64,000 nucleotides of DNA. Source: Nitrospiraceae bacterium. Its GTDB lineage: Bacteria; Nitrospirota; Nitrospiria; Nitrospirales; Nitrospiraceae. The position numbers and the translations under genes were made by a program. The stretch spans positions 625,128-689,127 of the forward strand of contig JBFWWG010000001.1 of the NCBI GenBank assembly GCA_050246315.1, read 5' to 3'. Shown here in pieces: positions 1-64,000 of the stretch. The notes under the pieces are model-generated. The model saw only the letters and a program-made list of their open reading frames with translations. It ran no database searches and was not told the DNA's origin. Position 1 is the first letter of the stretch, and every line of letters begins with the position of its first letter.

Positions 1-429
1 TATAAGGCCGTCAACACGCTCGATTCGATGATCGGCCATCCCGAACCTCCCTATCGTGACCTCGGCTGGGCGTCGGCTCGGTTGGACGACGTGATGAACT
101 GGCTACCGGCACGAGTGACCGGCCTGCTGATCGTCGCCGCCGCGGGCGTGCGATTTCTGAGTCTCGCGCGGCTGCGTCAGGCCTGGATGATTCTGCGCCG
201 CGACGGAGGGCGCCATCCGAGTCCGAACAGCGGTCGGCCCGAAGCCGCCATGGCCGGGGCTCTGCTTGTTCGACTCGGCGGGGTGAACGTCTACGAAGGG
301 ATCGCCAAGGTAAGACCGATGATCGGTGCGGACGTGCGGCCCCTTACGCCCGACCTGATTCCCGAATCCTTGTCGCTGATGTGGGTCGCATCAGCCCTGG
401 CGGCGGCGCTGGCCTGTTGGATGCTGTGA
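1..429 (+). CDS. cbiB: Adenosylcobinamide-phosphate synthase CbiB/CobD family, C-terminal part (5' end outside the window)
   Basis: Frame open from base 1: YKAVNTLDSMIGH...GWASARLDDVMNWLPAR...HPSPNSGRPEAAMAGAL; next to other cob genes. Confidence 0.93.
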   Translation, partial: YKAVNTLDSMIGHPEPPYRDLGWASARLDDVMNWLPARVTGLLIVAAAGVRFLSLARLRQAWMILRRDGGRHPSPNSGRPEAAMAGALLVRLGGVNVYEGIAKVRPMIGADVRPLTPDLIPESLSLMWVASALAAALACWML

Positions 430-1514
430 TGATGGACGATCGCCACGGGGGCAACCTCTATCGCGCGGCGCGCGATCTGCAGTGTCGTCCATCCGACTTG
501 GTGGATTTCAGTGCCAGCATCAATCCGCTGGGGCCGTCTCTTTCGGTCCTTCGGGCTCTGCGAAAGAGCCAGTGGATGCTGCGCCATTATCCAGACCCGG
601 AGGCTCATGATCTGGTCGAGGCGCTGAGCAAACGATCCGGTCTCAGCTCCGCCTGCTTCCTGCTCGGCAATGGATCAGCGGAACTGCTGTACCTGCTTCC
701 CGTCGCTATCCCGATCACACAGGCTTTGATCATCGGGCCCACGTTTTCCGAGTACGAACGGGCCGTCAGTCGAGCGGGAGGTCGTTGCACGCATCTCTCG
801 GCACTGCGTGCCGATGAGTATCGACCACCGATTGAAGCGGCGTTGGACCTGATCCGAACGAGTCGGACGCGCATCGAGGCCGTCTTCCTCTGCAATCCCA
901 ACAGTCCGACCGGTCGCGTGATCGACAAGGGCGACCTGCTCGAATTTATCGCGGCGCTGGCCGGTGTGAATGTCCTGATGATCATCGATGAATCATTCAT
1001 CGAGTTTGCGGCGAATCAGTCGGTGCTGCAGGACGTGCCGAATCATCCGCATCTCCTGGTCCTGCGCAGCTTCACGAAGTTTTATGCTATCCCCGGTCTT
1101 CGGATCGGCTATCTGGCGGCCCACCCGGATGTCGTGGCACGGATGAGGCGGCGGCAGCCTCCCTGGTCGGTCAATGCGATGGCCCAGGCCGCGGCCTTGG
1201 CCGGTCTAAAGGACGCGACCTATCGGCGAAAGACTCTGGCGATGGTGAGGGATGAGCGCGCGCGACTCAGCGGAGCCTTGGGCGCGATGTCGGGCCTCCA
1301 CGTCTTTCCCTCCGAAGCCAACTTCCTCTTGGTGGAACTCCCGGCATCCGTCCGCTCATCCGATCTGGTCGACCGGCTCCGCCATGATGGACTGCTGCTT
1401 CGAGACTGCGCCACGATCCTCGGACTGAGCGAGCGCATGATTCGCATCGCGATCCGAACCCCCAGAGAGAACGATCGGTTGGTGCGGTGCCTCAAGGCGA
1501 TTCTACATGGGTAA
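429..1514 (+). CDS. cobD: Threonine-phosphate decarboxylase (PLP-dependent, class I/II aminotransferase fold)
   Basis: HGGN, DFSASINPLG, GNGSAE, CNPNSPTG, DESF, RSFTKFYAIPGLRIGY; start overlaps the cbiB stop. Confidence 0.9.
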   Translation: MMDDRHGGNLYRAARDLQCRPSDLVDFSASINPLGPSLSVLRALRKSQWMLRHYPDPEAHDLVEALSKRSGLSSACFLLGNGSAELLYLLPVAIPITQALIIGPTFSEYERAVSRAGGRCTHLSALRADEYRPPIEAALDLIRTSRTRIEAVFLCNPNSPTGRVIDKGDLLEFIAALAGVNVLMIIDESFIEFAANQSVLQDVPNHPHLLVLRSFTKFYAIPGLRIGYLAAHPDVVARMRRRQPPWSVNAMAQAAALAGLKDATYRRKTLAMVRDERARLSGALGAMSGLHVFPSEANFLLVELPASVRSSDLVDRLRHDGLLLRDCATILGLSERMIRIAIRTPRENDRLVRCLKAILHG

Positions 1515-2247
1515 GCGAAGGCACGGACATGCCGAGTCGATCACGACTCGCTTTATGCTGAAGGATCGGACCTTGCTGATCGATCTGGGGCGGTCTCGCC
1601 GAATCCTTTCATCCGCGCCGCGAGGCGGCGGTCTGGTTCGGGCGCGCTCCATCATCAACCATCAAGTCCCGGACAATCCCATTCGAGGCGCCTCGCCCGC
1701 TCCCCGCATCGCCGATCTCGCTGCGGTGCGACGCTGGGGCGATCCAGCTCGGTATCTGGGCTGCGTCGCAGCGAGGCTCCAGGCCCATCCGCCCGTAGTT
1801 GGCCTGATGACGGCCGTGTCATTGGACCGGCTGATGATCTGTCGCGAGCAACAAGAGGAATTCTGGGTGGAAGGATTCTTCACGGTAGGAGTCACGAATG
1901 CTGTGAGGGTGGGTGAGGCGGCCGACCTTGGCGAACGGCGAGTGGCATCGCGAGAGGCCGGGACGATCAACATCATCCTCATCACCAACGCCGCGCTCAC
2001 GGTTTCGGCAATGGTCACAGCGGTCCAGGTGGCGACGGAAGGCAAGACGGCGGCCCTGTTGGAGGCCGAGATTCCCAGTTGGACCGGTCGTCCAGGGGCG
2101 ACAGGGACCGGAACGGATGCGGTGGTCATCGCCGGAGGCGACGGGCCGCCTGCTCGCTATAGCGGTACCCACACGACGATCGGATGGCTGATCGGACGGC
2201 TCGTTCGCCGTGCGGTGGCCAAGGGGTTGCGCCATGCTCGGGCATGA
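1507..2247 (+). CDS. cbiZ: Adenosylcobinamide amidohydrolase
   Basis: GLMTAV, TVGVTNA, GTINIIL, ATEGK, ATGTGTDAVVI motifs; cob operon context. Confidence 0.88.
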   Translation: MGKRRHGHAESITTRFMLKDRTLLIDLGRSRRILSSAPRGGGLVRARSIINHQVPDNPIRGASPAPRIADLAAVRRWGDPARYLGCVAARLQAHPPVVGLMTAVSLDRLMICREQQEEFWVEGFFTVGVTNAVRVGEAADLGERRVASREAGTINIILITNAALTVSAMVTAVQVATEGKTAALLEAEIPSWTGRPGATGTGTDAVVIAGGDGPPARYSGTHTTIGWLIGRLVRRAVAKGLRHARA

Positions 2248-2271
2248 CCACCCGGTGCATCTTGATGGCCC

Positions 2272-2478
2272 GTGACAGAGGCCGGCGGTACTGTGATCGC
2301 GATCGCTGGAAAGGCCGGGTCGAGGCAGGAACACCGGGCTCATCCGCGACACATGAGCTACCTGACGGTGCTGCAGGTGGGCCGTGCGCTGATATGTTGG
2401 GCCGGGTGTGGCGAGTGCGACGATCAGTTTCAGGTACTCCCGGTGGAGGAACGGGAACGGCTCCATCTGGAGTTGTAG
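2272..2478 (+). CDS. Possible small hypothetical protein with CxxC (CGEC)
   Basis: 68-aa ORF filling the gap after cbiZ on the same strand; no recognised family. Confidence 0.35.
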   Translation: MTEAGGTVIAIAGKAGSRQEHRAHPRHMSYLTVLQVGRALICWAGCGECDDQFQVLPVEERERLHLEL

Positions 2479-2616
2479 GATCAGCCGGGCGACCTTGCGG
2501 GTTCCCCGTCGGCTACCCCTCGACCGCACTTCCCCAGCCGAGTTGTACAGCATCCGGCCCGTTTGTATTATGAGATCGTCTGTCGGTTTCACGTTTGCTG
2601 GAGCGGTGAACTCATC

Positions 2617-4035
2617 ATGATGCGAAGGATGGGCGTGCTGGCCTGCGGACTGTTGTCGGCGGTGCTCTGTCTCGGGGCGTCGTCGCCGCCTCCTTTGCGC
2701 GTCAGTGACAACGGCCGGTTCCTGGTCACGAAGGAGGGAACGCCGTTCTTCTGGTTGGGGGACACCGCCTGGTCCTTGACGAAGCTGAGCAAGGACGAGA
2801 TTAGCCGGTATTTGGCTGATCGTGCGGCCAAGGGCTTCACCGTCATTCAGGTGACCGGCGGGTTCAATGAGGACTGGATGGGCTTTCGCGAATCACCGTT
2901 CCTCGACAACGACACCGATCAGCCACGGGAATCCTATTGGCGGCACGTCGATTTTATTGTGGATGAAGCCGCGCGGCAGGGGCTCTACGTCGATCTCGTC
3001 GTCATGTGGGGCCAGGCCTATCGGCCGGCGTTCGGAGAGGATGCGGAGAAGGCGCGCCGGTTGGGAGGGTGGCTCGGCACCCGTTATCGGGATCGATCGA
3101 ATGTGATCTGGGTGGTCAGCGGCGAATACGACTCGATCAATGACTACAATCCTGCTCTTTCTTCCGATCAACGTGCGCTGTTAGTGGCGATGGCCCAAGG
3201 GCTGCGTAACGGCCATGGCGGGCGGCAGCTCATGTCGATCCATCCGGGAGTTCCGGCCACTTCCGCCATCGAATTTCATCAGGAGCCCTGGCTTGATTTC
3301 AACATGCTCCAGTCCGGGCACATGGATGATGCACAGGCCTGGCGATGTGGGTGGTCTGATGGACCCTGCGCCGAGTCCTATGAGCTGGTCACGGCGGAGT
3401 ATCAACGCAAACCGGTCAAACCGGTGATCGATGCCGAGCCGATCTACGACACGAAGCCCGACGGCTTCTATATGGGCGAGCCCGGTCCCGGGCCGCGCGT
3501 CGGCGAGGAGGTGATTCGGAGAAAAGCCTACTGGGCGGTCTTTGCCGGCGCATTCGGCCATGTCTATGGGCACAACGACATCGAGGTGTTCTATGTGCCT
3601 GGCGAGCCGACCACCAACGGTCAAGCTGGGCATTGGCAGGATGCGTTGCAGGCGCCCGCAGCGGGACAGCTTCGGTATCTACGAACGCTTGTGGAGTCGC
3701 GTCCCATGCTCTCGCGCGTTCCGGATCAATCTCTGATTGCGTCCGATCCCGGGCGCGGCATCCACCATGTTCAGGCCACGCGTTCATCTGACGGCGCCTA
3801 TGCGTGGCTCTACCTTCCCACCGGCAGTTCTGTGGCGGTGAATCTGGAGCGGTTGGCCGCCTCCGGGACGGCGTCCTGGTTTGATCCACGAACCGGCCGG
3901 TCGATACCAATCGGAGAGTTTATCAAGAGCGGGATCCGAGAGTTCGACCCGCCGGGGGAAACGGCGAGTGGGAATGACTGGGTATTGGTCTTGGACGCAG
4001 GCACAGGTCAACCGAGGAACGGAAAGGAGGAGTGA
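2617..4035 (+). CDS. Secreted glycoside hydrolase, GH140/apiosidase-like (DUF4038 plus C-terminal collagen-binding-like domain)
   Basis: Signal peptide; LRVSDNGRFLV, PFFWLGDTAW, KGFTVIQ, WLDFNMLQSGH, KPVIDAEPIY, GAFGHVYG, WFDPRTG, DWVLVL. Confidence 0.85.
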   Translation: MMRRMGVLACGLLSAVLCLGASSPPPLRVSDNGRFLVTKEGTPFFWLGDTAWSLTKLSKDEISRYLADRAAKGFTVIQVTGGFNEDWMGFRESPFLDNDTDQPRESYWRHVDFIVDEAARQGLYVDLVVMWGQAYRPAFGEDAEKARRLGGWLGTRYRDRSNVIWVVSGEYDSINDYNPALSSDQRALLVAMAQGLRNGHGGRQLMSIHPGVPATSAIEFHQEPWLDFNMLQSGHMDDAQAWRCGWSDGPCAESYELVTAEYQRKPVKPVIDAEPIYDTKPDGFYMGEPGPGPRVGEEVIRRKAYWAVFAGAFGHVYGHNDIEVFYVPGEPTTNGQAGHWQDALQAPAAGQLRYLRTLVESRPMLSRVPDQSLIASDPGRGIHHVQATRSSDGAYAWLYLPTGSSVAVNLERLAASGTASWFDPRTGRSIPIGEFIKSGIREFDPPGETASGNDWVLVLDAGTGQPRNGKEE

Positions 4036-4067
4036 CGGGAGCGGGCCTCACCCGCTCCCGTACGTGC

Positions 4068-4724
4068 CTAATAGAAGAAGAGGCGAACGCCGACCAGGAA
4101 CCCGAACGAGGAGGCGTTCCAATCATCCGACCGCACGCCATTGATCGTGACATGACCGTCGTTGCGCTTGTAGGCCATCTCCACGTTCAATGCCAGTTGT
4201 TCCGTGAACGCATAGTCGGCGCCCCATCCAAGCCGCCAGGCGAAGTTGTTGCTTGGGCTGATCGTGGTATTGCCGATGTTATCGCGATCTTCCCCGAATC
4301 CGTTCACGTTGACGCCGAAGCTCATGTTCGCATAGGGACTGATCGGTCCGGCCCGAAAGGGTCGGAGTTCAATTGTGGGGAGCACGGACACGACGTCCTG
4401 ATGGCCTAGATTCAGGCTCGGTTGTTCCGAGTCCACCGAATGGCGTTCCCACTCGATCATCATCCCCAGGAAAACCCACTTATTGACGGCATACATTGCC
4501 TGGAAATTCAACAGACTGCCGACGTCTGTATCCGTATTTTGTGCCAACTCCTGTGTCAACGGGGCGAACCCGGCCCGCATGCCCAAGTACCAGGTACCGG
4601 GCTTCACACCTTCATAGGTCTGCTTCCATTTATCCTCTGCCTGGGCGGTCGAGGGACTGAGGAAGGCCGGCAAACACCAACTCAGGAACAGCAACAGGAT
4701 CAACGCAAGACGGGACAGTCGCAT
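4068..4724 (-). CDS. Outer-membrane beta-barrel protein (OmpA/OmpW-like 8-stranded family)
   Basis: AAGGAGG RBS before ATG 4724; signal peptide ending AQA; alternating beta strands (PYANMSFGVN, WRLGWGADY, LNVEMAY); aromatic C-terminus. Confidence 0.8.
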   Translation of the reverse strand: MRLSRLALILLLFLSWCLPAFLSPSTAQAEDKWKQTYEGVKPGTWYLGMRAGFAPLTQELAQNTDTDVGSLLNFQAMYAVNKWVFLGMMIEWERHSVDSEQPSLNLGHQDVVSVLPTIELRPFRAGPISPYANMSFGVNVNGFGEDRDNIGNTTISPSNNFAWRLGWGADYAFTEQLALNVEMAYKRNDGHVTINGVRSDDWNASSFGFLVGVRLFFY

Positions 4725-4927
4725 TCGAAACCTCCTTATCGATGTCGATCTCATCATACGAGAGAGGCGGTCGTCCGGCCGCATCGGAGTCATAGTGCCG
4801 CGACTCGCTGATGGCTCGATGTTTCCGTCGCCGCAATCTTGAGAAGACGAGCTGCCTTCCTATAGCCGGAGTGGAGAAAAAACGCCAGGGTTTTCTTGAG
4901 CCGGGGCCGTACCCAACCGAGGGTGAC

Positions 4928-5035
4928 TTCGCCCACCTTGTTCATGACCGCTTCTCCTGCAAGCACCGGACGACCTATGACTCTCGACAGGCAACGGATG
5001 GAACGTCACGAACCGTCATGAATAATGTAGACCAG
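4928..5035 (-). repeat. Short internally deleted copy of the dispersed TIR element (family A)
   Basis: Reverse strand begins CTGGTCTACATTATTCATGACGGTTCGTGACGTTCCATCCGTTGC, matching the left end of the 13368 copy; the 4928 end (TTCGCCCACCTTGTTCATGACCGCTTCT) matches its right end. Confidence 0.7.
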
Positions 5036-5348
5036 CCGGTTCAGCATTCCAACGGTCGAGTCGGAGAGAGAGGACGAGTCGCGTCGGCGGAAGGTTCCGA
5101 CGACGTGCCCGGCTGCTTCGTCGAAGCGGGGCGCGGGTTCGCCGGCCAGTAGCAATCAATCGGGTGTTTGTGATCTCCTAAGAAGAAGCCGATCGACACA
5201 GTGGCCGCTCTCTTGATCAGGCTGGAACAGAAGCGGAATCTGTGCGATCAGAGAGAGAAAGGCGGAGATTCGTGGAAGGTACGACCGTACGGACGTCATC
5301 CGGATCATCTTCATCCGCCTCTCTCGTAGGTTGAAACGGAGCAACCCG

Positions 5349-6050
5349 ATGCCGTGGAGACAAGATTATCTGTTCAAAGATCGACGCGATGCAGGCCGGC
5401 AACTGGCCCAGGCGCTCCAGCGATATCGTAATGCCACGCAGACCCTCGTGCTCGCATTGCCGCGGGGCGGGTTGGTCGTGGCCTATGAGATCAGCCTTGC
5501 CCTTCATCTTCCACTTGATGTACTGGTGACCCGCAAGCTCGGGACGCCGGGCAATCCCGAACTGGCGATGGGGGCCTTGTCTGAGACAGGCTACCGGCAT
5601 CTGAACCGGGATGTCTTGGACTCCTACAATGTGCCTGCTCGTGAACTGGAAGAGGAAGTCCACCGTCAGCAGCGGGAGATTGCTCGGCGGATCGAACGGT
5701 ATCGGCAGGGGCACGCATTGCCGGCGCTAGCGGGATGGACGGTCATTCTTGTGGATGACGGGATTGCCACGGGAGCGACGTTCTATGCTTCGTTGGCGGC
5801 CTTGCGTGAGATGAAGGTGGGGCGGCTCGTCGCAGCCGTGCCGGTCGGCCCGGATCGAACGCAGGAGGATCTGCGCGGGCTGGTCGAGGAAGTCGTCATT
5901 CTGTATACCCCTGCGTCGTTTTACGGTATCGGGCAATTTTATGCCGACTTTCATCAGATCGACGATGAAGAAGTGCTGGCGTGCCTGGAGGGGGCGCGCG
6001 CCGCGCTGAAACGGACGTCACTTCTGCACAAGCCCGATCGGAGCACCTGA
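5349..6050 (+). CDS. Phosphoribosyltransferase family protein
   Basis: FKDRRDAGRQLA, VLALPRGG, RKLGTPGNPELAMGA, PRPP-binding loop VILVDDGIATG; alternative TTG start at 5331. Confidence 0.88.
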   Translation: MPWRQDYLFKDRRDAGRQLAQALQRYRNATQTLVLALPRGGLVVAYEISLALHLPLDVLVTRKLGTPGNPELAMGALSETGYRHLNRDVLDSYNVPARELEEEVHRQQREIARRIERYRQGHALPALAGWTVILVDDGIATGATFYASLAALREMKVGRLVAAVPVGPDRTQEDLRGLVEEVVILYTPASFYGIGQFYADFHQIDDEEVLACLEGARAALKRTSLLHKPDRST

Positions 6051-6109
6051 GGGACGACCGACCAACCATGTCTCATTCATGATTATTTTCAGACAGGGAG
6101 ACTTGCACG

Positions 6110-7003
6110 ATGCACATTTTGCTGGCTGTGGACCAATCTGCCTATGCGAACACGGTGCTCGCGTGGATGCGGGAGTTTCCCCATCCGTCCGGCACGCGCC
6201 TCACGATCGCGCACATCATCGAACCGTTCGACGTGCTGGACACGTTGCCGGGAGAACCGCGGTCTCGCGTGGAGCGGAGACGGGCGGATGAAGCCCAGTC
6301 GGTCTTGGAGCGAGCCACCTTGGTCCTGCGCAAACGCTATCGCGTCATCAAGTGCGCCCTCCGACAAGGGCCGGCCATCTATGAACTCCTCAAGCTTGTT
6401 CGCGAGAGCCAACCGGATCTCATTGTGACCGGTACGCGCGGACTTGGGGTCGCCAAGGGACTGGTTCTCGGCAGCGTATCGCAACGACTGTTGAGTTACG
6501 CTCCTTGCTCCGTGTTGCTCATTCCGCCGCAGGCGAAGCTCAAGGCGCCGCTGAGGGTGCTTCTCGCGACCGATGGCTCGCGTGGGGCCAAGACAGCCGC
6601 CGGGATCGTGGCGATCCTGCCCAAGATCGGGCGCATTGGCCTGGTGTCCGTCGTTCCGCCGGTGGATCAGCAAGAGGTCAGACTCTATGAGCGGGAGACG
6701 AAGCAGCCGGCCGGTCTGATCAAGCGCCAAATTCAATTGGCGCGCTATGATTTGGCCAAGCGGGCGATGGACGCGACGCGAACCGTTTTGGGTGGGGTGA
6801 AGGCCGAGGTCCGGACCAAAGTCCTGGTCGGACGTCCGGGCGATGCGCTTCCCCTTGAGGCCAAGCGACAGAGCAGCGGTCTGCTTGTCCTCGGCTCCCG
6901 AGGCTTGACCGGCCGACTCGCTGAGGTGTTGGGGAGCGTGTCGTTAACCGTCGCCCAACGAGCGACCTGTCCGGTGTTGGTGGTGAAGCGCCCTCTCTCA
7001 TAA
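6110..7003 (+). CDS. Universal stress protein, tandem USP domains
   Basis: ILLAVD...DLIVTGTRG...LGSVS and VLLATDGS...LLVLGSRG...LGSVS...CPVLVV. Confidence 0.92.
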   Translation: MHILLAVDQSAYANTVLAWMREFPHPSGTRLTIAHIIEPFDVLDTLPGEPRSRVERRRADEAQSVLERATLVLRKRYRVIKCALRQGPAIYELLKLVRESQPDLIVTGTRGLGVAKGLVLGSVSQRLLSYAPCSVLLIPPQAKLKAPLRVLLATDGSRGAKTAAGIVAILPKIGRIGLVSVVPPVDQQEVRLYERETKQPAGLIKRQIQLARYDLAKRAMDATRTVLGGVKAEVRTKVLVGRPGDALPLEAKRQSSGLLVLGSRGLTGRLAEVLGSVSLTVAQRATCPVLVVKRPLS

Positions 7004-7124
7004 CCAGGTGTCCGTGGTCACGTCGATCGCGCTCACCATGTACCCGGATATCCAGCCAAGAGTACGGTGCGATCCCGGTGCTTCTACGAAATAGCTGCTG
7101 GGGCTTCGCTTGGCCACCAAACTC

Positions 7125-7335
7125 TTAGCCTGCATTATTCATGACGGTTGTCGCGTCCCGCCCGTTGCACATGAAGCCGCAACGGGTACCCGGCAGTCGC
7201 CAAGCGAGACGGCCTCGTGGAGTCGCAAGAGAGTGAGGGGTACTTGGAACAGTACGTCGGACCGACCGAGCGGCGAGCTCGGCCCCTGGCATGCCGTGAA
7301 GCCGCATGCCAGCTTGTCGCAGCGGCGAATTCGCG
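7125..7335 (+). repeat. Diverged copy of dispersed element family A (left end and internal hairpins; right TIR not seen)
   Basis: TTAGCCTGCATTATTCATGACGGTT...CCCGTTGC-loop-GCAACGGG...GTACTTGGAACAGTACG...AGCGGCGAGC...GCTTGTCGCAGCGGCGAAT, collinear with the 13368 copy. Confidence 0.75.
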
Positions 7336-7718
7336 GAGCCAAAGGCAGGGCCATCAGATTTGCCGTCGGCGAGTTCGACCGCTGCCGGGAGATGCTGAAG
7401 TCGCAAACCACCCCGTTGTCACGAACGTATTCGAAAACCCCGCTTGCCGAATGGTCGTAAATGCGAACCAGGACGGTGACCACAGTACCATCCACACGGA
7501 AGGGTTGATTCCGGTCGCCCTCCCGTGAAGCATCTTGCGCCGCCCTGGTAGGCTTCGGGAAGACAAATGCAAAGGGGAGGTCGGTCGGGGAGATGATCAA
7601 GCCGCATTCCCGGCGTCTGCGCGGCCCGGAGGTGGGTCTCCAACCTGTGTGTTGTCAGCACTCCGGGCATTGACCTAGAATGCAGCCCCAGCTTCTTTGC
7701 CGCCTACTTCGAGGCGTC

Positions 7719-8423
7719 ATGCGATATCTTGCCGGGGTCCTTCTGCTGATCAGTTGTTTGCCCGGATGTGCCGGGAACATCAAAGATACTGATCTGATCT
7801 CCAGCAATACGTTCTTCCTCCAACCCAGTGTCCAGAACAGGGTCTTCGTCCAGGCGCGCAATTTGTCGGACAATCAGGCGGCGACCCTGACCGACCTTGG
7901 CGCGCGGTTGACGGCGAAAGGCTATCAGGTGGTGCAGGATCCGGACGCGGCGAACTATCTCGTTCTCGCCAACATCGTCTACTGTAACGTGACGAAACCG
8001 GAGTTGCCGGTTGAGGCGATGGTCGCCGGCGGCTATGGGGCCGGTTTCGGATCGTCGATGATGGGCGGCCTGAATAGCTTGGCAGGCCTGGCCAGTATGG
8101 CCGGACCGCAGGGCGCCATGGCAGGCGCCGCGGCTTCGATGGGACTTGGGGCAATCGAGGGTATCGGAAGCGCGGTCGGCAGCCTGTTCGGAGGATCATC
8201 AGGTCGAACGAGCACCGACGAAATCATCTATGCCTGCGTCACCGATCTACAGATAACCGATCGATCCGCCGCGGCCTCCGGCCAAGCGGCCGATGCCGGT
8301 GAGCCATCTGGCGTCTATCAAACGCGTCTTGCGGCCAGCGTGCACCAGAAGAAGATGAAGGAGGAGGAGGCCACGCTGATGCTCCAGCAGAAACTCAGCT
8401 CGGCCGTGGCGGGAAATTTCTGA
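7719..8423 (+). CDS. TraT-like (complement resistance/surface exclusion family) lipoprotein, paralog 1
   Basis: Lipobox LPGC; SNTFFLQPS..RVFVQARNLSD..LTAKGYQVVQDPDAANY; Gly-rich hydrophobic segment; YQTRLAASV; C-terminal AGNF. Confidence 0.75.
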   Translation: MRYLAGVLLLISCLPGCAGNIKDTDLISSNTFFLQPSVQNRVFVQARNLSDNQAATLTDLGARLTAKGYQVVQDPDAANYLVLANIVYCNVTKPELPVEAMVAGGYGAGFGSSMMGGLNSLAGLASMAGPQGAMAGAAASMGLGAIEGIGSAVGSLFGGSSGRTSTDEIIYACVTDLQITDRSAAASGQAADAGEPSGVYQTRLAASVHQKKMKEEEATLMLQQKLSSAVAGNF

Positions 8424-9157
8424 TGGGAAACGTATCCGAACGCTTCACGCCGCCCCGTGTCTGCATCGCGAGGGCGCTGCTTCTGCTGCTCTGCCTCAGT
8501 GGCCTGACCACCGGCTGCGCCAATGTCATCCGGGCCGGTCTCATCAATAGCAACACGATCTTTCTTGAGCCGAGTACGAGTCGCACGGTCTATCTCCAGC
8601 CCCGCAACGTGTCGGAAAACCAGCTTGTGAACCTGGGGATCGTCGGCCAGAAACTCGCCGCCAAAGGCTATCACGTTGCCGCCGACCCTGATCGGGCGAA
8701 CTACTGGATACAAGTCAAGGTGGTGTATTGTCACAAGGCCGGCCAGGGCGTGAAGCCCGAGACCATCGCGCAAAGCGGGTTCGGTTCCGGAATCAGCACC
8801 GGTGGGAGTACGGCGCCGTCTGTGATGAGGGGAGGAGACCCTTCCGCCATGATGGGCGGAATGGACATGAACGCGCTCATGCGGATGGCCATGAGCGGCC
8901 GAGGCGGGTTTGGGATGGAACCGCCGCCGGAAGAAGAAGGTGTGACCTATCTGTGCGTGGTTGATGTGCAGATCACCGATCGCAGGCTGGGCAAGCCGCT
9001 CGGTCGACCAGTCGGAGGGTCGGCACCAACCGGTTCCGCTCCCAAGGTCCAGCAGATGCGGATGGTCGGTCATACGCTGCAGAAGGATCTGGACATTCAG
9101 GAAGCGACGCCGATTGTGCAGGAGAAGATCAGCACCGGCATCGCCGGGCTGTTCTGA
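8423..9157 (+). CDS. TraT-like lipoprotein, paralog 2
   Basis: Lipobox TTGC; SNTIFLEPS..TVYLQPRNVSE..LAAKGYHVAADPDRANYWIQ; C-terminal IAGLF; start overlaps the paralog 1 stop. Confidence 0.75.
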   Translation: MGNVSERFTPPRVCIARALLLLLCLSGLTTGCANVIRAGLINSNTIFLEPSTSRTVYLQPRNVSENQLVNLGIVGQKLAAKGYHVAADPDRANYWIQVKVVYCHKAGQGVKPETIAQSGFGSGISTGGSTAPSVMRGGDPSAMMGGMDMNALMRMAMSGRGGFGMEPPPEEEGVTYLCVVDVQITDRRLGKPLGRPVGGSAPTGSAPKVQQMRMVGHTLQKDLDIQEATPIVQEKISTGIAGLF

Positions 9158-9340
9158 ACCATCGAAGATGAGAGGGCGGACGGTTGAATCATGCGGCCAT
9201 GAAGGCCTCCTGGTCGGTCACACCAACAATACCTCTAACTGGAGGGAGTCTGTCCTCAGCGAAGGTGCCGGACTGCGTTGTGGTGGGACAACGAGAGTAA
9301 TCAAGGTGGGAAGGAAAATTTCGGACTGAGGACGGTGGAA

Positions 9341-9994
9341 TCAGGAAGAAGGCGCCAGGTATCGTTGAAACCAGCCAAGCGCGAGTGTGGCCACCTGCTC
9401 CAACATTCCCGGTTCTTCGAACAGATGCGAAGCGCCGGGAACAATGACCAATTTCTTCCGGCAGGTGAGTAACGCCAGGGCGTCCCGGTTCAGTTCGACG
9501 ACTGTTTCGTCGTCTCCTCCCACGATGAGCAGGGTCGGCGCCGTCACGCTCGGCAGATAGGTCGCGGCGAGGTCTGGCCGCCCACCGCGGGAGACCACGG
9601 CGTCGACGATCCCGGGTGCCTCGGCCGCAGCCTGTAATGCCGCTCCTGTGCCGGTGCTGGCTCCGAAATAGCCGATTCGGAGTCGAGCAGTTCTGGATTG
9701 TCCGGTCAGCCAGTCGGTTGCCCCGCGCACTCTGCTTGCCAGCAAGGAAGTATCGAAGACATTTCGACGGTCCTCCGCTTCACTCTCCTCTAGCAGATCA
9801 ATCAACAAAGTGGCGATCCGCCCTTGCTGTAGGTGCCTGGCAACGAAGCGATTGCGGGGGCTCAAGCGACCGCTCCCGCTTCCATGCGCGAAGAGCACGA
9901 TGCCCTTTGGGTCGTCTGGGAGCCCAAGTATGCCCTGAAGTCGATGACGCCCCATTACTAACTCGACGTCCTGTTCGTGCGGGCCGAGTGCCAT
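9341..9994 (-). CDS. Dienelactone hydrolase-like alpha/beta hydrolase
   Basis: VLFAHGSGSGRLSPRN, nucleophile elbow GYFGASTG, VVSRGGRPDLA, GASHLFEEPG; RBS AAGAGGAGA. Confidence 0.85.
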   Translation of the reverse strand: MALGPHEQDVELVMGRHRLQGILGLPDDPKGIVLFAHGSGSGRLSPRNRFVARHLQQGRIATLLIDLLEESEAEDRRNVFDTSLLASRVRGATDWLTGQSRTARLRIGYFGASTGTGAALQAAAEAPGIVDAVVSRGGRPDLAATYLPSVTAPTLLIVGGDDETVVELNRDALALLTCRKKLVIVPGASHLFEEPGMLEQVATLALGWFQRYLAPSS

Positions 9995-10026
9995 GGTGAT
10001 TCTCCTCTTACATTGCATAGCAGGAC

Positions 10027-10043
10027 AGCGGGATCAATGCCAG
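10027..10043 (-). promoter_or_regulatory. Possible sigma54 -24/-12 promoter for the hydrolase
   Basis: Minus strand CTGGCATTGATCCCGCT has GG-N10-GC spacing about 35 nt upstream of the ATG; the -12 element is imperfect. Confidence 0.35.
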
Positions 10044-10167
10044 TCTCCCGCATCAAGTCTGACGCGAAGACAGAATAACCAGCCATTTTCAGGGCTACGG
10101 CCTTATCAAGCGGGCGATCGCTCCGCCGCGTCCATACAAGAAGATCCTCGCTAATGTTGCAAATGGT

Positions 10168-10186
10168 ATTGAAAATCGAAATCAAT
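10168..10186. promoter_or_regulatory. AT-rich imperfect palindrome resembling a Fur-family box
   Basis: ATTGAAAATCGAAATCAAT (ATTGA-N9-TCAAT) in a divergent intergenic region. Confidence 0.35.
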
Positions 10187-10234
10187 TTATCCTAGAATCG
10201 AGACCCTCGTGCTGTCTACGAGGTAACTTGTCCA

Positions 10235-12088
10235 GTGAGGGAAAGCCAAGTGACGCAGCGTCCCGTCCTCATCATCGGTGCCGGTCCTGCCGGACTGACT
10301 ACCGCTTACGAACTTTCCAAACAAGGACTGTCGTCGACTGTGCTGGAAAGTGGCGCCCAGGTCGGCGGGATTTCAAAGACCGTGAACTACGCCGGGTATC
10401 GGTTCGATATCGGTGGGCATCGGTTTTTCTCGAAGGTGCCGTTAATCAATGAGTTGTGGCAGGAAATTCTGGGAGAAGAGTTCCTCCTGCGTCCCCGCAA
10501 GTCACGCATCTACTACAACGAACATTTCTTCGACTATCCCCTGAAGCCGATCAACGCCTTGATCGGGTTAGGGCCGGTCGAGTCCGTTCTAGTAGCCCTC
10601 AGCTATCTGAAGGCGAGGTTCGCCCATATTCACGAGGAAAGGACCTTCGAGGATTGGGTGTCGAATCGATTCGGGTACCGACTATACAGAATTTTCTTCA
10701 AGACCTACACGGAGAAGGTGTGGGGGATTCCTTGCACGGAGATCTCGGCGGATTGGGCGGCGCAACGGATCAAGAATCTGTCCCTCAAGCAGGCTCTCCG
10801 CAACGCGCTCTTGGGGGCGTCGCGGGGAGTGGACGGCAAGACGATCACTTCCTTAATCGAGCAGTTTCACTACCCGAGGTTCGGACCGGGAATGATGTGG
10901 GAACGCTGTGAGATGGTGATCGGCCAACGAGGCACCCGGACGGTTCGCGGCATGCACATCAATCGTATCCGGCATGCACGGGGACGGGTCGAATCCGTCT
11001 CCGGGACGACGTCGACCGGAGAGCGGACGGAGTTCGAGGGATCCGACTTTGTCTCGACGATGCCGCTTCGGGAGCTCATGTTTGCCTTGACTCCCATGCC
11101 TCCTGCCCAGGTGCTTGATGCCGCAGCTCGGCTTCGCTACCGGGATTATCTGACCGTGGTGCTGGTCGTCAAGCGCGAGGCCGTCTTCCCGGACAACTGG
11201 ATCTATATCCATTCTTCGGATGTGAAGGTTGGGAGGATCCAAAATTACAAGAACTGGAGTCCCTACATGGTGCCCGATCCTGCCACCACGTCGTTGGGTC
11301 TGGAATATTTTCTCTGGGACAAGGATGAGGAATGGTCGTGGCCGGACGAGCAACTCATCCAAATGGGCATCCGCGAATGTCATCAACTGGGGCTGGTCGA
11401 TCCGAAGGACGTGGTCGATGGAACGGTCGTGCGGATGGAGAAGGCCTATCCCGTATACGATCAGACCTACCAGGCCAATGTGGCGGTCATTCGAGACTAT
11501 CTGGCGACACTTCCCAATCTACAGACCATCGGACGGAATGGGCTTCACCGCTACAACAACCAAGACCATTCGATGCTGACCGGGATCTATGCGGCTCGGA
11601 ACATCACGGGCGAGCGGTGGGATGTGTGGTCTGTCAATACCGAAAAGGAATATCACGAGGAGGGACGCGTCGCCAAACTCAACCCCGGCGATCGGTTGGT
11701 GCCGAAACCGATAGCCGTTCCGGTACAGGGCATGCCGACTGGGCTGGATCGGGTGCTCGAGCGCGCCTTCGCGCAGGTGGATCCTGTTGCCATGGGCGTG
11801 GCGACGGCAGTAGTCGGCGGTGTAGGGATCTTCCTTGTCACGGTCATCCTGTTGATCAAGGGCGGCAGGGTGGTGGGGCCGAATCTGTCGCTCCTCGCAC
11901 AATTTCTCCCGGGCTTCAGTGTGACGTGGGCCGGCGCGGTGATCGGCCTTGTCGAGATGGGACTCTGGGGATTTCTAATTGGATACGCCAGCGCCTGGCT
12001 GTGCAACCAGGTCGCCGTGCTGTACGTGTCGCAGATTCGGTCCCGTGCGGAGGCGGCGGAACACCGGGATCTGCTGGATAAGGTATAG
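10235..12088 (+). CDS. FAD-dependent oxidoreductase (UDP-galactopyranose mutase/protoporphyrinogen oxidase-like) with a C-terminal membrane domain
   Basis: IIGAGPAGL, DIGGHRFFSK, YTEKVWG, DNWIYIH, GRNGLHRYNNQDHSM; two hydrophobic helices at the C-terminus. Confidence 0.85.
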   Translation: MRESQVTQRPVLIIGAGPAGLTTAYELSKQGLSSTVLESGAQVGGISKTVNYAGYRFDIGGHRFFSKVPLINELWQEILGEEFLLRPRKSRIYYNEHFFDYPLKPINALIGLGPVESVLVALSYLKARFAHIHEERTFEDWVSNRFGYRLYRIFFKTYTEKVWGIPCTEISADWAAQRIKNLSLKQALRNALLGASRGVDGKTITSLIEQFHYPRFGPGMMWERCEMVIGQRGTRTVRGMHINRIRHARGRVESVSGTTSTGERTEFEGSDFVSTMPLRELMFALTPMPPAQVLDAAARLRYRDYLTVVLVVKREAVFPDNWIYIHSSDVKVGRIQNYKNWSPYMVPDPATTSLGLEYFLWDKDEEWSWPDEQLIQMGIRECHQLGLVDPKDVVDGTVVRMEKAYPVYDQTYQANVAVIRDYLATLPNLQTIGRNGLHRYNNQDHSMLTGIYAARNITGERWDVWSVNTEKEYHEEGRVAKLNPGDRLVPKPIAVPVQGMPTGLDRVLERAFAQVDPVAMGVATAVVGGVGIFLVTVILLIKGGRVVGPNLSLLAQFLPGFSVTWAGAVIGLVEMGLWGFLIGYASAWLCNQVAVLYVSQIRSRAEAAEHRDLLDKV

Positions 12089-12363
12089 CGTGGTCAGCCC
12101 GGTCGGCGAGGGAGATGGCGGATCGGCGGAGATGATCGCGAAGAGTGGGAGCTGAGGGGGGCGGTGACGAGGATTCAGGCCGGACGGCTTGCTCCCGACT
12201 TCGGAGTGGGGGCTGGGCCGGGTTCTCTCTCATGACCGTCTGGCTGCTGTTCGAAGGGAGCGAGCATGTCGGCCTCCATTTTCAGTTGCTGTCCGATTAC
12301 TTTGTCGGTCACTAAGCCTGCGTGCCCGCGCCAGAGGCGCCGATCTGAAAGGAGATCTACCAG

Positions 12364-13371
12364 GTGAGCGAAACAAACAACCCGTTGATGTCGGTCGTGA
12401 TTGCGACGCCTGACCATTTCGATACCATCCGGATGACGCTCCAACACCTGATGCGCCAGACAGTCCGGAGATCGCTCGAGCTCATCATCGTGGCGCCGTC
12501 ACGTGCGCATTTGAACGTCCATGAGGCCGAGCTCTCGGAGTTCGCTGCCGCGTTCGTGCGGATGCAGATCGTGGAAGTGGGAACGATCCATTCGATCGGG
12601 CGAGCCAATGCTGCGGGCATCCGTCGCGCCGCCGCTCCGATCGTCGTGCTGGCGGAGGACCATTGCTTTCCCGATCCTCAATGGGCGGAAAGTCTGATTG
12701 CCGCGCATCGCGGCCCCTGGGCGGCGGTGGGGCCGGCCGTACGCAATGCGAACCCCGGGACCGCGGTGAGCTGGGCGGATCTGTTTATCGGCTATGGACC
12801 CTGGCTCTGTCCGGCGACCGGCCGGGAGATGGAGTTTCTCCCGGGGCACAATACCAGCTATAAGCGCGACCGTTTGTTGGATTACGGGCAAGACTTGGAG
12901 TCGATGATGGAGGCGGAAACCCTTCTGCATTGGGACATGCGCCGAAAGGGGCATCGCCTCTGGCTCGAACCAACGGCCCTCGTCGCCCATACCAACTTCT
13001 CTTTGTGGCGTTCATGGGTGCCGGTGCAATACTACAACGGTCGCCTGTTTGCCGGTGCCCGTGCGCGGGGGATGGCGGCATGGCGACGTCTGATCTTTGT
13101 AGCCGGCTCTCCGCTGATCCCGCCGTTGCGGCTATGGCGAATCTGGAAGGGAATCGAGGCCGGCGAACAGAAGCGGCGGTTTATGCTCAACCTTCCCGCC
13201 CTGGTAATCGGGTTAGTTCTGGATGGGGTCGGCCAATTGGTTGGTTATGCCGCTGGAATCGGTGACGCTGCCGATGATGTAGCCCGGTATGAATTTCATC
13301 GGTTTCAGCACATTCGGGCCGAGGATCGGCTGGCTCTGGCTCCCGTTTCTGCCAAGGTCCCCATTGCCTAG
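12364..13371 (+). CDS. Glycosyltransferase family 2-like protein
   Basis: MSVVIAT, LELIIV, NAAGIRRA, VVLAEDH (DxD-like), PGHNTSY; RBS AAGGAG. Confidence 0.8.
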   Translation: MSETNNPLMSVVIATPDHFDTIRMTLQHLMRQTVRRSLELIIVAPSRAHLNVHEAELSEFAAAFVRMQIVEVGTIHSIGRANAAGIRRAAAPIVVLAEDHCFPDPQWAESLIAAHRGPWAAVGPAVRNANPGTAVSWADLFIGYGPWLCPATGREMEFLPGHNTSYKRDRLLDYGQDLESMMEAETLLHWDMRRKGHRLWLEPTALVAHTNFSLWRSWVPVQYYNGRLFAGARARGMAAWRRLIFVAGSPLIPPLRLWRIWKGIEAGEQKRRFMLNLPALVIGLVLDGVGQLVGYAAGIGDAADDVARYEFHRFQHIRAEDRLALAPVSAKVPIA

Positions 13372-13653
13372 CCCGCATGATTGATGACGGTTCGTCGTGT
13401 TCCACCCGTTGCAGTGAAAGCGCAACGGATACCAGGAAGTCGCCAACCGTTGGACCCATTGCCATTGAGAAGAGCAAGGGGTGTCCCAAGCCCGGCCGCG
13501 AGGGACCTTGGCGTACTTGAAACAGTACGCCAAGGGATCAAGCGGCGAGCACGCCAGCCGAAAGGCTTGTCGTGGCGGCGAATCGGTGCGCCCATTGCTT
13601 CTCTGTTGCAATCAGCCAAAGAAGCAGAAGCGTTCATGAATCATGCGGGCGAG
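13368..13653 (+). mobile_element. Full-length non-autonomous TIR element (MITE-like, family A), 286 bp
   Basis: Left end CTAGCCCGCATGATTGATGA; right end reverse complement CTCGCCCGCATGATTCATGA; no transposase; the left TAG is the stop codon of the upstream GT2. Confidence 0.75.
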
Positions 13654-13770
13654 GAGTGAAACGCGCCATCCTCCGTCGTTTGGCGCGGCGAATGTCCGCC
13701 GTGTCGCCGGTCTCCAGAGAATCGATCCCACGGAAACAGGCGTTGACGGTCGCCTGGACATGAGGCGTAT

Positions 13771-14721
13771 GTGAACGAGCTCGACGAGAATATCCGTAGT
13801 TCGAAGGAAACGCGCACGGAACCGTCCGTTCCCTTCTTCTCGATCATCATTCCCACCTGGAATCGGCCGAAACAACTGCGGGCCTGCCTGCTGTCATTGG
13901 CGAAGATGGAGTATCCTCCAGACCGTTTCGAAGTGATCGTGGTGGACGACGGAAGCGACCCGCCGATCGGCGCACCGGAGGATCGCGAACTGTTGGGCTG
14001 CTCCGTGACATGGCTCCGTCAAGTTAATGCAGGACCGGCGGCGGCCCGTAACGCAGGGGCGGCCAAAGCGAAAGGTCCGTATCTGGCCTTCACCGACGAC
14101 GATTGTACGCCGGCCCCGGACTGGCTCCGGCGGCTGGCCGGCATATTCGAGGGTTCGCCGCATGCGCTGGTCGGCGGGCACACGATCAACGCCCTGTCGG
14201 ACAATCTCTACGCGACCGCCAGCCAGACGATCGTGCAGGCCGCGCACGAATCGTTTCAGGCCGGATATAGCCGATTGCAGTTCTTCGCCTCAAACAACAT
14301 GGCTGTGCGAGCCGATTTCTTCTGGGCCGTCGGGGGGTTTGACCCGGCCTTCAGGACGTCTGAAGATCGGGACCTCTGCGATCGGTGGGTGCGTGCCGGC
14401 TACCCGCTCATGTATGCTTCCGATGCGGTGATCTATCATCGCCATGAGCTGACCTTGGTCGGATTTTGGCGGCAACATTTCAACTATGGGCGGGGCGCCT
14501 ATCGCTTTCATCGAGCACGCGCCAGACGAGGAGCCGGTCCCTTTCGGCCTGAGCTTTCGTTCTACCGACACGTCTTCCGCTACCCCTTCAGCAGAGGCGG
14601 ACACGGTCGGCGGTGGTCGCTCGCCATGTTGTTCGTCCTCTGGCAATTCGCGAATGCAGCAGGATTTCTGTGGGAGAAGTGGTGGTCGGGAGAACGGCAG
14701 ACCGACGAGAGGGTGCCGTGA
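13771..14721 (+). CDS. Glycosyltransferase family 2
   Basis: FSIIIPTWNR, EVIVVDDGS, GPAAARNAG, AFTDDDC, GGFD...SEDRDL. Confidence 0.92.
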   Translation: MNELDENIRSSKETRTEPSVPFFSIIIPTWNRPKQLRACLLSLAKMEYPPDRFEVIVVDDGSDPPIGAPEDRELLGCSVTWLRQVNAGPAAARNAGAAKAKGPYLAFTDDDCTPAPDWLRRLAGIFEGSPHALVGGHTINALSDNLYATASQTIVQAAHESFQAGYSRLQFFASNNMAVRADFFWAVGGFDPAFRTSEDRDLCDRWVRAGYPLMYASDAVIYHRHELTLVGFWRQHFNYGRGAYRFHRARARRGAGPFRPELSFYRHVFRYPFSRGGHGRRWSLAMLFVLWQFANAAGFLWEKWWSGERQTDERVP

Positions 14722-16262
14722 GTGATGCTTCGTCACGACCGGGACGTCACTTGCTGGATGGAACCGTCTGGGTGTTGCTCGCGGAGGCGCTGTTCCCTCT
14801 CACCGCTCTGGTCACCTCCGCGTTTCTCACGAGGCGGTTGGGTCTCGACGGATACGGTCACTGGGTCCTGGCCGTCTCGCTTGTCGTCTGGGTGGAATGG
14901 AGTCTCGCCTCATTTTTTTCCAGAGCCACGATCAAACACGTCGGAGCGGCCAAGGACTGGCGGCCGCTCGGGACCGCTGCCGTACAGCTTCAACTCAGGA
15001 TGGGGCTCGGGGCGATGGCGGCAATCTGGGCGTTGGCGTGGCCGCTCGCCCAATGGCTCAGCGAACCGTCGCTCGCGGTGTATCTCGCGCTCCTGGCGCT
15101 GGATGTCCCGCTGTTCGCGCTCGCACAGGCTCACCGCCAGATTCTGGCCGGAACCGGTGCCTACCGCGAGTGCGCCTGGGCCGGCGGGGGTCGGTGGCTT
15201 GCACGCCTGCTGCTTGTTGTCCTCCTGGTCACCGCGGGTCTGTCGGTTGTGGGAGCCATCCTAGGCGTCATCGGCTCGACACTGCTGGAATTGTGGCTGT
15301 ATCGTCGGACTCTGCGCCCGGCATGGTTTTCGCGGACGGGGACCGCGACGTGGTCGCTCTGGAGCTACTCATGGCCCTTGTTTTTCTCGACTGTGAGCCT
15401 GATGGTGGTGGGGCGCATGGATCTGTTCGTCATCAAAGCGCTGGGTTCCACCGCCGAGGAAGCGGGGCTCTATGGGGCGGCCCAGAACCTGGCGTTGCTT
15501 CCCACTCTTCTGGGTATGGCAGCCTCGCCGTTGTTGCTGTCGAGCCTGAGTCGGGCGCTGGCTTGCGGCGACGCTGCGCTCGCCAGGACCATGACGAACC
15601 AGGCCATACGGATCGCCGTGATGATATTTCCGATGGCGGCGGCGGTTGCGGGGTCGGCGGAGGATATCGCCGAGTTCCTGTTCGGGGCGCCTTTTCGGGG
15701 AGCCGGCCGCTTTCTCCCTATGCTTGTGTTCGGAGCCGCTGCTACGCTCCTCCTGTCGGTGGCGCTCACCGTGCTGATCGCGGATGGACAACCACGGTTG
15801 ACCTCGATGCTGACAGTGCCGCTCGTTCCGCTCGCGCTGATAGGTCATCTCATCGTCATTCCTCGGTACGGATCGTTCGGCGCCTCGGTGGTCACTGCAT
15901 TGGTGGGCTGTATGGGAATGGGCATCGGATTGGTCACCATCTGCCGCCTGTGGCGAGTCGTGCCATCCCTCGGAATCGTCGTCCGCACTGTGGCAGCCGG
16001 CCTGCTGGCGCTGTTCGTGTCGACGGTCTGGCCGACGTCCGGGGCGATGGTGCTCGTCAAGCTGGTCGCCGTCGGCGGTTTGATCCTCGTCGTCTACTGG
16101 GTGCTGCGAGAATTTACGGCGGACGAAACGGCCCTCGTGCGCGAGCTGATCGGTGAATGGACAAGAACCAAGAGACCGGCGGACACAACGGCAACCGGTC
16201 TGAGGTCGGAATCGCTGATCGAGTCGGAGGGGACCGTGGGGCGCGGAACGTTGGCGCCGTAG
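14718..16262 (+). CDS. Oligosaccharide flippase (Wzx/MOP superfamily)
   Basis: About 13-14 hydrophobic segments; LTRRLGLDGYG, RMDLFVI, EAGLYGAA, IPRYGSFGAS; GTG start overlaps the upstream TGA. Confidence 0.85.
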   Translation: MSDASSRPGRHLLDGTVWVLLAEALFPLTALVTSAFLTRRLGLDGYGHWVLAVSLVVWVEWSLASFFSRATIKHVGAAKDWRPLGTAAVQLQLRMGLGAMAAIWALAWPLAQWLSEPSLAVYLALLALDVPLFALAQAHRQILAGTGAYRECAWAGGGRWLARLLLVVLLVTAGLSVVGAILGVIGSTLLELWLYRRTLRPAWFSRTGTATWSLWSYSWPLFFSTVSLMVVGRMDLFVIKALGSTAEEAGLYGAAQNLALLPTLLGMAASPLLLSSLSRALACGDAALARTMTNQAIRIAVMIFPMAAAVAGSAEDIAEFLFGAPFRGAGRFLPMLVFGAAATLLLSVALTVLIADGQPRLTSMLTVPLVPLALIGHLIVIPRYGSFGASVVTALVGCMGMGIGLVTICRLWRVVPSLGIVVRTVAAGLLALFVSTVWPTSGAMVLVKLVAVGGLILVVYWVLREFTADETALVRELIGEWTRTKRPADTTATGLRSESLIESEGTVGRGTLAP

Positions 16263-16285
16263 ATAGACGCCGGAACCGGGACGCA

Positions 16286-17881
16286 ATGGGAGGGGAACGG
16301 GCGGACTATCCGGATACGAAGCTGCTGACTGGAGCGGTCCTGTCACCGATGTCGCAGGATCGCCGGTACGATCTGATCGCCATCGCGTCCTGTCTCTTCG
16401 TCGGGATCCTTGGCCTCTGGGTGGGCGCATCGCGCGAAGTCGGCAACTGGGGAGTGGAGGCCGATTTCTTTTCGAGAGACGTCGAGCAGACTTCCCGGAT
16501 TCTTGCCGGGGAACCCTACACGAACCGACATTACCCACCGGGCTATGCTTACCTGCTGGCCCTGTCGTCGCGTTTCACCTCCGACCTGTTTGTCGCGGGA
16601 AAGATCCTGACCAGCCTGTCGGCCGTGCTTTTTGGGGTTGTGACCTATCGGCTCCTTTCGAGCCTATGGGGGAAACGGCTGGCGTTGGCCGCAACCCTCT
16701 TGGTCCTGCTCACACTGGTGCCGTACACCTTCCTCGCCTCGGTCGACATGCCGGCCAACCTGGCATTGGTGTTGTCGATGTGGCTGCTGCTTCGACGGGA
16801 AACCAGCCTCGGGCTCTGTCTTCAGGCCGGCCTGGCGGCGGGGGCGGCCTATCTGCTCCGTTACAATGCACTCTTCCTGCTGGCTGGCATCCCGCTCGTC
16901 CTCCTAACAGCGGGTGATCCGGCCGAGCCCTGGCGGTCTCGGCTGACGAAGGTTGGATGGTTCTTGGGCGCGGCCCTCGTGGTGATGGCGCCATGGCTGC
17001 TCGTGAATTGGTATCGGAACGGAAGTCCTTTCGCCAGCGATCTCTATCAACAGGTTGCCGCGCGGTTTTATCATCCGCAAAAGGATGCGTTCGTCTGGGC
17101 GACGGACGAAATGGGAAAGAAGTTCAACTCGGTATGGGAAGTCCTGGTCTATGACCCATGGCGGTTCACGAAAATGTTCCTGAAAGACGTTGTCTACGGC
17201 AAGGCCCATCGACTCGCGTGGCGGGTCCTTGAATTTCCCTCGATCCTCTTTGCCGGGGCAGGGCTGCTGTTGTATGTGCACCACCTGAACAGGCGGCGGG
17301 CGGCCTTTCTGATCCTGTGTCTAGCCGGATATCTGTTGCATGGGCTGGCGGGGTTCGCCGTCCGGTTTTACTTCTTTCTCTTTCCGCTGCTGTTCCTCGC
17401 GGTGGTGCTGCCGGTCTTTCAATGGGAGCGGCTCCCGTTGCCGTGGTCCGGTGGACGGGTGGAATGGGCCGCCGGCTGGTGGATCTTCGGGATTTTGGCG
17501 CTCGCCTCCGGCTACCATGCCTATGTCAGCACCACGTGGTTGTTGCAGACGCAGCCCACGTATCTCATGGAGGCAGCCACGGAGGTCAGGTCCCGTGCCG
17601 TCGCTGGCGACCGGATGATGGCGATCGAGCCACACCTCTCCTATCTGAGCAAGTTGCCGTTCAGATCCGGTGCGGTCGCGAATTCGCTCGATCGCTATGT
17701 TGAAATCGTGGCGGCCGAGGGCATCCGCTTCCTCGTCTACAGCAAGCACGAGGAAGAATATTGGCCGGGTTTGCGCGTCCTGAGTCAGCCGGATCACATG
17801 CCGAAGTCTCTTCAGGTCATCTATGAACACAAGCCCAGCAGCACGATCATCTATGAGGTCGTGCGATCTGGTCCTGAGTAG
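16286..17881 (+). CDS. GT-C fold membrane glycosyltransferase (ArnT/PMT-like)
   Basis: Acidic first loop (VEADF), HYPPGYAYLL, AYLLRYN, PWLLVNWYRNGSP, many TM helices; start may be 16349. Confidence 0.8.
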   Translation: MGGERADYPDTKLLTGAVLSPMSQDRRYDLIAIASCLFVGILGLWVGASREVGNWGVEADFFSRDVEQTSRILAGEPYTNRHYPPGYAYLLALSSRFTSDLFVAGKILTSLSAVLFGVVTYRLLSSLWGKRLALAATLLVLLTLVPYTFLASVDMPANLALVLSMWLLLRRETSLGLCLQAGLAAGAAYLLRYNALFLLAGIPLVLLTAGDPAEPWRSRLTKVGWFLGAALVVMAPWLLVNWYRNGSPFASDLYQQVAARFYHPQKDAFVWATDEMGKKFNSVWEVLVYDPWRFTKMFLKDVVYGKAHRLAWRVLEFPSILFAGAGLLLYVHHLNRRRAAFLILCLAGYLLHGLAGFAVRFYFFLFPLLFLAVVLPVFQWERLPLPWSGGRVEWAAGWWIFGILALASGYHAYVSTTWLLQTQPTYLMEAATEVRSRAVAGDRMMAIEPHLSYLSKLPFRSGAVANSLDRYVEIVAAEGIRFLVYSKHEEEYWPGLRVLSQPDHMPKSLQVIYEHKPSSTIIYEVVRSGPE

Positions 17882-18160
17882 ACGAGCTTCCGACCGATGA
17901 TCGAGGTTAACTTCGTGGTGATGCCATGCCGTCTTGTGCGGGTACGTCCCTCCTGAGCTTTCCGATGTCTCCATTCCTGTCCTATTGCCGACGTCCCGAC
18001 GCCGCCCGGTTGCTTCCGGCGAGGTCGATGGCCGGGGCGGAAGCTTTCGATGCAGAATTCGACCGGAGGTGCCTTGATGGCGTCCCCTCCGACTTGACCG
18101 ACCGCCGAGCAAAGGGCTAGGCTGGGCGCGCCTCTGATGGGATGAGTAAACGGGAAGACC

Positions 18161-19543
18161 ATGGTGACCGCGGATACAAAAGGATCGGTCCTTGTCGTCG
18201 ACGACGACCCGGATATGGGGTCGCTGGTTGAGGACATCATGTCGGAACGGGGGTATGCCGTCACGGTCGTGACGAATGGACAAGACGCGCTCAAGCATCT
18301 GGGACAAGCCGACTACGAAGTGGTGCTGACCGATCTCCGCATGAAGGGAATGCAGGGGCTAGAGCTTCTCTCGGAGGTGAAGCGGTCCTATCCCCATACC
18401 AACGTCATTCTGATGACGGCCTTCGGTTCGGTCGAAACTGCCGTGGATGCCATGAAGCACGGGGCCTACGACTACCTGACCAAACCGGTGAAATCGAACG
18501 AACTGGTCCCGACGCTGGAACGCGCGATACGGGAAGCGAGGCTCCGTCGAGAGGTGGCGGCCCTGCGCCGCGCCGTCGGCAAGGAATATAGCTTTCATCA
18601 GATTCTCGGGAAGAGCAAGGTGATGCGCGAGTTGTTCGACCTCATCCAGCGGGTCGCGGACAGCCCGACCAACATCCTGATATCCGGGGAAAGCGGGACC
18701 GGCAAGGAACTGGTTGCCAAGGCCATCCACTTCAACAGCGATCGGAAGAATGCCCCGTTTATTCCGGTCAACTGTGCGGCGATTCCGGAAACCCTCCTCG
18801 AAAGCGAGCTGTTCGGGTACGTGCGCGGCGCCTTCACCGACGCAAAGGCCGACAAACGCGGGCTGTTCGAGGAGGCCAACCAGGGCACGCTCTTCTTGGA
18901 TGAGATTAGTGAGATTCCGACCTTACTGCAGGCCAAGTTGTTGCGGGCCATCCAAGAAAAGGAAGTTCGTCGGGTGGGCTCCGCCCGCTCGCTGTCGGTG
19001 GAGGTCCGCATCATTGCGGCGACCAACGTCAACCTGGCCGAAGAGGTCAAGGCCAGGCGGTTCCGGGAGGATCTGTACTACCGGTTGAACGTGATCGAGG
19101 TCCGCCTCCCGCCCCTGCGCGAGCGTCGGGAGGATATTCCTCTGATGGTCGAGGCGTTCCTTCAGAAATGCGCCCAGACCGCTCATCGCCCCGTGCGAGG
19201 CGTGACGGAATCGGCCTTGGCACTCCTGATCGACTACGCCTGGCCCGGCAACGTGCGCGAGCTCGAGAACGTGATCGAGCGGGCGGTGACCCTGTCGCGA
19301 GCCGACAAGATCGGTGCTGACGATCTTCCACCCATGATTCAGGGGGCCCGAGGCGACCGTCGAGTGATCGACGAGGCGGCGGAACGCACGCTGCCGCTCC
19401 ATGAAGTCGAGAAGGAGTATATTCTTCGCATTTTGGAAAAGACCGCCGGGAACAAGTATCAAGCCGCCAACATTCTGGGGATCGACCGCAAGACGCTCTA
19501 CCGCAAGCTCGGCGAAATCGAAGAGAGCAAATCACAGCATTAG
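18161..19543 (+). CDS. Sigma54-dependent response regulator (NtrC/AtoC family)
   Basis: Receiver VLVVDDD/TDLRM; GESGTGKE, ESELFG, GAFTDA, LFLDEI, WPGNVRELEN; Fis HTH LGIDRKTLYRKL. Confidence 0.95.
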   Translation: MVTADTKGSVLVVDDDPDMGSLVEDIMSERGYAVTVVTNGQDALKHLGQADYEVVLTDLRMKGMQGLELLSEVKRSYPHTNVILMTAFGSVETAVDAMKHGAYDYLTKPVKSNELVPTLERAIREARLRREVAALRRAVGKEYSFHQILGKSKVMRELFDLIQRVADSPTNILISGESGTGKELVAKAIHFNSDRKNAPFIPVNCAAIPETLLESELFGYVRGAFTDAKADKRGLFEEANQGTLFLDEISEIPTLLQAKLLRAIQEKEVRRVGSARSLSVEVRIIAATNVNLAEEVKARRFREDLYYRLNVIEVRLPPLRERREDIPLMVEAFLQKCAQTAHRPVRGVTESALALLIDYAWPGNVRELENVIERAVTLSRADKIGADDLPPMIQGARGDRRVIDEAAERTLPLHEVEKEYILRILEKTAGNKYQAANILGIDRKTLYRKLGEIEESKSQH

Positions 19544-19595
19544 CCCGTCCCTGCACGTCTGCACGCCCGCCCGGCCGAGGATAGGAAGCCACCGC

Positions 19596-21782
19596 ATGAA
19601 GCCCGAATCGGCGCTTCAAATCGGCACCGTGATCCTTCTCACCGGGGCCGTCTTCGCCTTGGACCTCATCACCCCGCGGGCCTGGGCGGTCCCCATCCTG
19701 TACCTGCTGCCGCTGTTCCTGAGCTATGACTTCCCCCGTCCCCGGCTCGTGTTCGAAGTCTGTCTCTTGATGACCCTGCTCTCGGTAGTCGGGTATCTTT
19801 TGTCGGAGCCGGCGCTTGATCCGCGGGCGGCGCAATTCAACCGACTCACGACGATCGCAGTGCTATGGACAGCGGCCATCGGCATGCAGAGCCGGAAGCG
19901 TGCCGTCGGAATGGCGGCGGCCGAAGCCGAGCGGCGTAAGCGGGAGGCGGAACGGGCTGCAGAGCAGTTTCAATTGTTGGTGGAATCGACGCCAAGCGGC
20001 CTGTTGCTTGTGGACCAAAATGGGCGTGTCGAGATGATCAATCAGGTGGTGGAACGGCTCTTCGGGTACGAGCGGGCCGAGCTGATTGGGCAATCGGTGG
20101 ACGTGCTGGTCCCCGAACAGGTCCGGCCGGAGCATGTGGTGGAGCGGGAGCGGTTCATGCGGGCGCCCAGCGCCCGCCGGATGGGGAAAGGGCGGGACCT
20201 GCAGGGTCGCCGAAAGGATGGGACAGTATTCCCGGTCGAAATCGGGTTGAGCCCGATTCGGACAGCGGAAGGTCTACGAGTCCTTGCCGTCGTGGTGGAT
20301 ATTACGGAGCGCAAGCAGGCCGAGCAGCTCCTGAACCAAAGGGAAGAACAATACCGGCGATTGGTCGAAGTGTCGCCGGTCGCCATCCTGATCAGTCGCG
20401 GCAATCGGGTGGTGTTCATCAATGAGCAAGGCGTGAAACTGTTTGGAGCCGACCGAACCGAGCAGCTCATCGGGAAGTCCCTGTCCTCGCTGTTTCATCC
20501 CGAGGACCATGCCGTGATACAAGAACGGATCCACGGATTAGTGGAGGGGATACGGACGGTCCCCTTGGTCGAGGAACGGATCATCCGACTGGATGGATCG
20601 AGCGCGGATGTGGAAGTGACGGCGGCGCGATTCGTCGACCACGACGGCCCGGCGATCCAGGTCGTGCTGCGCGACATCACGGACCGCAAGCGCGCGGAGG
20701 AAGCGTTGCGTGCGAGCGAGGAACGCTTCAAAGCTTTCATGGACCATAGTCCCGCCATGGCCTATATGAAGGATGAGCAAGGCCGATATGTCTACATGAA
20801 CGAACCGTTCGAACGCCTGTTGTCCGAGCTGAGCAACCGAGAGTTCGTGGAGTGGGAAGGGAAGACCGACGAGGCCTTCTGGCCGGCGGAGACCGCCCGA
20901 CAGTTTCGGGCGAACGATGCGGAGGTGTTGTCGGCGAACAAGCCCGCGACGAAGGTTGAGCAGACGGTCGATCTCCGAGGGGGCACACAACATTGGCTCT
21001 CCTTCAAATTCCCGCTGGTGGACCCGCAGGGGACCACATATCTGGCCGGCGTATCCGTGAATGTGACCGAGGAGAAGCGACTGGAGGCGCAGTTGCGAAA
21101 AACGGAACGGATTGCGGAGCTGGGCACGCTGGCATCCGGGATGGCCCATGAAATCGGAACCCCGATGAACGTGATTCTCGGCCGGGCCGAGTACTTGCTG
21201 CAGAAAACCGCGGATGAAACCATCAAGAAGGGGTTGACCACGATCATCACACAGGTCGAACGGATCACGAGGGTGATGAACCAGCTGCTCGCGTTCGCCC
21301 GCCGCAAGCCGCGGGAACGTGGTCCGGTCGAGCTCAAGGAACTGATCGAAGACGGCCTGGACATGTTTCACGAACGCTTGAGCCGTCACCATATCGTCGT
21401 CGAGTGGACGGTGGACGGGTCGCTCCCGACGATGATCGCCGATCGGGATCAGTTGATGCAGGTGTTGATCAATCTGGTCGCCAACAGCCTGCACGCGATG
21501 GATCAGGGAGGGACGTTGCGGGTCGTCGCGACGAGGGTGGGTGACCAAGCGCGTCTGGAGATCGGCGATACGGGCCGAGGCATTCCACCCGATGTCCAGT
21601 CCAAGGTGTTCGATCCCTTTTTTACGACCAAAGAATTCGGAAAGGGAACGGGTCTCGGTCTGACCGTGGTTAAGGGGATCGTCGAGGAACACGGCGGGAG
21701 CATCTCGATGGACAGCCGGGTCGGTGAGGGCACGACCGTCACGATCCTCCTGCCTCTTGATCCGGATCAGAAGCCGAGCTAA
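19596..21782 (+). CDS. Membrane sensor histidine kinase with three PAS/PAC domains
   Basis: N-terminal TM region; three PAS/PAC domains ending DITERK/DITDRK/NVTEEK; H-box AHEIGTPM; N, G1 (DTGRGI), F (FDPFFTTK) and G2 (GTGLGL) boxes. Confidence 0.93.
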   Translation: MKPESALQIGTVILLTGAVFALDLITPRAWAVPILYLLPLFLSYDFPRPRLVFEVCLLMTLLSVVGYLLSEPALDPRAAQFNRLTTIAVLWTAAIGMQSRKRAVGMAAAEAERRKREAERAAEQFQLLVESTPSGLLLVDQNGRVEMINQVVERLFGYERAELIGQSVDVLVPEQVRPEHVVERERFMRAPSARRMGKGRDLQGRRKDGTVFPVEIGLSPIRTAEGLRVLAVVVDITERKQAEQLLNQREEQYRRLVEVSPVAILISRGNRVVFINEQGVKLFGADRTEQLIGKSLSSLFHPEDHAVIQERIHGLVEGIRTVPLVEERIIRLDGSSADVEVTAARFVDHDGPAIQVVLRDITDRKRAEEALRASEERFKAFMDHSPAMAYMKDEQGRYVYMNEPFERLLSELSNREFVEWEGKTDEAFWPAETARQFRANDAEVLSANKPATKVEQTVDLRGGTQHWLSFKFPLVDPQGTTYLAGVSVNVTEEKRLEAQLRKTERIAELGTLASGMAHEIGTPMNVILGRAEYLLQKTADETIKKGLTTIITQVERITRVMNQLLAFARRKPRERGPVELKELIEDGLDMFHERLSRHHIVVEWTVDGSLPTMIADRDQLMQVLINLVANSLHAMDQGGTLRVVATRVGDQARLEIGDTGRGIPPDVQSKVFDPFFTTKEFGKGTGLGLTVVKGIVEEHGGSISMDSRVGEGTTVTILLPLDPDQKPS

Positions 21783-21822
21783 GACCGGCAACTCGACCAG
21801 TCTGCCCAGTCTCAAGCCCTCC

Positions 21823-21839
21823 TGGCGCAATCTGCGACA
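21823..21839. promoter_or_regulatory. Candidate enhancer (UAS) palindrome for a sigma54 activator
   Basis: TGGCGCA-ATC-TGCGACA about 140 nt upstream of the -24 element; related half sites near 21856 and 21885. Confidence 0.4.
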
Positions 21840-21975
21840 GGCGCTGCATGAACAATGTCGCGCTTGTCATCAGTCAAGCCGGTTGTCCCGATTGGGCGAG
21901 CCATGCAAGTCATAGAAAACACGAGACTATTGTTTGGGATCGCGTCGTGTCGAGAGGAGTGGCCGTCAGCGACGC

Positions 21976-21990
21976 TGGCACTTTCCTTGC
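21976..21990 (+). promoter_or_regulatory. Sigma54 -24/-12 promoter
   Basis: TGGCACTTTCCTTGC matches TGGCAC-N5-TTGC, upstream of the receiver gene. Confidence 0.7.
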
Positions 21991-22075
21991 GAGACCCTGT
22001 CATCCAGAATTGCTCTCATCCAGCAGCATTCGAAATGACCGGGAGTGCGCCTCGGTCGAGAGAGGGAGAGGGACA

Positions 22076-22450
22076 GTGCGCGTCCTGCTGATCGTGGAAG
22101 ATGACAGGGAGATGCGCAGCTTGCTCTGTGACGGGCTGTGGGACCTGGGGTTGTCGATTCGTGAAGCCGCGGACGGCGACGAAGCACTGCGGGTGGTGCT
22201 CGAATCCTGTCCGGACGTGATTATTACCGATTTGCGGATGCCGGCGGGGGGGCTCGATTACGTGGCGCGGCTTCGTACCTTCGTGCCGCAGGCACCCATC
22301 ATTCTCATGACCTCATTTGGGGACGCCCAAACCAAGGCCGAGGCCCTCGCTTTGGGCGTCTCTGCCTACTTCGACAAACCGCTTCGGATGAGCGAGCTTC
22401 GGGCCAAGGTGCAGGAGATCTTGGGGCCTTTTTCGGTTCCGTTGTCGTAG
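22076..22450 (+). CDS. Stand-alone response regulator receiver protein
   Basis: LLIVEDD, DVIITDLRMP, ILMTSFG, YFDKP; GTG start after GGGAGAGG. Confidence 0.88.
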   Translation: MRVLLIVEDDREMRSLLCDGLWDLGLSIREAADGDEALRVVLESCPDVIITDLRMPAGGLDYVARLRTFVPQAPIILMTSFGDAQTKAEALALGVSAYFDKPLRMSELRAKVQEILGPFSVPLS

Positions 22451-22552
22451 GAGACAGGATGTAGCCCGATCTCGATCAAGCCCGAATCAGCCATTCATTC
22501 GCAGTAAGCAGTGGCGTATAATAGGGGCGCCATGGCCGGAAGCTCCCCTGAC

Positions 22553-23935
22553 ATGTCCGACACCCCCATCGATCCAGTCCTTGCGGCGCGAGTCGAAGCG
22601 ATCCGCGCGTTGGCTGACCATCAAAGCGAACGGGTGATGGTCGTCAGCCCGAACCTGACGGTGATCTATGCCAACCACGCCGCATGGCCGACTGGAGAAG
22701 TGCCGATCACTTCTTCGAAACCCACCAAGTGCTACGAAGCCATACTCCATCGACAGGTCCCCTGCAGTGCTTGCCCGGTGACGGAAGTCTTCGCGTCGGG
22801 CGAGGTGAAATCGGTGGCCTGTTCGGCCGGAGGGGTGAGACACGCCTGCGGGATGTCTCAGGCCTATCCGCTGAAGGCCAGTACTGGCCGGACCGATTCC
22901 GTCCTGGTCCTCTTCCGCGACGTACGAGATTCGGATGCCGGTGCTCAGACGGTCACAGATCGCCCCGGGTCTGTGTCGAATGAGCCGCAGGGTGCGGGGC
23001 TCGGTGACCTGGTGGGTCGCGGGCCCGCCATGCGAAAGCTGTTCGATACGATCACGCTCGTGGCCAACAGCCAGGCCACGGTGCTGCTTCAAGGAGAGAG
23101 CGGAAGCGGGAAGGAACTGGTCGCCCGCACCATCCACCGCCTCAGCCCTCGTCGGGAGAAGCCGCTGGTGGTTGTGGAGTGCAGCTCCCTGCCCGAGACG
23201 CTGCTCGAAAGCGAGCTGTTCGGTCACGTCAAGGGCGCCTTCACCGGAGCGGTGACGACGAGGCGCGGCCTGTTCGAAGAGGCCGACGGTGGCACGATCT
23301 TCCTGGATGAAATTGCCGATACCACGCTGACCTTTCAAGCCAAGCTGTTGCGTGTGCTGCAAGAAGGGGAGGTCAAACCGGTCGGGAGCAGCCGATCGGT
23401 GAAGGTGGACGTGCGGGTCGTCTCCGCCACCAATAAGAGCCTGTTCGACCTGGTGAAGGCGAAGCAGTTCCGTGAAGACCTCTATTACCGCTTGGCTGTG
23501 CTGCCGATCTTCATGCCGCCGCTCCGCCACCGGGCCGAAGATATCCCGCTGCTGATCGATCGGTTTGTGGCCCAAACAAGCCGGCGGCATAACCGTCCAT
23601 GCAAGCCGGTGACCCAGGAGGCGGCGGAGGCCCTCGCGGCCCATGAATGGCCGGGGAACGTGCGCGAGTTGCTGAATCTGGTGGAGCGGGTGGTCGTCAC
23701 GGCCAAGGGGGACCGGTTGACCCTGGAAGACTTTTTCGGCCCGGCCGCGGCGTCGCCCGGCTTACAGGACCTGCGGACGGTTGTGCGCGACGTCGCCTCC
23801 CAGACGGAGCGGACCAAAATCGTGGAAGCACTGGCGCAGGCCGATGGAAACCGCGTCAGGGCCGCGAAGCTGCTCAACATCAGCCGTGCAAGTCTCTATA
23901 ACAAACTCCGCGTCTATGGCCTGGCCGACGCATAG
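22553..23935 (+). CDS. Sigma54 enhancer-binding protein with an N-terminal Cys-bearing PAS-like domain
   Basis: KCYEAILHRQVPCSACPV; GESGSGKE, GAFTGA, FLDEI, WPGNVREL; HTH LNISRASLYNKL; start uncertain (22511-22553). Confidence 0.92.
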   Translation: MSDTPIDPVLAARVEAIRALADHQSERVMVVSPNLTVIYANHAAWPTGEVPITSSKPTKCYEAILHRQVPCSACPVTEVFASGEVKSVACSAGGVRHACGMSQAYPLKASTGRTDSVLVLFRDVRDSDAGAQTVTDRPGSVSNEPQGAGLGDLVGRGPAMRKLFDTITLVANSQATVLLQGESGSGKELVARTIHRLSPRREKPLVVVECSSLPETLLESELFGHVKGAFTGAVTTRRGLFEEADGGTIFLDEIADTTLTFQAKLLRVLQEGEVKPVGSSRSVKVDVRVVSATNKSLFDLVKAKQFREDLYYRLAVLPIFMPPLRHRAEDIPLLIDRFVAQTSRRHNRPCKPVTQEAAEALAAHEWPGNVRELLNLVERVVVTAKGDRLTLEDFFGPAAASPGLQDLRTVVRDVASQTERTKIVEALAQADGNRVRAAKLLNISRASLYNKLRVYGLADA

Positions 23936-24027
23936 CCGGAGGTTGAAAAAGCCCGCCAGCGTTGGTTGGGGCACCCATTGCCGACCTTTCCTGATGCAAT
24001 GGGTCTTACGCGAAGCGGCTCGAGCTT

Positions 24028-24540
24028 TCAGTCCTTCAGCCCGACCATGAACTCACTGAATTGTCGGTTCTGCAGAACGCCTCCGCCGGGGTGAAACAGC
24101 ACGACCTGGCCTTCGGCGTTCAGCAGCACATAGGTCGGCGTCGCGTTGATCTTGAACGATTGCGCCACCCACCGGTCTTCATCGTAGGCGGTCGGGAAGA
24201 CAAAGGTGTCGGGCCGCCCCTTCACGAATTGCTCGACATTCGTTCTCGTGTCCGCAAATCCGATCGACAGGATGCGGAGCGGCGCCGGCTTGCCGCGCCG
24301 AGAGAATTCCCCGAGCAGCGGCAAGTCGCGTTGACAGACTCTGCACCAGGGTGCCCAGAAGACTAGCAGAACCGGCCGTCCCTTGAGCGACTCGTTGCTG
24401 TAGGCCTGGCCCGCGAACGTCACCAGTTCGAAGGACGGCGCCGGTGAGTTCAAGGTCGCCGCCTCCGATTCCGTCGGAATGCAAAGTGCGAATAGACACG
24501 CGACAATGCTGAGGCTGATCCAACGCATGGTGACGCTCAT
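24028..24540 (-). CDS. TlpA/redoxin family thiol-disulfide oxidoreductase, exported
   Basis: Signal peptide; APSFEL, LKGRPVLLVFWAPWCRVC, cis-Pro ATPT. Confidence 0.88.
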   Translation of the reverse strand: MSVTMRWISLSIVACLFALCIPTESEAATLNSPAPSFELVTFAGQAYSNESLKGRPVLLVFWAPWCRVCQRDLPLLGEFSRRGKPAPLRILSIGFADTRTNVEQFVKGRPDTFVFPTAYDEDRWVAQSFKINATPTYVLLNAEGQVVLFHPGGGVLQNRQFSEFMVGLKD

Positions 24541-24542
24541 CC

Positions 24543-25022
24543 TCAAGGCTTGATGTACAGATAGCCCTCTCTCTGTAAGTCCGCGATCCGCTTGACCGCG
24601 ACCGGATGTAACGTGGCGACAAAGCCCTTCGCCAACTTGTCGATGGTCTTGCCGAACATCTTCATCGAGACTTGACACATCTCCGCCTTGGCCCCTTTCT
24701 CGATGATCTGATCGAACCGTTTCGTCATCTCCGGGTCCATCGTATCCTTCTCGAACAATTCGAGCGCCGGGCCGTGCACGACCAACTCGACATCGATCTT
24801 GTCCGGACCGCCTTCGGCGTCGATATGTTTGTTGATGAGCGCCAGCGCATACTTGGCCACCTCGGGGTCCTTGCCGTCCACATGATACAGCACCTTGACC
24901 TTCTCCTTTGGCGCGTCCGCCGCCAAGGCGTGGCTTGGGGCCAAGGATGTCAAGGCCATGAAGGCCGCTGCCACTACTATCATTGTGATGCATAACTGGT
25001 TCCTTCTCGATTTCGTCACCAT
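24543..25022 (-). CDS. Exported DsrE family protein
   Basis: Signal peptide ending ALA; KVLYHV, ELVVHGPAL, single Cys EMCQVSM, C-terminal LQREGYLYIKP; RBS GGAGAG. Confidence 0.85.
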   Translation of the reverse strand: MVTKSRRNQLCITMIVVAAAFMALTSLAPSHALAADAPKEKVKVLYHVDGKDPEVAKYALALINKHIDAEGGPDKIDVELVVHGPALELFEKDTMDPEMTKRFDQIIEKGAKAEMCQVSMKMFGKTIDKLAKGFVATLHPVAVKRIADLQREGYLYIKP

Positions 25023-25148
25023 GGCTCTCTCCTCTCCATATGAAGGGTCATAATCCCTGCCCGCTCAGGTTCATGCATAGATTGTAGTCGCCAATGCTCA
25101 GCAGAATACAGAGGATGAGCACGGCGGGAGGAAACTATTCTTCCCCTA

Positions 25149-25176
25149 GCCGATAGGGGAGAGCACCCCTATCGGC
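25149..25176. terminator. Strong hairpin, possible terminator
   Basis: GCCGATAGGGG-AGAGCA-CCCCTATCGGC, an 11-bp perfect stem between the WD40 fragment and dsrE; no clear U-tract. Confidence 0.45.
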
Positions 25177-25344
25177 AATAACCGCGGATGTTGCAGAGAG
25201 ATCAAACGGTTCACAGTGATGAGGGCAACACCAGATCTCTCGATGCAAGACAAGACTGGTACTCCAAGCCATGGGTCGGTGGCGCGTCAGGTCGGGAGGC
25301 GAGAAGTGGGCTATCTCAGTATAGAGTAGGACTGCTGCCACGTC

Positions 25345-25800
25345 CTATGTGGCTGGCTCTGCACTTGTTGTTTCTGGAAATTCAGGTAGGTCTAGGCAAG
25401 TCTTGTGGTAGGGTCGATCGCCAAAGAATTTCTTCCATTCGTCCTCCTTCGAAAAGTTTCGGTTGGCCATTTTGCACGCCCGTTCTTTTAGCGATCCAGG
25501 ATCAAAATCCCACAAGCGGATGCTCCCATCGAAACTCGCAGAGGCAAGCGTGCGGCCATTTGGGCTGAAGGTGACGCTTGACACCGTCTTAGTATGGCCT
25601 TCGAGGAGAGGTTTGAGGGGTTGGCGGATTTTCACATCCCACAAGCGAACAGTCATGTCTGAACTCGCAGAGGCAAGGGTACGGCCATCGGGACTGAAAG
25701 CGACGCTGAGCACGCTGCTGGTATGACCGGCAAGGGAACCAGTAGGTTGTCTTGTTTTACTATCCCACAAGCGAACAGTCTTATCGAGACTCGTGAGGGT
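25345..25800 (-). pseudogene. C-terminal fragment of a WD40-repeat protein (STAND/NLR-like sensor tail)
   Basis: Two full WD repeats (GHT..V.SV.FSP.GRTLASAS.D...RLWD) and the typical tail ACKMANRNFSKEDEWKKFFGDRPYHKTC; no proper start, in-frame TAG just upstream; more AT-rich than its flanks. Confidence 0.8.
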
Positions 25801-25847
25801 CTATATGAGGGTCAGCATATATGAGGGTCATGTCTTGTAATCACGCA
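25794..25847 (+). repeat. Left end of the RAYT element: three TGAGGGTC units and inverted repeat GTCTTGTAATCACGCA
   Basis: TGAGGGTC at 25794, 25806 and 25822; 25832-25847 pairs with 26704-26719 (2 mismatches). Confidence 0.7.
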
Positions 25848-25872
25848 AGACGTTGGCTACATTGGCGCGTCT

Positions 25873-26710
25873 ATGGCACGGCCATAGCGCATTGAGTACG
25901 CCGGGGCGGTCTATCATGTCACGAGTCGCGGGAACGCGCGGCAGGATGTGGTGGCAGACGACCGAGATCGGGTCACCTTCCTCGCGCTGCTCGCTCACGT
26001 GGTCCATCGCTTTGCATGGCGCTGCCATGCCTATTGCCTGATGGACAATCACTATCATCTCCTTATCGAAACACCGCAGCCCAACCTCTCACGGGGTATG
26101 CGCCAACTAAATGGACGCTATACCCAAGACCTATAACCGGAAACATCATCGTGTGGGGCATCTGTTCCAGGGGCGCTTCACCGCGATTCTCGTGGAGAAA
26201 GACGCGCATCTCCTCGAGCTCTGTCGCTATGTGGTCCTCAATCCCGTGCGAGCGAGCCTAGTCCCCCATCCGCGGCTATGGCCGTGGAGTAGTTATCGTG
26301 GCACAGTGGGCGAGACGCACGCTCCCCTTTGGCTGACGACAGACTGGATTTTGGGTCAGTTTGGCCAACGAGTCGGGCCGGCACAAGAGAAGTATCGCTC
26401 CTTTGTCGCCGAAGGACGGGGCGGACCCCGGCCGTGGGAGCAGTTGAGGGGGCAGATCTATCTGGGCTCGGACAAGTTCATTGCCACCCATCAACCGGAT
26501 CGGCCTATCCGCGAGATCCCGCGCCGTCAGACACAAGCCCAGCGGCCTTCCTTACAGACGTTATTTCATCGACAAAGCGGGACGGCGCGGCAGATCGCTG
26601 TGGCCTACCGACGCTATGGTTATCGGCTGACGGAGATCGCGGACCATTTGGGCGTACACTACGCGACGGTGAGTCGCCGGCTGAGGCAAGTCGAGAGGGA
26701 GGATGTGTGA
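25873..26710 (+). pseudogene. REP-associated tyrosine transposase-like (Y1/HUH) gene with C-terminal HTH, disrupted
   Basis: MARP*RIEYAGAVYHVTSRGN, YCLMDNHYHLL (HUH), GHLFQGRF, RYVVLNPVRA, WPWSSY, EIADHLGVHYATVSR; TAG at 25885 and a +1 frameshift near 26128. Confidence 0.9.
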
Positions 26711-26722
26711 TTGCAAGACCCC
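26704..26722 (+). repeat. Right inverted repeat of the RAYT element
   Basis: TGTGTGATTGCAAGACCCC, overlapping the transposase stop codon. Confidence 0.7.
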
Positions 26723-26825
26723 ACAAGGGAAAATAATCAGCCACACCAAAGGAAGTGAGAATCCTCGCCGGGCCATCGTAGCATGACCGGATCTGTCCCT
26801 TCCCGCCCCATTTGAGATCTCCAAA

Positions 26826-26920
26826 TGTCCAAAGAAATAGACAGTCTAACCGCTTGAAATCTGGTAGAGCGGCTTTGGTTTCCTGCCCGCACTGTCTAAC
26901 CGTTTGGAAATCGCGAGAGC
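26826..26920. promoter_or_regulatory. Candidate enhancer sites TGTCYAA-N4-TTRGACA and a 50-bp-period direct repeat
   Basis: TGTCCAA-AGAA-ATAGACA (26826), AGTCTAA-CCGC-TTGAAAT (26843), TGTCTAA-CCGT-TTGGAAA (26893); 100-190 nt upstream of a sigma54 promoter. Confidence 0.5.
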
Positions 26921-27010
26921 CGAATTCGGTTGGAATCGCGTGATCCGAACGGACCTAACTATTGGTTTTGTCTGAACAAAGTCATGGGCTGTGGTATCCA
27001 ACGCCGAGAT

Positions 27011-27025
27011 CGGCACGCAGATTGC
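27011..27025 (+). promoter_or_regulatory. Sigma54 -24/-12 promoter of the multicopper oxidase gene
   Basis: CGGCACGCAGATTGC (GGCACG-N4-TTGC, GG-N10-GC). Confidence 0.65.
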
Positions 27026-27039
27026 GCTAAGCCCAAGCC

Positions 27040-27270
27040 GCCGGTGGAGGTATGGGTGATTAGGACCGGCCTCCGAATGACCCTGCCCATCACGCGATGG
27101 GACCCTCCACCGGCATTAACCGATGATCTCGTGAGGCGCCCAGGGTCAACAGGGAGACGGAACCGACCTGGAGCGAGACACGGACCAGAGTAGAGGCAGG
27201 GTGGAGAGGCAGACAGGGAAGGGTTGCGATCCAAGTCCATACAACCGACCGCGATGTCGCGGTCTTTTTC
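27040..27270 (+). ncRNA. Candidate structured 5' leader/attenuator
   Basis: 11-bp stem GCCGGTGGAGG/CCTCCACCGGC enclosing two hairpins; terminator-like GACCGCGA-TG-TCGCGGTC-TTTTT just before the RBS. Confidence 0.4.
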
Positions 27271-27289
27271 AACACAAGGAGGCCGTCGT

Positions 27290-30200
27290 ATGACGAGCTT
27301 GTTACATCAACATAAGCGAAGGCGCCGCCGGGGGACCTTGTTGCCTCTCCAGGCGGCGTTGCTGGCAGGGAGTTTGGCCGCAGGCCCAGGACTCTTTGCA
27401 GCCGGAGAGGGTGACCTCTCCCATGAAGGCCATGCCACTCCGGTGGCGTTGCCTGGATGGACCCAGGCCCTGAAGGGCCAGACGGTGGTCGAGGATGCCA
27501 TCGAAGGGCGGGCCGGCCGTTCGGAGAAGATCGAGCTGCAGCACCATCGGGTCATGCGCAAGATGGAAGAGCAAATGGCGGCCGATGCGCAGGTGCAGCA
27601 GACATCCGGTGCATTCAACGGGATGTCGATGATGCACCAGTACATGGGGCAGGATGGTTCGAGCTTCCTGCTCATGACGGACCCGTCCAAGGGAGAGCCT
27701 GTCTCCCTGTCAGGCGGCAAGTGCCCGTCCGGGGTACCGACCAAGCAGTATGACATCTCGATGATCAACGTCGAGGTCACGCTGAATCGCTGGTTGGACT
27801 TCTATCCCGGTTACATGTATGCGCTGACCAAGGATCTCGACAAAGTCCGCGCGGAAGAGGCCAAGAACAAGGCGGCCCGCGAGAAGGATGGGTATGACCC
27901 AGGAGCGGTCACGACCGGCCTTCAGGGCGACGCGATTCAGCCGCTGGTGCTCCGAGCCAATCAAGGCGACTGCGTGAAGTTCACTTTGCGCAACCAGATG
28001 GAGGGGGAGGACGGGAGCTTGCACATCCAATCCTCCAGCATGGTCGTCAGTGCCACCGGCAAGGCGGCCACGACCACCAATCCGGAGTCCATCGTAGAAC
28101 CGGGCAAGGCGGTCGAGATGGAATGGTACATCCATCCGGGGACTCAAGAAGGGGTTCGCCAGTTCCACTCCTTCAGTCATGATCGGGAATTGACGGTGTT
28201 GGGATTGTTCGGCGCGTTCGTGATCGAGCCGAAGGGCTCGAAGTATCTGGATCCGCTTGGGACCGGGGCCGCGCCTGACACGCAGAGCGGCTGGCAGGTC
28301 ATGATCGACAATGGGACCGGGCCCGACTTCCGCGAGTTCGTGATCTTCTATCACGAGATCGGCGACGAGGCTTTTCGGCCGGTCAACAAGAAGGGCGACT
28401 TCCTCCCGCAGCGCGATCCCTTGACCGATGCCTATCGTCCGGGCGGCCGGGCGATCAACTATCGCAGCGAGCCATTCGGGATCGATCAGATGCACCTCCA
28501 GCACGAGTACTTCGGCTTCGAGGATGAATCGTTGGCCTACAGCGCCTATACCTTCGGCGATGTGCCGACGACGATTCCACGCGGCTACCTCGGCGATCCG
28601 GTGAAATGGCGCATCGTGCACGGCGGGTCCGAAGTATTCCATTCGCATCATCCGCATAGCGGATCGATCCGCTGGCAGCGCAGTCCGGGCACAGAGCCCA
28701 ATTCGCTCTGGGCCGCTGGGCAGGATGGGCCGGTGAAGTATCCGGTCGTGCGCACCAAGTCCGATCGTGTGGACGTGGAAGTGATCGGACCATCCGAAGC
28801 GTTGGATCTCGAACCGGAATGCGGTGGTGGTGGATGCCAGCACCTCGCCGGCGAGTTCCTCTTCCACTGCCACGTGGCGCATCACTACGTCGCGGGCATG
28901 TGGGGCTATGGACGGTTCTACAACACCCTGCAGATGGGGGCCGGTCACACGGACACCATGCCCGACATGCGGGAGTTGCCGGATCGCGCCGGTCGCATGA
29001 AGCTGGGGGTCAGCTCGGCTGAGCTGATCGGCAAGACGATCGACTGGTTCGGGAAGACTTTCAAGATCGTCGACAAGAACCAGAAGAGCAACTGGAAGTC
29101 TGATCCGGTTGTCGTGAACATCAAGGACTGGGTCGAAATGTTCATCCCGGCGCAAGGCAAGCCGGGCCATACGGACGACGAGAAGGGCCAGATCATGGCC
29201 TACGATGCGACTGTGTGGGATTGGAAGTGGGACGGTAACGTCGCCAAGGGTGAACGGGAAAGCACCACGGTGCATCCCAAGTATCCCGCAGCGGCAAAGT
29301 GGGACGACAGCACCAGACCGGTGATCCAGTTCGACCCGACCACCGGGAAGATGGCCTGGCCGTTGTTCAAGCCGCACTACGGCAAGCGGGTGCCGTTCTC
29401 GGCCAACCACAGCGGGGCGCCCTGGCTGGAGCCGATCCACCAGGACGAAAACGGTGAGCGCACCTCCGAGCCGGCCAAGCCTGGCGAGCAGGGCAATTGG
29501 TCGCTGTGTCCGGAGAATGCGAACCAGAAATTCTACAACATCCACTTCATCCGGCTGCCGATCACCCTGGCGAAGAAACAGGGGAACGAGCCTCCAATTG
29601 TTGACAAGGACGGGTTGATCTACGTCCTGCACGAGGAGGAGCGGGTGACGCGCGCCAATGATGACCTGAAGTATCCCTTGGTCATCCGCGCGAACGTCTA
29701 CGATTGCGTAGACGTGGTGCTGACCAGCGAGTGGGACGATGACGACTTCACGAATTTCCAAGCGTCGAAGATCAACATCCATCCCCACTTCTTCCAATTC
29801 GACACGGGGAACTCCGACGGCGTGATCTCGGGATTCGAGTACGAGATGTCCACCCGTCCGTTCACGCAGTTCTCGAAGCCGAAGAAGACCGGTTTGCCGG
29901 TTCCGATGAACAGCAAGCTGGTGGAGGGTGTGAAGGCGGGGGCCAAGTCCATCAAGGTGAAGTTGGCCGCCGGTGCGAGCAAGTATCATGTCAACACCGA
30001 AATGCTTGTGGGGGCCGATTGTCTCCGCCCGCACAAGGATCCCTCGGTCTCCGTGGACCGCGATTTCAGTTGTTCCGAGGTCGCGCGCATCAAGGAGATC
30101 AACGGTGACACGCTCACGTTCTTCAAGCCGCTGAAGCACGACCATCCGGCCGGCGATATCGTGACGCCGGAGTTCGTGCGCTATCGGTGGTGGGTGGACG

Positions 30201-32242
30201 TGGATATGGGGACCGTGTTCTGGCACGACCATGCGTTCGGCGCCACGACCTGGCCGCACGGCGGGTTCGGCGTGACTTTGGTCGAGCCCTTTGGGGCAAC
30301 GTACCACGATCCCAAGAACGGCAAGAAGGTGTGGAGCGGTCCGATTGCGGACATCCACGCCAATGAGCCGATCGGCCACGGCGTGAGCGGCAGCTTCCGT
30401 GAGCTCATGGTCTCCATCCATGACACGGTGCCGCACACCGTGAACATCATCCAGGCCGGCAACCCGCCCGGGCAGCCGGTCGAAGTGGCGTTGGAGGCCG
30501 GAAAAACCGTGTCCTTCCAGATGCCGGAGAAGATCCAGAATGCGCCGAATCCGTACCTCAACGGCGGCACGCATACGACCGGCAGCGGCTTCAACTTCAG
30601 GGCCGAGCCGTTCCAACTGCGGCTGAACAACAATCCGGACACGTCGAAGTTGTTCAGCAGCACGATCCATGGAGACCCGGATACGCCGCTGCTTCGCGCG
30701 TACGTCGGTGACACCATGGTGTTCCGGTTGTTGCATCAATTGATGAACGAATCGCACGTGTGGACGATCGCGGGCCATACCTTCCTCACGGAACGGTACG
30801 CCGGGGACGCCAATCGGAAGAACTCGATCCACGTCGGGATCGCCGAGCGGTACGACCTGGTGACCAAGGCCGGCGGCTTCCAGGGCATGCCGGGTGACTA
30901 CATCCACTTCAACGGCCGAAGCTCGCACTTCGCCGAAGGCGGATGGGGCATCGTGCGCGTGCTCGACAAGCCGGTGGCGGATCTGAAGCCGTTGCCGAAG
31001 GGTACGAATCCGATAGGGATTCCGCCCATTCCTTCCTCGGTCTGTCCAGCCGGCGCGCCGGCGAAGAACTTCAATGTGGTGGCGTTGGATCGCCCGTTGA
31101 AGCTGAATCCCAAGGCGCCGGACGCGATCGAGGTGGACTTCGAGCGCAAGATCGAAATGACCGTGCCGGAAGGCAAGATCTTCGCGCTGGAGGATGAGGT
31201 CACCAAGGTGGCGGGGGATGTGATGCCGCATCCGCTCACGCTTCGAGTGAACCTCGGCGACTGCATCAAAGTGAACCTGAAAAACAAGATGAAGAACAGC
31301 CGGGCTTCCTTCTTCGCGCCCGGGCTGGCCTTTGACCCCAGGGATTCACAGGGTCTGAACGTCGGCAACAACGGCGGCGAGCAGACGGTGGGTTCGGGGG
31401 AGAGCCGCACCTACACCTTCTACGCGCATCCAGACAACAAGGAGACGACGTCGCTGGTGTGGGACGGCGGGAACATTGTCGTGAATCCGCGCAACGGTCT
31501 CTATGGGGCGATCATCGTCGGACCGCGCGGGTCGCAGTACCGCGATCCGGTGAGCGGCGAGGATCTCTCGCAGAAGAACGCCTGGCGCGCGGACGTGATC
31601 GTCGATGCGTCGCTGCCCGAGAACGCGGGCAAGCGGAATTACCGGGATGTGGCCCTCTTCTTCCAGGATGAGGACAACATCATCGGCACCGCGTTCATGC
31701 CCTATGTCCAGAACGTGGCGGGGTTGACGGCCGTGAACTACCGGTCGGAGCCCTACAAGTTCCGTGAGGAGCAGGGGTGTAACCTTGGGAAGATCTTCCA
31801 GCCTTGCACGGTGGATAAGCCCGAGGATCCGATCACCCCGCTCATCGAAGCGCACGCGGGCGATCCGGTTCGGATCCATGTGATCGGCGCCAATAGCGAA
31901 CAGAACGGCATGTTCTCGGTGGAAGGCCATGAGTGGCCGATCGAGCCCTATATGCCGGGTGCCGACATGATCAGCACGGTGGAGTACTCCGGGTCTGAAA
32001 CCCTGGACGTGTTCCTCCGCGGCGGGGCGGGCGGACCGTATCGGTTGGCCGGAGATTACCTCTGGTCCAATCAGCGGCTCCCGTACACGCAATCCGGACA
32101 GTGGGGGTATTTCCGGGTGCTGCCGGCGGGCGATCAGCGGGTCCTCCCGCTGGGAGCGGCTGCGGCGGCAGGCCGGCGGGCCGAAGCGGAACCGGCACAA
32201 CCGGTCAGGGAAGCACAGGCAGTTCCCACAGCCGCACGGTAG
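27290..32242 (+). CDS. Very large multicopper oxidase with MnxG-like motif order, probably Tat-exported
   Basis: RBS AAGGAGG; Arg-rich signal RRRRRGTLL; Cu motifs in the order HSHHPH, HCHVAHHYVAGM, IHPHF, FWHDH; repeated cupredoxin segments (PLVLRANQGDC, PLVIRANVYDC, PLLRAYVGD, PLTLRVNLGDC, PLIEAHAGD). Confidence 0.88.
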   Translation: MTSLLHQHKRRRRRGTLLPLQAALLAGSLAAGPGLFAAGEGDLSHEGHATPVALPGWTQALKGQTVVEDAIEGRAGRSEKIELQHHRVMRKMEEQMAADAQVQQTSGAFNGMSMMHQYMGQDGSSFLLMTDPSKGEPVSLSGGKCPSGVPTKQYDISMINVEVTLNRWLDFYPGYMYALTKDLDKVRAEEAKNKAAREKDGYDPGAVTTGLQGDAIQPLVLRANQGDCVKFTLRNQMEGEDGSLHIQSSSMVVSATGKAATTTNPESIVEPGKAVEMEWYIHPGTQEGVRQFHSFSHDRELTVLGLFGAFVIEPKGSKYLDPLGTGAAPDTQSGWQVMIDNGTGPDFREFVIFYHEIGDEAFRPVNKKGDFLPQRDPLTDAYRPGGRAINYRSEPFGIDQMHLQHEYFGFEDESLAYSAYTFGDVPTTIPRGYLGDPVKWRIVHGGSEVFHSHHPHSGSIRWQRSPGTEPNSLWAAGQDGPVKYPVVRTKSDRVDVEVIGPSEALDLEPECGGGGCQHLAGEFLFHCHVAHHYVAGMWGYGRFYNTLQMGAGHTDTMPDMRELPDRAGRMKLGVSSAELIGKTIDWFGKTFKIVDKNQKSNWKSDPVVVNIKDWVEMFIPAQGKPGHTDDEKGQIMAYDATVWDWKWDGNVAKGERESTTVHPKYPAAAKWDDSTRPVIQFDPTTGKMAWPLFKPHYGKRVPFSANHSGAPWLEPIHQDENGERTSEPAKPGEQGNWSLCPENANQKFYNIHFIRLPITLAKKQGNEPPIVDKDGLIYVLHEEERVTRANDDLKYPLVIRANVYDCVDVVLTSEWDDDDFTNFQASKINIHPHFFQFDTGNSDGVISGFEYEMSTRPFTQFSKPKKTGLPVPMNSKLVEGVKAGAKSIKVKLAAGASKYHVNTEMLVGADCLRPHKDPSVSVDRDFSCSEVARIKEINGDTLTFFKPLKHDHPAGDIVTPEFVRYRWWVDVDMGTVFWHDHAFGATTWPHGGFGVTLVEPFGATYHDPKNGKKVWSGPIADIHANEPIGHGVSGSFRELMVSIHDTVPHTVNIIQAGNPPGQPVEVALEAGKTVSFQMPEKIQNAPNPYLNGGTHTTGSGFNFRAEPFQLRLNNNPDTSKLFSSTIHGDPDTPLLRAYVGDTMVFRLLHQLMNESHVWTIAGHTFLTERYAGDANRKNSIHVGIAERYDLVTKAGGFQGMPGDYIHFNGRSSHFAEGGWGIVRVLDKPVADLKPLPKGTNPIGIPPIPSSVCPAGAPAKNFNVVALDRPLKLNPKAPDAIEVDFERKIEMTVPEGKIFALEDEVTKVAGDVMPHPLTLRVNLGDCIKVNLKNKMKNSRASFFAPGLAFDPRDSQGLNVGNNGGEQTVGSGESRTYTFYAHPDNKETTSLVWDGGNIVVNPRNGLYGAIIVGPRGSQYRDPVSGEDLSQKNAWRADVIVDASLPENAGKRNYRDVALFFQDEDNIIGTAFMPYVQNVAGLTAVNYRSEPYKFREEQGCNLGKIFQPCTVDKPEDPITPLIEAHAGDPVRIHVIGANSEQNGMFSVEGHEWPIEPYMPGADMISTVEYSGSETLDVFLRGGAGGPYRLAGDYLWSNQRLPYTQSGQWGYFRVLPAGDQRVLPLGAAAAAGRRAEAEPAQPVREAQAVPTAAR

Positions 32243-32270
32243 TCCGGTTCTGACAGAGCAGTGAGGACCT

Positions 32271-32313
32271 GGGGGAGCTGCGTGGAGTCCATGCGGCTCC
32301 CCCGTTCTCTTTT
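32271..32313 (+). terminator. Intrinsic terminator or stabilising hairpin after the multicopper oxidase
   Basis: GGGGGAGCTGCGTGGA-G-TCCATGCGGCTCCCCC followed by GTTCTCTTTT. Confidence 0.7.
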
Positions 32314-32472
32314 AGAACGTAAAGGGTTGAGTATTGGGGATCACGTGCTGGATGAGCGAAGGTTGGTGTGCAGACGAGAGAATCACCGAAGGCTGTTCTT
32401 CGGCGGCGTCCATGAAGGGGGGCGTCGCCCAGTGAGCCGCCGGTTCTAGCAAAGCTTGGTATGGAGGCCGGA

Positions 32473-33417
32473 ATGGGTAGTCACACAATGACCAGATGGG
32501 TAGCGGTGTTGGTGCTGGGGGGGTGGCTATGGGCTGGTCAAGCCCGTGCCTATGAAGAGATCACCGTATCGGACGGTGGGACCGTCACCGGGGTCGTCAC
32601 GCTTGACGGAAAGGTTCCTAAGCCCAAGGGGTACAACTTGACGACGTTGCCGGACCCGTTTTACTGCGGGCGCATCTCGGATGGGGCGGGCTGGCGCATC
32701 TTGCAGCCGTTTCAGGTTGGGCCGGGAGGCGAGTTTCGCGATGTCGTCGTCTACTTGGAAGGCATTGAAAAAGGCAAGCCCTTTGAGGACACGGGGATCC
32801 CGCAGATCGAAGCGAAAGATTGTCTCTTCGTCCCGTTCACGACGGTGGTCCGGGACAGTCAAACGGTGACGGTGGTCAACATGGACCCCGTCATGCACGA
32901 CATTCAAGCTTACGAAACCTCGCATTTGGGTCCGCGCGTGCTGTTCAACGTGCCGCTGCCGATGAACCCGCAGCATCCGCGTGAGTTGAAAGATCGGACC
33001 GACGCCGGCCTGTATCACCGGCATATGGCCGGCGCGCCGATGAAGCAACTGGTCAATCTCAGCAAGGGGCGCCGAATCTTCGTCATGCAGTGCGGCTTCC
33101 ATGCCTACATGGAGAGCTGGGGTCTGGCCGTGATGAACCCCTACTTCGCTAAGACGGACGAGCGAGGCCGGTTCACCCTGTCGGATGTGCCGCCGGGTAC
33201 CTACAAACTGGTCGTCTGGCACCCCTATGTTCGTTCGGCGACGGAACGAACCGTGACCATCGGTCCGAAGGAGAAGGTAGACGTGACGATTGCGGTCTCG
33301 GCCCCAACGGGGAGGCTCTATGCCAACGAGGTGTTGGATCATCCGTACAATCGTTACAGCGTGACCGAGGAAACGCAGCAGGAAATCGATCCCCTGCTGC
33401 AGAAGCAGGATCGCTGA
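32473..33417 (+). CDS. Exported protein with a cupredoxin-like core and a carboxypeptidase-regulatory-like domain
   Basis: Signal peptide ending ARA; CLFVPF, NMDPVMHDI, CGFHAYM, NPYFAKTDERGRFTLSDVPPGTYKLVVWHP. Confidence 0.8.
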   Translation: MGSHTMTRWVAVLVLGGWLWAGQARAYEEITVSDGGTVTGVVTLDGKVPKPKGYNLTTLPDPFYCGRISDGAGWRILQPFQVGPGGEFRDVVVYLEGIEKGKPFEDTGIPQIEAKDCLFVPFTTVVRDSQTVTVVNMDPVMHDIQAYETSHLGPRVLFNVPLPMNPQHPRELKDRTDAGLYHRHMAGAPMKQLVNLSKGRRIFVMQCGFHAYMESWGLAVMNPYFAKTDERGRFTLSDVPPGTYKLVVWHPYVRSATERTVTIGPKEKVDVTIAVSAPTGRLYANEVLDHPYNRYSVTEETQQEIDPLLQKQDR

Positions 33418-33435
33418 ACATAGCCAAGACGTTGA

Positions 33436-33495
33436 TGGTCAACGGTCGGTCGTGATGTCGTTCGTCTGGGAATGAGGCTTGACGAATGATGATGA
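33436..33495. repeat. 7-nt-periodic inverted array (family B), degenerate
   Basis: GGTCAAC GGTCGGT CGTGAT...TGAGGCT TGACGAA TGATGA. Confidence 0.45.
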
Positions 33496-33657
33496 TTCAG
33501 AGGACGCCGCTGTTGCGAGGACGGTCCAGGCAGCCGATCGGCGAATGCGCCGGAGGTCTGGATACCGTGGACGAATCGATCGTTCGATGGAGCTGGCTCG
33601 TCCTGGGATGGGGTGCGGTCACGTCTGTCGTTCTGCAGGGTGACGAGGAGGCCGAAC

Positions 33658-34659
33658 ATGAAACCGAATGAAACCGATGTGCTCAAGGTCGTGGATAAGG
33701 TCGCCACGTTGTTGCTGGGGCTGGCCGTCCTCCTGATGGTGGCCAGCGTGGCATGGGGGCTGGATACGCAGGACATCAGCGTCGAGTGGACGCCGGAGGG
33801 AAAGCGTCTGGCGATGGAGCGGGCCGCGCTTCCGACCAACGATGTGATGGTCCGCATCCCGGCCGGTGAGTTCCTGATGGGGAGTGTGCGCCAGGTGGAT
33901 CGCAACGCCTACCCTGCCGAGTTCCCGCAGCGCCGCGTTTGGCTGGATGCCTACGATATCGACAAGTACGAGGTGACGGCGCTCCAGTACCTGAAGTTCG
34001 TCGTGGCCACCGACCGCCAGCCGCTGTTGGACTGGCGCTACGACGGGGGCAATTTTCAGGAGAACATGGCGCATCATCCAGTCATGCACGTGACCTGGTT
34101 TGACGCCGATGCCTATTGCAAGTGGGCCGGCAACCGGCTTCCGACCGAAGCGGAGTGGGAAAAAGCGGCCCGAGGCGAAGACGGTCGTATTTTTCCCTGG
34201 GGCAATCAGATGGCCGGGTTGACGCGAGCCAACTACGGCCGGACCGGCCTATCTGGCCCGGTCCGCGATCGCCCGGAGCGGCTGCTGCTCTATCCTCCGA
34301 TCATCAGCGTCGAGAAGTATGAGAACTCGGTCAGTCCCTACGGGCTTCATCAAATGGCCGGGAATGTCGCCGAATGGGTGGCGGATTGGTACGACCGGGA
34401 GTACTACAAATCGGCGTCCGAACGAAATCCCAAGGGGCCTGACTCGGGCACAAACCGAGCCTTCCGCGGCGGTGGATGGATCGACAGCACTCCGACGGTT
34501 CGGGTGGCGCAGCGCAACGGGTCGCCGCCGGATACGAAAATGAACTGGCTTGGATTCCGGTGCGCTCGCGACGCGCAGGAATCATCGGGTGCGAAACTCT
34601 CCCTGGCTCAGCCCGAGAGAATAGGGCCGGCCGACGCCGGACCGAGCAGCGTGCGATGA
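33658..34659 (+). CDS. FGE-sulfatase (SUMF1/EgtB/PvdO) domain protein, exported, lacking the catalytic Cys pair
   Basis: MVRIPAGEFLMGS, HPVMHVTW, RLPTEAEWEKAARG, SPYGLHQMAGNVAEWV, RGGGW (no CxxxxC), GFRC. Confidence 0.88.
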   Translation: MKPNETDVLKVVDKVATLLLGLAVLLMVASVAWGLDTQDISVEWTPEGKRLAMERAALPTNDVMVRIPAGEFLMGSVRQVDRNAYPAEFPQRRVWLDAYDIDKYEVTALQYLKFVVATDRQPLLDWRYDGGNFQENMAHHPVMHVTWFDADAYCKWAGNRLPTEAEWEKAARGEDGRIFPWGNQMAGLTRANYGRTGLSGPVRDRPERLLLYPPIISVEKYENSVSPYGLHQMAGNVAEWVADWYDREYYKSASERNPKGPDSGTNRAFRGGGWIDSTPTVRVAQRNGSPPDTKMNWLGFRCARDAQESSGAKLSLAQPERIGPADAGPSSVR

Positions 34660-34669
34660 TCGACCAGGG

Positions 34670-34796
34670 GTGATTCGTCAACCGTCATCCGCCACAGGTC
34701 AATCGAAAGGAAGCGGAGGCGATGAAGGAGATCCGGTCTCTTCCGAAAATGACGATTGGCCATTGACGGCTGATGTCGGTGGTGCACGGCGATTGC
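34670..34796. repeat. 7-nt-periodic inverted array (family B)
   Basis: CGTCAAC CGTCATC CGCCACA GGTCAAT ... ATGACGA TTGGCCA TTGACGG CTGATG. Confidence 0.6.
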
Positions 34797-34842
34797 CGCA
34801 GACATGTTGATGAATCGTGTGGGCGCGATGAGGAGACGACTC

Positions 34843-35598
34843 ATGGCGATCATGCCGCCCGATGTCGAGTCGAGGCTTCAGCAGATTCGCAACGATCTGG
34901 ATCTCCAGTTGGTGCACAGCCAATATTGGCTGCAGGATGAATTCGTCGTGCTCGACAAATTGCTGCCGCAGGATCTGATGGATGCGATCGTGGCCGAAGC
35001 CAGGCTTGTTCAACCCAGCATGAACCGCAATTACGTCCCGGGTCACAAGAAGGGCGGGAGCGTCAGTTTCTACACCTTGCGGGAACAGGCGCCGGCCACG
35101 CTCAGCCTGTACCGGTCCTCGGCCTGGCGGTGGCTCCTGAGCCGCATCACGGAATCGGATCTCCTATTGTGTCCAGAGGACGATCCCCATTCCTGCGCGC
35201 TCTATTACTACACCAAGCCCGGTGATCACATCGGATTCCACTACGATACCTCCTACTACAAAGGCCAGCGGTACACCGTGCTGATCGGCTTGGTCGAACG
35301 ATCGGACCATTGCCGACTGGTGGCCCGGGTCCGCACCAAAGGTCAGGCGGAAGAGATCAGGGAGACCAGGATTCCCATGGGGCCGGGCGCGGTCGTCCTG
35401 TTCAACGGCGATCGACTCTGGCACGCCGTGACTCCCTTGGCGGAGGGAGAAGAGCGCATCGTGCTGACGTTGCAATATGTGACGAATCAGGCGATGGGAC
35501 CGGCGAAGCGTCTGTTCTCGAACTTGAAGGACGCCTTTGCCTACTTTGGACCGGCCGTGTTGGCGCGGCGCCGATCCGGGACTGCCGGGGGAACGTGA
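34843..35598 (+). CDS. Fe(II)/2-oxoglutarate-dependent oxygenase
   Basis: GFHYD...LWHAVTP...ERIVL (HxD..H triad and 2OG-binding Arg); RBS AGGAGA; alternative start 34804. Confidence 0.82.
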   Translation: MAIMPPDVESRLQQIRNDLDLQLVHSQYWLQDEFVVLDKLLPQDLMDAIVAEARLVQPSMNRNYVPGHKKGGSVSFYTLREQAPATLSLYRSSAWRWLLSRITESDLLLCPEDDPHSCALYYYTKPGDHIGFHYDTSYYKGQRYTVLIGLVERSDHCRLVARVRTKGQAEEIRETRIPMGPGAVVLFNGDRLWHAVTPLAEGEERIVLTLQYVTNQAMGPAKRLFSNLKDAFAYFGPAVLARRRSGTAGGT

Positions 35599-35720
35599 CC
35601 ACGCGATCGCACAGGAGGGATGACGGGCGAACGAAACGACTGTGACACGACGAAACAGGCGCTCGGGGCCGGCCGAACGTTCATGCAATGCACCGATCTC
35701 ATTCGAGGAGAGACACGAGC

Positions 35721-36419
35721 ATGGACAACCGGCGGTATCGCGAGACATGGATCTGTGTGGGTGTGATCGTGGTCGTGCTGGGCCTGACAGGGTGGCAGCC
35801 TGCCCGGGCGCAGGACGAACTCGGCAACATGGTGTTTTTCAGGGGCGGCTATGTGTACATGTTCAGCGATCGGGCGAATGAAATTTTCACCGACACGCAG
35901 AATGCGTTGGGGCAGGGGAACAATACGGGCGATCAGGGGTGGTATGTCGGGGCCGGACTCGATTTGGTCCTCTCGAAGGACACCTGGGGGGCGATGAGCA
36001 AGACCTGGGTAGTGGGGGAGATTGGTCTGCAATTCAATCGGTTGAACTCGAAGACCGTCACCAGCGCGGTCCCGACGCTGACGGCACTCGCCGGTGTGCC
36101 GCTTGGCGGAGGGACGACGCCGGCTCAGACACAATTGACGATGGTGACGATCAATGTGGCGCCGAAGATCAAGTTCATGGAAGGGAGCCGGTTTCGCCCC
36201 TGGATTATTCCGGTCGGATTGGACATCCACGTCATGAGTCCGCCTTCCAATCAAACGCAGTACCTGGACGTGGGCGTGCAGTTCGGGGCCGGGTTCGAGT
36301 TTCAACTCTGGAAGGCCTTCAAGCTCGGCGCGGATGCCCGGTACCATTTGACCGCCAACCTGACCAACACGACGAACAACTATTTCCAGGCGGGACCGTA
36401 CGTGGGCATTTCGTTTTGA
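35721..36419 (+). CDS. Outer-membrane beta-barrel (porin-like) protein
   Basis: RBS GAGGAG; signal peptide ending ARA; NMVFFRGG, WYVGAGLD, PKIKFMEGSRFRPWIIP, GADARYH; C-terminal Phe. Confidence 0.8.
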   Translation: MDNRRYRETWICVGVIVVVLGLTGWQPARAQDELGNMVFFRGGYVYMFSDRANEIFTDTQNALGQGNNTGDQGWYVGAGLDLVLSKDTWGAMSKTWVVGEIGLQFNRLNSKTVTSAVPTLTALAGVPLGGGTTPAQTQLTMVTINVAPKIKFMEGSRFRPWIIPVGLDIHVMSPPSNQTQYLDVGVQFGAGFEFQLWKAFKLGADARYHLTANLTNTTNNYFQAGPYVGISF

Positions 36420-36458
36420 TCTGACAGGCGGGGTTCCATCGCCATGGGAGGATCGGCA

Positions 36459-36995
36459 ATGCGCCTCGACGTTCGTGTTCCGGCCGCCGCTGTTTGTGAG
36501 CGGCGGAACCTGTTCCTGCTGATGTTGGCCGCTTGTGCCGAGATGCATGACAGAGGGAGCCCCGGCGAAACGATCGCGACGCTGGATGACTTTCCCGCGC
36601 AACTGGATCTGGCGTTAGACCTGGTCGAAGCCGTGAAGCCGCTTCCATCGGTCCGGGCGACCATGAATGGTCGCCCGGTCGCCAACCTCACCAGACTGTG
36701 GCACACGCTCTCGTGCTATCGCGAAAGCTTGGGCGAGACGGATCCCCGGACATTCTGCAGGAGGCAAGCCGTGCGCGTCGGTGGGACAGGGGGCTGTCCT
36801 GATCCCGCCTGCGGCTCGTCCTGCTCCTTCATCTGCGCCCGGTGCTGCCAGCTTGTCGGAGAGGAGGGGCAGAGGCCGAGCGGGGATCGCCTGTCCAGGG
36901 TCGCGGTCGATGCGGAAGTGGACTGGTGTCCCAATCTGCCCTTGTTCCGTTCGAATGAGAACCGGGAGGTCCAGGATGAACACGATTTACTATGA
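36459..36995 (+). CDS. Cys-rich hypothetical protein
   Basis: RBS GGAGG; C-x4-C-x3-C-x3-C-x2-CC cluster plus WCPNL; fills the gap in a same-strand run. Confidence 0.65.
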   Translation: MRLDVRVPAAAVCERRNLFLLMLAACAEMHDRGSPGETIATLDDFPAQLDLALDLVEAVKPLPSVRATMNGRPVANLTRLWHTLSCYRESLGETDPRTFCRRQAVRVGGTGGCPDPACGSSCSFICARCCQLVGEEGQRPSGDRLSRVAVDAEVDWCPNLPLFRSNENREVQDEHDLL

Positions 36996-37905
36996 GGCTC
37001 CCTTCAGCGACGACATCAGACGGCAGCAGCTTTTCAGCGGGCAATTGTTCGTCTATGCTCCCCGTCCCAGCACCATCGCCTTTTGTGACTTTGCCAGGAC
37101 ACTCATCCAGGAGGCGTTTGGAACCCTCTATCCGCCCACGGCGCAGCACCATCTCTCGGTGGAGCAGTACGCGGGCATTCTCGGGAAGCTCAAGCCGCGG
37201 TTTATTCATCACGCGGAATCGAAGAAACATATCCAAAACATTTTCTCCGAGATGGGCTGCGACTTGACCAAGTCCTTTTTCGATGTGCCGAAAATGCGAA
37301 GCTCGACGAGCGACAACTACCTCACGACGGGCATCGCCTATGCCTGGCATCCCCATCGGGACACCTGGTATGCCGCGCCGGACTGCCAGATCAATTGGTG
37401 GATTCCGATCTATGACATCGAGTCCCACAATGCCATGGCCTTTCATCCCTGTTACTGGAACCGCCCGGTGCGGAATACGTCGAGCGGCTACAACTACTAT
37501 CAATGGAACCAACTCCACCGGGGGGAGCATGTCGCGCAGTATCTGACGGAAGATCCGCGTCCTCTGCCTCGCCCCAGCGAACCGTTCGAGCGCGAGCCGG
37601 AGATCCGCTTGATTTGTCCCGCCGGCGGGATCATCCTGTTCGCCGCCGCGCAGATGCATTCGAGCGTGCCCAATACGTCGGGGCGGACCAGGTTCAGCAT
37701 CGACTTCAGGACGGTGCATCTCGACGATGTCCTTGCCAAGCGTGGCGCGCCGAACCTGGATAACGAGTCGACCGGGACGGTCATGAGGGACTACCTCCGC
37801 GCATCGGATTTCTCGCGCCTTCCCGACGAGGTCGTAGCGCTCTACGACGACGAATCCGGAAGCTCCGGCGAACTGGTCTATCGAGACCGAGAACAGGGTG
37901 TCTGA
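36976..37905 (+). CDS. PhyH-like Fe(II)/2OG dioxygenase-fold protein
   Basis: HPHRDTWY, INWWIPI, MHSSVPNTSGRTRFSIDFR; RBS GGAGG. Confidence 0.75.
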   Translation: MNTIYYEAPFSDDIRRQQLFSGQLFVYAPRPSTIAFCDFARTLIQEAFGTLYPPTAQHHLSVEQYAGILGKLKPRFIHHAESKKHIQNIFSEMGCDLTKSFFDVPKMRSSTSDNYLTTGIAYAWHPHRDTWYAAPDCQINWWIPIYDIESHNAMAFHPCYWNRPVRNTSSGYNYYQWNQLHRGEHVAQYLTEDPRPLPRPSEPFEREPEIRLICPAGGIILFAAAQMHSSVPNTSGRTRFSIDFRTVHLDDVLAKRGAPNLDNESTGTVMRDYLRASDFSRLPDEVVALYDDESGSSGELVYRDREQGV

Positions 37906-37992
37906 CGCCGTTCCGCCCGGTGACCTGTGTGAATGTCGAAGCGAGGGACGCTTCCGACGGGCTTGCGACGCTTCACGAACGACGAGTTGCGA

Positions 37993-38469
37993 ATGACGAT
38001 GGTGCTGACCTGGCTGCACGTTCTTGCTGCGGTCAGTTGGATCGGAGGCATGATCTTCTTGTCGGTGGTCGTCGTGCCGGCCATTCGGACACCGCCCTTG
38101 GCTCAGCAACGAGCGGTCCTCTTCCCCATCGTGGCCCGCCGATTTCGCCTCGTGGCCTGGGGAGCCATGCTGCTGTTGCTGGTGACCGGACCTATTCTCG
38201 CCGCCGGGCGCGGTATCTCTCTCATCAATCCAACCACTTGGCCCTCTGTCTTTACGATCAAGCTGACCCTCGTTGGTCTCCTGCTTGGACTGACGACTGC
38301 GCACGATCTTGCGTTGGGTCCTCGTGTGGCGGAGATCATGAAACGACCGGAGCCGGAACGCTCCACATCAGAATTGCTGCTCCTTCGGTGGTCTCCCTGG
38401 GTGGCCCGAAGTTCGCTGCTGCTGGCCTTGGCCGTCCTGTTTTCGGCTGTCTCTCTGGCGAGGAGCTAG
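37993..38469 (+). CDS. CopD/DUF4149-like four-TM membrane protein
   Basis: WLHVLAAVSWIGGMIFL, LLVTG, IKLTLV, AHDLALGP. Confidence 0.75.
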   Translation: MTMVLTWLHVLAAVSWIGGMIFLSVVVVPAIRTPPLAQQRAVLFPIVARRFRLVAWGAMLLLLVTGPILAAGRGISLINPTTWPSVFTIKLTLVGLLLGLTTAHDLALGPRVAEIMKRPEPERSTSELLLLRWSPWVARSSLLLALAVLFSAVSLARS

Positions 38470-38498
38470 CCCGGCCTTTCATGAAGGCGTTCGCTGCA
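38466..38498 (-). repeat. Degenerate terminal fragment of family A element
   Basis: CTAGCCCGGCCTTTCATGAAGGCGTTCGCTGCA resembles the TIR; its TAG is the stop codon of the CopD-like gene. Confidence 0.45.
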
Positions 38499-38526
38499 TT
38501 CACGGACGTGCAAGGACGGCACCCTG

Positions 38527-39144
38527 TCTACCGTTACCGTGTAGAACCGGGGACGGCTCGAAGAGATTTATGAATTGGTGCGGAAGCTTGGCGCCGACGG
38601 CTGGCACCTCTCCCTGCTGGTCCCGGTCGGATGTGGAATGGAGATCACGCAGAGTGCCCAGCTTACGTCGCGGGATTACGAAGAGGTGTTGTATTGGATT
38701 GACGAGCTTGCGCAACGCGCAGCGACGGAAGTCCGTGCCACCTGTGCGCCGCACGCACAGCGCATCCGGCTCCCGCGGCAGGCGATGCACCCCCTCATCG
38801 TCACTGCTCCCCCCCTCAGGGGGCAGAGGGAAGGGTGAGGAGGGGTTGCAGACGCGCCGCGGCTGCTTAGCCGGGACTAGGATTTGTTTTGTCTTTCATT
38901 GCGGCGTGGTCTTTCCCTGCGGCTATCTCCCGGTGTCGGCCGGGAACGTGCGCAAGCAATCCTTCGCATCTATCTGGGCGGAGGCACCCGTTTTCGAGGA
39001 ATTGCGTGATCCGGACCTGCTGTTGGGGAAGTGAGGAGTGTGCGAATATCGAATCGTCTGTGGCGGCTGCCGGGCACGCGCGTTCGGAAGAGTGGAGACC
39101 ATGTTAGCGACGAACCCGGATGTCGCTATTCATCGATTCGGTAA
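38527..39144 (+). pseudogene. Radical SAM/SPASM (AhbC/AhbD/NirJ-like heme biosynthesis) remnant
   Basis: IYELVRKLGADGWHLSLLVPVGCG, RATCAPH, GCLAG..CFV...VFPCGYLP..GNVR, LRDPDLLLGK*GVCEYRIVCGGCRARA, DEPGCRY; no N-terminal CxxxCxxC; stops at 38542 and 39032; two frameshifts. Confidence 0.85.
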
Positions 39145-39616
39145 CTTAGGTAGGTACCATGGCCTACAGATTCACAAGGTGGTGTGAATCCTGTCAGCTT
39201 AACCTTCATCTTGCGTTGGTGCAAGACGATGATCCTCATTCTTGAGGGTGACCTTTGCTCATCGTGATCCACATGTTGGCCTCCCACTGTCATCCGGATC
39301 CATCCCCTTCAACCTGGCGAGCAGGATCGTCCAATAGATAAACGTTGCCCTGTCGCGATCCGCCACGGTCTTCTCCCGCCGACCTGAGGCCTAATGCCCC
39401 GTTTGCGCTTGTCTGGATTCTCCCTGGCCCTGTATGAAGGAGCCGTTCCCGTATGCGAGGCAGGCCCGGCGTCAAGCCTGAGCGCGAAGGTACGGTCTTT
39501 GCTGTCTCACGCTGATCTAGGGTAAGCTGCGAATCGTCGCGGAAGAAAATGGTTGGCGAGCGGCCGGCATGCAGGAGACCTCCGGGATGGAACGAATGAA
39601 TGAGAGGCAGGCGGAA

Positions 39617-40180
39617 ATGGGATCGATCGCGAAGTTTCTGACCGAGGATCACCGGCGTTTGGAACAACTACTCGATCGAGCCGGTGGGCCGGCGGGTCGC
39701 ATCGATCACGCGCGCTACGAGGAATTCCGGGCAGGACTGTTGCGCCATATCGGGATGGAGGAAAAGATTCTGTTTCCGGCAATCCAACGGGCACATCAAG
39801 GCCAAGCCGATTCCTCGCTCGCATCGTCGCTTGCCTCCTCGCTTGCACAATTGCGGCTGGAGCACGGCGCCTTGGCGACCTTGCTGATGCCATCGCCGAC
39901 CGAGCCGATCCTGGCCACGATCCGCGAGATCCTCAGGCACCATGACGAAATCGAAGAAACCGCCGATGGACCCTACAAGGTCGCAGACGATCTGTTGGGC
40001 CAAGAAGCAGAAGTGATAGTGGCCGCCCTCTGTGCCGCTCCGTCGGTCAACGTGATGCCTCATTCCGACAGCCCCGCCGTGGTCGCGACCCTGCATCGTG
40101 TTCTGGCCAGAGCCGGCTACAGCCTCGATGGCAGGCAGAAGGAGACGGACCGCCGGGAGGCACAATCGCCTGAACGGTAA
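39617..40180 (+). CDS. Hemerythrin-like (HHE) domain protein
   Basis: DHRRLE, LRHIGMEEKILFP, LRLEH, HHDEIEE; start uncertain (39569-39617). Confidence 0.8.
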   Translation: MGSIAKFLTEDHRRLEQLLDRAGGPAGRIDHARYEEFRAGLLRHIGMEEKILFPAIQRAHQGQADSSLASSLASSLAQLRLEHGALATLLMPSPTEPILATIREILRHHDEIEETADGPYKVADDLLGQEAEVIVAALCAAPSVNVMPHSDSPAVVATLHRVLARAGYSLDGRQKETDRREAQSPER

Positions 40181-40230
40181 CGAGAGGGGCCGGCCACGGC
40201 AGCCGGCCGGAGCAAAGAGAAGGGTGATGC

Positions 40231-41151
40231 ATGAGAGACCAACCGTCCTTGTTCAACCGAATCCTCTTCGCGACCGATTTTTCGGCCTGCGCGCGCCACG
40301 CCGAGGACTATGTGACGTTTCTCGCCACGGCCTATAAAGCTGCCGTGACGGTTCTGCACGTGTTGGAAATCTACGAAGGGACGTATGTCACCACGGTGCA
40401 GGATCAAAGCGAATCGGGATCGCGGTTGGCCAATATCGCTCGACGCCTTAGGCAGCCGGGCTTGTTGGTGTCCCATGAGCAGCGGGCCGGCATTCCCGAC
40501 GCGATTATTTGTGACGTGGCCGTGGACACTCAGACGGACCTGATCGTACTCGGCACTCATGGACGAATCGGGCTCAAGCATATTCTCCTGGGCAGTACGG
40601 CGGAACGGGTGCTGATGCTGGCTCCCTGTCCGGTCTTGACGATCAGGCAGCCGGATAGGGGCGAAGGGGAAGAGGCGAAGCGGCCGATCCAATTGAAGCA
40701 CGTCGCCGTCCCGGTCGATTTCTCGGAATGTTCCATGGAGGCCCTGGAGTACGGCGTCCGAATCGCCAAGACCAACGGCGCATCGGTAACGCTCCTCCAC
40801 ATCTTGGAGCCGCTCTCCTACGGCATCGATTTGACGTTCGGGCACGCGGCGGAACAGAACCGGCAACAGATCGTTGCCCGGCTTAAACAGGTGGCGAACG
40901 AGATTCAATCGCAGGGGGTCTCTGTGCGTGCCGTGATGCGCGGCGGAGTGCCGGCCGATTCCATTCTGGACTTCATCGGCACCTCCGATTGCGATCTGGT
41001 GGTGATGGGCACGCATGGTCGACGCGGAATCGCTCATGTGGTGAAAGGCAGCGTGGCAGAAGGGGTGCTGCGCCGATCGCCCTGTCCGGTCCTGGCCGGA
41101 AAGCATTTCAAGCTGCTTGGCAGCGGCCGGCTTGCCGCACCGGTGTCGTAG
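40231..41151 (+). CDS. Universal stress protein, tandem USP domains
   Basis: ILFATDFS...LIVLGTHG...GSTAE; VAVPVDFS...VVMGTHG...GSVAE...CPVL. Confidence 0.93.
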   Translation: MRDQPSLFNRILFATDFSACARHAEDYVTFLATAYKAAVTVLHVLEIYEGTYVTTVQDQSESGSRLANIARRLRQPGLLVSHEQRAGIPDAIICDVAVDTQTDLIVLGTHGRIGLKHILLGSTAERVLMLAPCPVLTIRQPDRGEGEEAKRPIQLKHVAVPVDFSECSMEALEYGVRIAKTNGASVTLLHILEPLSYGIDLTFGHAAEQNRQQIVARLKQVANEIQSQGVSVRAVMRGGVPADSILDFIGTSDCDLVVMGTHGRRGIAHVVKGSVAEGVLRRSPCPVLAGKHFKLLGSGRLAAPVS

Positions 41152-41327
41152 AACCTGAGGGTTGGTGCGAGGCGAGCAACGTTTCTCCGGCGCCATCATG
41201 AAGCTGTCTGATCGCAAGAATGTCAAGAGCAAGAGACACAGTGAAGGGGTTTCTCCGCGGGCATCATATTCCAAGAAACGATAAAGAGCCTCCGGTTCAA
41301 CCGAAGGTTGGTGTGGAGGAAGAGAAG

Positions 41328-41564
41328 ATGGGCAAACCGACGATTGCCGCGAAACAGCCGGCCGTGCTGACGCTCGATCCGGGCACCTATTATTGGTGCC
41401 GATGCGGACGGTCCAAGACCCAGCCGTTCTGCGACGGGTCTCACACGGGATCGGAGTTCGCTCCACTCGACTTTACCATTGCGGAGCGCAGGCAGGTGGC
41501 CTTGTGTCAATGCAAGCATACCGGGCATCCGCCCTTTTGCGACGGCACGCACAAGACGCTGTAA
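41328..41564 (+). CDS. CDGSH iron-sulfur protein with two CDGSH motifs (MiNT/CISD3-like)
   Basis: WCRCGRSKTQPFCDGSH and LCQCKHTGHPPFCDGTH; RBS GGAGG. Confidence 0.93.
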   Translation: MGKPTIAAKQPAVLTLDPGTYYWCRCGRSKTQPFCDGSHTGSEFAPLDFTIAERRQVALCQCKHTGHPPFCDGTHKTL

Positions 41565-41645
41565 CCACCACGCCAGGTGAACGGACTGACCGATGCCTCC
41601 TTGCCAAGGTGATACGACCTCCGCCGGTTGATCGCAACCCTCTCC

Positions 41646-42752
41646 ATGAGCATGAGACGTGGCATCCTCATCATCGGGCTGGCGATCGTACTGGTCGGGA
41701 TTGGCGGCGCGTGGCTGTTCGGTCGAAGCCTCTGGAATCCCCGCCTGTCGGAGGGGCTTATTCAGACGAACGGCCGCATTGAAGGCGATCACCTCACCGT
41801 GGCGAGCAAGTTTCCCGGGCGTATCCAAGAACTCTTGGTGCGGGAGGGGCACAGGGTCACGGCGGGCCAAGTGATGATCCGGCTCGATGACGTGCAGACC
41901 AGTGCCCGGGTCGAGCAGGCTCGCCATGGCTGGGCGGCGATCGAAGCGCAGGTGCAGGCAGCCCATACGACTTTGGCGGTCCTGAATCTGGAGGTGCCGC
42001 TGGCCATCGAATCGGCGCAGTCCCATGTGGATCAAAGCAAGGCGGAACTGGAGAAGGCCAAGGCGGTCGAGCAGGAGGCGCGGCGCGATGAGCAGCGGTT
42101 GCGCAACCTGCTTCCAGAGGAGGCGGTCGCCCGACAACAATACGATCAGGCCAGTGCCCGTTGGACTGTGGCGCGGAACGACATCAGTGCCTCACAGTCA
42201 GCGCTGACCAAAGCGACGAAGGAGCTGGCGCGGGCAGAGTTGGGCTGGAAACGGATTCGTGCGAAGGAGGAAGAGATCGCCGCGCTGGAGCGCCAGCGGG
42301 ATCAGGCCGAGGCGGTGCTGAACGAAGCTGAGAGCATTCTGACCGACCTGACGATTGTCGCGGCGGCCAACGGAACCATCACGACCCGCATGGTCGACGT
42401 CGGTGAGGTCGTGACTGCCGGCACACCCCTGTTCGAAGTTGTCGATCTGGACCGACTCTACCTGAAGGCCTATGTGCCGGAGGTGCAGATCGGTAAGGTT
42501 CGATTGGGCTTACCGGCGCGGATTTATACGGACGCCTTCCCCGATCAGCCGTTCGATGCGACGGTCCGCTACATCGCCTCGAAAGCCGAGTTTACCCCCA
42601 AGGAAGTTCAAACGCCGGATGAACGGGTGAAGCTGATCTATGAGGTGCGACTCTATCTGGCGGCAAATCCGGATCACCGGCTGACGCCGGGCCTCCCGGC
42701 GGACGCGATCATCCGGTGGAAGGATGACGTGGCCTGGGCGAAGCCGAGATGA
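41646..42752 (+). CDS. HlyD-family periplasmic adaptor (YbhG-like)
   Basis: N-terminal TM; NGRIEG..VASKFPGRI..VREG; coiled coil; AEFTPKEVQTPDERVKLIY. Confidence 0.88.
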   Translation: MSMRRGILIIGLAIVLVGIGGAWLFGRSLWNPRLSEGLIQTNGRIEGDHLTVASKFPGRIQELLVREGHRVTAGQVMIRLDDVQTSARVEQARHGWAAIEAQVQAAHTTLAVLNLEVPLAIESAQSHVDQSKAELEKAKAVEQEARRDEQRLRNLLPEEAVARQQYDQASARWTVARNDISASQSALTKATKELARAELGWKRIRAKEEEIAALERQRDQAEAVLNEAESILTDLTIVAAANGTITTRMVDVGEVVTAGTPLFEVVDLDRLYLKAYVPEVQIGKVRLGLPARIYTDAFPDQPFDATVRYIASKAEFTPKEVQTPDERVKLIYEVRLYLAANPDHRLTPGLPADAIIRWKDDVAWAKPR

Positions 42753-42759
42753 CGGCACT

Positions 42760-42860
42760 GGTCATCGGTCAACGATCACTGGTCGGGAATCTCGGTATCG
42801 TCCGTGACCCATGACCCATGACGGATGACTCTTGACCCGCGACCGTCCGAATGACGAATC
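42760..42860. repeat. 7-nt-periodic inverted array (family B), clearest copy
   Basis: GGTCATC GGTCAAC GATCACT GGTC ... TGACCCA TGACCCA TGACGGA TGACTCT TGACCCG CGACCG. Confidence 0.75.
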
Positions 42861-44824
42861 AGCCGATGGGTGACGACCCAACCATTGTGCGCGTGTCCGG
42901 CTTCGTCAAGCGCTACAAGAAGCATGAGGCCGTGCAGGGCGTGGATCTCGAAGTCCGCAAGGGCGATATCTACGGACTGATCGGGCCGGACGGTGCGGGG
43001 AAGAGCAGCCTGATGAAGGCGATCGCCGGGGTCCTGTCATACGAGGCCGGTGAAGTCGAGGTATTCGGGGTGCGGGTCGATTCAGAACGAGCTGCGGAGC
43101 AGGTGAAACAACGGATCGGGTTTCTTCCTCAGGGGTTGGGGCTCAATCTCTACCCGGAGCTCTCCGTCGAGGAGAACATCGACTTCTTCGCCCGGCTGCG
43201 ATTAGTTCCGGAGGCTGAGCTTCGCGAGCGCAAGGCCCGGCTGCTGACGATGACGCGGTTAGAGCGTTTCCGCGGACGGCCGATGAAACAACTCTCAGGC
43301 GGAATGAAGCAGAAGCTCGGCCTGATCTGTACGCTGATACATGAGCCGGAGCTGGCCATTCTGGATGAGCCGACGACCGGCGTCGATCCGGTGTCGCGGC
43401 GTGACTTCTGGGCCATCCTCGCTGAATGGCAGGGGGCGAAAGGCATGACGGCGCTGGTCTCGACCGCATACATGGATGAGGCGGCGCGTTTCCATCGGCT
43501 CTCGTTCCTCTCCCGTGGCCGGGTGTTGGCATCGGGAGGTCCCGGAGAAGTCCAATCGCTGGTTCCGGGCCTTGTCGTCACCTTTGAATCGACTCCGCAA
43601 CTGGAGGCGGTCGCACGCCTCAAGCGACAGTATGCCCAGATTGAATCATTGGGTCCCTTGCTGCACGTGTTCACGCCTGAGCAGGAGACCGCCATCGCGG
43701 TTTCACAGATCCGGGACGCCTTGGGCGAGTTGCCGATTGAGCGCGTCCAGGCCGATGAACCGGAACTGGAAGATGTCGTGGTGGCGCTCTTACTCAAAGA
43801 ACAGCACGAGCAGGGTGGGGATCCAGGCGGGTCGGACAAACCGAGCCGCCCGCCCGGCAAGTCGCAGTTTGACGGGCTTGCCGTCGAGGCCAGGGAGCTC
43901 GTCCGGGACTTTGGGGGTTTTCGAGCCGTCGATCGGGTGAGCTTTGACGTGAAGCAGGGCGAAATTTTCGGATTGCTGGGCGCCAACGGCGCGGGCAAGA
44001 CCACCGTCATCAAGATGTTGAACGGAATTTTGCGCCCGACCGGGGGGGAAGGGTGGGTGGCCGGCGCAGATATGCGGAGGGCGGGAGGCGCGATCAAGGA
44101 ACGGATCGGCTACATGTCTCAAGCCTTCTCACTCTATTTGGATCTGACGGTCATCGAGAACATCCGGCTTTTTGCCGGTATTTATGGGTTGGCTCGGCGA
44201 GAGGCGCAACATCGGATGGAGTGGATCGTGGAAATGGCGGGCCTGACGAGCTATGAGGACGAGCGAACGGGGAGCCTGCCGATGGGCGTGCGCCAGCGCC
44301 TGGCGCTGGGTTGCGCGCTGGTCCACAGCCCACGCGTGTTGTTTCTGGATGAGCCGACTTCCGGGGTGGACCCGATCGGCCGGCGCCAATTCTGGGAGCT
44401 GCTGTCGCAATTGGCTCGCGAGGAAGGAGTCGCGATTCTCGTCACCACGCATTATCTGAACGAAGCGGAGCACTGTGATCGCCTGGCACTGATGTATGCC
44501 GGGCGCATCGTCGCGGAGGGGGCTCCGGCGGACTTGAAAAGCGAGGTCGAACGGGAGATCGGCCGATTGCTGGAGTTCGTGATCGACAGGCCGGGGAGCG
44601 CGCTCGCGCAACTGACGGCAAGCGGGTACACCAATGCGGCCCTCTTCGGTACAAAAATCCACGTGATGTCTGCCGATCCGCACCGGGACGAGGCGCGCAT
44701 TCGGGATGTCTTGAGCCGCTCCGGTGTCCGGGTCGAATCGGTGCGGACACGAACGCCCAGCCTTGAAGATGTCTTTGTGTCGCGGGTTCTGGCGCTGGAA
44801 CAGGCGGCGCAGAAGGAAACATAA
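42851..44824 (+). CDS. ABC transporter ATP-binding protein with two ATPase domains (YbhF-like)
   Basis: GPDGAGKS, LSGGMKQK, LDEPTTGVDP; GANGAGKT, LPMGVRQR, LDEPTSGVDP; true start may be 42866. Confidence 0.92.
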   Translation: MTNQPMGDDPTIVRVSGFVKRYKKHEAVQGVDLEVRKGDIYGLIGPDGAGKSSLMKAIAGVLSYEAGEVEVFGVRVDSERAAEQVKQRIGFLPQGLGLNLYPELSVEENIDFFARLRLVPEAELRERKARLLTMTRLERFRGRPMKQLSGGMKQKLGLICTLIHEPELAILDEPTTGVDPVSRRDFWAILAEWQGAKGMTALVSTAYMDEAARFHRLSFLSRGRVLASGGPGEVQSLVPGLVVTFESTPQLEAVARLKRQYAQIESLGPLLHVFTPEQETAIAVSQIRDALGELPIERVQADEPELEDVVVALLLKEQHEQGGDPGGSDKPSRPPGKSQFDGLAVEARELVRDFGGFRAVDRVSFDVKQGEIFGLLGANGAGKTTVIKMLNGILRPTGGEGWVAGADMRRAGGAIKERIGYMSQAFSLYLDLTVIENIRLFAGIYGLARREAQHRMEWIVEMAGLTSYEDERTGSLPMGVRQRLALGCALVHSPRVLFLDEPTSGVDPIGRRQFWELLSQLAREEGVAILVTTHYLNEAEHCDRLALMYAGRIVAEGAPADLKSEVEREIGRLLEFVIDRPGSALAQLTASGYTNAALFGTKIHVMSADPHRDEARIRDVLSRSGVRVESVRTRTPSLEDVFVSRVLALEQAAQKET

Positions 44825-44861
44825 ACCGGGTCGGCCGTTCTCTCGCCCCGTCATGCCTGTC

Positions 44862-46016
44862 ATGAATCTCCGACGTATCAGAGCCGTGGCGCTCAAGGAA
44901 TGGAAGGAGACGACGAGGGATCGGCCGTTTCTGTTGTTAGCCTTCCTGCTGCCTTCCTTGTGGTTGGTGGCGTTCGGCTATGGGCTGGTCCTGGATGTCG
45001 AGCAGATTCCCTTCGCGGTGCTCGATCGAGATCACAGCGAGCTGAGCCGGGATTATCTCTACCGATTCATGCAGTCGCGATATTTCTCGTTTCGCGGTTA
45101 CGCCGATCATGAGCGGGCTCTCGATCGCCTGCTGACGGAGACGAAAATCCGGGCGGCGATCATTGTCCCGGAACGCTTTCAAGAGCGCTTGGCCGCAGGA
45201 GAGCCCGCGGCAGTCCAGACGTTGCTCGACGGAACCTTTCCGCTCCATACGGATATCGCGAAAGGCTATGTGATCGCCATCAATCAGGCGTTTACGGAGG
45301 AACGGGTGATCGATCATCTGCGCCGATCTCGCGGGTTCACGCAGGAGCAAGCCCGCCGACTGGTCCGTCCGCTGACGGTGGAGGTCCGGTACCTGTACAA
45401 CGAGGAAGTCCGAAGCACCTGGTCCATGGTGCCGGCGCTCGTCATGTTCACCCTGATGTTGGCGACGCCGTTGCTCACCGCGCTGGGGGTCGTGAGGGAG
45501 AAAGAAACAGGTTCGATCTACAACATCTACAGCTCCACACTGAGCCGCGCCGAGTTTTTGACCGGCAAACTTCTTCCCTATGTCGCGATTTCGCTGGTGA
45601 ACGTCTGGGTCCTGTGGCTGATTGCCGTCACGCTCTTTCAGGTCCCCTTCAAAGGGAGTCTGCTTTTCTTTTTCTCCGGATCCGTCCTGTTCGTCCTCTG
45701 CGGAACCGGCGTCGGATTGCTGATTTCCCTGCTCGTGAACACCCAAATGGCGGCCCTCATCATTACCATGGTCGTGGCCATGGTGCCGACGATTCTGTTT
45801 TCCGGCCTTCTGGTGCCCGTGTCGTCCTTGAGCCGGGGGGCACAGGTCCAGGCGCATCTCTTTCCCGCTATGTATTACACGGATATCGTCCGCGGGAGCT
45901 TTCTGAAGGGAGTGGGTCTGGACGTCATGTGGATCGATCTGTTGGCGCTGGCTATCTTTGCAACGGTCATGAGCGGGATTACGTATCGACTCTTCACCAA
46001 GAGGCCGAAGGCATGA
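44862..46016 (+). CDS. ABC-2 permease (YbhS-like)
   Basis: ALKEW..RD, VLDRDHSELSR, VREKETGS, ILFSGLLVP. Confidence 0.88.
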   Translation: MNLRRIRAVALKEWKETTRDRPFLLLAFLLPSLWLVAFGYGLVLDVEQIPFAVLDRDHSELSRDYLYRFMQSRYFSFRGYADHERALDRLLTETKIRAAIIVPERFQERLAAGEPAAVQTLLDGTFPLHTDIAKGYVIAINQAFTEERVIDHLRRSRGFTQEQARRLVRPLTVEVRYLYNEEVRSTWSMVPALVMFTLMLATPLLTALGVVREKETGSIYNIYSSTLSRAEFLTGKLLPYVAISLVNVWVLWLIAVTLFQVPFKGSLLFFFSGSVLFVLCGTGVGLLISLLVNTQMAALIITMVVAMVPTILFSGLLVPVSSLSRGAQVQAHLFPAMYYTDIVRGSFLKGVGLDVMWIDLLALAIFATVMSGITYRLFTKRPKA

Positions 46017-46026
46017 CGGAGGCGCC

Positions 46027-47181
46027 GTGACGAATACGCGTCGCGCCACCAGGTGGTGGCGTCGTCTTTCCGCCTTGACGTGGAAGGAGGTGCTGCAACT
46101 GGGACGCGATCGACCGCTGTTGTTGTTTCTGCTGTACTCCTTTTCGCTCTCGGTGTACATCAGCGGCGCCGGGATTACGATGCAACTTCAGAACGCCGGC
46201 CTGCTGGTGCATGATGCGGATCACAGCCAGTCTTCTCGCGAGCTGATCCACCGGTTTCAGCCCCCCTATTTCCGTTTCAATGGAGAGATCGCCGATCCTC
46301 GCCGGGGGATCCGACAACTCGACGAGGGCCGCGCGATGCTGATGTTGGAGATTCCTCCTCGATTTCACGAGGCGCTGGTCGGCGGAGAACAGACGGCGGT
46401 GCAGCTTCTGGTCGACACGACGAATGCGCCTCAGGGCCTCTCGGCGGCCGGTTATGCCGTGCGGATCGCCGGTGGGCTCGGTTCGGAAATCGGCTTAGCA
46501 TCGCTCGGTCTTTCCGCGGCGAAGGCCAACCTGCCCATGGTCACCAGCGCCCATCGCGTGTGGTTCAATCCTAACCAGGACGAGACCTGGTTTCAGTCCA
46601 TTTCCCATCTGTTGCGCATGATCACCGTGTTCGCGGTGTTGTTGCCGGCCGCCGCCCTGGTTCGCGAAAAGGAGCGCGGCACCGTCGAGCAGTTGCTGGT
46701 CTCGCCGTTGTCTCCTTTCCACATCATGTTCTCGAAGGTGCTTGCGATGTCCGGCGTCATTTTGACTGCGACGAGCCTTGCTCTGTACGGGGTGTTGCGT
46801 CCCGTCTTCCATGTGCCGATGAAAGGGCCAGCCTGGCTGTTTTTCCTGTTGAGCGCGTTGCATATTTTTACCACTGCCGGATTGGGTTTGGTGGCGGCGA
46901 CCCTCGCCAGGAACCAGGCTCAGGTGGGCATGATGACGCTCTTCCTCGTGGGACCGATGATGTTGCTGTCCGGTATTACCACGCCATACGAGTCGATGCC
47001 CGGATGGGTGCAGATGGTGATGACATTGTCTCCACTTCGATACTACATTGACGTGACATACGGCGTGCTGCTGAAAGGTGCCGGTCTCGACGTGCTGTGG
47101 AAGTCCGTCGGCGCGATGCTCTTGCTCGGGGGAGGGTTGTTTGGCTTCGGGATGTGGCGGTTCCGGCGGCAATTCGAATGA
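46027..47181 (+). CDS. ABC-2 permease (YbhR-like)
   Basis: WKEVLQLGRD, WFNPN, VREKERGTVEQLLVSP, LSGITTPYESMP. Confidence 0.88.
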   Translation: MTNTRRATRWWRRLSALTWKEVLQLGRDRPLLLFLLYSFSLSVYISGAGITMQLQNAGLLVHDADHSQSSRELIHRFQPPYFRFNGEIADPRRGIRQLDEGRAMLMLEIPPRFHEALVGGEQTAVQLLVDTTNAPQGLSAAGYAVRIAGGLGSEIGLASLGLSAAKANLPMVTSAHRVWFNPNQDETWFQSISHLLRMITVFAVLLPAAALVREKERGTVEQLLVSPLSPFHIMFSKVLAMSGVILTATSLALYGVLRPVFHVPMKGPAWLFFLLSALHIFTTAGLGLVAATLARNQAQVGMMTLFLVGPMMLLSGITTPYESMPGWVQMVMTLSPLRYYIDVTYGVLLKGAGLDVLWKSVGAMLLLGGGLFGFGMWRFRRQFE

Positions 47182-47741
47182 GCGGCTGGCGACGGCTGCG
47201 GACTGCGATCTTCTCCTCGTTCGTCGCGTGCCTGGTGGGACATGCCTTCTCGGTAACAGGGGCGGAGTCCGATGTCGGCGGGAGCCGAGACGAGAAACCT
47301 GCCGTCGATTGCCGCTGCGAATCGGGGGCCGCCGGCGACGAGGCAACGGGGGCACGCCTCAAAGGAGTGCCGTTCCCGAGCGACGACGTGTTCCGCCCCC
47401 TCCTTGCCGATCCAAAACAGCCGCAATTCTTCGCGACCTACCAGGCGGTTCGCGCGAGACTGGCCAATACCTCGGCCAACATCGGGTCGGTCGGGTTCGG
47501 GGAAAACTTTGGGTTGTATTCGAAGCGGCGGGGATGCAATGGATGGCAAGACGGGATCTTGGGAGGGGTCTTTTCGCAATTCAATCTAGATGCGCCCTCC
47601 TCGGATCTGGTCAACACCGACTACGTGATCGGTATTCCGGCGAGTTGGCGGAGCGGGCTGGTCTCGCTGCGCGCTCGTCACGGACAGTTCTTCGATCAGA
47701 AGATCGACTTATTCGGCGTGAGGCTCTCTCTGACGTTTTGA
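47178..47741 (+). CDS. DUF1207-like exported protein, apparently shortened by an internal in-frame deletion
   Basis: Signal peptide; FRPLLADPKQPQF, GGVFSQFNLD..SSDLVNTDY; jumps from SLRAR to the family-type C-terminus GQFFDQKI...F. Confidence 0.6.
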   Translation: MSGWRRLRTAIFSSFVACLVGHAFSVTGAESDVGGSRDEKPAVDCRCESGAAGDEATGARLKGVPFPSDDVFRPLLADPKQPQFFATYQAVRARLANTSANIGSVGFGENFGLYSKRRGCNGWQDGILGGVFSQFNLDAPSSDLVNTDYVIGIPASWRSGLVSLRARHGQFFDQKIDLFGVRLSLTF

Positions 47742-47854
47742 CTGAACCATGGCCGTGAACCGGTGAAGCGGGACGTCCATCTGGGTGAGAACAAATGACT
47801 GGCTCCGACCCATCGTTTCGGCGTAGGCTTGGGCTCACGACGGAAGCTCTGCCG

Positions 47855-48973
47855 ATGAACCAGCACGTGGCGCCGACGATCAGGGTGAATCAGGACGGGA
47901 TCGTCCAGTGCAGCGGAGGTTGGACGGTCTCTCAGTTGGCCGATCTGGAACCGATTGTCGAGGCCTGCGTCTGGCCCACGGTCAAACACTTGACGTGGGA
48001 CACCAGCGAGCTGACCGCCATGGACGCCGGGGGCGCGGTGCTGATGTATCGAACCATGGCCGAACTGCAGCGGCGCGGGTATGCCGTTACGGTTCAGGGA
48101 GTGCGCAAAGAGTTCGGGCGGCTGCTCGAACGGGTCGGTCAGACCTGGGCGGCGAGCAAGGAGATCACGGCGTTCCGCCGAGGTCCGCTGGAACGGGTCG
48201 GTGCGGCCGCCTGGGAGGTCGGACGTAATTGTGTCCAAGGCCTCGCCTTCGTCGGCGAAAGCGCGAGCGCCGCGGGACGGCTGGCCATGACGCCGTTACG
48301 CATCCGCTGGCGGACGGTGTTCCGGAACGTGGAACGAGACGGCGTGAACGCCTTGCCCATCACGGGGTTGCTGACGTTCTTGATGGGGGTGGTGATTGCC
48401 TACCAGGGGGCGGAACAACTCCGACAGTTCGGCGCGAACATCTTTGTCGTGGATTTGGTCGGTATCTCGCTATTGCGCGAGATCGCGCCGATCATTGTGG
48501 CGATCCTCCTGGCCGGTCGATCGGGGTCCGCCTATGCCGCCGAGATCGGGACGATGAAGGTGACGGAGGAGTTGGACGCCATCCGCACGCTGGGATTGTC
48601 GCCGATCGACCTGCTCGTGATGCCGCGTGTATTGGCGCTGATCATTGCCATGCCGCTGCTCACGGTCTACGCCGATGCGCTCGGGGTGTTCGGCGGCATG
48701 CTGATCGCGCTGAGCGAGCTGAACATCAGCTTCACGGAATTTATTTCCCGTTTCGAGGAAGCGGTCGCCCTACGACATTTCCTCATCGGCATCGGCAAGG
48801 CGCCGTTCTTCGCGCTGATCATCGCATTGGTAGGGTGCTACCAGGGCTTTCAGATTCGGGGCGGCGTGGACCAGGTGGGCCGGCGCACGACGATGAGTGT
48901 GGTGCAAAGCATCTTCATGGTGATCGTGTTCGACGCCTTTTGCAGTATCCTGTTCAATTGGTGGGACGTCTGA
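47855..48973 (+). CDS. mlaE: MlaE-family permease with N-terminal STAS domain
   Basis: MDAGGA STAS motif; LREIAP, AGRSGSAYAAEIGTMKVTEELDA, VGRRTT.SVV. Confidence 0.88.
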   Translation: MNQHVAPTIRVNQDGIVQCSGGWTVSQLADLEPIVEACVWPTVKHLTWDTSELTAMDAGGAVLMYRTMAELQRRGYAVTVQGVRKEFGRLLERVGQTWAASKEITAFRRGPLERVGAAAWEVGRNCVQGLAFVGESASAAGRLAMTPLRIRWRTVFRNVERDGVNALPITGLLTFLMGVVIAYQGAEQLRQFGANIFVVDLVGISLLREIAPIIVAILLAGRSGSAYAAEIGTMKVTEELDAIRTLGLSPIDLLVMPRVLALIIAMPLLTVYADALGVFGGMLIALSELNISFTEFISRFEEAVALRHFLIGIGKAPFFALIIALVGCYQGFQIRGGVDQVGRRTTMSVVQSIFMVIVFDAFCSILFNWWDV

Positions 48974-48999
48974 GTGATGCACAGGGAGCCGATATCCCG

Positions 49000-49818
49000 A
49001 TGATCCAAGCCGACATCCCTCCGTCCAACGCGGCAAGTCCGATCATCGAGGTCAACCATGTGAGCACCCGCTTCGGGAACGCCGTCGTCCACCGCGACGT
49101 GAGTCTGTCGGTCAAGTCGGGTGAGATCTTCGCCATTGCCGGCGGCAGCGGCTGTGGCAAATCAGTCCTGATGAGAGAGATCATCGGCTTGCAACAACCG
49201 ACCTCGGGAACCGTACGGTTGTTCGGATGGGACGGTGCCGTCTATCGGTCGGGTCGAGTGCCCGACCTCTACCAGCGTTTCGGGGTCATGTTCCAACAGG
49301 GTGCCTTGTTCAGCTCGCTGACCCTCGAAGACAATGTCGCGGTGCCCCTGCGGGAATTCACATCGCTCAGCGAGCGGTTCATCCGCGACATCGTGGCGAT
49401 GAAGATTGCCTCGGTCGGTCTGCCGGCAGACAGCGGGGCGAAGTTTCCGGACGAGCTGAGCGGCGGGATGCGCAAACGGGGAGCCCTGGCCCGCGCGATC
49501 GTAATGGACCCGGAACTGCTGTTTCTTGACGAGCCGACCGCCGGCCTCGATCCGATGAGTTCGGCCGCGATTGACGAGCTGATCCTCAATCTGAAGTCGC
49601 TGCTGGGTCTGACGGTGGTGATGGTGACGCACGATTTGGACCTGCTCTGGCGGGTCGCCGACCGGGTCGCGGTGCTCGGCGACGGTCGCGTCCTCGGCAT
49701 GGGGACCATGGCCGAGCTGTCTCGATCCGAGGAGCCGGCCGTCAAACAATATTTCCACGGGCCCCGAGGCCGCGAAGCGGCGGCCAAACACGCATGGAAC
49801 CACGAGTCAAATACATAG
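49000..49818 (+). CDS. mlaF: MlaF-family ABC ATPase
   Basis: GGSGCGKS, FQQGALFSSL, ELSGGMRKR, LDEPTAGLDP, VTHDL. Confidence 0.88.
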   Translation: MIQADIPPSNAASPIIEVNHVSTRFGNAVVHRDVSLSVKSGEIFAIAGGSGCGKSVLMREIIGLQQPTSGTVRLFGWDGAVYRSGRVPDLYQRFGVMFQQGALFSSLTLEDNVAVPLREFTSLSERFIRDIVAMKIASVGLPADSGAKFPDELSGGMRKRGALARAIVMDPELLFLDEPTAGLDPMSSAAIDELILNLKSLLGLTVVMVTHDLDLLWRVADRVAVLGDGRVLGMGTMAELSRSEEPAVKQYFHGPRGREAAAKHAWNHESNT

Positions 49819-50756
49819 TCGTCGGCACCTTCCTTGCGGCCTTGGGGCTGGCCACGCTCGCGGGCGTGCTGTGGTTGGGTAAATCGGACTATCGCGGCAA
49901 GTACGATCGGTATTACGTCTACACGCACGAGTCGGTCTCGGGACTGAGCGAGAACTCGATTGTCCGCTATCGAGGGGTGGAGGTGGGGCGGGTGAAGGAG
50001 ATTGTCTTGAATCCGGACAACCCGGAAGAAGTGCGGGTCACCCTCGATATCGTCAGCGGTACACCGGTCAAGACCGACACGGTGGCGATCCTGGTCACGC
50101 AAGGTCTGACCGGCTTGGTGACGTTGAACCTGAACGGCGGTAGCCGCGATGCCCCACCCTTGACCCTGGAAGGTCAGCAGGAGTACCCGGTGATCAAGAG
50201 CGCGCCGTCCCTGTTTGGCCGTCTCGATATGGCGCTCTCCAGGCTCCTGTCCGAGCAGGGGCTTTCGCAACTGGTCACGAGTCTGACCACGTTAAGCCAA
50301 AACGCCGCCGGCATGGTGGACGAGGACAATCGGGCCGCGCTGAAGCAGATGCTCAAGGATCTGGCGGACATGACCCATACGCTGGCGGCCCGGAGCGACC
50401 GGCTCGATCGTGGCGTCGTCGGCGCCGCGCGAGCGGCGGAGAACCTCGCCTCGATGACCGAGTCCCTCAACAAGCAACTCCCACCGCTGGTCGAACGAAT
50501 CAACAAGAGCGCGGCAGCGCTGCAAACGATGACGGAAGAATTGGCTCAGACGAGTCGGACCGTCGGTGCGGTCGTTCGGGACAGTCAACCGGAGATCCAG
50601 CAATTCACCAGGCAGACGTTGGTGGAGACCGGCCAACTCGTCACGGAGATGCGCCAGTTGACGGCGAGCTTGCAACAGGTGGCCAGGCAACTCGAGCGGG
50701 AACCGAACTCGCTCGTGTTCGGCAAGGGCCGGGCCCCACGCGGGCCGGGAGAGTGA
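49794..50756 (+). CDS. mlaD: MCE/MlaD family protein with a helical extension
   Basis: N-terminal TM; SVSGL..NS.VRYRGVEVGRV; QGLTGL; C-terminal LEREPNSLVFG. Confidence 0.88.
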   Translation: MEPRVKYIVVGTFLAALGLATLAGVLWLGKSDYRGKYDRYYVYTHESVSGLSENSIVRYRGVEVGRVKEIVLNPDNPEEVRVTLDIVSGTPVKTDTVAILVTQGLTGLVTLNLNGGSRDAPPLTLEGQQEYPVIKSAPSLFGRLDMALSRLLSEQGLSQLVTSLTTLSQNAAGMVDEDNRAALKQMLKDLADMTHTLAARSDRLDRGVVGAARAAENLASMTESLNKQLPPLVERINKSAAALQTMTEELAQTSRTVGAVVRDSQPEIQQFTRQTLVETGQLVTEMRQLTASLQQVARQLEREPNSLVFGKGRAPRGPGE

Positions 50757-50760
50757 GAGA

Positions 50761-51423
50761 ATGGCAACGGTGATCCGGTGGCGGGAGATCCGGAGGGTGA
50801 CGAGTCTCTTGGCGGCCTGCGCCCTCTGTGTGGCGCTGGCCGGGTGTCTCTCGATCCCCCGTGAGACTCGGGACAGCGTTCATACGTTCGTGCTGACGCT
50901 GGATAGCCAGAACGCCGATAGACCGCCCGTCAAGCCAGGCGACGGCGTGTTGGTAGTCAGCATGCCCCAGGCCCAACCGGGATTTGAATCACCAAACATC
51001 GCCTACATGCAGCGTCCCTACGAGATCGGCTACTATGCGACCCATCAATGGGCCGAGTCTCCGGCGCGCCTGCTCCATCCGCTCCTGGTCCAGACGTTCG
51101 AGCGGACGGGTGCGTGGCGTGCGGTGGTGGCGATGCCGACGTCCGTTCGAGGAGATCTCCGTCTCGATCTCGATCAGGTCGTGCTGGTGCAGGAATTTCT
51201 CCAACGCCCGAGCCGAGTCCTGGTGAGCCTGCGGGCCCAACTCCTTGCGTTGCCGTCCTATCACGTGATCGGGAGTCGGCGGTTCGAATCGACGGAGCCG
51301 GCTCCGACCGACGATGCGTACGGCGGAGCCGTTGCAGCCAACCGGGCCGTGCAGGCGGTGGTGAAGGAGCTGGGCGACTGGCTCGCCGGCTGCGTGAATG
51401 CCCGCCAGGGCGGTGCCTGTTGA
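50761..51423 (+). CDS. ABC-type transport auxiliary lipoprotein (PqiC-like)
   Basis: Lipobox LAGC; YYATHQWAESPARLL; follows the MCE gene. Confidence 0.82.
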   Translation: MATVIRWREIRRVTSLLAACALCVALAGCLSIPRETRDSVHTFVLTLDSQNADRPPVKPGDGVLVVSMPQAQPGFESPNIAYMQRPYEIGYYATHQWAESPARLLHPLLVQTFERTGAWRAVVAMPTSVRGDLRLDLDQVVLVQEFLQRPSRVLVSLRAQLLALPSYHVIGSRRFESTEPAPTDDAYGGAVAANRAVQAVVKELGDWLAGCVNARQGGAC

Positions 51424-51424
51424 G

Positions 51425-51901
51425 ATGCGCCAATCGATCAAGACCGGCCTCAGCTTCGGCCTGACCTCCGGAGTCATCACAACGCTCGGACTCCTGGTCG
51501 GATTACATGCCGGTACTCAGTCCCGGGTGGCGGTGATCGGGGGGATTGCCACGATCGCGGTGGCGGACGCCCTGTCCGATGCGATGGGCATCCATCTGGC
51601 CGAGGAATCCAAGAACAACGGGAGCGAGTTGGAGATCTGGGAGGCTACCGTCTCGACCTTTCTGGCAAAGTTCGTGATCGCGATGAGCTTCGTCGTGCCG
51701 TTGATCCTCCTGCCGCTGGATCAGGCGGTGCTCGTGAGCGTGGCGTGGGGCCTGGGCCTGCTGACACTCTTGAGCTACGGCTTGGCCAGGACGCAACGGA
51801 TTGCACCCTGGAAAGTCATTGCCGAACACGGCGTGATCGTGCTGTTCGTGGTGGCGGTCACTCACTATCTCGGGGAGTGGCTTCGCACCATGCTCGAATG
51901 A
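51425..51901 (+). CDS. VIT1/CCC1-like membrane protein (Fe/Mn transporter family)
   Basis: FGLTSGVITTLG, ADALSDAMGIHLAEES; about five TM helices. Confidence 0.75.
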   Translation: MRQSIKTGLSFGLTSGVITTLGLLVGLHAGTQSRVAVIGGIATIAVADALSDAMGIHLAEESKNNGSELEIWEATVSTFLAKFVIAMSFVVPLILLPLDQAVLVSVAWGLGLLTLLSYGLARTQRIAPWKVIAEHGVIVLFVVAVTHYLGEWLRTMLE

Positions 51902-51965
51902 CCGGGCCGCTGCGAGTCCGCACCTTCCACGAGTGGCGTGAAATGGTTTATAGAGGGAGACGGCC

Positions 51966-52919
51966 ATGTCTTCGCGAACCGATCAACATCGAAGAACGCT
52001 CCTTCTCGCCACGGATTTTCAAGTGCCGGCGAGAAGGGCCTTCTCCCGCGCGATCGTCCTGGCCTTGGCGATTCCTGCCAAGCTCGTGATCGCACATGTC
52101 ATCAAGGCTGCCCCGCGACCGCGCCGTGCATCCGATTCGGACGGCCGATATCAGGGGGCGCTCAAAACGGCGGCAATGCTGGAACTGGGACGTCTGGCCC
52201 GCACCGCGCAGGATGCGGGCGTCGAGGTGGAGACCAGGCTTCTGTACGGCATTCCTTGGATCTGCATCCTGGAATCGGCGGAGAAATTGCGGCCCGAGTT
52301 GATCGTGCTCGGGACGCACGGGAAGGTCGGTTGGGACCGGCTGCAACTCGGCAGCACAGCGGAAGCGGTCGTGCGGGAGGCGTCTTGCCCCGTGCTCACG
52401 TTGCATGGCATGGTGCCGGGAGACGTGTCTCGTCACCCGGCACGGGTGCGATTGCGAAGGCTCCTGGTTGGAACGGACCTCTCCAACTCCACTCCGATCG
52501 TACTGCGTTATGCAGCGGGCTTGGCCAAGCGGCTTGATGCGTCCCTGTTGATTCTCCATGCCCTTGGACAAGGTCCGCGAAGTCGTGGCCTGCACCAGGT
52601 CTTCGGACCAACACGAGGAAATGCGTGGTCGAAGACGAGTCGGCAGCGGAAACTCGACCGATGGGTGTCGATGCTTCAAGCGCAGGATCTGCCGGTGGAG
52701 AGCCGCTGCGTTGACGAGACTCCTGTTGAAGCCATTGTGGGAGAGGCCGAGCGCTGGCGCGCAGACATGTTGATTCTGGGCACGGTGGGACGGCGAGGTC
52801 TGTCCCGGTTGATGCTTGGCAGTGTGGCCGAGGGGGTGATCAGGAGAGCCGGCTGCGCGGTCCTCACAATCCCTGTGGCGGCGACCCGTGGGTTGCGGAA
52901 GAGCCGGGCGCGATCATGA
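51966..52919 (+). CDS. Universal stress protein, tandem USP domains
   Basis: LLLATDF...IVLGTHG...GSTAE; LLVGTDLS...ILGTVG...GSVAE. Confidence 0.9.
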   Translation: MSSRTDQHRRTLLLATDFQVPARRAFSRAIVLALAIPAKLVIAHVIKAAPRPRRASDSDGRYQGALKTAAMLELGRLARTAQDAGVEVETRLLYGIPWICILESAEKLRPELIVLGTHGKVGWDRLQLGSTAEAVVREASCPVLTLHGMVPGDVSRHPARVRLRRLLVGTDLSNSTPIVLRYAAGLAKRLDASLLILHALGQGPRSRGLHQVFGPTRGNAWSKTSRQRKLDRWVSMLQAQDLPVESRCVDETPVEAIVGEAERWRADMLILGTVGRRGLSRLMLGSVAEGVIRRAGCAVLTIPVAATRGLRKSRARS

Positions 52920-52935
52920 CACGAGTTGGAGCGGA

Positions 52936-54459
52936 ATGATCCTGCCTTTTGAATATCTGCTGCTGGGCGCTTCGGTACTACTCTTGCTCAGCGTGATCGC
53001 CAGCAAGGCTTCCTGGCGCTTTGGCGTGCCCTCCTTGTTGCTGTTCCTGGTCATCGGCATGTTGGCCGGATCGGACGGCCCTGGCGGCATCCATTTCGAC
53101 AATCCACCGCTGGCCCAGTCCCTCGGCGTGGTGGCGCTCGCGTTCATTCTGTTTGCCGGCGGGCTGGACACCGAGTGGCGGAGAGTGCGCCAGGTCCTGG
53201 GAAAGGGGCTGATCCTCTCCACATTCGGGGTCGGCATCACGGCGCTCTTGGTCGGCTGGTATGCGACGACCGTGCTCAAGGTGTCTTGGCTGGAAGGGTT
53301 GCTGATCGGCTCGATCGTGTCCTCCACCGATGCGGCCGCCGTGTTCGCGGTCCTGCGCTCGCGGAACGTCAGGCTTCGAGGACTGTTGAAGCCGCTGCTG
53401 GAATTGGAGTCCGGGAGCAATGATCCCATGGCGGTCTTCTTGACCGTGGGACTGATCGGATTGCTGACGGGGTCCACGGCCTCGGTGGTCGACTTGATTC
53501 CTCGGTTCTTTCTCCAGATGGCGCTCGGAGCAGGGGTCGGATATGGAATGGGGACGGCCATGGCCTGGCTGGTGAATCGCCTCCAGCTCGAATATGACGG
53601 GCTGTACCCGGTGCTGACGCTCTCCCTGGTGCTGCTCGCCTACAGCGCGACGGCTACGGTGGGGGGCAACGGATTCTTGGCGGTGTACATGGCGGGGCTG
53701 ATCATGAGCAGGAGCCAGTTCCGCCGCAAGCGCAGCGTGGTGCAGTTTCACGACGGGCTCGCCTGGTTGATGCAGATCGTGATGTTTCTCACGCTCGGCC
53801 TGCAAGTCTTCCCCTCCCAGCTCGTTCCCGTCGCGTCGGCCGGCCTGCTCCTGGCGCTGTTCTTGATGGTCTGTGCCCGTCCCATCGCGGTCTTCCTGAC
53901 TCTCTCCTTTTCTCGGATCGGCTTGCGGGAAAAAATCATGGTGGCTTGGGTCGGACTCAGGGGGGCGGTGCCGATCATTCTGGCCACGTTTCCGTTAGTG
54001 GCCGGGATCCCGCAAGCGCCGATGATCTTCAACGTCGTGTTCTTTATCGTCTTGACGTCGATCCTGCTGCAGGGGACCTCGATTCCTCTGGTCGCGCGCT
54101 GGCTCAAGGTGGATGCCCCGCTCTCGATTGAGTCGTCAGGCGGAATGCTGGAGGTTCCGTCCGTCAGAACCGACACCGGCGCGATCATGGAGTTCAGGAT
54201 TGCTTCCTCCTCCAGGGCGGTCGGCGAACGATTGTCCGACCTCGACCTCCCGGCCGAGGCCTTGTCGATCCTGGTCATCCGCCAAGGCCAATCGTTTGTT
54301 CCTCCTGCGACCCTGGAATTGCAAATCAACGACACGGTGGTGATCTTTGCGGACCGGGCCTGGATAGGGAATTTAAGCGCGTTGTTCGGATCGCCACCCG
54401 TGATGAAAGAGAGGAAAGAGGACTCCCCGCCCCGCGAGGTCCGACAGGTCCAAGCATGA
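52936..54459 (+). CDS. cvrA: K+/H+ antiporter, CPA1 (CvrA/NhaP2) with TrkA-C domain
   Basis: [46 protein letters not shown]. Confidence 0.9.
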
Positions 54460-56165
54460 CGCGAGACCCGCTGGTCGCCTACTTTTCGATGGAGATCGGG
54501 CTTCAAGCCGGTATGCCCACCTATGCCGGCGGGCTCGGCGTGTTGGCGGGCGATACGATCCGCTCTGCGGCCGACCTCGACATTCCCATGGTGGCCGTGT
54601 CGCTGCTTCATCGGCGCGGGTACTTCTTTCAACAGCTCGATACGGCGGGGAATCAGAGGGAAGAGCCGGTATCCTGGGCGATCGATGACTTTGCCGAGGA
54701 GTTGGAGGCTCGGGCGGTCATTGAGTTGGAAGGGCGAACCGTTCATCTTCGAGCCTGGCGCCATCTGGTCACGGGAATTTCCGGCTCCACGGTGCCGGTG
54801 TATCTCTTGGACGCCGATCTGCCCGAGAACAGGGCGGAGGACCGGCGGTTGACCGATGTGTTGTATGGCGGGGACTCCTATTACCGCCTCTGTCAGGAGG
54901 TGATTCTCGGCATCGGCGGCATCCGCATGTTGGCTTCGTTGGGCTACCGGGATCTCTATCGCTACCATCTCAACGAAGGCCACGCGGCTCTGTTGGTGCT
55001 CGGGCTGCTCGAACAGCGGGTGGGGGAGAGACCGGAGCCGGCGATATCCTGTAAGGCGGTCTTGGAAGCCATGCGCGAACATTGTGTCTTTACGACGCAT
55101 ACGCCCGTGCCGGCCGGCCACGATCAGTTTCCGACCGATATGGCCCGCCGCGTGCTGGGCGAGCGCTTTTGGGCCATACTCTCGGAATGTTGGGACAATG
55201 CTCCATTGAATATGACGGAGTTGGCTCTTCGTAGTGCCCGCTATATCAACGGCGTGGCGATGAAGCATGGGGAAGTCTCACGCGGGCTGTTCCCCGGCTA
55301 CCCGATCCACTCGATCACGAACGGGGTGCATGCCACGACCTGGGCCGCCCCGTCGTTTCAACGACTCTATGACCGGCATCTTCCCGATTGGCGGCGTGAT
55401 TCCCTGTCCCTGCGCTACGCGGTCGGCATCCCAACTGATGAGTTGTGGCAGGCCCATCAGGAGGCCAAGCGCGCGTTGCTCGATGTTGTCAATCACGAGA
55501 CGAACGCGGGAATGGATTGTGACGTCTTGACGATCGGCTTTGCGCGCCGGGCGACAGCCTATAAGCGATTTCTCCTGCTCTTTCACGACCTCGACCGGCT
55601 CGTGCGGATCGTAAGAGCCGCCGGTCCCATTCAAATCATCTTCGCCGGCAAGGCGCATCCCCGCGATCAGGAGGGGAAGGCCATCATTCGCCGTGTCCAT
55701 GAGGTGAAGGAGCGGCTTCGAGACACGGTGGCGATTACGTATCTGGCGAACTACGACATGGAAACGGCGAAGCTGCTCTGCGCGGGCTCGGATGTCTGGC
55801 TCAACACCCCGATGCCTCCGTTGGAAGCGTCGGGGACCAGTGGCATGAAGGCGGCCATCAACGGCGTTCCGAGCCTCAGCGTGCTGGACGGCTGGTGGAT
55901 CGAAGGGCATGTGGAGGGCGTGACCGGCTGGGCGATCGGGGAGCGGCTCGATACCTGCGACCGGCCGGAACCTGGACTGGATGCCTGCCATGCGGATGCC
56001 CTCTACGATGCGCTGGAGCACCGGGTCCTGCCCTGTTTCTACCGTGAGCGATCACGGTTTCAGGAGATGATGCGCCATGCCATCGTGCTGAACGGCTCGT
56101 TCTTCAACACGCATCGGATGGTGGCGCAGTACCTGCATATGGCCTATCAAGCGGTCGGTCGGTAG
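54456..56165 (+). CDS. glgP: Alpha-glucan phosphorylase (short form)
   Basis: [60 protein letters not shown]. Confidence 0.93.
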
Positions 56166-56214
56166 CTGGAGGAGAACGACCGACCGGAAGTGGCCGGTAC
56201 GTAAGGAGACTGGC

Positions 56215-56613
56215 ATGGACAAAGCACGAGGGCTCGCGGACGGTCTGATCCGAATCGCTCATATCGTGGTGATCGTTTCCGTCATCTGGGGGTGTCAGCC
56301 TATTCCAAAAGCCGATGAGCCTACCTCAAGACCTGGTGGAAACCCCGAGGTATCTCGTACACATGGTGAAGAGCTGTACCTCCGTCATTGCGCGGCGTGC
56401 CACGGTGCGACGGGGACGGGCGACGGCTATGCCGGTCTGAATCCGCCGCCGGCCGACCTGGGTTCGGCCAAGGTTCAGACTCAATTGGCTCCGCAGCTCA
56501 TCAAGACGGTGCACGAGGGACGGCCTGATACGGCCATGGGTGCATGGAGACATATGCTATCCGACCAAGAGATTGAGGAGGTCGTGGCGCATCTTCACAC
56601 CTTCCGACAGTGA
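56215..56613 (+). CDS. Monoheme cytochrome c, probable lipoprotein
   Basis: RBS AAGGAG; VIWGC lipobox-like; CAACH; distal Met in TAMGAW. Confidence 0.88.
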   Translation: MDKARGLADGLIRIAHIVVIVSVIWGCQPIPKADEPTSRPGGNPEVSRTHGEELYLRHCAACHGATGTGDGYAGLNPPPADLGSAKVQTQLAPQLIKTVHEGRPDTAMGAWRHMLSDQEIEEVVAHLHTFRQ

Positions 56614-56765
56614 GGTGCTGTGGCATCTCGCGCCAGTCTATCCGCTCGGCTGTGGCCTTAGTCTTCATTCAGCTCTCCTGCGCCATGATCTGGATCCTAG
56701 GACGTGTATCCGAGAAATCGCTGTTCTGACAGCGGCTTGGTCCACAAGACGCGGGTGCGGCGCGC

Positions 56766-56780
56766 TGGCATGATGGTTGC
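56766..56780 (+). promoter_or_regulatory. Sigma54 -24/-12 promoter
   Basis: TGGCATGATGGTTGC (GG-N10-GC) about 40 nt upstream of the DUF2934 start. Confidence 0.65.
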
Positions 56781-56819
56781 CAGTTACGGATGGAACATTG
56801 TCACAAGGAGGACCTAATC

Positions 56820-57089
56820 ATGGATGCCAGACCGACGGGATCTCGCGCAGGCAGCAAGCGAGGCAAACAAGTACAACAGCCTACCACGCCGGCTGAGGCA
56901 CAGGCGGCCGAAGCGGCCTCGGTTTCGAGAGTCGCCATTTATCCTGTCCGCACCTGCGAGGATCTCCACGAACAGATCCAGAATCGGGCATACGAACTCC
57001 ATGCCTCGCGCGGGTACCGAGAGGGGGCCGCGCTGGACGATTGGCTCGAAGCGGAGCGGGAAATCCTGAGCCACCTTCCTCCCATGTGA
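56820..57089 (+). CDS. DUF2934 domain protein
   Basis: RBS AAGGAGG; IQNRAYELHASRGYREGAALDDWLEAEREI. Confidence 0.85.
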   Translation: MDARPTGSRAGSKRGKQVQQPTTPAEAQAAEAASVSRVAIYPVRTCEDLHEQIQNRAYELHASRGYREGAALDDWLEAEREILSHLPPM

Positions 57090-57200
57090 GCGACAGGAAG
57101 GCCCACCTCGGCTCCTGATGTCACGGAATCACCGGCCGAGCCGTGAATCCTTTCCACGCCTCTTTCCCTCGAAGTGGTAGCGAGGAGGGAGGTGACACCC

Positions 57201-57389
57201 ATGAATCTGAACGAATGGTTGCGTCTGATTGCGGGCGCATTCGTGCTGTTGGCGATTGTGCTGGGAGCGACGGCGCATCCCTACTGGAATTATTTCGCCG
57301 TGTTTGTGGCGGCCAATCTGATCCAGTCTGCCTTCACCGGCTGGTGCCCGATGATGGCCCTCTTGCGGAAGTTGGGTGTGCAGGAGTAG
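57201..57389 (+). CDS. DUF2892 (YgaP-like) two-TM protein
   Basis: RBS GGAGG; LRLIAG...FVAANLIQSAFTGWCPM. Confidence 0.85.
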   Translation: MNLNEWLRLIAGAFVLLAIVLGATAHPYWNYFAVFVAANLIQSAFTGWCPMMALLRKLGVQE

Positions 57390-57559
57390 AGGGACGCCGA
57401 GTTCAACCGAAGCTTGGTAGAGAAAGAGAAGGCAAGTCTTTCAAGTTTGGTATGAAGGCGAGAGGAATCACTGAAGGCGTTGTTCCGGCGGCGTCGATGC
57501 AGAGGGGCTTCGCCCAATGAGCCGCCGGCTCAAGCGAAGCTTGATATGGAGGGGAGCCC

Positions 57560-58957
57560 ATGGTTCCACATCGAACGGCGACATCTACGGCCTGGTTGCG
57601 AAGGAGACGTGCGCGCATCCTCTGTCTTGGTGGTGCTCTCGTATGGATCGGCGTGCTCGCTCTCGTCACGCAGGAAGCCGAGGCGCAGGCTGTTCGCACC
57701 GTGACGTTGGAAGAGGCGCTCGACCTGGCGTCGCAGCGCAGCCCCGTGCTGCGGGCTTCTCGGCAGGAGCTGCACTCCGCAGAGGCCCAGCAAGAGATTG
57801 CGAAATCGGCTTATCTTCCGAAGCTGGACGCGATCGAAGCCTGGACCAATACCAATAATCCGGCTCAAGCCTTTGCCATCCAGCTCAACCAGGGCCGGTT
57901 CACCCAAGCGGGATTCGACATCAATACGCTCAACCGTCCCGGGTCGATTGAGAACTACCGATCGGCGCTGAACCTCGTCCAGCCCATTTATAACGGTGGA
58001 CGCGAACAACTCGGCGTCAAGATTGCCGAGTTGGGGCAGCAGGCCTCCACCGAAGGGCACGAACACACCAAACAACGCGTGGTCTTTGCCGTCACCAAGG
58101 GCTATTACGACCTCGCGCTCGCGAAAGCGGTTCGGAAGGTGGCGGCGGATGCGGTGCAGATTGCGGAGGCCAACGCCAGGCAGATCGCCGCGCGGTACAT
58201 GAGCGGGGCCACGGTGAAGTCCGATCTTTTGCAGGCGGATGTCCGTCTGGCAGGGCTGCGGGAAGAGTCCATCCGCGCGGAGCATGTCCTCCACATCACC
58301 GCGATTGCCTTGCAGCACGCCATCGGGCTGGATGAGGCCGTCGATACGGCCGACAGCCTGTCCCAAGGCACGGCCGCCCAGCCAAGATTGGAGGCGGTCT
58401 TGGCGCGCGCGCTCGAGTCCAGGCCGGACTATCGCATGATGGCCGCGGAGCTGCGCAAGGCGCAGATGACCACCAAGTTCAGCAAATCGTCGTATCTCCC
58501 CAATCTGAATCTTCAGGGTAGCTTTGAGAACAACAGCACCTTCCCCCTGGGACCGAACGGTCAGAGCAACTACGGAGCCTTCGGCATGTTCAGCGTGAAC
58601 CTCTTCAACGGGCTCAGCGATGCCGCGCATGTTCGCAAGGCGCGGGCGCAAGAAGAAATGGCGCGCGAGCAGTTGGAAGCGAAGCGTCGCGAAATCGAGG
58701 TGGAGGTTGTCGAAGCCTATTACGGTGTCGCAGCGGCCAAGGAGCGGATCGGTGTGAGTGAAAGCGCCGAGGCTCAGGCCGAGGAAAATCTGCGTATTAT
58801 CGGCAACCGGTATCAATCCGGAATCGCGCCGGTTTTGGATCTCCTGACGGCCGAGCTTGTCCTCAATCAGACCAAGCAGAACCGGCTGCGCTCGCTCTAC
58901 GATCTCAAGGTCGGGCAGGCCAGATTGACGCTCGTGAGCGGAGAGGGGCGGAGTTGA
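57560..58957 (+). CDS. TolC-family outer-membrane efflux protein
   Basis: Signal peptide; TLEEAL, SAYLPKL, QPIYNGG, YLPNLNL, RYQSG...LDLL. Confidence 0.9.
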   Translation: MVPHRTATSTAWLRRRRARILCLGGALVWIGVLALVTQEAEAQAVRTVTLEEALDLASQRSPVLRASRQELHSAEAQQEIAKSAYLPKLDAIEAWTNTNNPAQAFAIQLNQGRFTQAGFDINTLNRPGSIENYRSALNLVQPIYNGGREQLGVKIAELGQQASTEGHEHTKQRVVFAVTKGYYDLALAKAVRKVAADAVQIAEANARQIAARYMSGATVKSDLLQADVRLAGLREESIRAEHVLHITAIALQHAIGLDEAVDTADSLSQGTAAQPRLEAVLARALESRPDYRMMAAELRKAQMTTKFSKSSYLPNLNLQGSFENNSTFPLGPNGQSNYGAFGMFSVNLFNGLSDAAHVRKARAQEEMAREQLEAKRREIEVEVVEAYYGVAAAKERIGVSESAEAQAEENLRIIGNRYQSGIAPVLDLLTAELVLNQTKQNRLRSLYDLKVGQARLTLVSGEGRS

Positions 58958-59035
58958 GCGATACGGCACGGCTAGGCTTGTCACAGCGGCGTATGCGCAG
59001 TCGCAGGAGAATCGTTCATGAATAATGCGGGATAG
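58956..59035 (+). repeat. Right-end fragment of family A element
   Basis: GGCTTGTCACAGCGGCGTAT...GCAGGAGAATCGTTCATGAATAATGCGGGATAG matches the 3' part and right TIR of the 13368 copy. Confidence 0.72.
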
Positions 59036-59160
59036 GTCACTGGTCATCAGCTATTGGGCGAGAAGACCGACATCCTCGCCAATGACTACAGACTGATGAC
59101 CGATGACCTTTCAGCCCGTATTGACGGGTAACGAATGACGCCGAACGTATGACAGATGAT
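59035..59160. repeat. 7-nt-periodic inverted array (family B)
   Basis: GGTCACT GGTCATC AGCTATT GGGCGAG ... CTCGCCAA TGACTAC AGACTGA TGACCGA TGACC. Confidence 0.7.
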
Positions 59161-59208
59161 CTTGCGACGATTGCGACAGAAACTCTCGGCGGGAACAAGT
59201 TGAGCCGG

Positions 59209-60273
59209 ATGACCGAGAAGATCCTGTTGATCCTCTTGTGTGGCGGGCTCGCCGGCTGTGGCCCTCGGGAGGAGCCGGTTCAGCCGGCCGGGACATCCGC
59301 CGCGCGTCCTTCGATCCAAGCCGCGACCATCGAGGTGCGGAGCCTGCCGGTGCCGCTGCGAGTGGAGGTGACGGGACTGGTGGCCTCGGTCACGCAGGCC
59401 ACGCTGTCCGGCCAGATCCAGGCCGCGGTCAAGGATGTGCGTGTGCGCGAAGGATCTCCGGTGAAGAAGGGGGAGATCTTAGTCCTGTTGGATGACCGAG
59501 ATCTGCGTGCCGAGTTAACGCGAGCCGAGGCTGAGGCGGACAATGCGAAGGCGCACCTGAAACGGATGAGGGACCTGTTCACGCAGGATTCCGTGGCCCG
59601 ACAAGAGCTGGAAAATGCCGAACGAACGTTCAAGGTGGCGGAGGCCAATCGCGCCGCCGCGCGGACAAGGGTCAGCTACTCGGTTGTGACGGCTCCATTC
59701 GACGGTCTGGTGACGGAGAAATTGATTCATGCCGGAGAGCTGGCTTCGCCGGGACGGCCTTTGCTCAAATTGGAAGATCCGCAGCGGTTGCGCCTGGAAG
59801 TGACGGTGGCCGAGGGCGACCTGAAATCCCTCTCGCGCGACGACCGGGTGCCCGTGACGATCGATGCACTTACCGGTCAATCACTGGCCGGCTCCGTGGC
59901 CCAGATTCTCCCCACCGGCGATCCGGCTACCCATACGGTGCTTGTCAAGATCGACTTGCCTCCAACGTCGGGACTAAAGACCGGCATGTTCGGGCGCATG
60001 CAACTGGACAAGGGGACGGGGCGGACCTTGGTCGTCCCTCGCACAGCGGTGATCGAGCGGAGCGACCTCACGGGCGTCTATGTCGTCGGCTCCGACTCCC
60101 TGGCGCATCTCCGTTGGGTCAAATTGGGACGGCCGGTGGGTGATCAAGTCGAAGTCCTTTCCGGTCTCAACCAGGGAGAGCGTGTGTTGATGCAAGGAAG
60201 GCAAGGCAATGAAGGGGTCCGCGTCGAGGCTGACCAAGCGGTCGCCTCGCCTGCGCCGGAGTCAAGCCCGTGA
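59209..60273 (+). CDS. RND efflux periplasmic adaptor (lipoprotein)
   Basis: Lipobox LAGC; VREGSPVKKGEILVLLD, APFDGLV, LKTGMFGR, VEVLSGL. Confidence 0.9.
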   Translation: MTEKILLILLCGGLAGCGPREEPVQPAGTSAARPSIQAATIEVRSLPVPLRVEVTGLVASVTQATLSGQIQAAVKDVRVREGSPVKKGEILVLLDDRDLRAELTRAEAEADNAKAHLKRMRDLFTQDSVARQELENAERTFKVAEANRAAARTRVSYSVVTAPFDGLVTEKLIHAGELASPGRPLLKLEDPQRLRLEVTVAEGDLKSLSRDDRVPVTIDALTGQSLAGSVAQILPTGDPATHTVLVKIDLPPTSGLKTGMFGRMQLDKGTGRTLVVPRTAVIERSDLTGVYVVGSDSLAHLRWVKLGRPVGDQVEVLSGLNQGERVLMQGRQGNEGVRVEADQAVASPAPESSP

Positions 60274-60319
60274 AACGCCAACCGCCAATTGGCGATCGAG
60301 GAAGAAGGGCGGCGTTCAA

Positions 60320-60495
60320 CGTCAGTTGCCAATCGGATGGAGTTCTGGTCAACCGTCATCCGTCGACCGTCAAACCATAGGGTTCAGAGAGAATGCATCG
60401 TGTCATCTTCAACCAACGGGTGACGCGTGTTGATCGACGAATGATGGCTGACGGTGTTTGGGTTGGGCGTTTGCCGAGTGACAATTGACCCATGA
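60320..60495. repeat. 7-nt-periodic inverted array (family B)
   Basis: GGTCAAC CGTCATC CGTCGAC CGTCAAA ... TGATGGC TGACGG ... TGACAAT TGACCCA TGA. Confidence 0.6.
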
Positions 60496-63400
60496 TCCAA
60501 TCCTCTCGTATCGGTCTTTCTGGGCGGCTGGCCGGCCTGTTCCTCGGGAGCAAACTCACCCCCCTCATCGTGGTCGGGTCGTTGTTGCTGGGCCTGTTCG
60601 CGGTCTTGCTTACCCCGCGCGAGGAAGAGCCGCAGATCATCGTGCCGATGGCCGATGTGTTCCTGCCGTTTCCCGGAGCCTCCTCGCAGATCGTCGAACA
60701 GCAACTGACCAAACCGATCGAGCGCAAGATCTCCGAGATCAAGGGCGTGGAATATGTCTATTCGATGTCGCGACCTGGAGGCGCGCTGATCATCGTCCGA
60801 TTCCATGTCGGCGAGCCGATGGAACAGAGCCTCGTGGACCTCTACGACAAGCTGATGTCCAACCGGGACATCTTCCCGTCCGGCGCCGGCCCGTTTCTGG
60901 TCAAGCCGCGGGACATCAATGACGTCCCGATCGTGACCCTCACGCTGTCAAGCGATCGCTATGCCGACGACGAACTGCGCCGGTTGGCGGAACACGTGTT
61001 GGAAGAGGTCAAGAAGGTGTCGGGAACGTCCGGAGGATTCCTGGTCGGCGGGCGACCCCGCGAGATCCTGATGCAGATTGACCAGGCTCGCATGAAGGCC
61101 TACGGCGTCACGCCGCTGGAGGTGGCCGGGGTGATCCGGGCGGAGAACCTGGCGTTGCCGGCCGGGCGATTCCAGAGCGAGAACCGTGAATATGCCCTGG
61201 AGACCGGCCGGTTCCTGCGCTCCCGAGAGGATGTCGAATCGCTTGTGGTGGGGGCGCGTGACGGCCGGCCGATCTATTTGCGCCAGGTCGCCGACGTGAT
61301 CGACGGGCCCGGGGAAGTCACCCAGTACGTCTGGTTCGGATTGGGCGCTCCCAGTGTCCGTGAAACATCACAGGTGAAACGTGACACGAGCGGGACCTCG
61401 TCCCAGGTCTCGCCGCTCACTGCTCACGAGTCGCCCGCCGTGACCGTCGCGGTGGCTAAACAGCGGGGCGTTAACGCCGTGCAGGTGTCTCGGGAGGTCC
61501 TCCGGGCGGTCGAGGTGATGAAGGGCCGAATCATTCCGACGGACGTTCGGGTGACGGTGACGCGGGACTATGGGGAGACGGCGAACGAGAAGGCCAACGA
61601 GTTGCTGTGGCATCTGCTTATCGCCGTGGTGGCCGTCGTCGTCTTTTTGGGACTCGCCCTGGGGCCGCGCCCGGCGCTGGTCGTTTCGATCGCGATTCCG
61701 TTGACGCTCGCGCTCACGCTCTTCACCTCGATGTTGATCGGCTACACGATCAACCGCGTCACATTGTTCGCGCTGATCTTCTCGATCGGCATTCTGGTGG
61801 ATGACGCCATCGTGGTGGTGGAGAACACCTATCGCCATTTGCAACTCCGCCGTCGTCCTCACCGCGATGCCGCGATCTATGCCGTGGACGAGGTCGGCAA
61901 TCCGACCATCTTGGCCACATTCACGGTCATTGCGGCACTGTTGCCGATGGCCTTTGTGTCGGGCCTCATGGGTCCCTATATGAGACCCATCCCGGTGAAC
62001 GCCTCCATCGCGATGTTTTTCTCCTTGCTCGTGGCTTTCGTGGTGATTCCCTGGTTCTGCCAGGCCTGCTACCGCCCCACGGTCGTCATGTCGGCCCTGG
62101 ATCACGAGGGCGATGCGGACGGCTGGACCTATCGCTTCTATCAGCGCCTCTTCATGCCGCTCCTCCGCCGACCGTTCCTCACCTACGCGCTGCTGGCGAG
62201 CATTGTCGTGTTGCTGCTCGGATCATCCGCGCTGTTCTATACCCGTCATGTGGCGGTCAAGATGTTGCCGTTCGACAACAAGAGCGAACTCCAACTCGTC
62301 ATCGACATGCCGGAAGACACGACCTTGGAAGAAACGGCGCGCGTCGCCAAGTCCTTGACCCAGTTCATCGGTCGGGTGCCGGAGGTGCGGGACTACCAGG
62401 CCTATGTGGGAACCGCCGCTCCGTTCAACTTCAACGGCCTCGTCCGGCATTACTTCCTTCGTGATGGCGCGCATCAGGCGGATATCCAGATCAACCTGCT
62501 GTCGAAAGGCGAGCGGGCAGCCCAAAGCCATGAGATCGCGCAACGGCTGAGACCCGAAGCCCAGCGGATTGGTCGCCAATTCGGCGCCAACGTGAAGATC
62601 GTCGAGGTGCCTCCGGGGCCTCCGGTCCAATCGGTACTGGTGGCGGAAGTGTACGGGCCCGACTATGAGAGGCAGCGAGCCATCGCGAAGGAGGTGCGGG
62701 CGCTCTTCGAGGCGACCCCCGGCGTTGTGGATGTGGATGACCTGATCGGACAGGATCTCGTCAAGTATGTGTTCACGGTGGACCGAGCTAAGGCCGCGCT
62801 GGCCGGGGTTCCGTCGGAGGACATCGTGAAGACGCTGCGCATGTCGATGGAGGGCACCAAGGTCGGCCTGATGCATATTCCGAACGAGAAAAGTCCGGTA
62901 CAGATCGTGTTGCGACTACCGCTGTCCGAACGGACCGGGCTGGAGCATTTCGGCGAGATCGCGCTCCGGCGGGCCGGCGGAGGGATGGTGCCGCTGTCCG
63001 AGCTGCTGCGCTTGGAACAGACGGTCGAGGACAAGACCATCTATCACAAGAATCAGAAGCCCGTCGTCTATGTGGTGGCCGATGTCGGAGGACCCGGCGC
63101 GGAACAGGCGGAGAGCCCGGTCTACGGTGTCTTGGGGGTGGGCGAGAAGCTGTCGCAGTATCGTCCCGCCGAAGGCTACGAGATCGAGCAGTATTACACG
63201 GCCGCTCCCTGGTCCGAGCAGCGGTTCGCGATGAAATGGGACGGCGAATGGCATATCACCTACGAGACGTTCCGCGACATGGGCCTGGCGTTCGCGGTCG
63301 CCATGCTGCTGATCTATTTGCTCATCGTGGGTCAGTTCCAGTCCTTTGTGACGCCGCTGATCATCATGGCGCCGATCCCGCTGACCTTGATCGGCATCGT

Positions 63401-63827
63401 GCCGGGCCACTGGATTACGGGCTCCTATTTCACGGCGACCTCCATGATCGGCTTCATCGCGCTCGCGGGCATCATCGTGCGGAATTCGATCCTGCTGGTG
63501 GACTTCATCGAGCTCCAGGAAGAGGAGGGCCGGTCGCTGGCCGAGGCGGTCATCCGTGCGGGTGCCATCCGCACACGTCCGATCCTGTTGACGGCGGCCG
63601 CGCTCATGGTCGGCGCCTTTGTCATCGTCTTGGACCCGATCTTTCAGGGCCTGGCGGTCTCGTTGCTGTTCGGGGTGGGCGCCTCCACGGTGCTGACGCT
63701 CGTCGTCATCCCTGTGCTCTACTATCTGGTCTACAAGGGCAGGCCCCAGCCGGCCGGACAGCCGGTGCAGGTTGAAGTCCGCGGCGATGAGGCTCAGGCT
63801 GGAATCTTGACCGCGCCGAAACCATAA
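60492..63827 (+). CDS. RND efflux permease (AcrB/CusA superfamily)
   Basis: TPREEEPQI, GILVDDAIVVVEN, GIIVRNSILLVDF, RTRPILLT; 12-TM layout with two periplasmic loops. Confidence 0.93.
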   Translation: MIQSSRIGLSGRLAGLFLGSKLTPLIVVGSLLLGLFAVLLTPREEEPQIIVPMADVFLPFPGASSQIVEQQLTKPIERKISEIKGVEYVYSMSRPGGALIIVRFHVGEPMEQSLVDLYDKLMSNRDIFPSGAGPFLVKPRDINDVPIVTLTLSSDRYADDELRRLAEHVLEEVKKVSGTSGGFLVGGRPREILMQIDQARMKAYGVTPLEVAGVIRAENLALPAGRFQSENREYALETGRFLRSREDVESLVVGARDGRPIYLRQVADVIDGPGEVTQYVWFGLGAPSVRETSQVKRDTSGTSSQVSPLTAHESPAVTVAVAKQRGVNAVQVSREVLRAVEVMKGRIIPTDVRVTVTRDYGETANEKANELLWHLLIAVVAVVVFLGLALGPRPALVVSIAIPLTLALTLFTSMLIGYTINRVTLFALIFSIGILVDDAIVVVENTYRHLQLRRRPHRDAAIYAVDEVGNPTILATFTVIAALLPMAFVSGLMGPYMRPIPVNASIAMFFSLLVAFVVIPWFCQACYRPTVVMSALDHEGDADGWTYRFYQRLFMPLLRRPFLTYALLASIVVLLLGSSALFYTRHVAVKMLPFDNKSELQLVIDMPEDTTLEETARVAKSLTQFIGRVPEVRDYQAYVGTAAPFNFNGLVRHYFLRDGAHQADIQINLLSKGERAAQSHEIAQRLRPEAQRIGRQFGANVKIVEVPPGPPVQSVLVAEVYGPDYERQRAIAKEVRALFEATPGVVDVDDLIGQDLVKYVFTVDRAKAALAGVPSEDIVKTLRMSMEGTKVGLMHIPNEKSPVQIVLRLPLSERTGLEHFGEIALRRAGGGMVPLSELLRLEQTVEDKTIYHKNQKPVVYVVADVGGPGAEQAESPVYGVLGVGEKLSQYRPAEGYEIEQYYTAAPWSEQRFAMKWDGEWHITYETFRDMGLAFAVAMLLIYLLIVGQFQSFVTPLIIMAPIPLTLIGIVPGHWITGSYFTATSMIGFIALAGIIVRNSILLVDFIELQEEEGRSLAEAVIRAGAIRTRPILLTAAALMVGAFVIVLDPIFQGLAVSLLFGVGASTVLTLVVIPVLYYLVYKGRPQPAGQPVQVEVRGDEAQAGILTAPKP

Positions 63828-64000
63828 GAGGAAAGGAAGAGCTTCCGACAGGTTGCGGAAAACGCGATTTGTCTGCTTCGACAGGCTGCTATGTGGATGT
63901 CAAGTGGATGGACACAAGAATCCTCTTTCGGTTGTCAGCTGCGTGTCCTTTCAGGCCAAAGAGAGACTGGCTGCTATGCGTGGCACGGCACACGGCCGTC

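Follow-up and report, generated by a model that had tools for sequence, protein, structure and literature searches.

A putative periplasmic multicopper oxidase (MCO) of Nitrospina gracilis and Nitrospira defluvii was noted in 2013, and the anaerobe Kuenenia, which retains cupredoxin-like genes, is without it (PMC3578206). Two novel MCOs each, which may belong to the same family, are described for Ca. Manganitrophaceae in the accessible text of PMC9040806. Pseudomonas-type MnxG is placed under sigma54 control by MnxS1/S2/R in the available part of PMC13689576. For ocean Nitrospinae, the accessible sections of PMC9477243 relate MnxG to low oxygen (r -0.47); a further correlation, with KatG, holds for the oxygenated south (r 0.64). 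In Pacific proteomes, Nitrospinae 'MnxG' is reported to rank second in abundance among the oxidoreductases of this group. Members of the oxidase family are among the most highly expressed redox proteins without an assigned role in nitrite oxidisers, and are routinely labelled manganese oxidase, a label that runs ahead of any test: our literature search found no assay of Mn(II) oxidation for the Nitrospira oxidase family, and the accessible part of a preprint describes homology as a poor predictor of this activity. At stake is whether counts of 'mnxG' in Nitrospira stand for the cycling of Mn, in filters as in the oceans, or for nitrogen and redox chemistry.

Here we examine one such gene in a window of 64,000 nucleotides, the whole stretch of Nitrospiraceae DNA that was analysed. 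An earlier sequence-only reading had proposed that this gene heads a metal-oxidation or biomineralisation system with dedicated copper-loading and uptake machinery.

An oxidase of the MnxG fold class

27290..32242, + strand: six-domain MnxG-fold multicopper oxidase, 1650 aa (ligand motifs, alignment, model, tree)

The gene starts at an ATG with GGAGG 5' of it, within a frame that is open from TTG 27224 (1672 aa). All four copper motifs of the giant ORF were located in the permuted order that had been claimed (HSHHPH at 451, HCHVAHHYVAGM at 526, IHPH at 830 and WHDH at 978; 1650-aa numbering), and the type-1, type-2 and type-3 ligand set is complete, making up a single type-1 site and a single trinuclear cluster. 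In an alignment of 79 relatives, every ligand position (ten His, one Cys, the axial Met) is either invariant or conserved in at least 90%. The N-terminus is His/Met-rich, with HEGH, QHHRVMRKM and GMSMMHQYM present as described, and approximately five His and eight Met in residues 36-130 are kept in most of 73 orthologues. The protein carries a signal peptide. An RR pair lies within the first 25 residues in 64/73 orthologues, but a simple Tat-like pattern fits just 30/73; the oxidase is therefore likely exported, as had been thought, by Tat or by some other route. Overall acidic content does not separate it from Bacillus MnxG.

Among solved structures, a sequence search finds a single relative, MnxG, an Mn oxidase (9bxa, E 1.7e-81), against which the ligand order HxxHxH, HCH-H-M, HxH, HDH aligns completely. 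A model of residues 160-1260 (1672-aa numbering, pLDDT 90.6) has 9bxa as its best fold match (Z 34.7, rmsd 2.7 A, 739 aligned) and ceruloplasmin as its second (Z 24.3, 17% identity); domains 5-6 were matched to the 9bxa repeats by sequence, the model being confined to residues 160-1260. On this modelling, the oxidase belongs to the MnxG-type six-domain multicopper oxidase fold class, and the earlier assignment by motif order holds at this level.

Orthology with Bacillus MnxG is not supported. The oxidase scores 277 bits to 9bxa against 1642 for a Bacillus-type stand-in, identity to a Bacillus MnxG orthologue is ~33% over conserved columns, and the oxidase forms a separate clade (UFBoot 100) with many uncharacterised lineages between. 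These trees (FastTree on 115 sequences, IQ-TREE on 46 of these) used 762 profile columns from domains 1-4, were rooted arbitrarily on two Bacillus-type sequences and took in only 15 loci from the near-identical clade; alphaproteobacterial plasmid proteins were included as unvalidated stand-ins for P. putida MnxG, McoA, MofA and CueO. The NCBIfam model of Pseudomonas-type MnxG (NF041487, cut-off 3100) gave 101.3 bits for the oxidase; no locus in the genome reaches this cut-off, and another copy in the same genome is nearer to the model. Neither the three-domain laccase/CueO/CopA profile (TIGR01480, 15.9 bits; cut-off 479) nor that of NirK (TIGR02376, no match at the locus) recognises the oxidase. 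A genome search for MnxE/F with validated queries reached a best E of 0.42, a search that small divergent proteins could escape.

Distribution and paralogs

All but one of 102 other Nitrospiria genomes (101) carry the oxidase family, which is absent from all 199 other Nitrospirota. The gene itself is not new; it is a core, multi-copy gene of the class Nitrospiria, which includes lineages without nitrification genes. The window's oxidase is the clade-A paralog, an orthologue of NITMOv2_3987 of N. moscoviensis (85% identical). It is 87% identical to N. tepida P0003, labelled 'putative Manganese oxidase', 83% to an N. defluvii copy and 65-70% to other copies. A sister-clade paralog of the same genome (C4:100443-105314, 69-70% identical) lies in a block with a bd-like oxidase, cytochromes c, NxrC-like proteins and a TorD-like chaperone, and it is this paralog, not the clade-A oxidase, that holds the NXR/bd-like cluster position.

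A conserved sigma54 promoter and its candidate activator

18161..19543, + strand: receiver-domain sigma54 activator (Pfam Response_reg and Sigma54_activat; same place in many loci)
19401..21782, + strand: PAS-domain histidine kinase, start perhaps later (Pfam PAS/HisKA/HATPase_c; syntenic)
22070..22450, + strand: single-domain response regulator, start approximate (Pfam Response_reg; syntenic)
22511-23935, + strand: sigma54-dependent activator with Cys-rich N-terminal region (Pfam, Cys pattern, position)
26827-26842, + strand: palindromic upstream activator site GTCYA-N6-TRGAC, putative enhancer (63/66 clade-A loci)
27011-27025, + strand: sigma54 -24/-12 promoter site CGGCACGCAGATTGC (strict pattern in 63/71 upstream regions)

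The strict sigma54 pattern recurs at a frequency well above the 0.8% expected and a looser one is found in 67/71 regions, the loci being related and the pattern having been relaxed post hoc, after the window's own site had been seen; the canonical TGGC-N8-TGC pattern is at chance level (3/71). The site is better supported because it keeps a fixed spacing of 177-186 nt (~182) to an independently found palindrome upstream, for which 0.0005 occurrences are expected from Markov shuffles and of which there are six genome-wide. No sigma54 site was found 5' of the NXR-cluster paralogs, and our analysis splits the paralogs into a set controlled by sigma54 and enhancer and an NXR-cluster set.

The protein encoded at 22511-23935 has five N-terminal Cys (C74, C85, C88, C104, C113) and no receiver domain. 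It lies within 4.5 kb upstream of the oxidase in 40/56 loci and has a single match in each of 14/15 same-family genomes, which makes it, on sequence and position, a likely dedicated activator of the oxidase. The receiver-domain activator at 18161..19543 is part of a conserved upstream regulatory block. Rfam gave no riboswitch match in the 278-nt leader, and leader attenuation was discarded, a T run accompanying the hairpin ahead of the ribosome site at some loci only (any hairpin plus T run in 17/69 leaders). The sigma54 site, the palindrome and the Cys-rich activator were all absent from the earlier reading.

A small conserved core among the neighbours

24028..24540, - strand: TlpA/ResA-like thioredoxin, patchy insertion (Pfam/NCBIfam; 0/52 loci; same place in genome G305)
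24543..25022, - strand: exported DsrE-like protein, patchy insertion (Pfam DsrE; 0/52 loci; same place in G305)
26111..26710, + strand: REP-associated tyrosine-transposase-like ORF, outside the system (NF047646, 36.8 bits, below cut-off; 1/57 loci)
32270..32304, + strand: terminator-like hairpin after the oxidase stop (16-bp stem and T run)
32461-33417, + strand: exported CarboxypepD_reg protein with predicted type-1 (blue) copper site (core partner)
33613..34659, + strand: exported FGE-sulfatase-domain protein (PF03781, E 3.8e-58; core neighbour, 42/50 loci)
34804..35598, + strand: Fe/2OG-fold protein A, accessory (Pfam HalD/2OG; 7/45 loci)
35688..36419, + strand: small outer-membrane beta-barrel, semi-conserved (OMP_b-brl below Pfam cut-off; 20/45 loci)
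36444..36995, + strand: Cys-rich protein, semi-conserved (17/45 loci)
36979..37905, + strand: Fe/2OG-fold (PhyH-like) protein B, accessory (Pfam PhyH; 1/45 loci; present in G305)
37933..38469, + strand: CopD-like small membrane protein, semi-conserved (Pfam CopD; 25/45 loci)

The downstream genes exist as they had been listed, from the cupredoxin-like protein to the CopD-like one. Counts over clade-A loci with enough flank (45-58 by gene) show that the conserved core is the oxidase, the blue-copper-motif protein and the FGE-domain proteins. The blue-copper-motif partner lies within 1.5 kb downstream in 47/58 loci, its ligands H146/C211/H214/M217 (including CGFHAYM) are 100% kept in 77 sequences, and such an H/C/H/M protein follows both paralog clades. 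Its single-sequence model, made without an alignment, reached pLDDT 31.9; no solved relative was found below E 0.15, and an Atlas search returned its own family only. FGE-domain genes form a tandem pair in most relatives. The protein at 33613..34659 had been called Cys-less, which is incorrect, as two of its residues, C169 and C317, are invariant Cys; the catalytic Cys pair of the FGE active site is presumably missing.

Conservation fades beyond this core, and the proposal that the whole run forms one copper-loading and uptake system is not supported by the counts of its parts: Fe/2OG-fold protein B was excluded as a core part, as were TlpA and DsrE, and protein A is patchy. The beta-barrel has two invariant His (H181 and H220), the Cys-rich protein has no Pfam, NCBIfam or Atlas match, and the CopD-like protein only just passes Pfam (33 bits against 32.1) and is far below the NCBIfam CopD cut-off. 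TlpA and DsrE are indeed divergent and upstream, but they do not adjoin the oxidase: a WD40 fragment and the REP-transposase-like ORF, which has several relatives elsewhere in the genome, lie between. A single genome of the same genus, G305, retains the full run.

The hairpin 3' of the oxidase is present in 57/64 loci when counted by pattern, a recount made since the hairpin detector caught 13/64 and missed most. RNA contigs are available from two studies (four runs) and span the oxidase together with the genes downstream; their depth can neither rank genes nor show one transcript, and low cover at 25484-26811 was likewise left unused.

Expression in relatives

In published tables from a nitrite-only chemostat at ~0.2 uM Mn and ~0.12 uM chelated Cu, NITMOv2_3987 has transcript rank 19 (45.7x median). 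The transcript steps from 4464 to 1031 and 937 past the hairpin, the partner standing at about a quarter of the oxidase, and the CopD-like gene ranks 2475, below the median. In N. marina, published tables give a paralog that rises 16- to 130-fold at low O2, where it is the top low-O2 protein, alongside periplasmic Cu/Zn SOD and KatG. Peptide, length and neighbours tie this paralog to a copy that shares 65% identity with the oxidase, and its counterpart bears the same sigma54 and palindrome elements; searching the N. marina table with a set of IDs and lengths did not recover the clade-A copy. The adjacent 306-aa partner rises only 1.5-fold (non-significant), and a 322-aa partner paralog goes from 0 to 13-27 spectra. 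The oxidase stands behind a conserved sigma54 promoter that likely responds to oxygen. Counted against this response are the restriction of low-O2 induction to a paralog, the clade-A copy not being recovered from the N. marina table, and the small rise of the 306-aa partner. The candidate activator, and a link to strong low-O2 induction otherwise buried in supplementary tables, are added here.

Possible roles of the oxidase

Our preferred reading, held tentatively, is that the oxidase is a periplasmic redox-defence enzyme that converts trace Mn(II) to Mn(III). An MnxG-fold oxidase, probably periplasmic, would oxidise Mn(II) in one-electron steps; the product would be soluble Mn(III), with O2 converted to water, and this Mn(III) could then quench superoxide, as proposed in PMC3578206. 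The Cys-rich activator would bind the palindrome and sense O2 or redox state. Transcription would mostly end at the hairpin, so that less blue-copper and FGE-domain protein is made, and these two may be helpers in copper loading or electron transfer. The role would be routine redox defence of a nitrite oxidiser rather than mineral building, because a rank 19 transcript was seen at ~0.2 uM Mn, which is sufficient for catalytic cycling and insufficient for mineral. We count for this reading MnxG as top sequence and fold match, the core status of the gene in Nitrospiria, the missing MCO in Kuenenia, the transcript step at the hairpin, the N. marina low-O2 paralog with SOD/KatG and, as far as their accessible texts go, the Ca. 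Manganitrophaceae MCOs (PMC9040806) and the Nitrospinae correlations. Counted against the Mn reading are the 33% identity to a Bacillus MnxG orthologue, the intervening lineages, the failure to find MnxE/F and the poor record of homology as a guide to this activity.

Alternatively, the oxidase may act as an electron valve, with the predicted blue-copper partner drawing electrons one by one from the NXR chain's carriers in the periplasm and the oxidase relaying them through its type-1 copper to O2 whenever respiration is backed up. The invariant H/C/H/M protein after both paralog clades, the setting of the sister paralog amid bd-like oxidase, cytochromes c, NxrC-like and TorD-like genes, and the low-O2 appearance of the 322-aa partner paralog are all consistent with this, and a search of the genome with PF00115, the haem-copper oxidase family that we take to include NorB, gave no match. 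Cupredoxins have also been suggested as NXR electron carriers (PMC3578206). However, O2 reduction in the periplasm would presumably be wasted energetically and draw on O2 that is scarce, the partner transcript is approximately a quarter of the oxidase's, and the immediately adjacent partner is not significantly induced; we consider this valve somewhat unlikely.

An unlikely role is that of a ceruloplasmin-like NO oxidase, turning periplasmic NO (from NirK or HAO) into nitrite where NO reductase is lacking. Ceruloplasmin, the second-best fold, figures as an NO oxidase/nitrite synthase in the accessible part of PMC6712297, and comammox Nitrospira, according to the available text of PMC6478695, have no nitrosocyanin and need another NO oxidase candidate. 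Also in favour are a NirK-like gene in the genome (183.8 bits, short of the cut-off), the lack of a PF00115 match, the absence of the oxidase family from Kuenenia and the low-O2 induction of a paralog. Yet no sequence feature for NO binding is present, the family spans a class that includes lineages without nitrification genes, and N. inopinata shows no net NO consumption during nitrite oxidation in the same available text of PMC6478695. An AMO search of the genome gave no match, with a control search likewise silent. We give equally low probability to the fuller proposal that the oxidase fills the place of the NO oxidase still missing from the Nitrospira periplasm and is induced under low O2 by the Cys-rich sigma54 activator through GTCYA-N6-TRGAC; if true, it would supply the so far unassigned NO-to-nitrite step in comammox strains.

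Oxidation of Cu(I) or Fe(II) is quite unlikely, whether the N-terminal His/Met region traps Cu(I) in the manner of CueO's Met-rich insert or a ferroxidase feeds the iron-rich NXR system. The kept His and Met residues, CopD-like and barrel genes near about half of the loci, and CopC genes adjoining Streptomyces and Bacillus relatives fit such a role, but expression is very high at ~0.12 uM chelated Cu, and the CopD-like gene is weakly transcribed and missing at 20/45 loci.

Most doubtful is the strong form of the earlier reading, surface-exported Mn/Fe biomineralisation with its own uptake and loading machinery, as the MnxG fold, sigma54 control parallel to P. putida MnxR (available part of PMC13689576), GspD-like secretins in the genome (below cut-off) and over-representation of Nitrospira in Mn-removing sand filters (accessible part of a preprint) are set against a gene that has been in print since 2013, is core and multi-copy in Nitrospiria whatever the habitat and is strongly transcribed at trace Mn, with MnxE/F not found, most of the proposed machinery patchy and a separate genome copy nearer to Pseudomonas-type MnxG.

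The promoter, activator and partner findings offer handles on these roles: a signal to vary, a partner to co-express and substrates to assay.

Comparison with known systems

The MCO of N. gracilis and N. defluvii (PMC3578206) is of the same family through the 83% identity to an N. defluvii copy, the Nitrospina copy being compared by description. The copy described in the NXR/bd-like cluster appears to be the sister clade, unlike the clade-A oxidase, which has a sigma54 site and palindrome where the NXR-cluster copies have no sigma54 site.

Bacillus sp. PL-12 MnxG (9bxa), an Mn(II)/Mn(III) oxidase, has its type-1 ligands in domain 2, its trinuclear cluster between domains 2 and 3 and the motif order in common with the Nitrospira oxidase. 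The latter is longer (1650 aa with large insertions against 1227 aa) and adds a His/Met-rich N-terminus, a signal peptide and an adjoining blue-copper-motif protein.

Ceruloplasmin, a ferroxidase, cuprous oxidase and NO oxidase, shares the six-domain pseudo-trimeric cupredoxin fold, whereas the Nitrospira oxidase has one type-1 site; the trinuclear cluster of ceruloplasmin lies at another domain interface. Finally, Pseudomonas-type MnxG is also an exported giant MCO with a sigma54 site and kinase/regulator genes nearby. The Nitrospira oxidase differs in having no SCO1/SenC among its conserved neighbours and in an adjoining activator that carries a Cys-rich N-terminus in place of a receiver domain.

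Control region of the oxidase

Upstream of the oxidase lies a control system that the sequence-only reading overlooked, comprising a sigma54 site, a palindrome and an activator gene.

Features at the oxidase locus (window coordinates)
22511-23935, +, sigma54 activator gene
25345-25770, -, WD40 fragment, between activator and enhancer
26111-26710, +, REP-transposase-like ORF, between activator and enhancer
26827-26842, palindrome GTCYA-N6-TRGAC, upstream of the sigma54 site
27011-27025, sigma54 site GGCAY-N5-WTGC, upstream of the oxidase
27247-27264, small hairpin immediately ahead of the ribosome-binding site
27290-32242, +, oxidase ORF, 1650 aa
38527-39118, what is left of an AhbD-like radical SAM gene for haem synthesis, spread over two reading frames, N-terminal part missing
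39569-41564, hemerythrin-domain, tandem-USP and CDGSH-motif genes, after the run

The sigma54 site was present upstream in 63/71 loci of the oxidase's own clade (clade A), with 0.8% expected, and the palindrome lay 177-186 nt upstream of this site in 63/66 clade-A loci, with 0.0005 expected. Of the six such palindromes in the window's genome, two have a sigma54-like site after them; of these two pairs, only that of the oxidase precedes a gene start, the other overlapping an ORF. The sigma54 site was missing ahead of both paralogs in this genome and ahead of 15 of the 18 paralog copies at other loci, among them those of the NXR-cluster clade; a 1627-aa tandem copy at locus L033 and two divergent copies have it. 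The activator lacks a receiver domain and carries five conserved Cys towards its N-terminus, and it gave a single match in 14/15 same-family genomes; we infer that it would bind the palindrome and sense O2 or redox state. Hairpins were found 3' of the oxidase stop codon in 57/64 loci. The small leader hairpin is seen in many orthologous leaders, with no conserved T run, and could influence translation or the stability of the mRNA.

Near the oxidase in 12 loci, including L037:18428-19138, lies an FNR-like regulator whose N-terminus is Cys-rich; the window has none. In one lineage (L022, L028, L056 and L065) other genes replace the upstream regulator block, the sigma54 site being retained ~405-415 nt upstream of the oxidase despite this replacement; L022, L028 and L056 have both oxidase clades in tandem.

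Conserved and variable neighbours

Neighbours were counted across 78 clade-A loci of 79 fetched, each count being restricted to loci with enough flank. The genes listed in the sequence-only reading are all present, subject to corrections, and its proposed gene grouping was borne out by synteny for the blue-copper-motif gene (within 1.5 kb of the oxidase in 47/58 loci) and the FGE-domain gene (42/50), but not for the two 2OG genes (2OG_A 7/45, 2OG_B 1/45) or for TlpA and DsrE (each 0/52). Intermediate counts were obtained for the upstream activator (40/56), CopD-like (25/45), barrel (20/45) and Cys-rich protein (17/45) genes. A 99%-identical relative (L007) lacks TlpA/DsrE, and a genome of the same genus (G305) retains the entire run. 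The core defined by these comparisons is thus the oxidase with the blue-copper protein and either one or two proteins carrying an FGE domain, and the remainder varies by lineage. In the blue-copper partner, H146, C211, H214 and M217 are kept in 77/77 sequences, which suggests a putative type-1 copper site.

G305 also has the transposase-like ORF, and the stretches fetched from it held no match to the WD40 fragment. Longer AhbD-like versions occur at the equivalent place in L010, L019, L072 and L085. The hemerythrin/USP/CDGSH stretch may belong to a wider low-O2 neighbourhood, because N. marina has USPs among its top low-O2 proteins (PMC8115632 supplements).

The oxidase and its relatives

The long ORF was found as claimed, with its four copper motifs in the proposed order, and the ligands (ten His, one Cys, one Met) are invariant or nearly so in 79 relatives with identities down to 29%. 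An N-terminal RR occurs in 64/73 orthologues and a Tat-like pattern in 30/73; the signal peptide would take the enzyme out of the cytoplasm. The single type-1 copper, in domain 2, would receive the electrons, and a His-Cys-His path would carry them to the trinuclear cluster for the reduction of O2 to water, a route that is established multicopper oxidase chemistry.

Among the best 120 homologues (68-91% identity), the named members are Nitrospira or Nitrospirota and one is annotated 'putative Manganese oxidase'. In a sample of 300 other phylum genomes, in many of which at most two candidates were scored, the family was detected at E below 1e-20 in 101/102 of the same class and 0/199 of other classes. 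N. defluvii has three copies and N. moscoviensis four. The window's genome also holds a 69%-identical paralog on contig C4, heading a block of cupredoxin-like genes, a bd-like oxidase, cytochromes c, NxrC-like proteins and a TorD-like chaperone. This arrangement is described in PMC3578206, where ROS defence via Mn(III) is proposed; the family is therefore already known, and the window gene is a sister copy outside the NXR cluster.

Copies outside the window
G000:C1:556887-562109, -, third giant multicopper oxidase of the same genome (L006), 1740 aa
L033:15729-20612, tandem copy, 1627 aa, clade-A-like signal peptide and promoter

The distant L006 copy clusters with alphaproteobacterial plasmid proteins and is a separate Mn-oxidase candidate. 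It is nearer to, and scores best on, the MnxG model of the Pseudomonas type, with 216 bits for its best piece, which is under the cut-off. The catalytic region of the L033 tandem copy groups with other paralogs, unlike its signal peptide and promoter, suggesting a possible chimeric origin. A 2500-aa Planctomycetota relative (P0122 cluster) is 47% identical over the query, and its annotation, including DUF3347, indicates that the nearest outgroup has the oxidase in a predicted fusion with further domains.

Expression in published data

In Table_1 of PMC6606698, with column meanings inferred from position and text, the N. moscoviensis orthologue NITMOv2_3987 is at rank 19, with a mean of 4464 or 45.7-fold the median. 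Lower in the ranking come its partner (130), the next FGE gene (147), the activator (195), the barrel (343) and the CopD-like gene (2475). Of the paralogs, the one in the NXR cluster is at rank 53 and a third copy at rank 1365. The medium contained 34.4 ug MnSO4.H2O and 20 ug CuCl2.2H2O per litre, or about 0.2 uM Mn and 0.12 uM Cu.

The most significant low-O2 protein of N. marina is a 1627-aa multicopper oxidase (spectra 33, 42, 12 rising to 503, 409, 436; about 14 to 1885 copies per cell in a targeted assay; PMC8115632 supplements), which the main text does not name. Of 295 proteins and 111 loci compared, the L033 tandem copy alone contains its peptide; this copy is equal in length and has the sigma54 site and palindrome at the same spacing. 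A 322-aa protein rising from 0 to 13-27 spectra was matched, through its length and its 388-aa neighbour, to a paralog of the blue-copper protein in this region. These assignments were made through the L033 region and the published tables. Counting against a low-O2 reading, no clade-A copy was found in the N. marina table, and the adjacent 306-aa partner rose only 1.5-fold. PMC9477243 reports that Nitrospinae 'MnxG' peaks in the oxycline, its function being unconfirmed.

Likely role

The family is core and absent from Kuenenia, it is very highly expressed where Mn and Cu are at trace levels, and a paralog is induced together with Cu/Zn SOD at low O2; taken together, this suggests a routine role in managing the redox state of the periplasm. 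We tentatively favour cycling of trace Mn(II) to Mn(III), Mn being what the only characterised relatives oxidise. A carrier-fed electron valve is a less probable reading. NO oxidation is unlikely. Oxidation of Cu(I) or Fe(II) is a little more doubtful again, and surface biomineralisation is the least probable. The literature searched, which covered few subscription papers, yielded no NO-oxidase proposal for this enzyme and no description of its promoter, palindrome or activator. The gene family is already in print and the oxidase is real and of a known kind, with activity only predicted; what is new here is the control module of sigma54 site, palindrome and candidate activator, newly defined and testable.

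Comparison with MnxG

The proposed link to MnxG held for fold and motif order but not for orthology. Among solved structures, Bacillus MnxG is the sole relative by sequence (9bxa, E 1.7e-81). This was also the best Foldseek match (E 1.6e-61) of an AlphaFold2 model of residues 160-1260 (pLDDT 90.6, pTM 0.90), aligning at 2.7 A rmsd over 739 residues (Z 34.7), with ceruloplasmin the next fold match (Z 24.3). On sequence grounds, the oxidase is not orthologous to MnxG: its score on NF041487, the Pseudomonas-type model, is 101 bits against a cut-off of 3100, and the Nitrospira proteins make up a clade of their own (UFBoot 100), with many uncharacterised lineages between it and the Bacillus-type and Pseudomonas-like branches. 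Validated MnxE and MnxF queries matched nothing in the window's genome (best E 0.42), though they could miss small divergent proteins. The oxidase resembles Bacillus MnxG in predicted fold, with 33% identity to a validated Bacillus stand-in on conserved columns.
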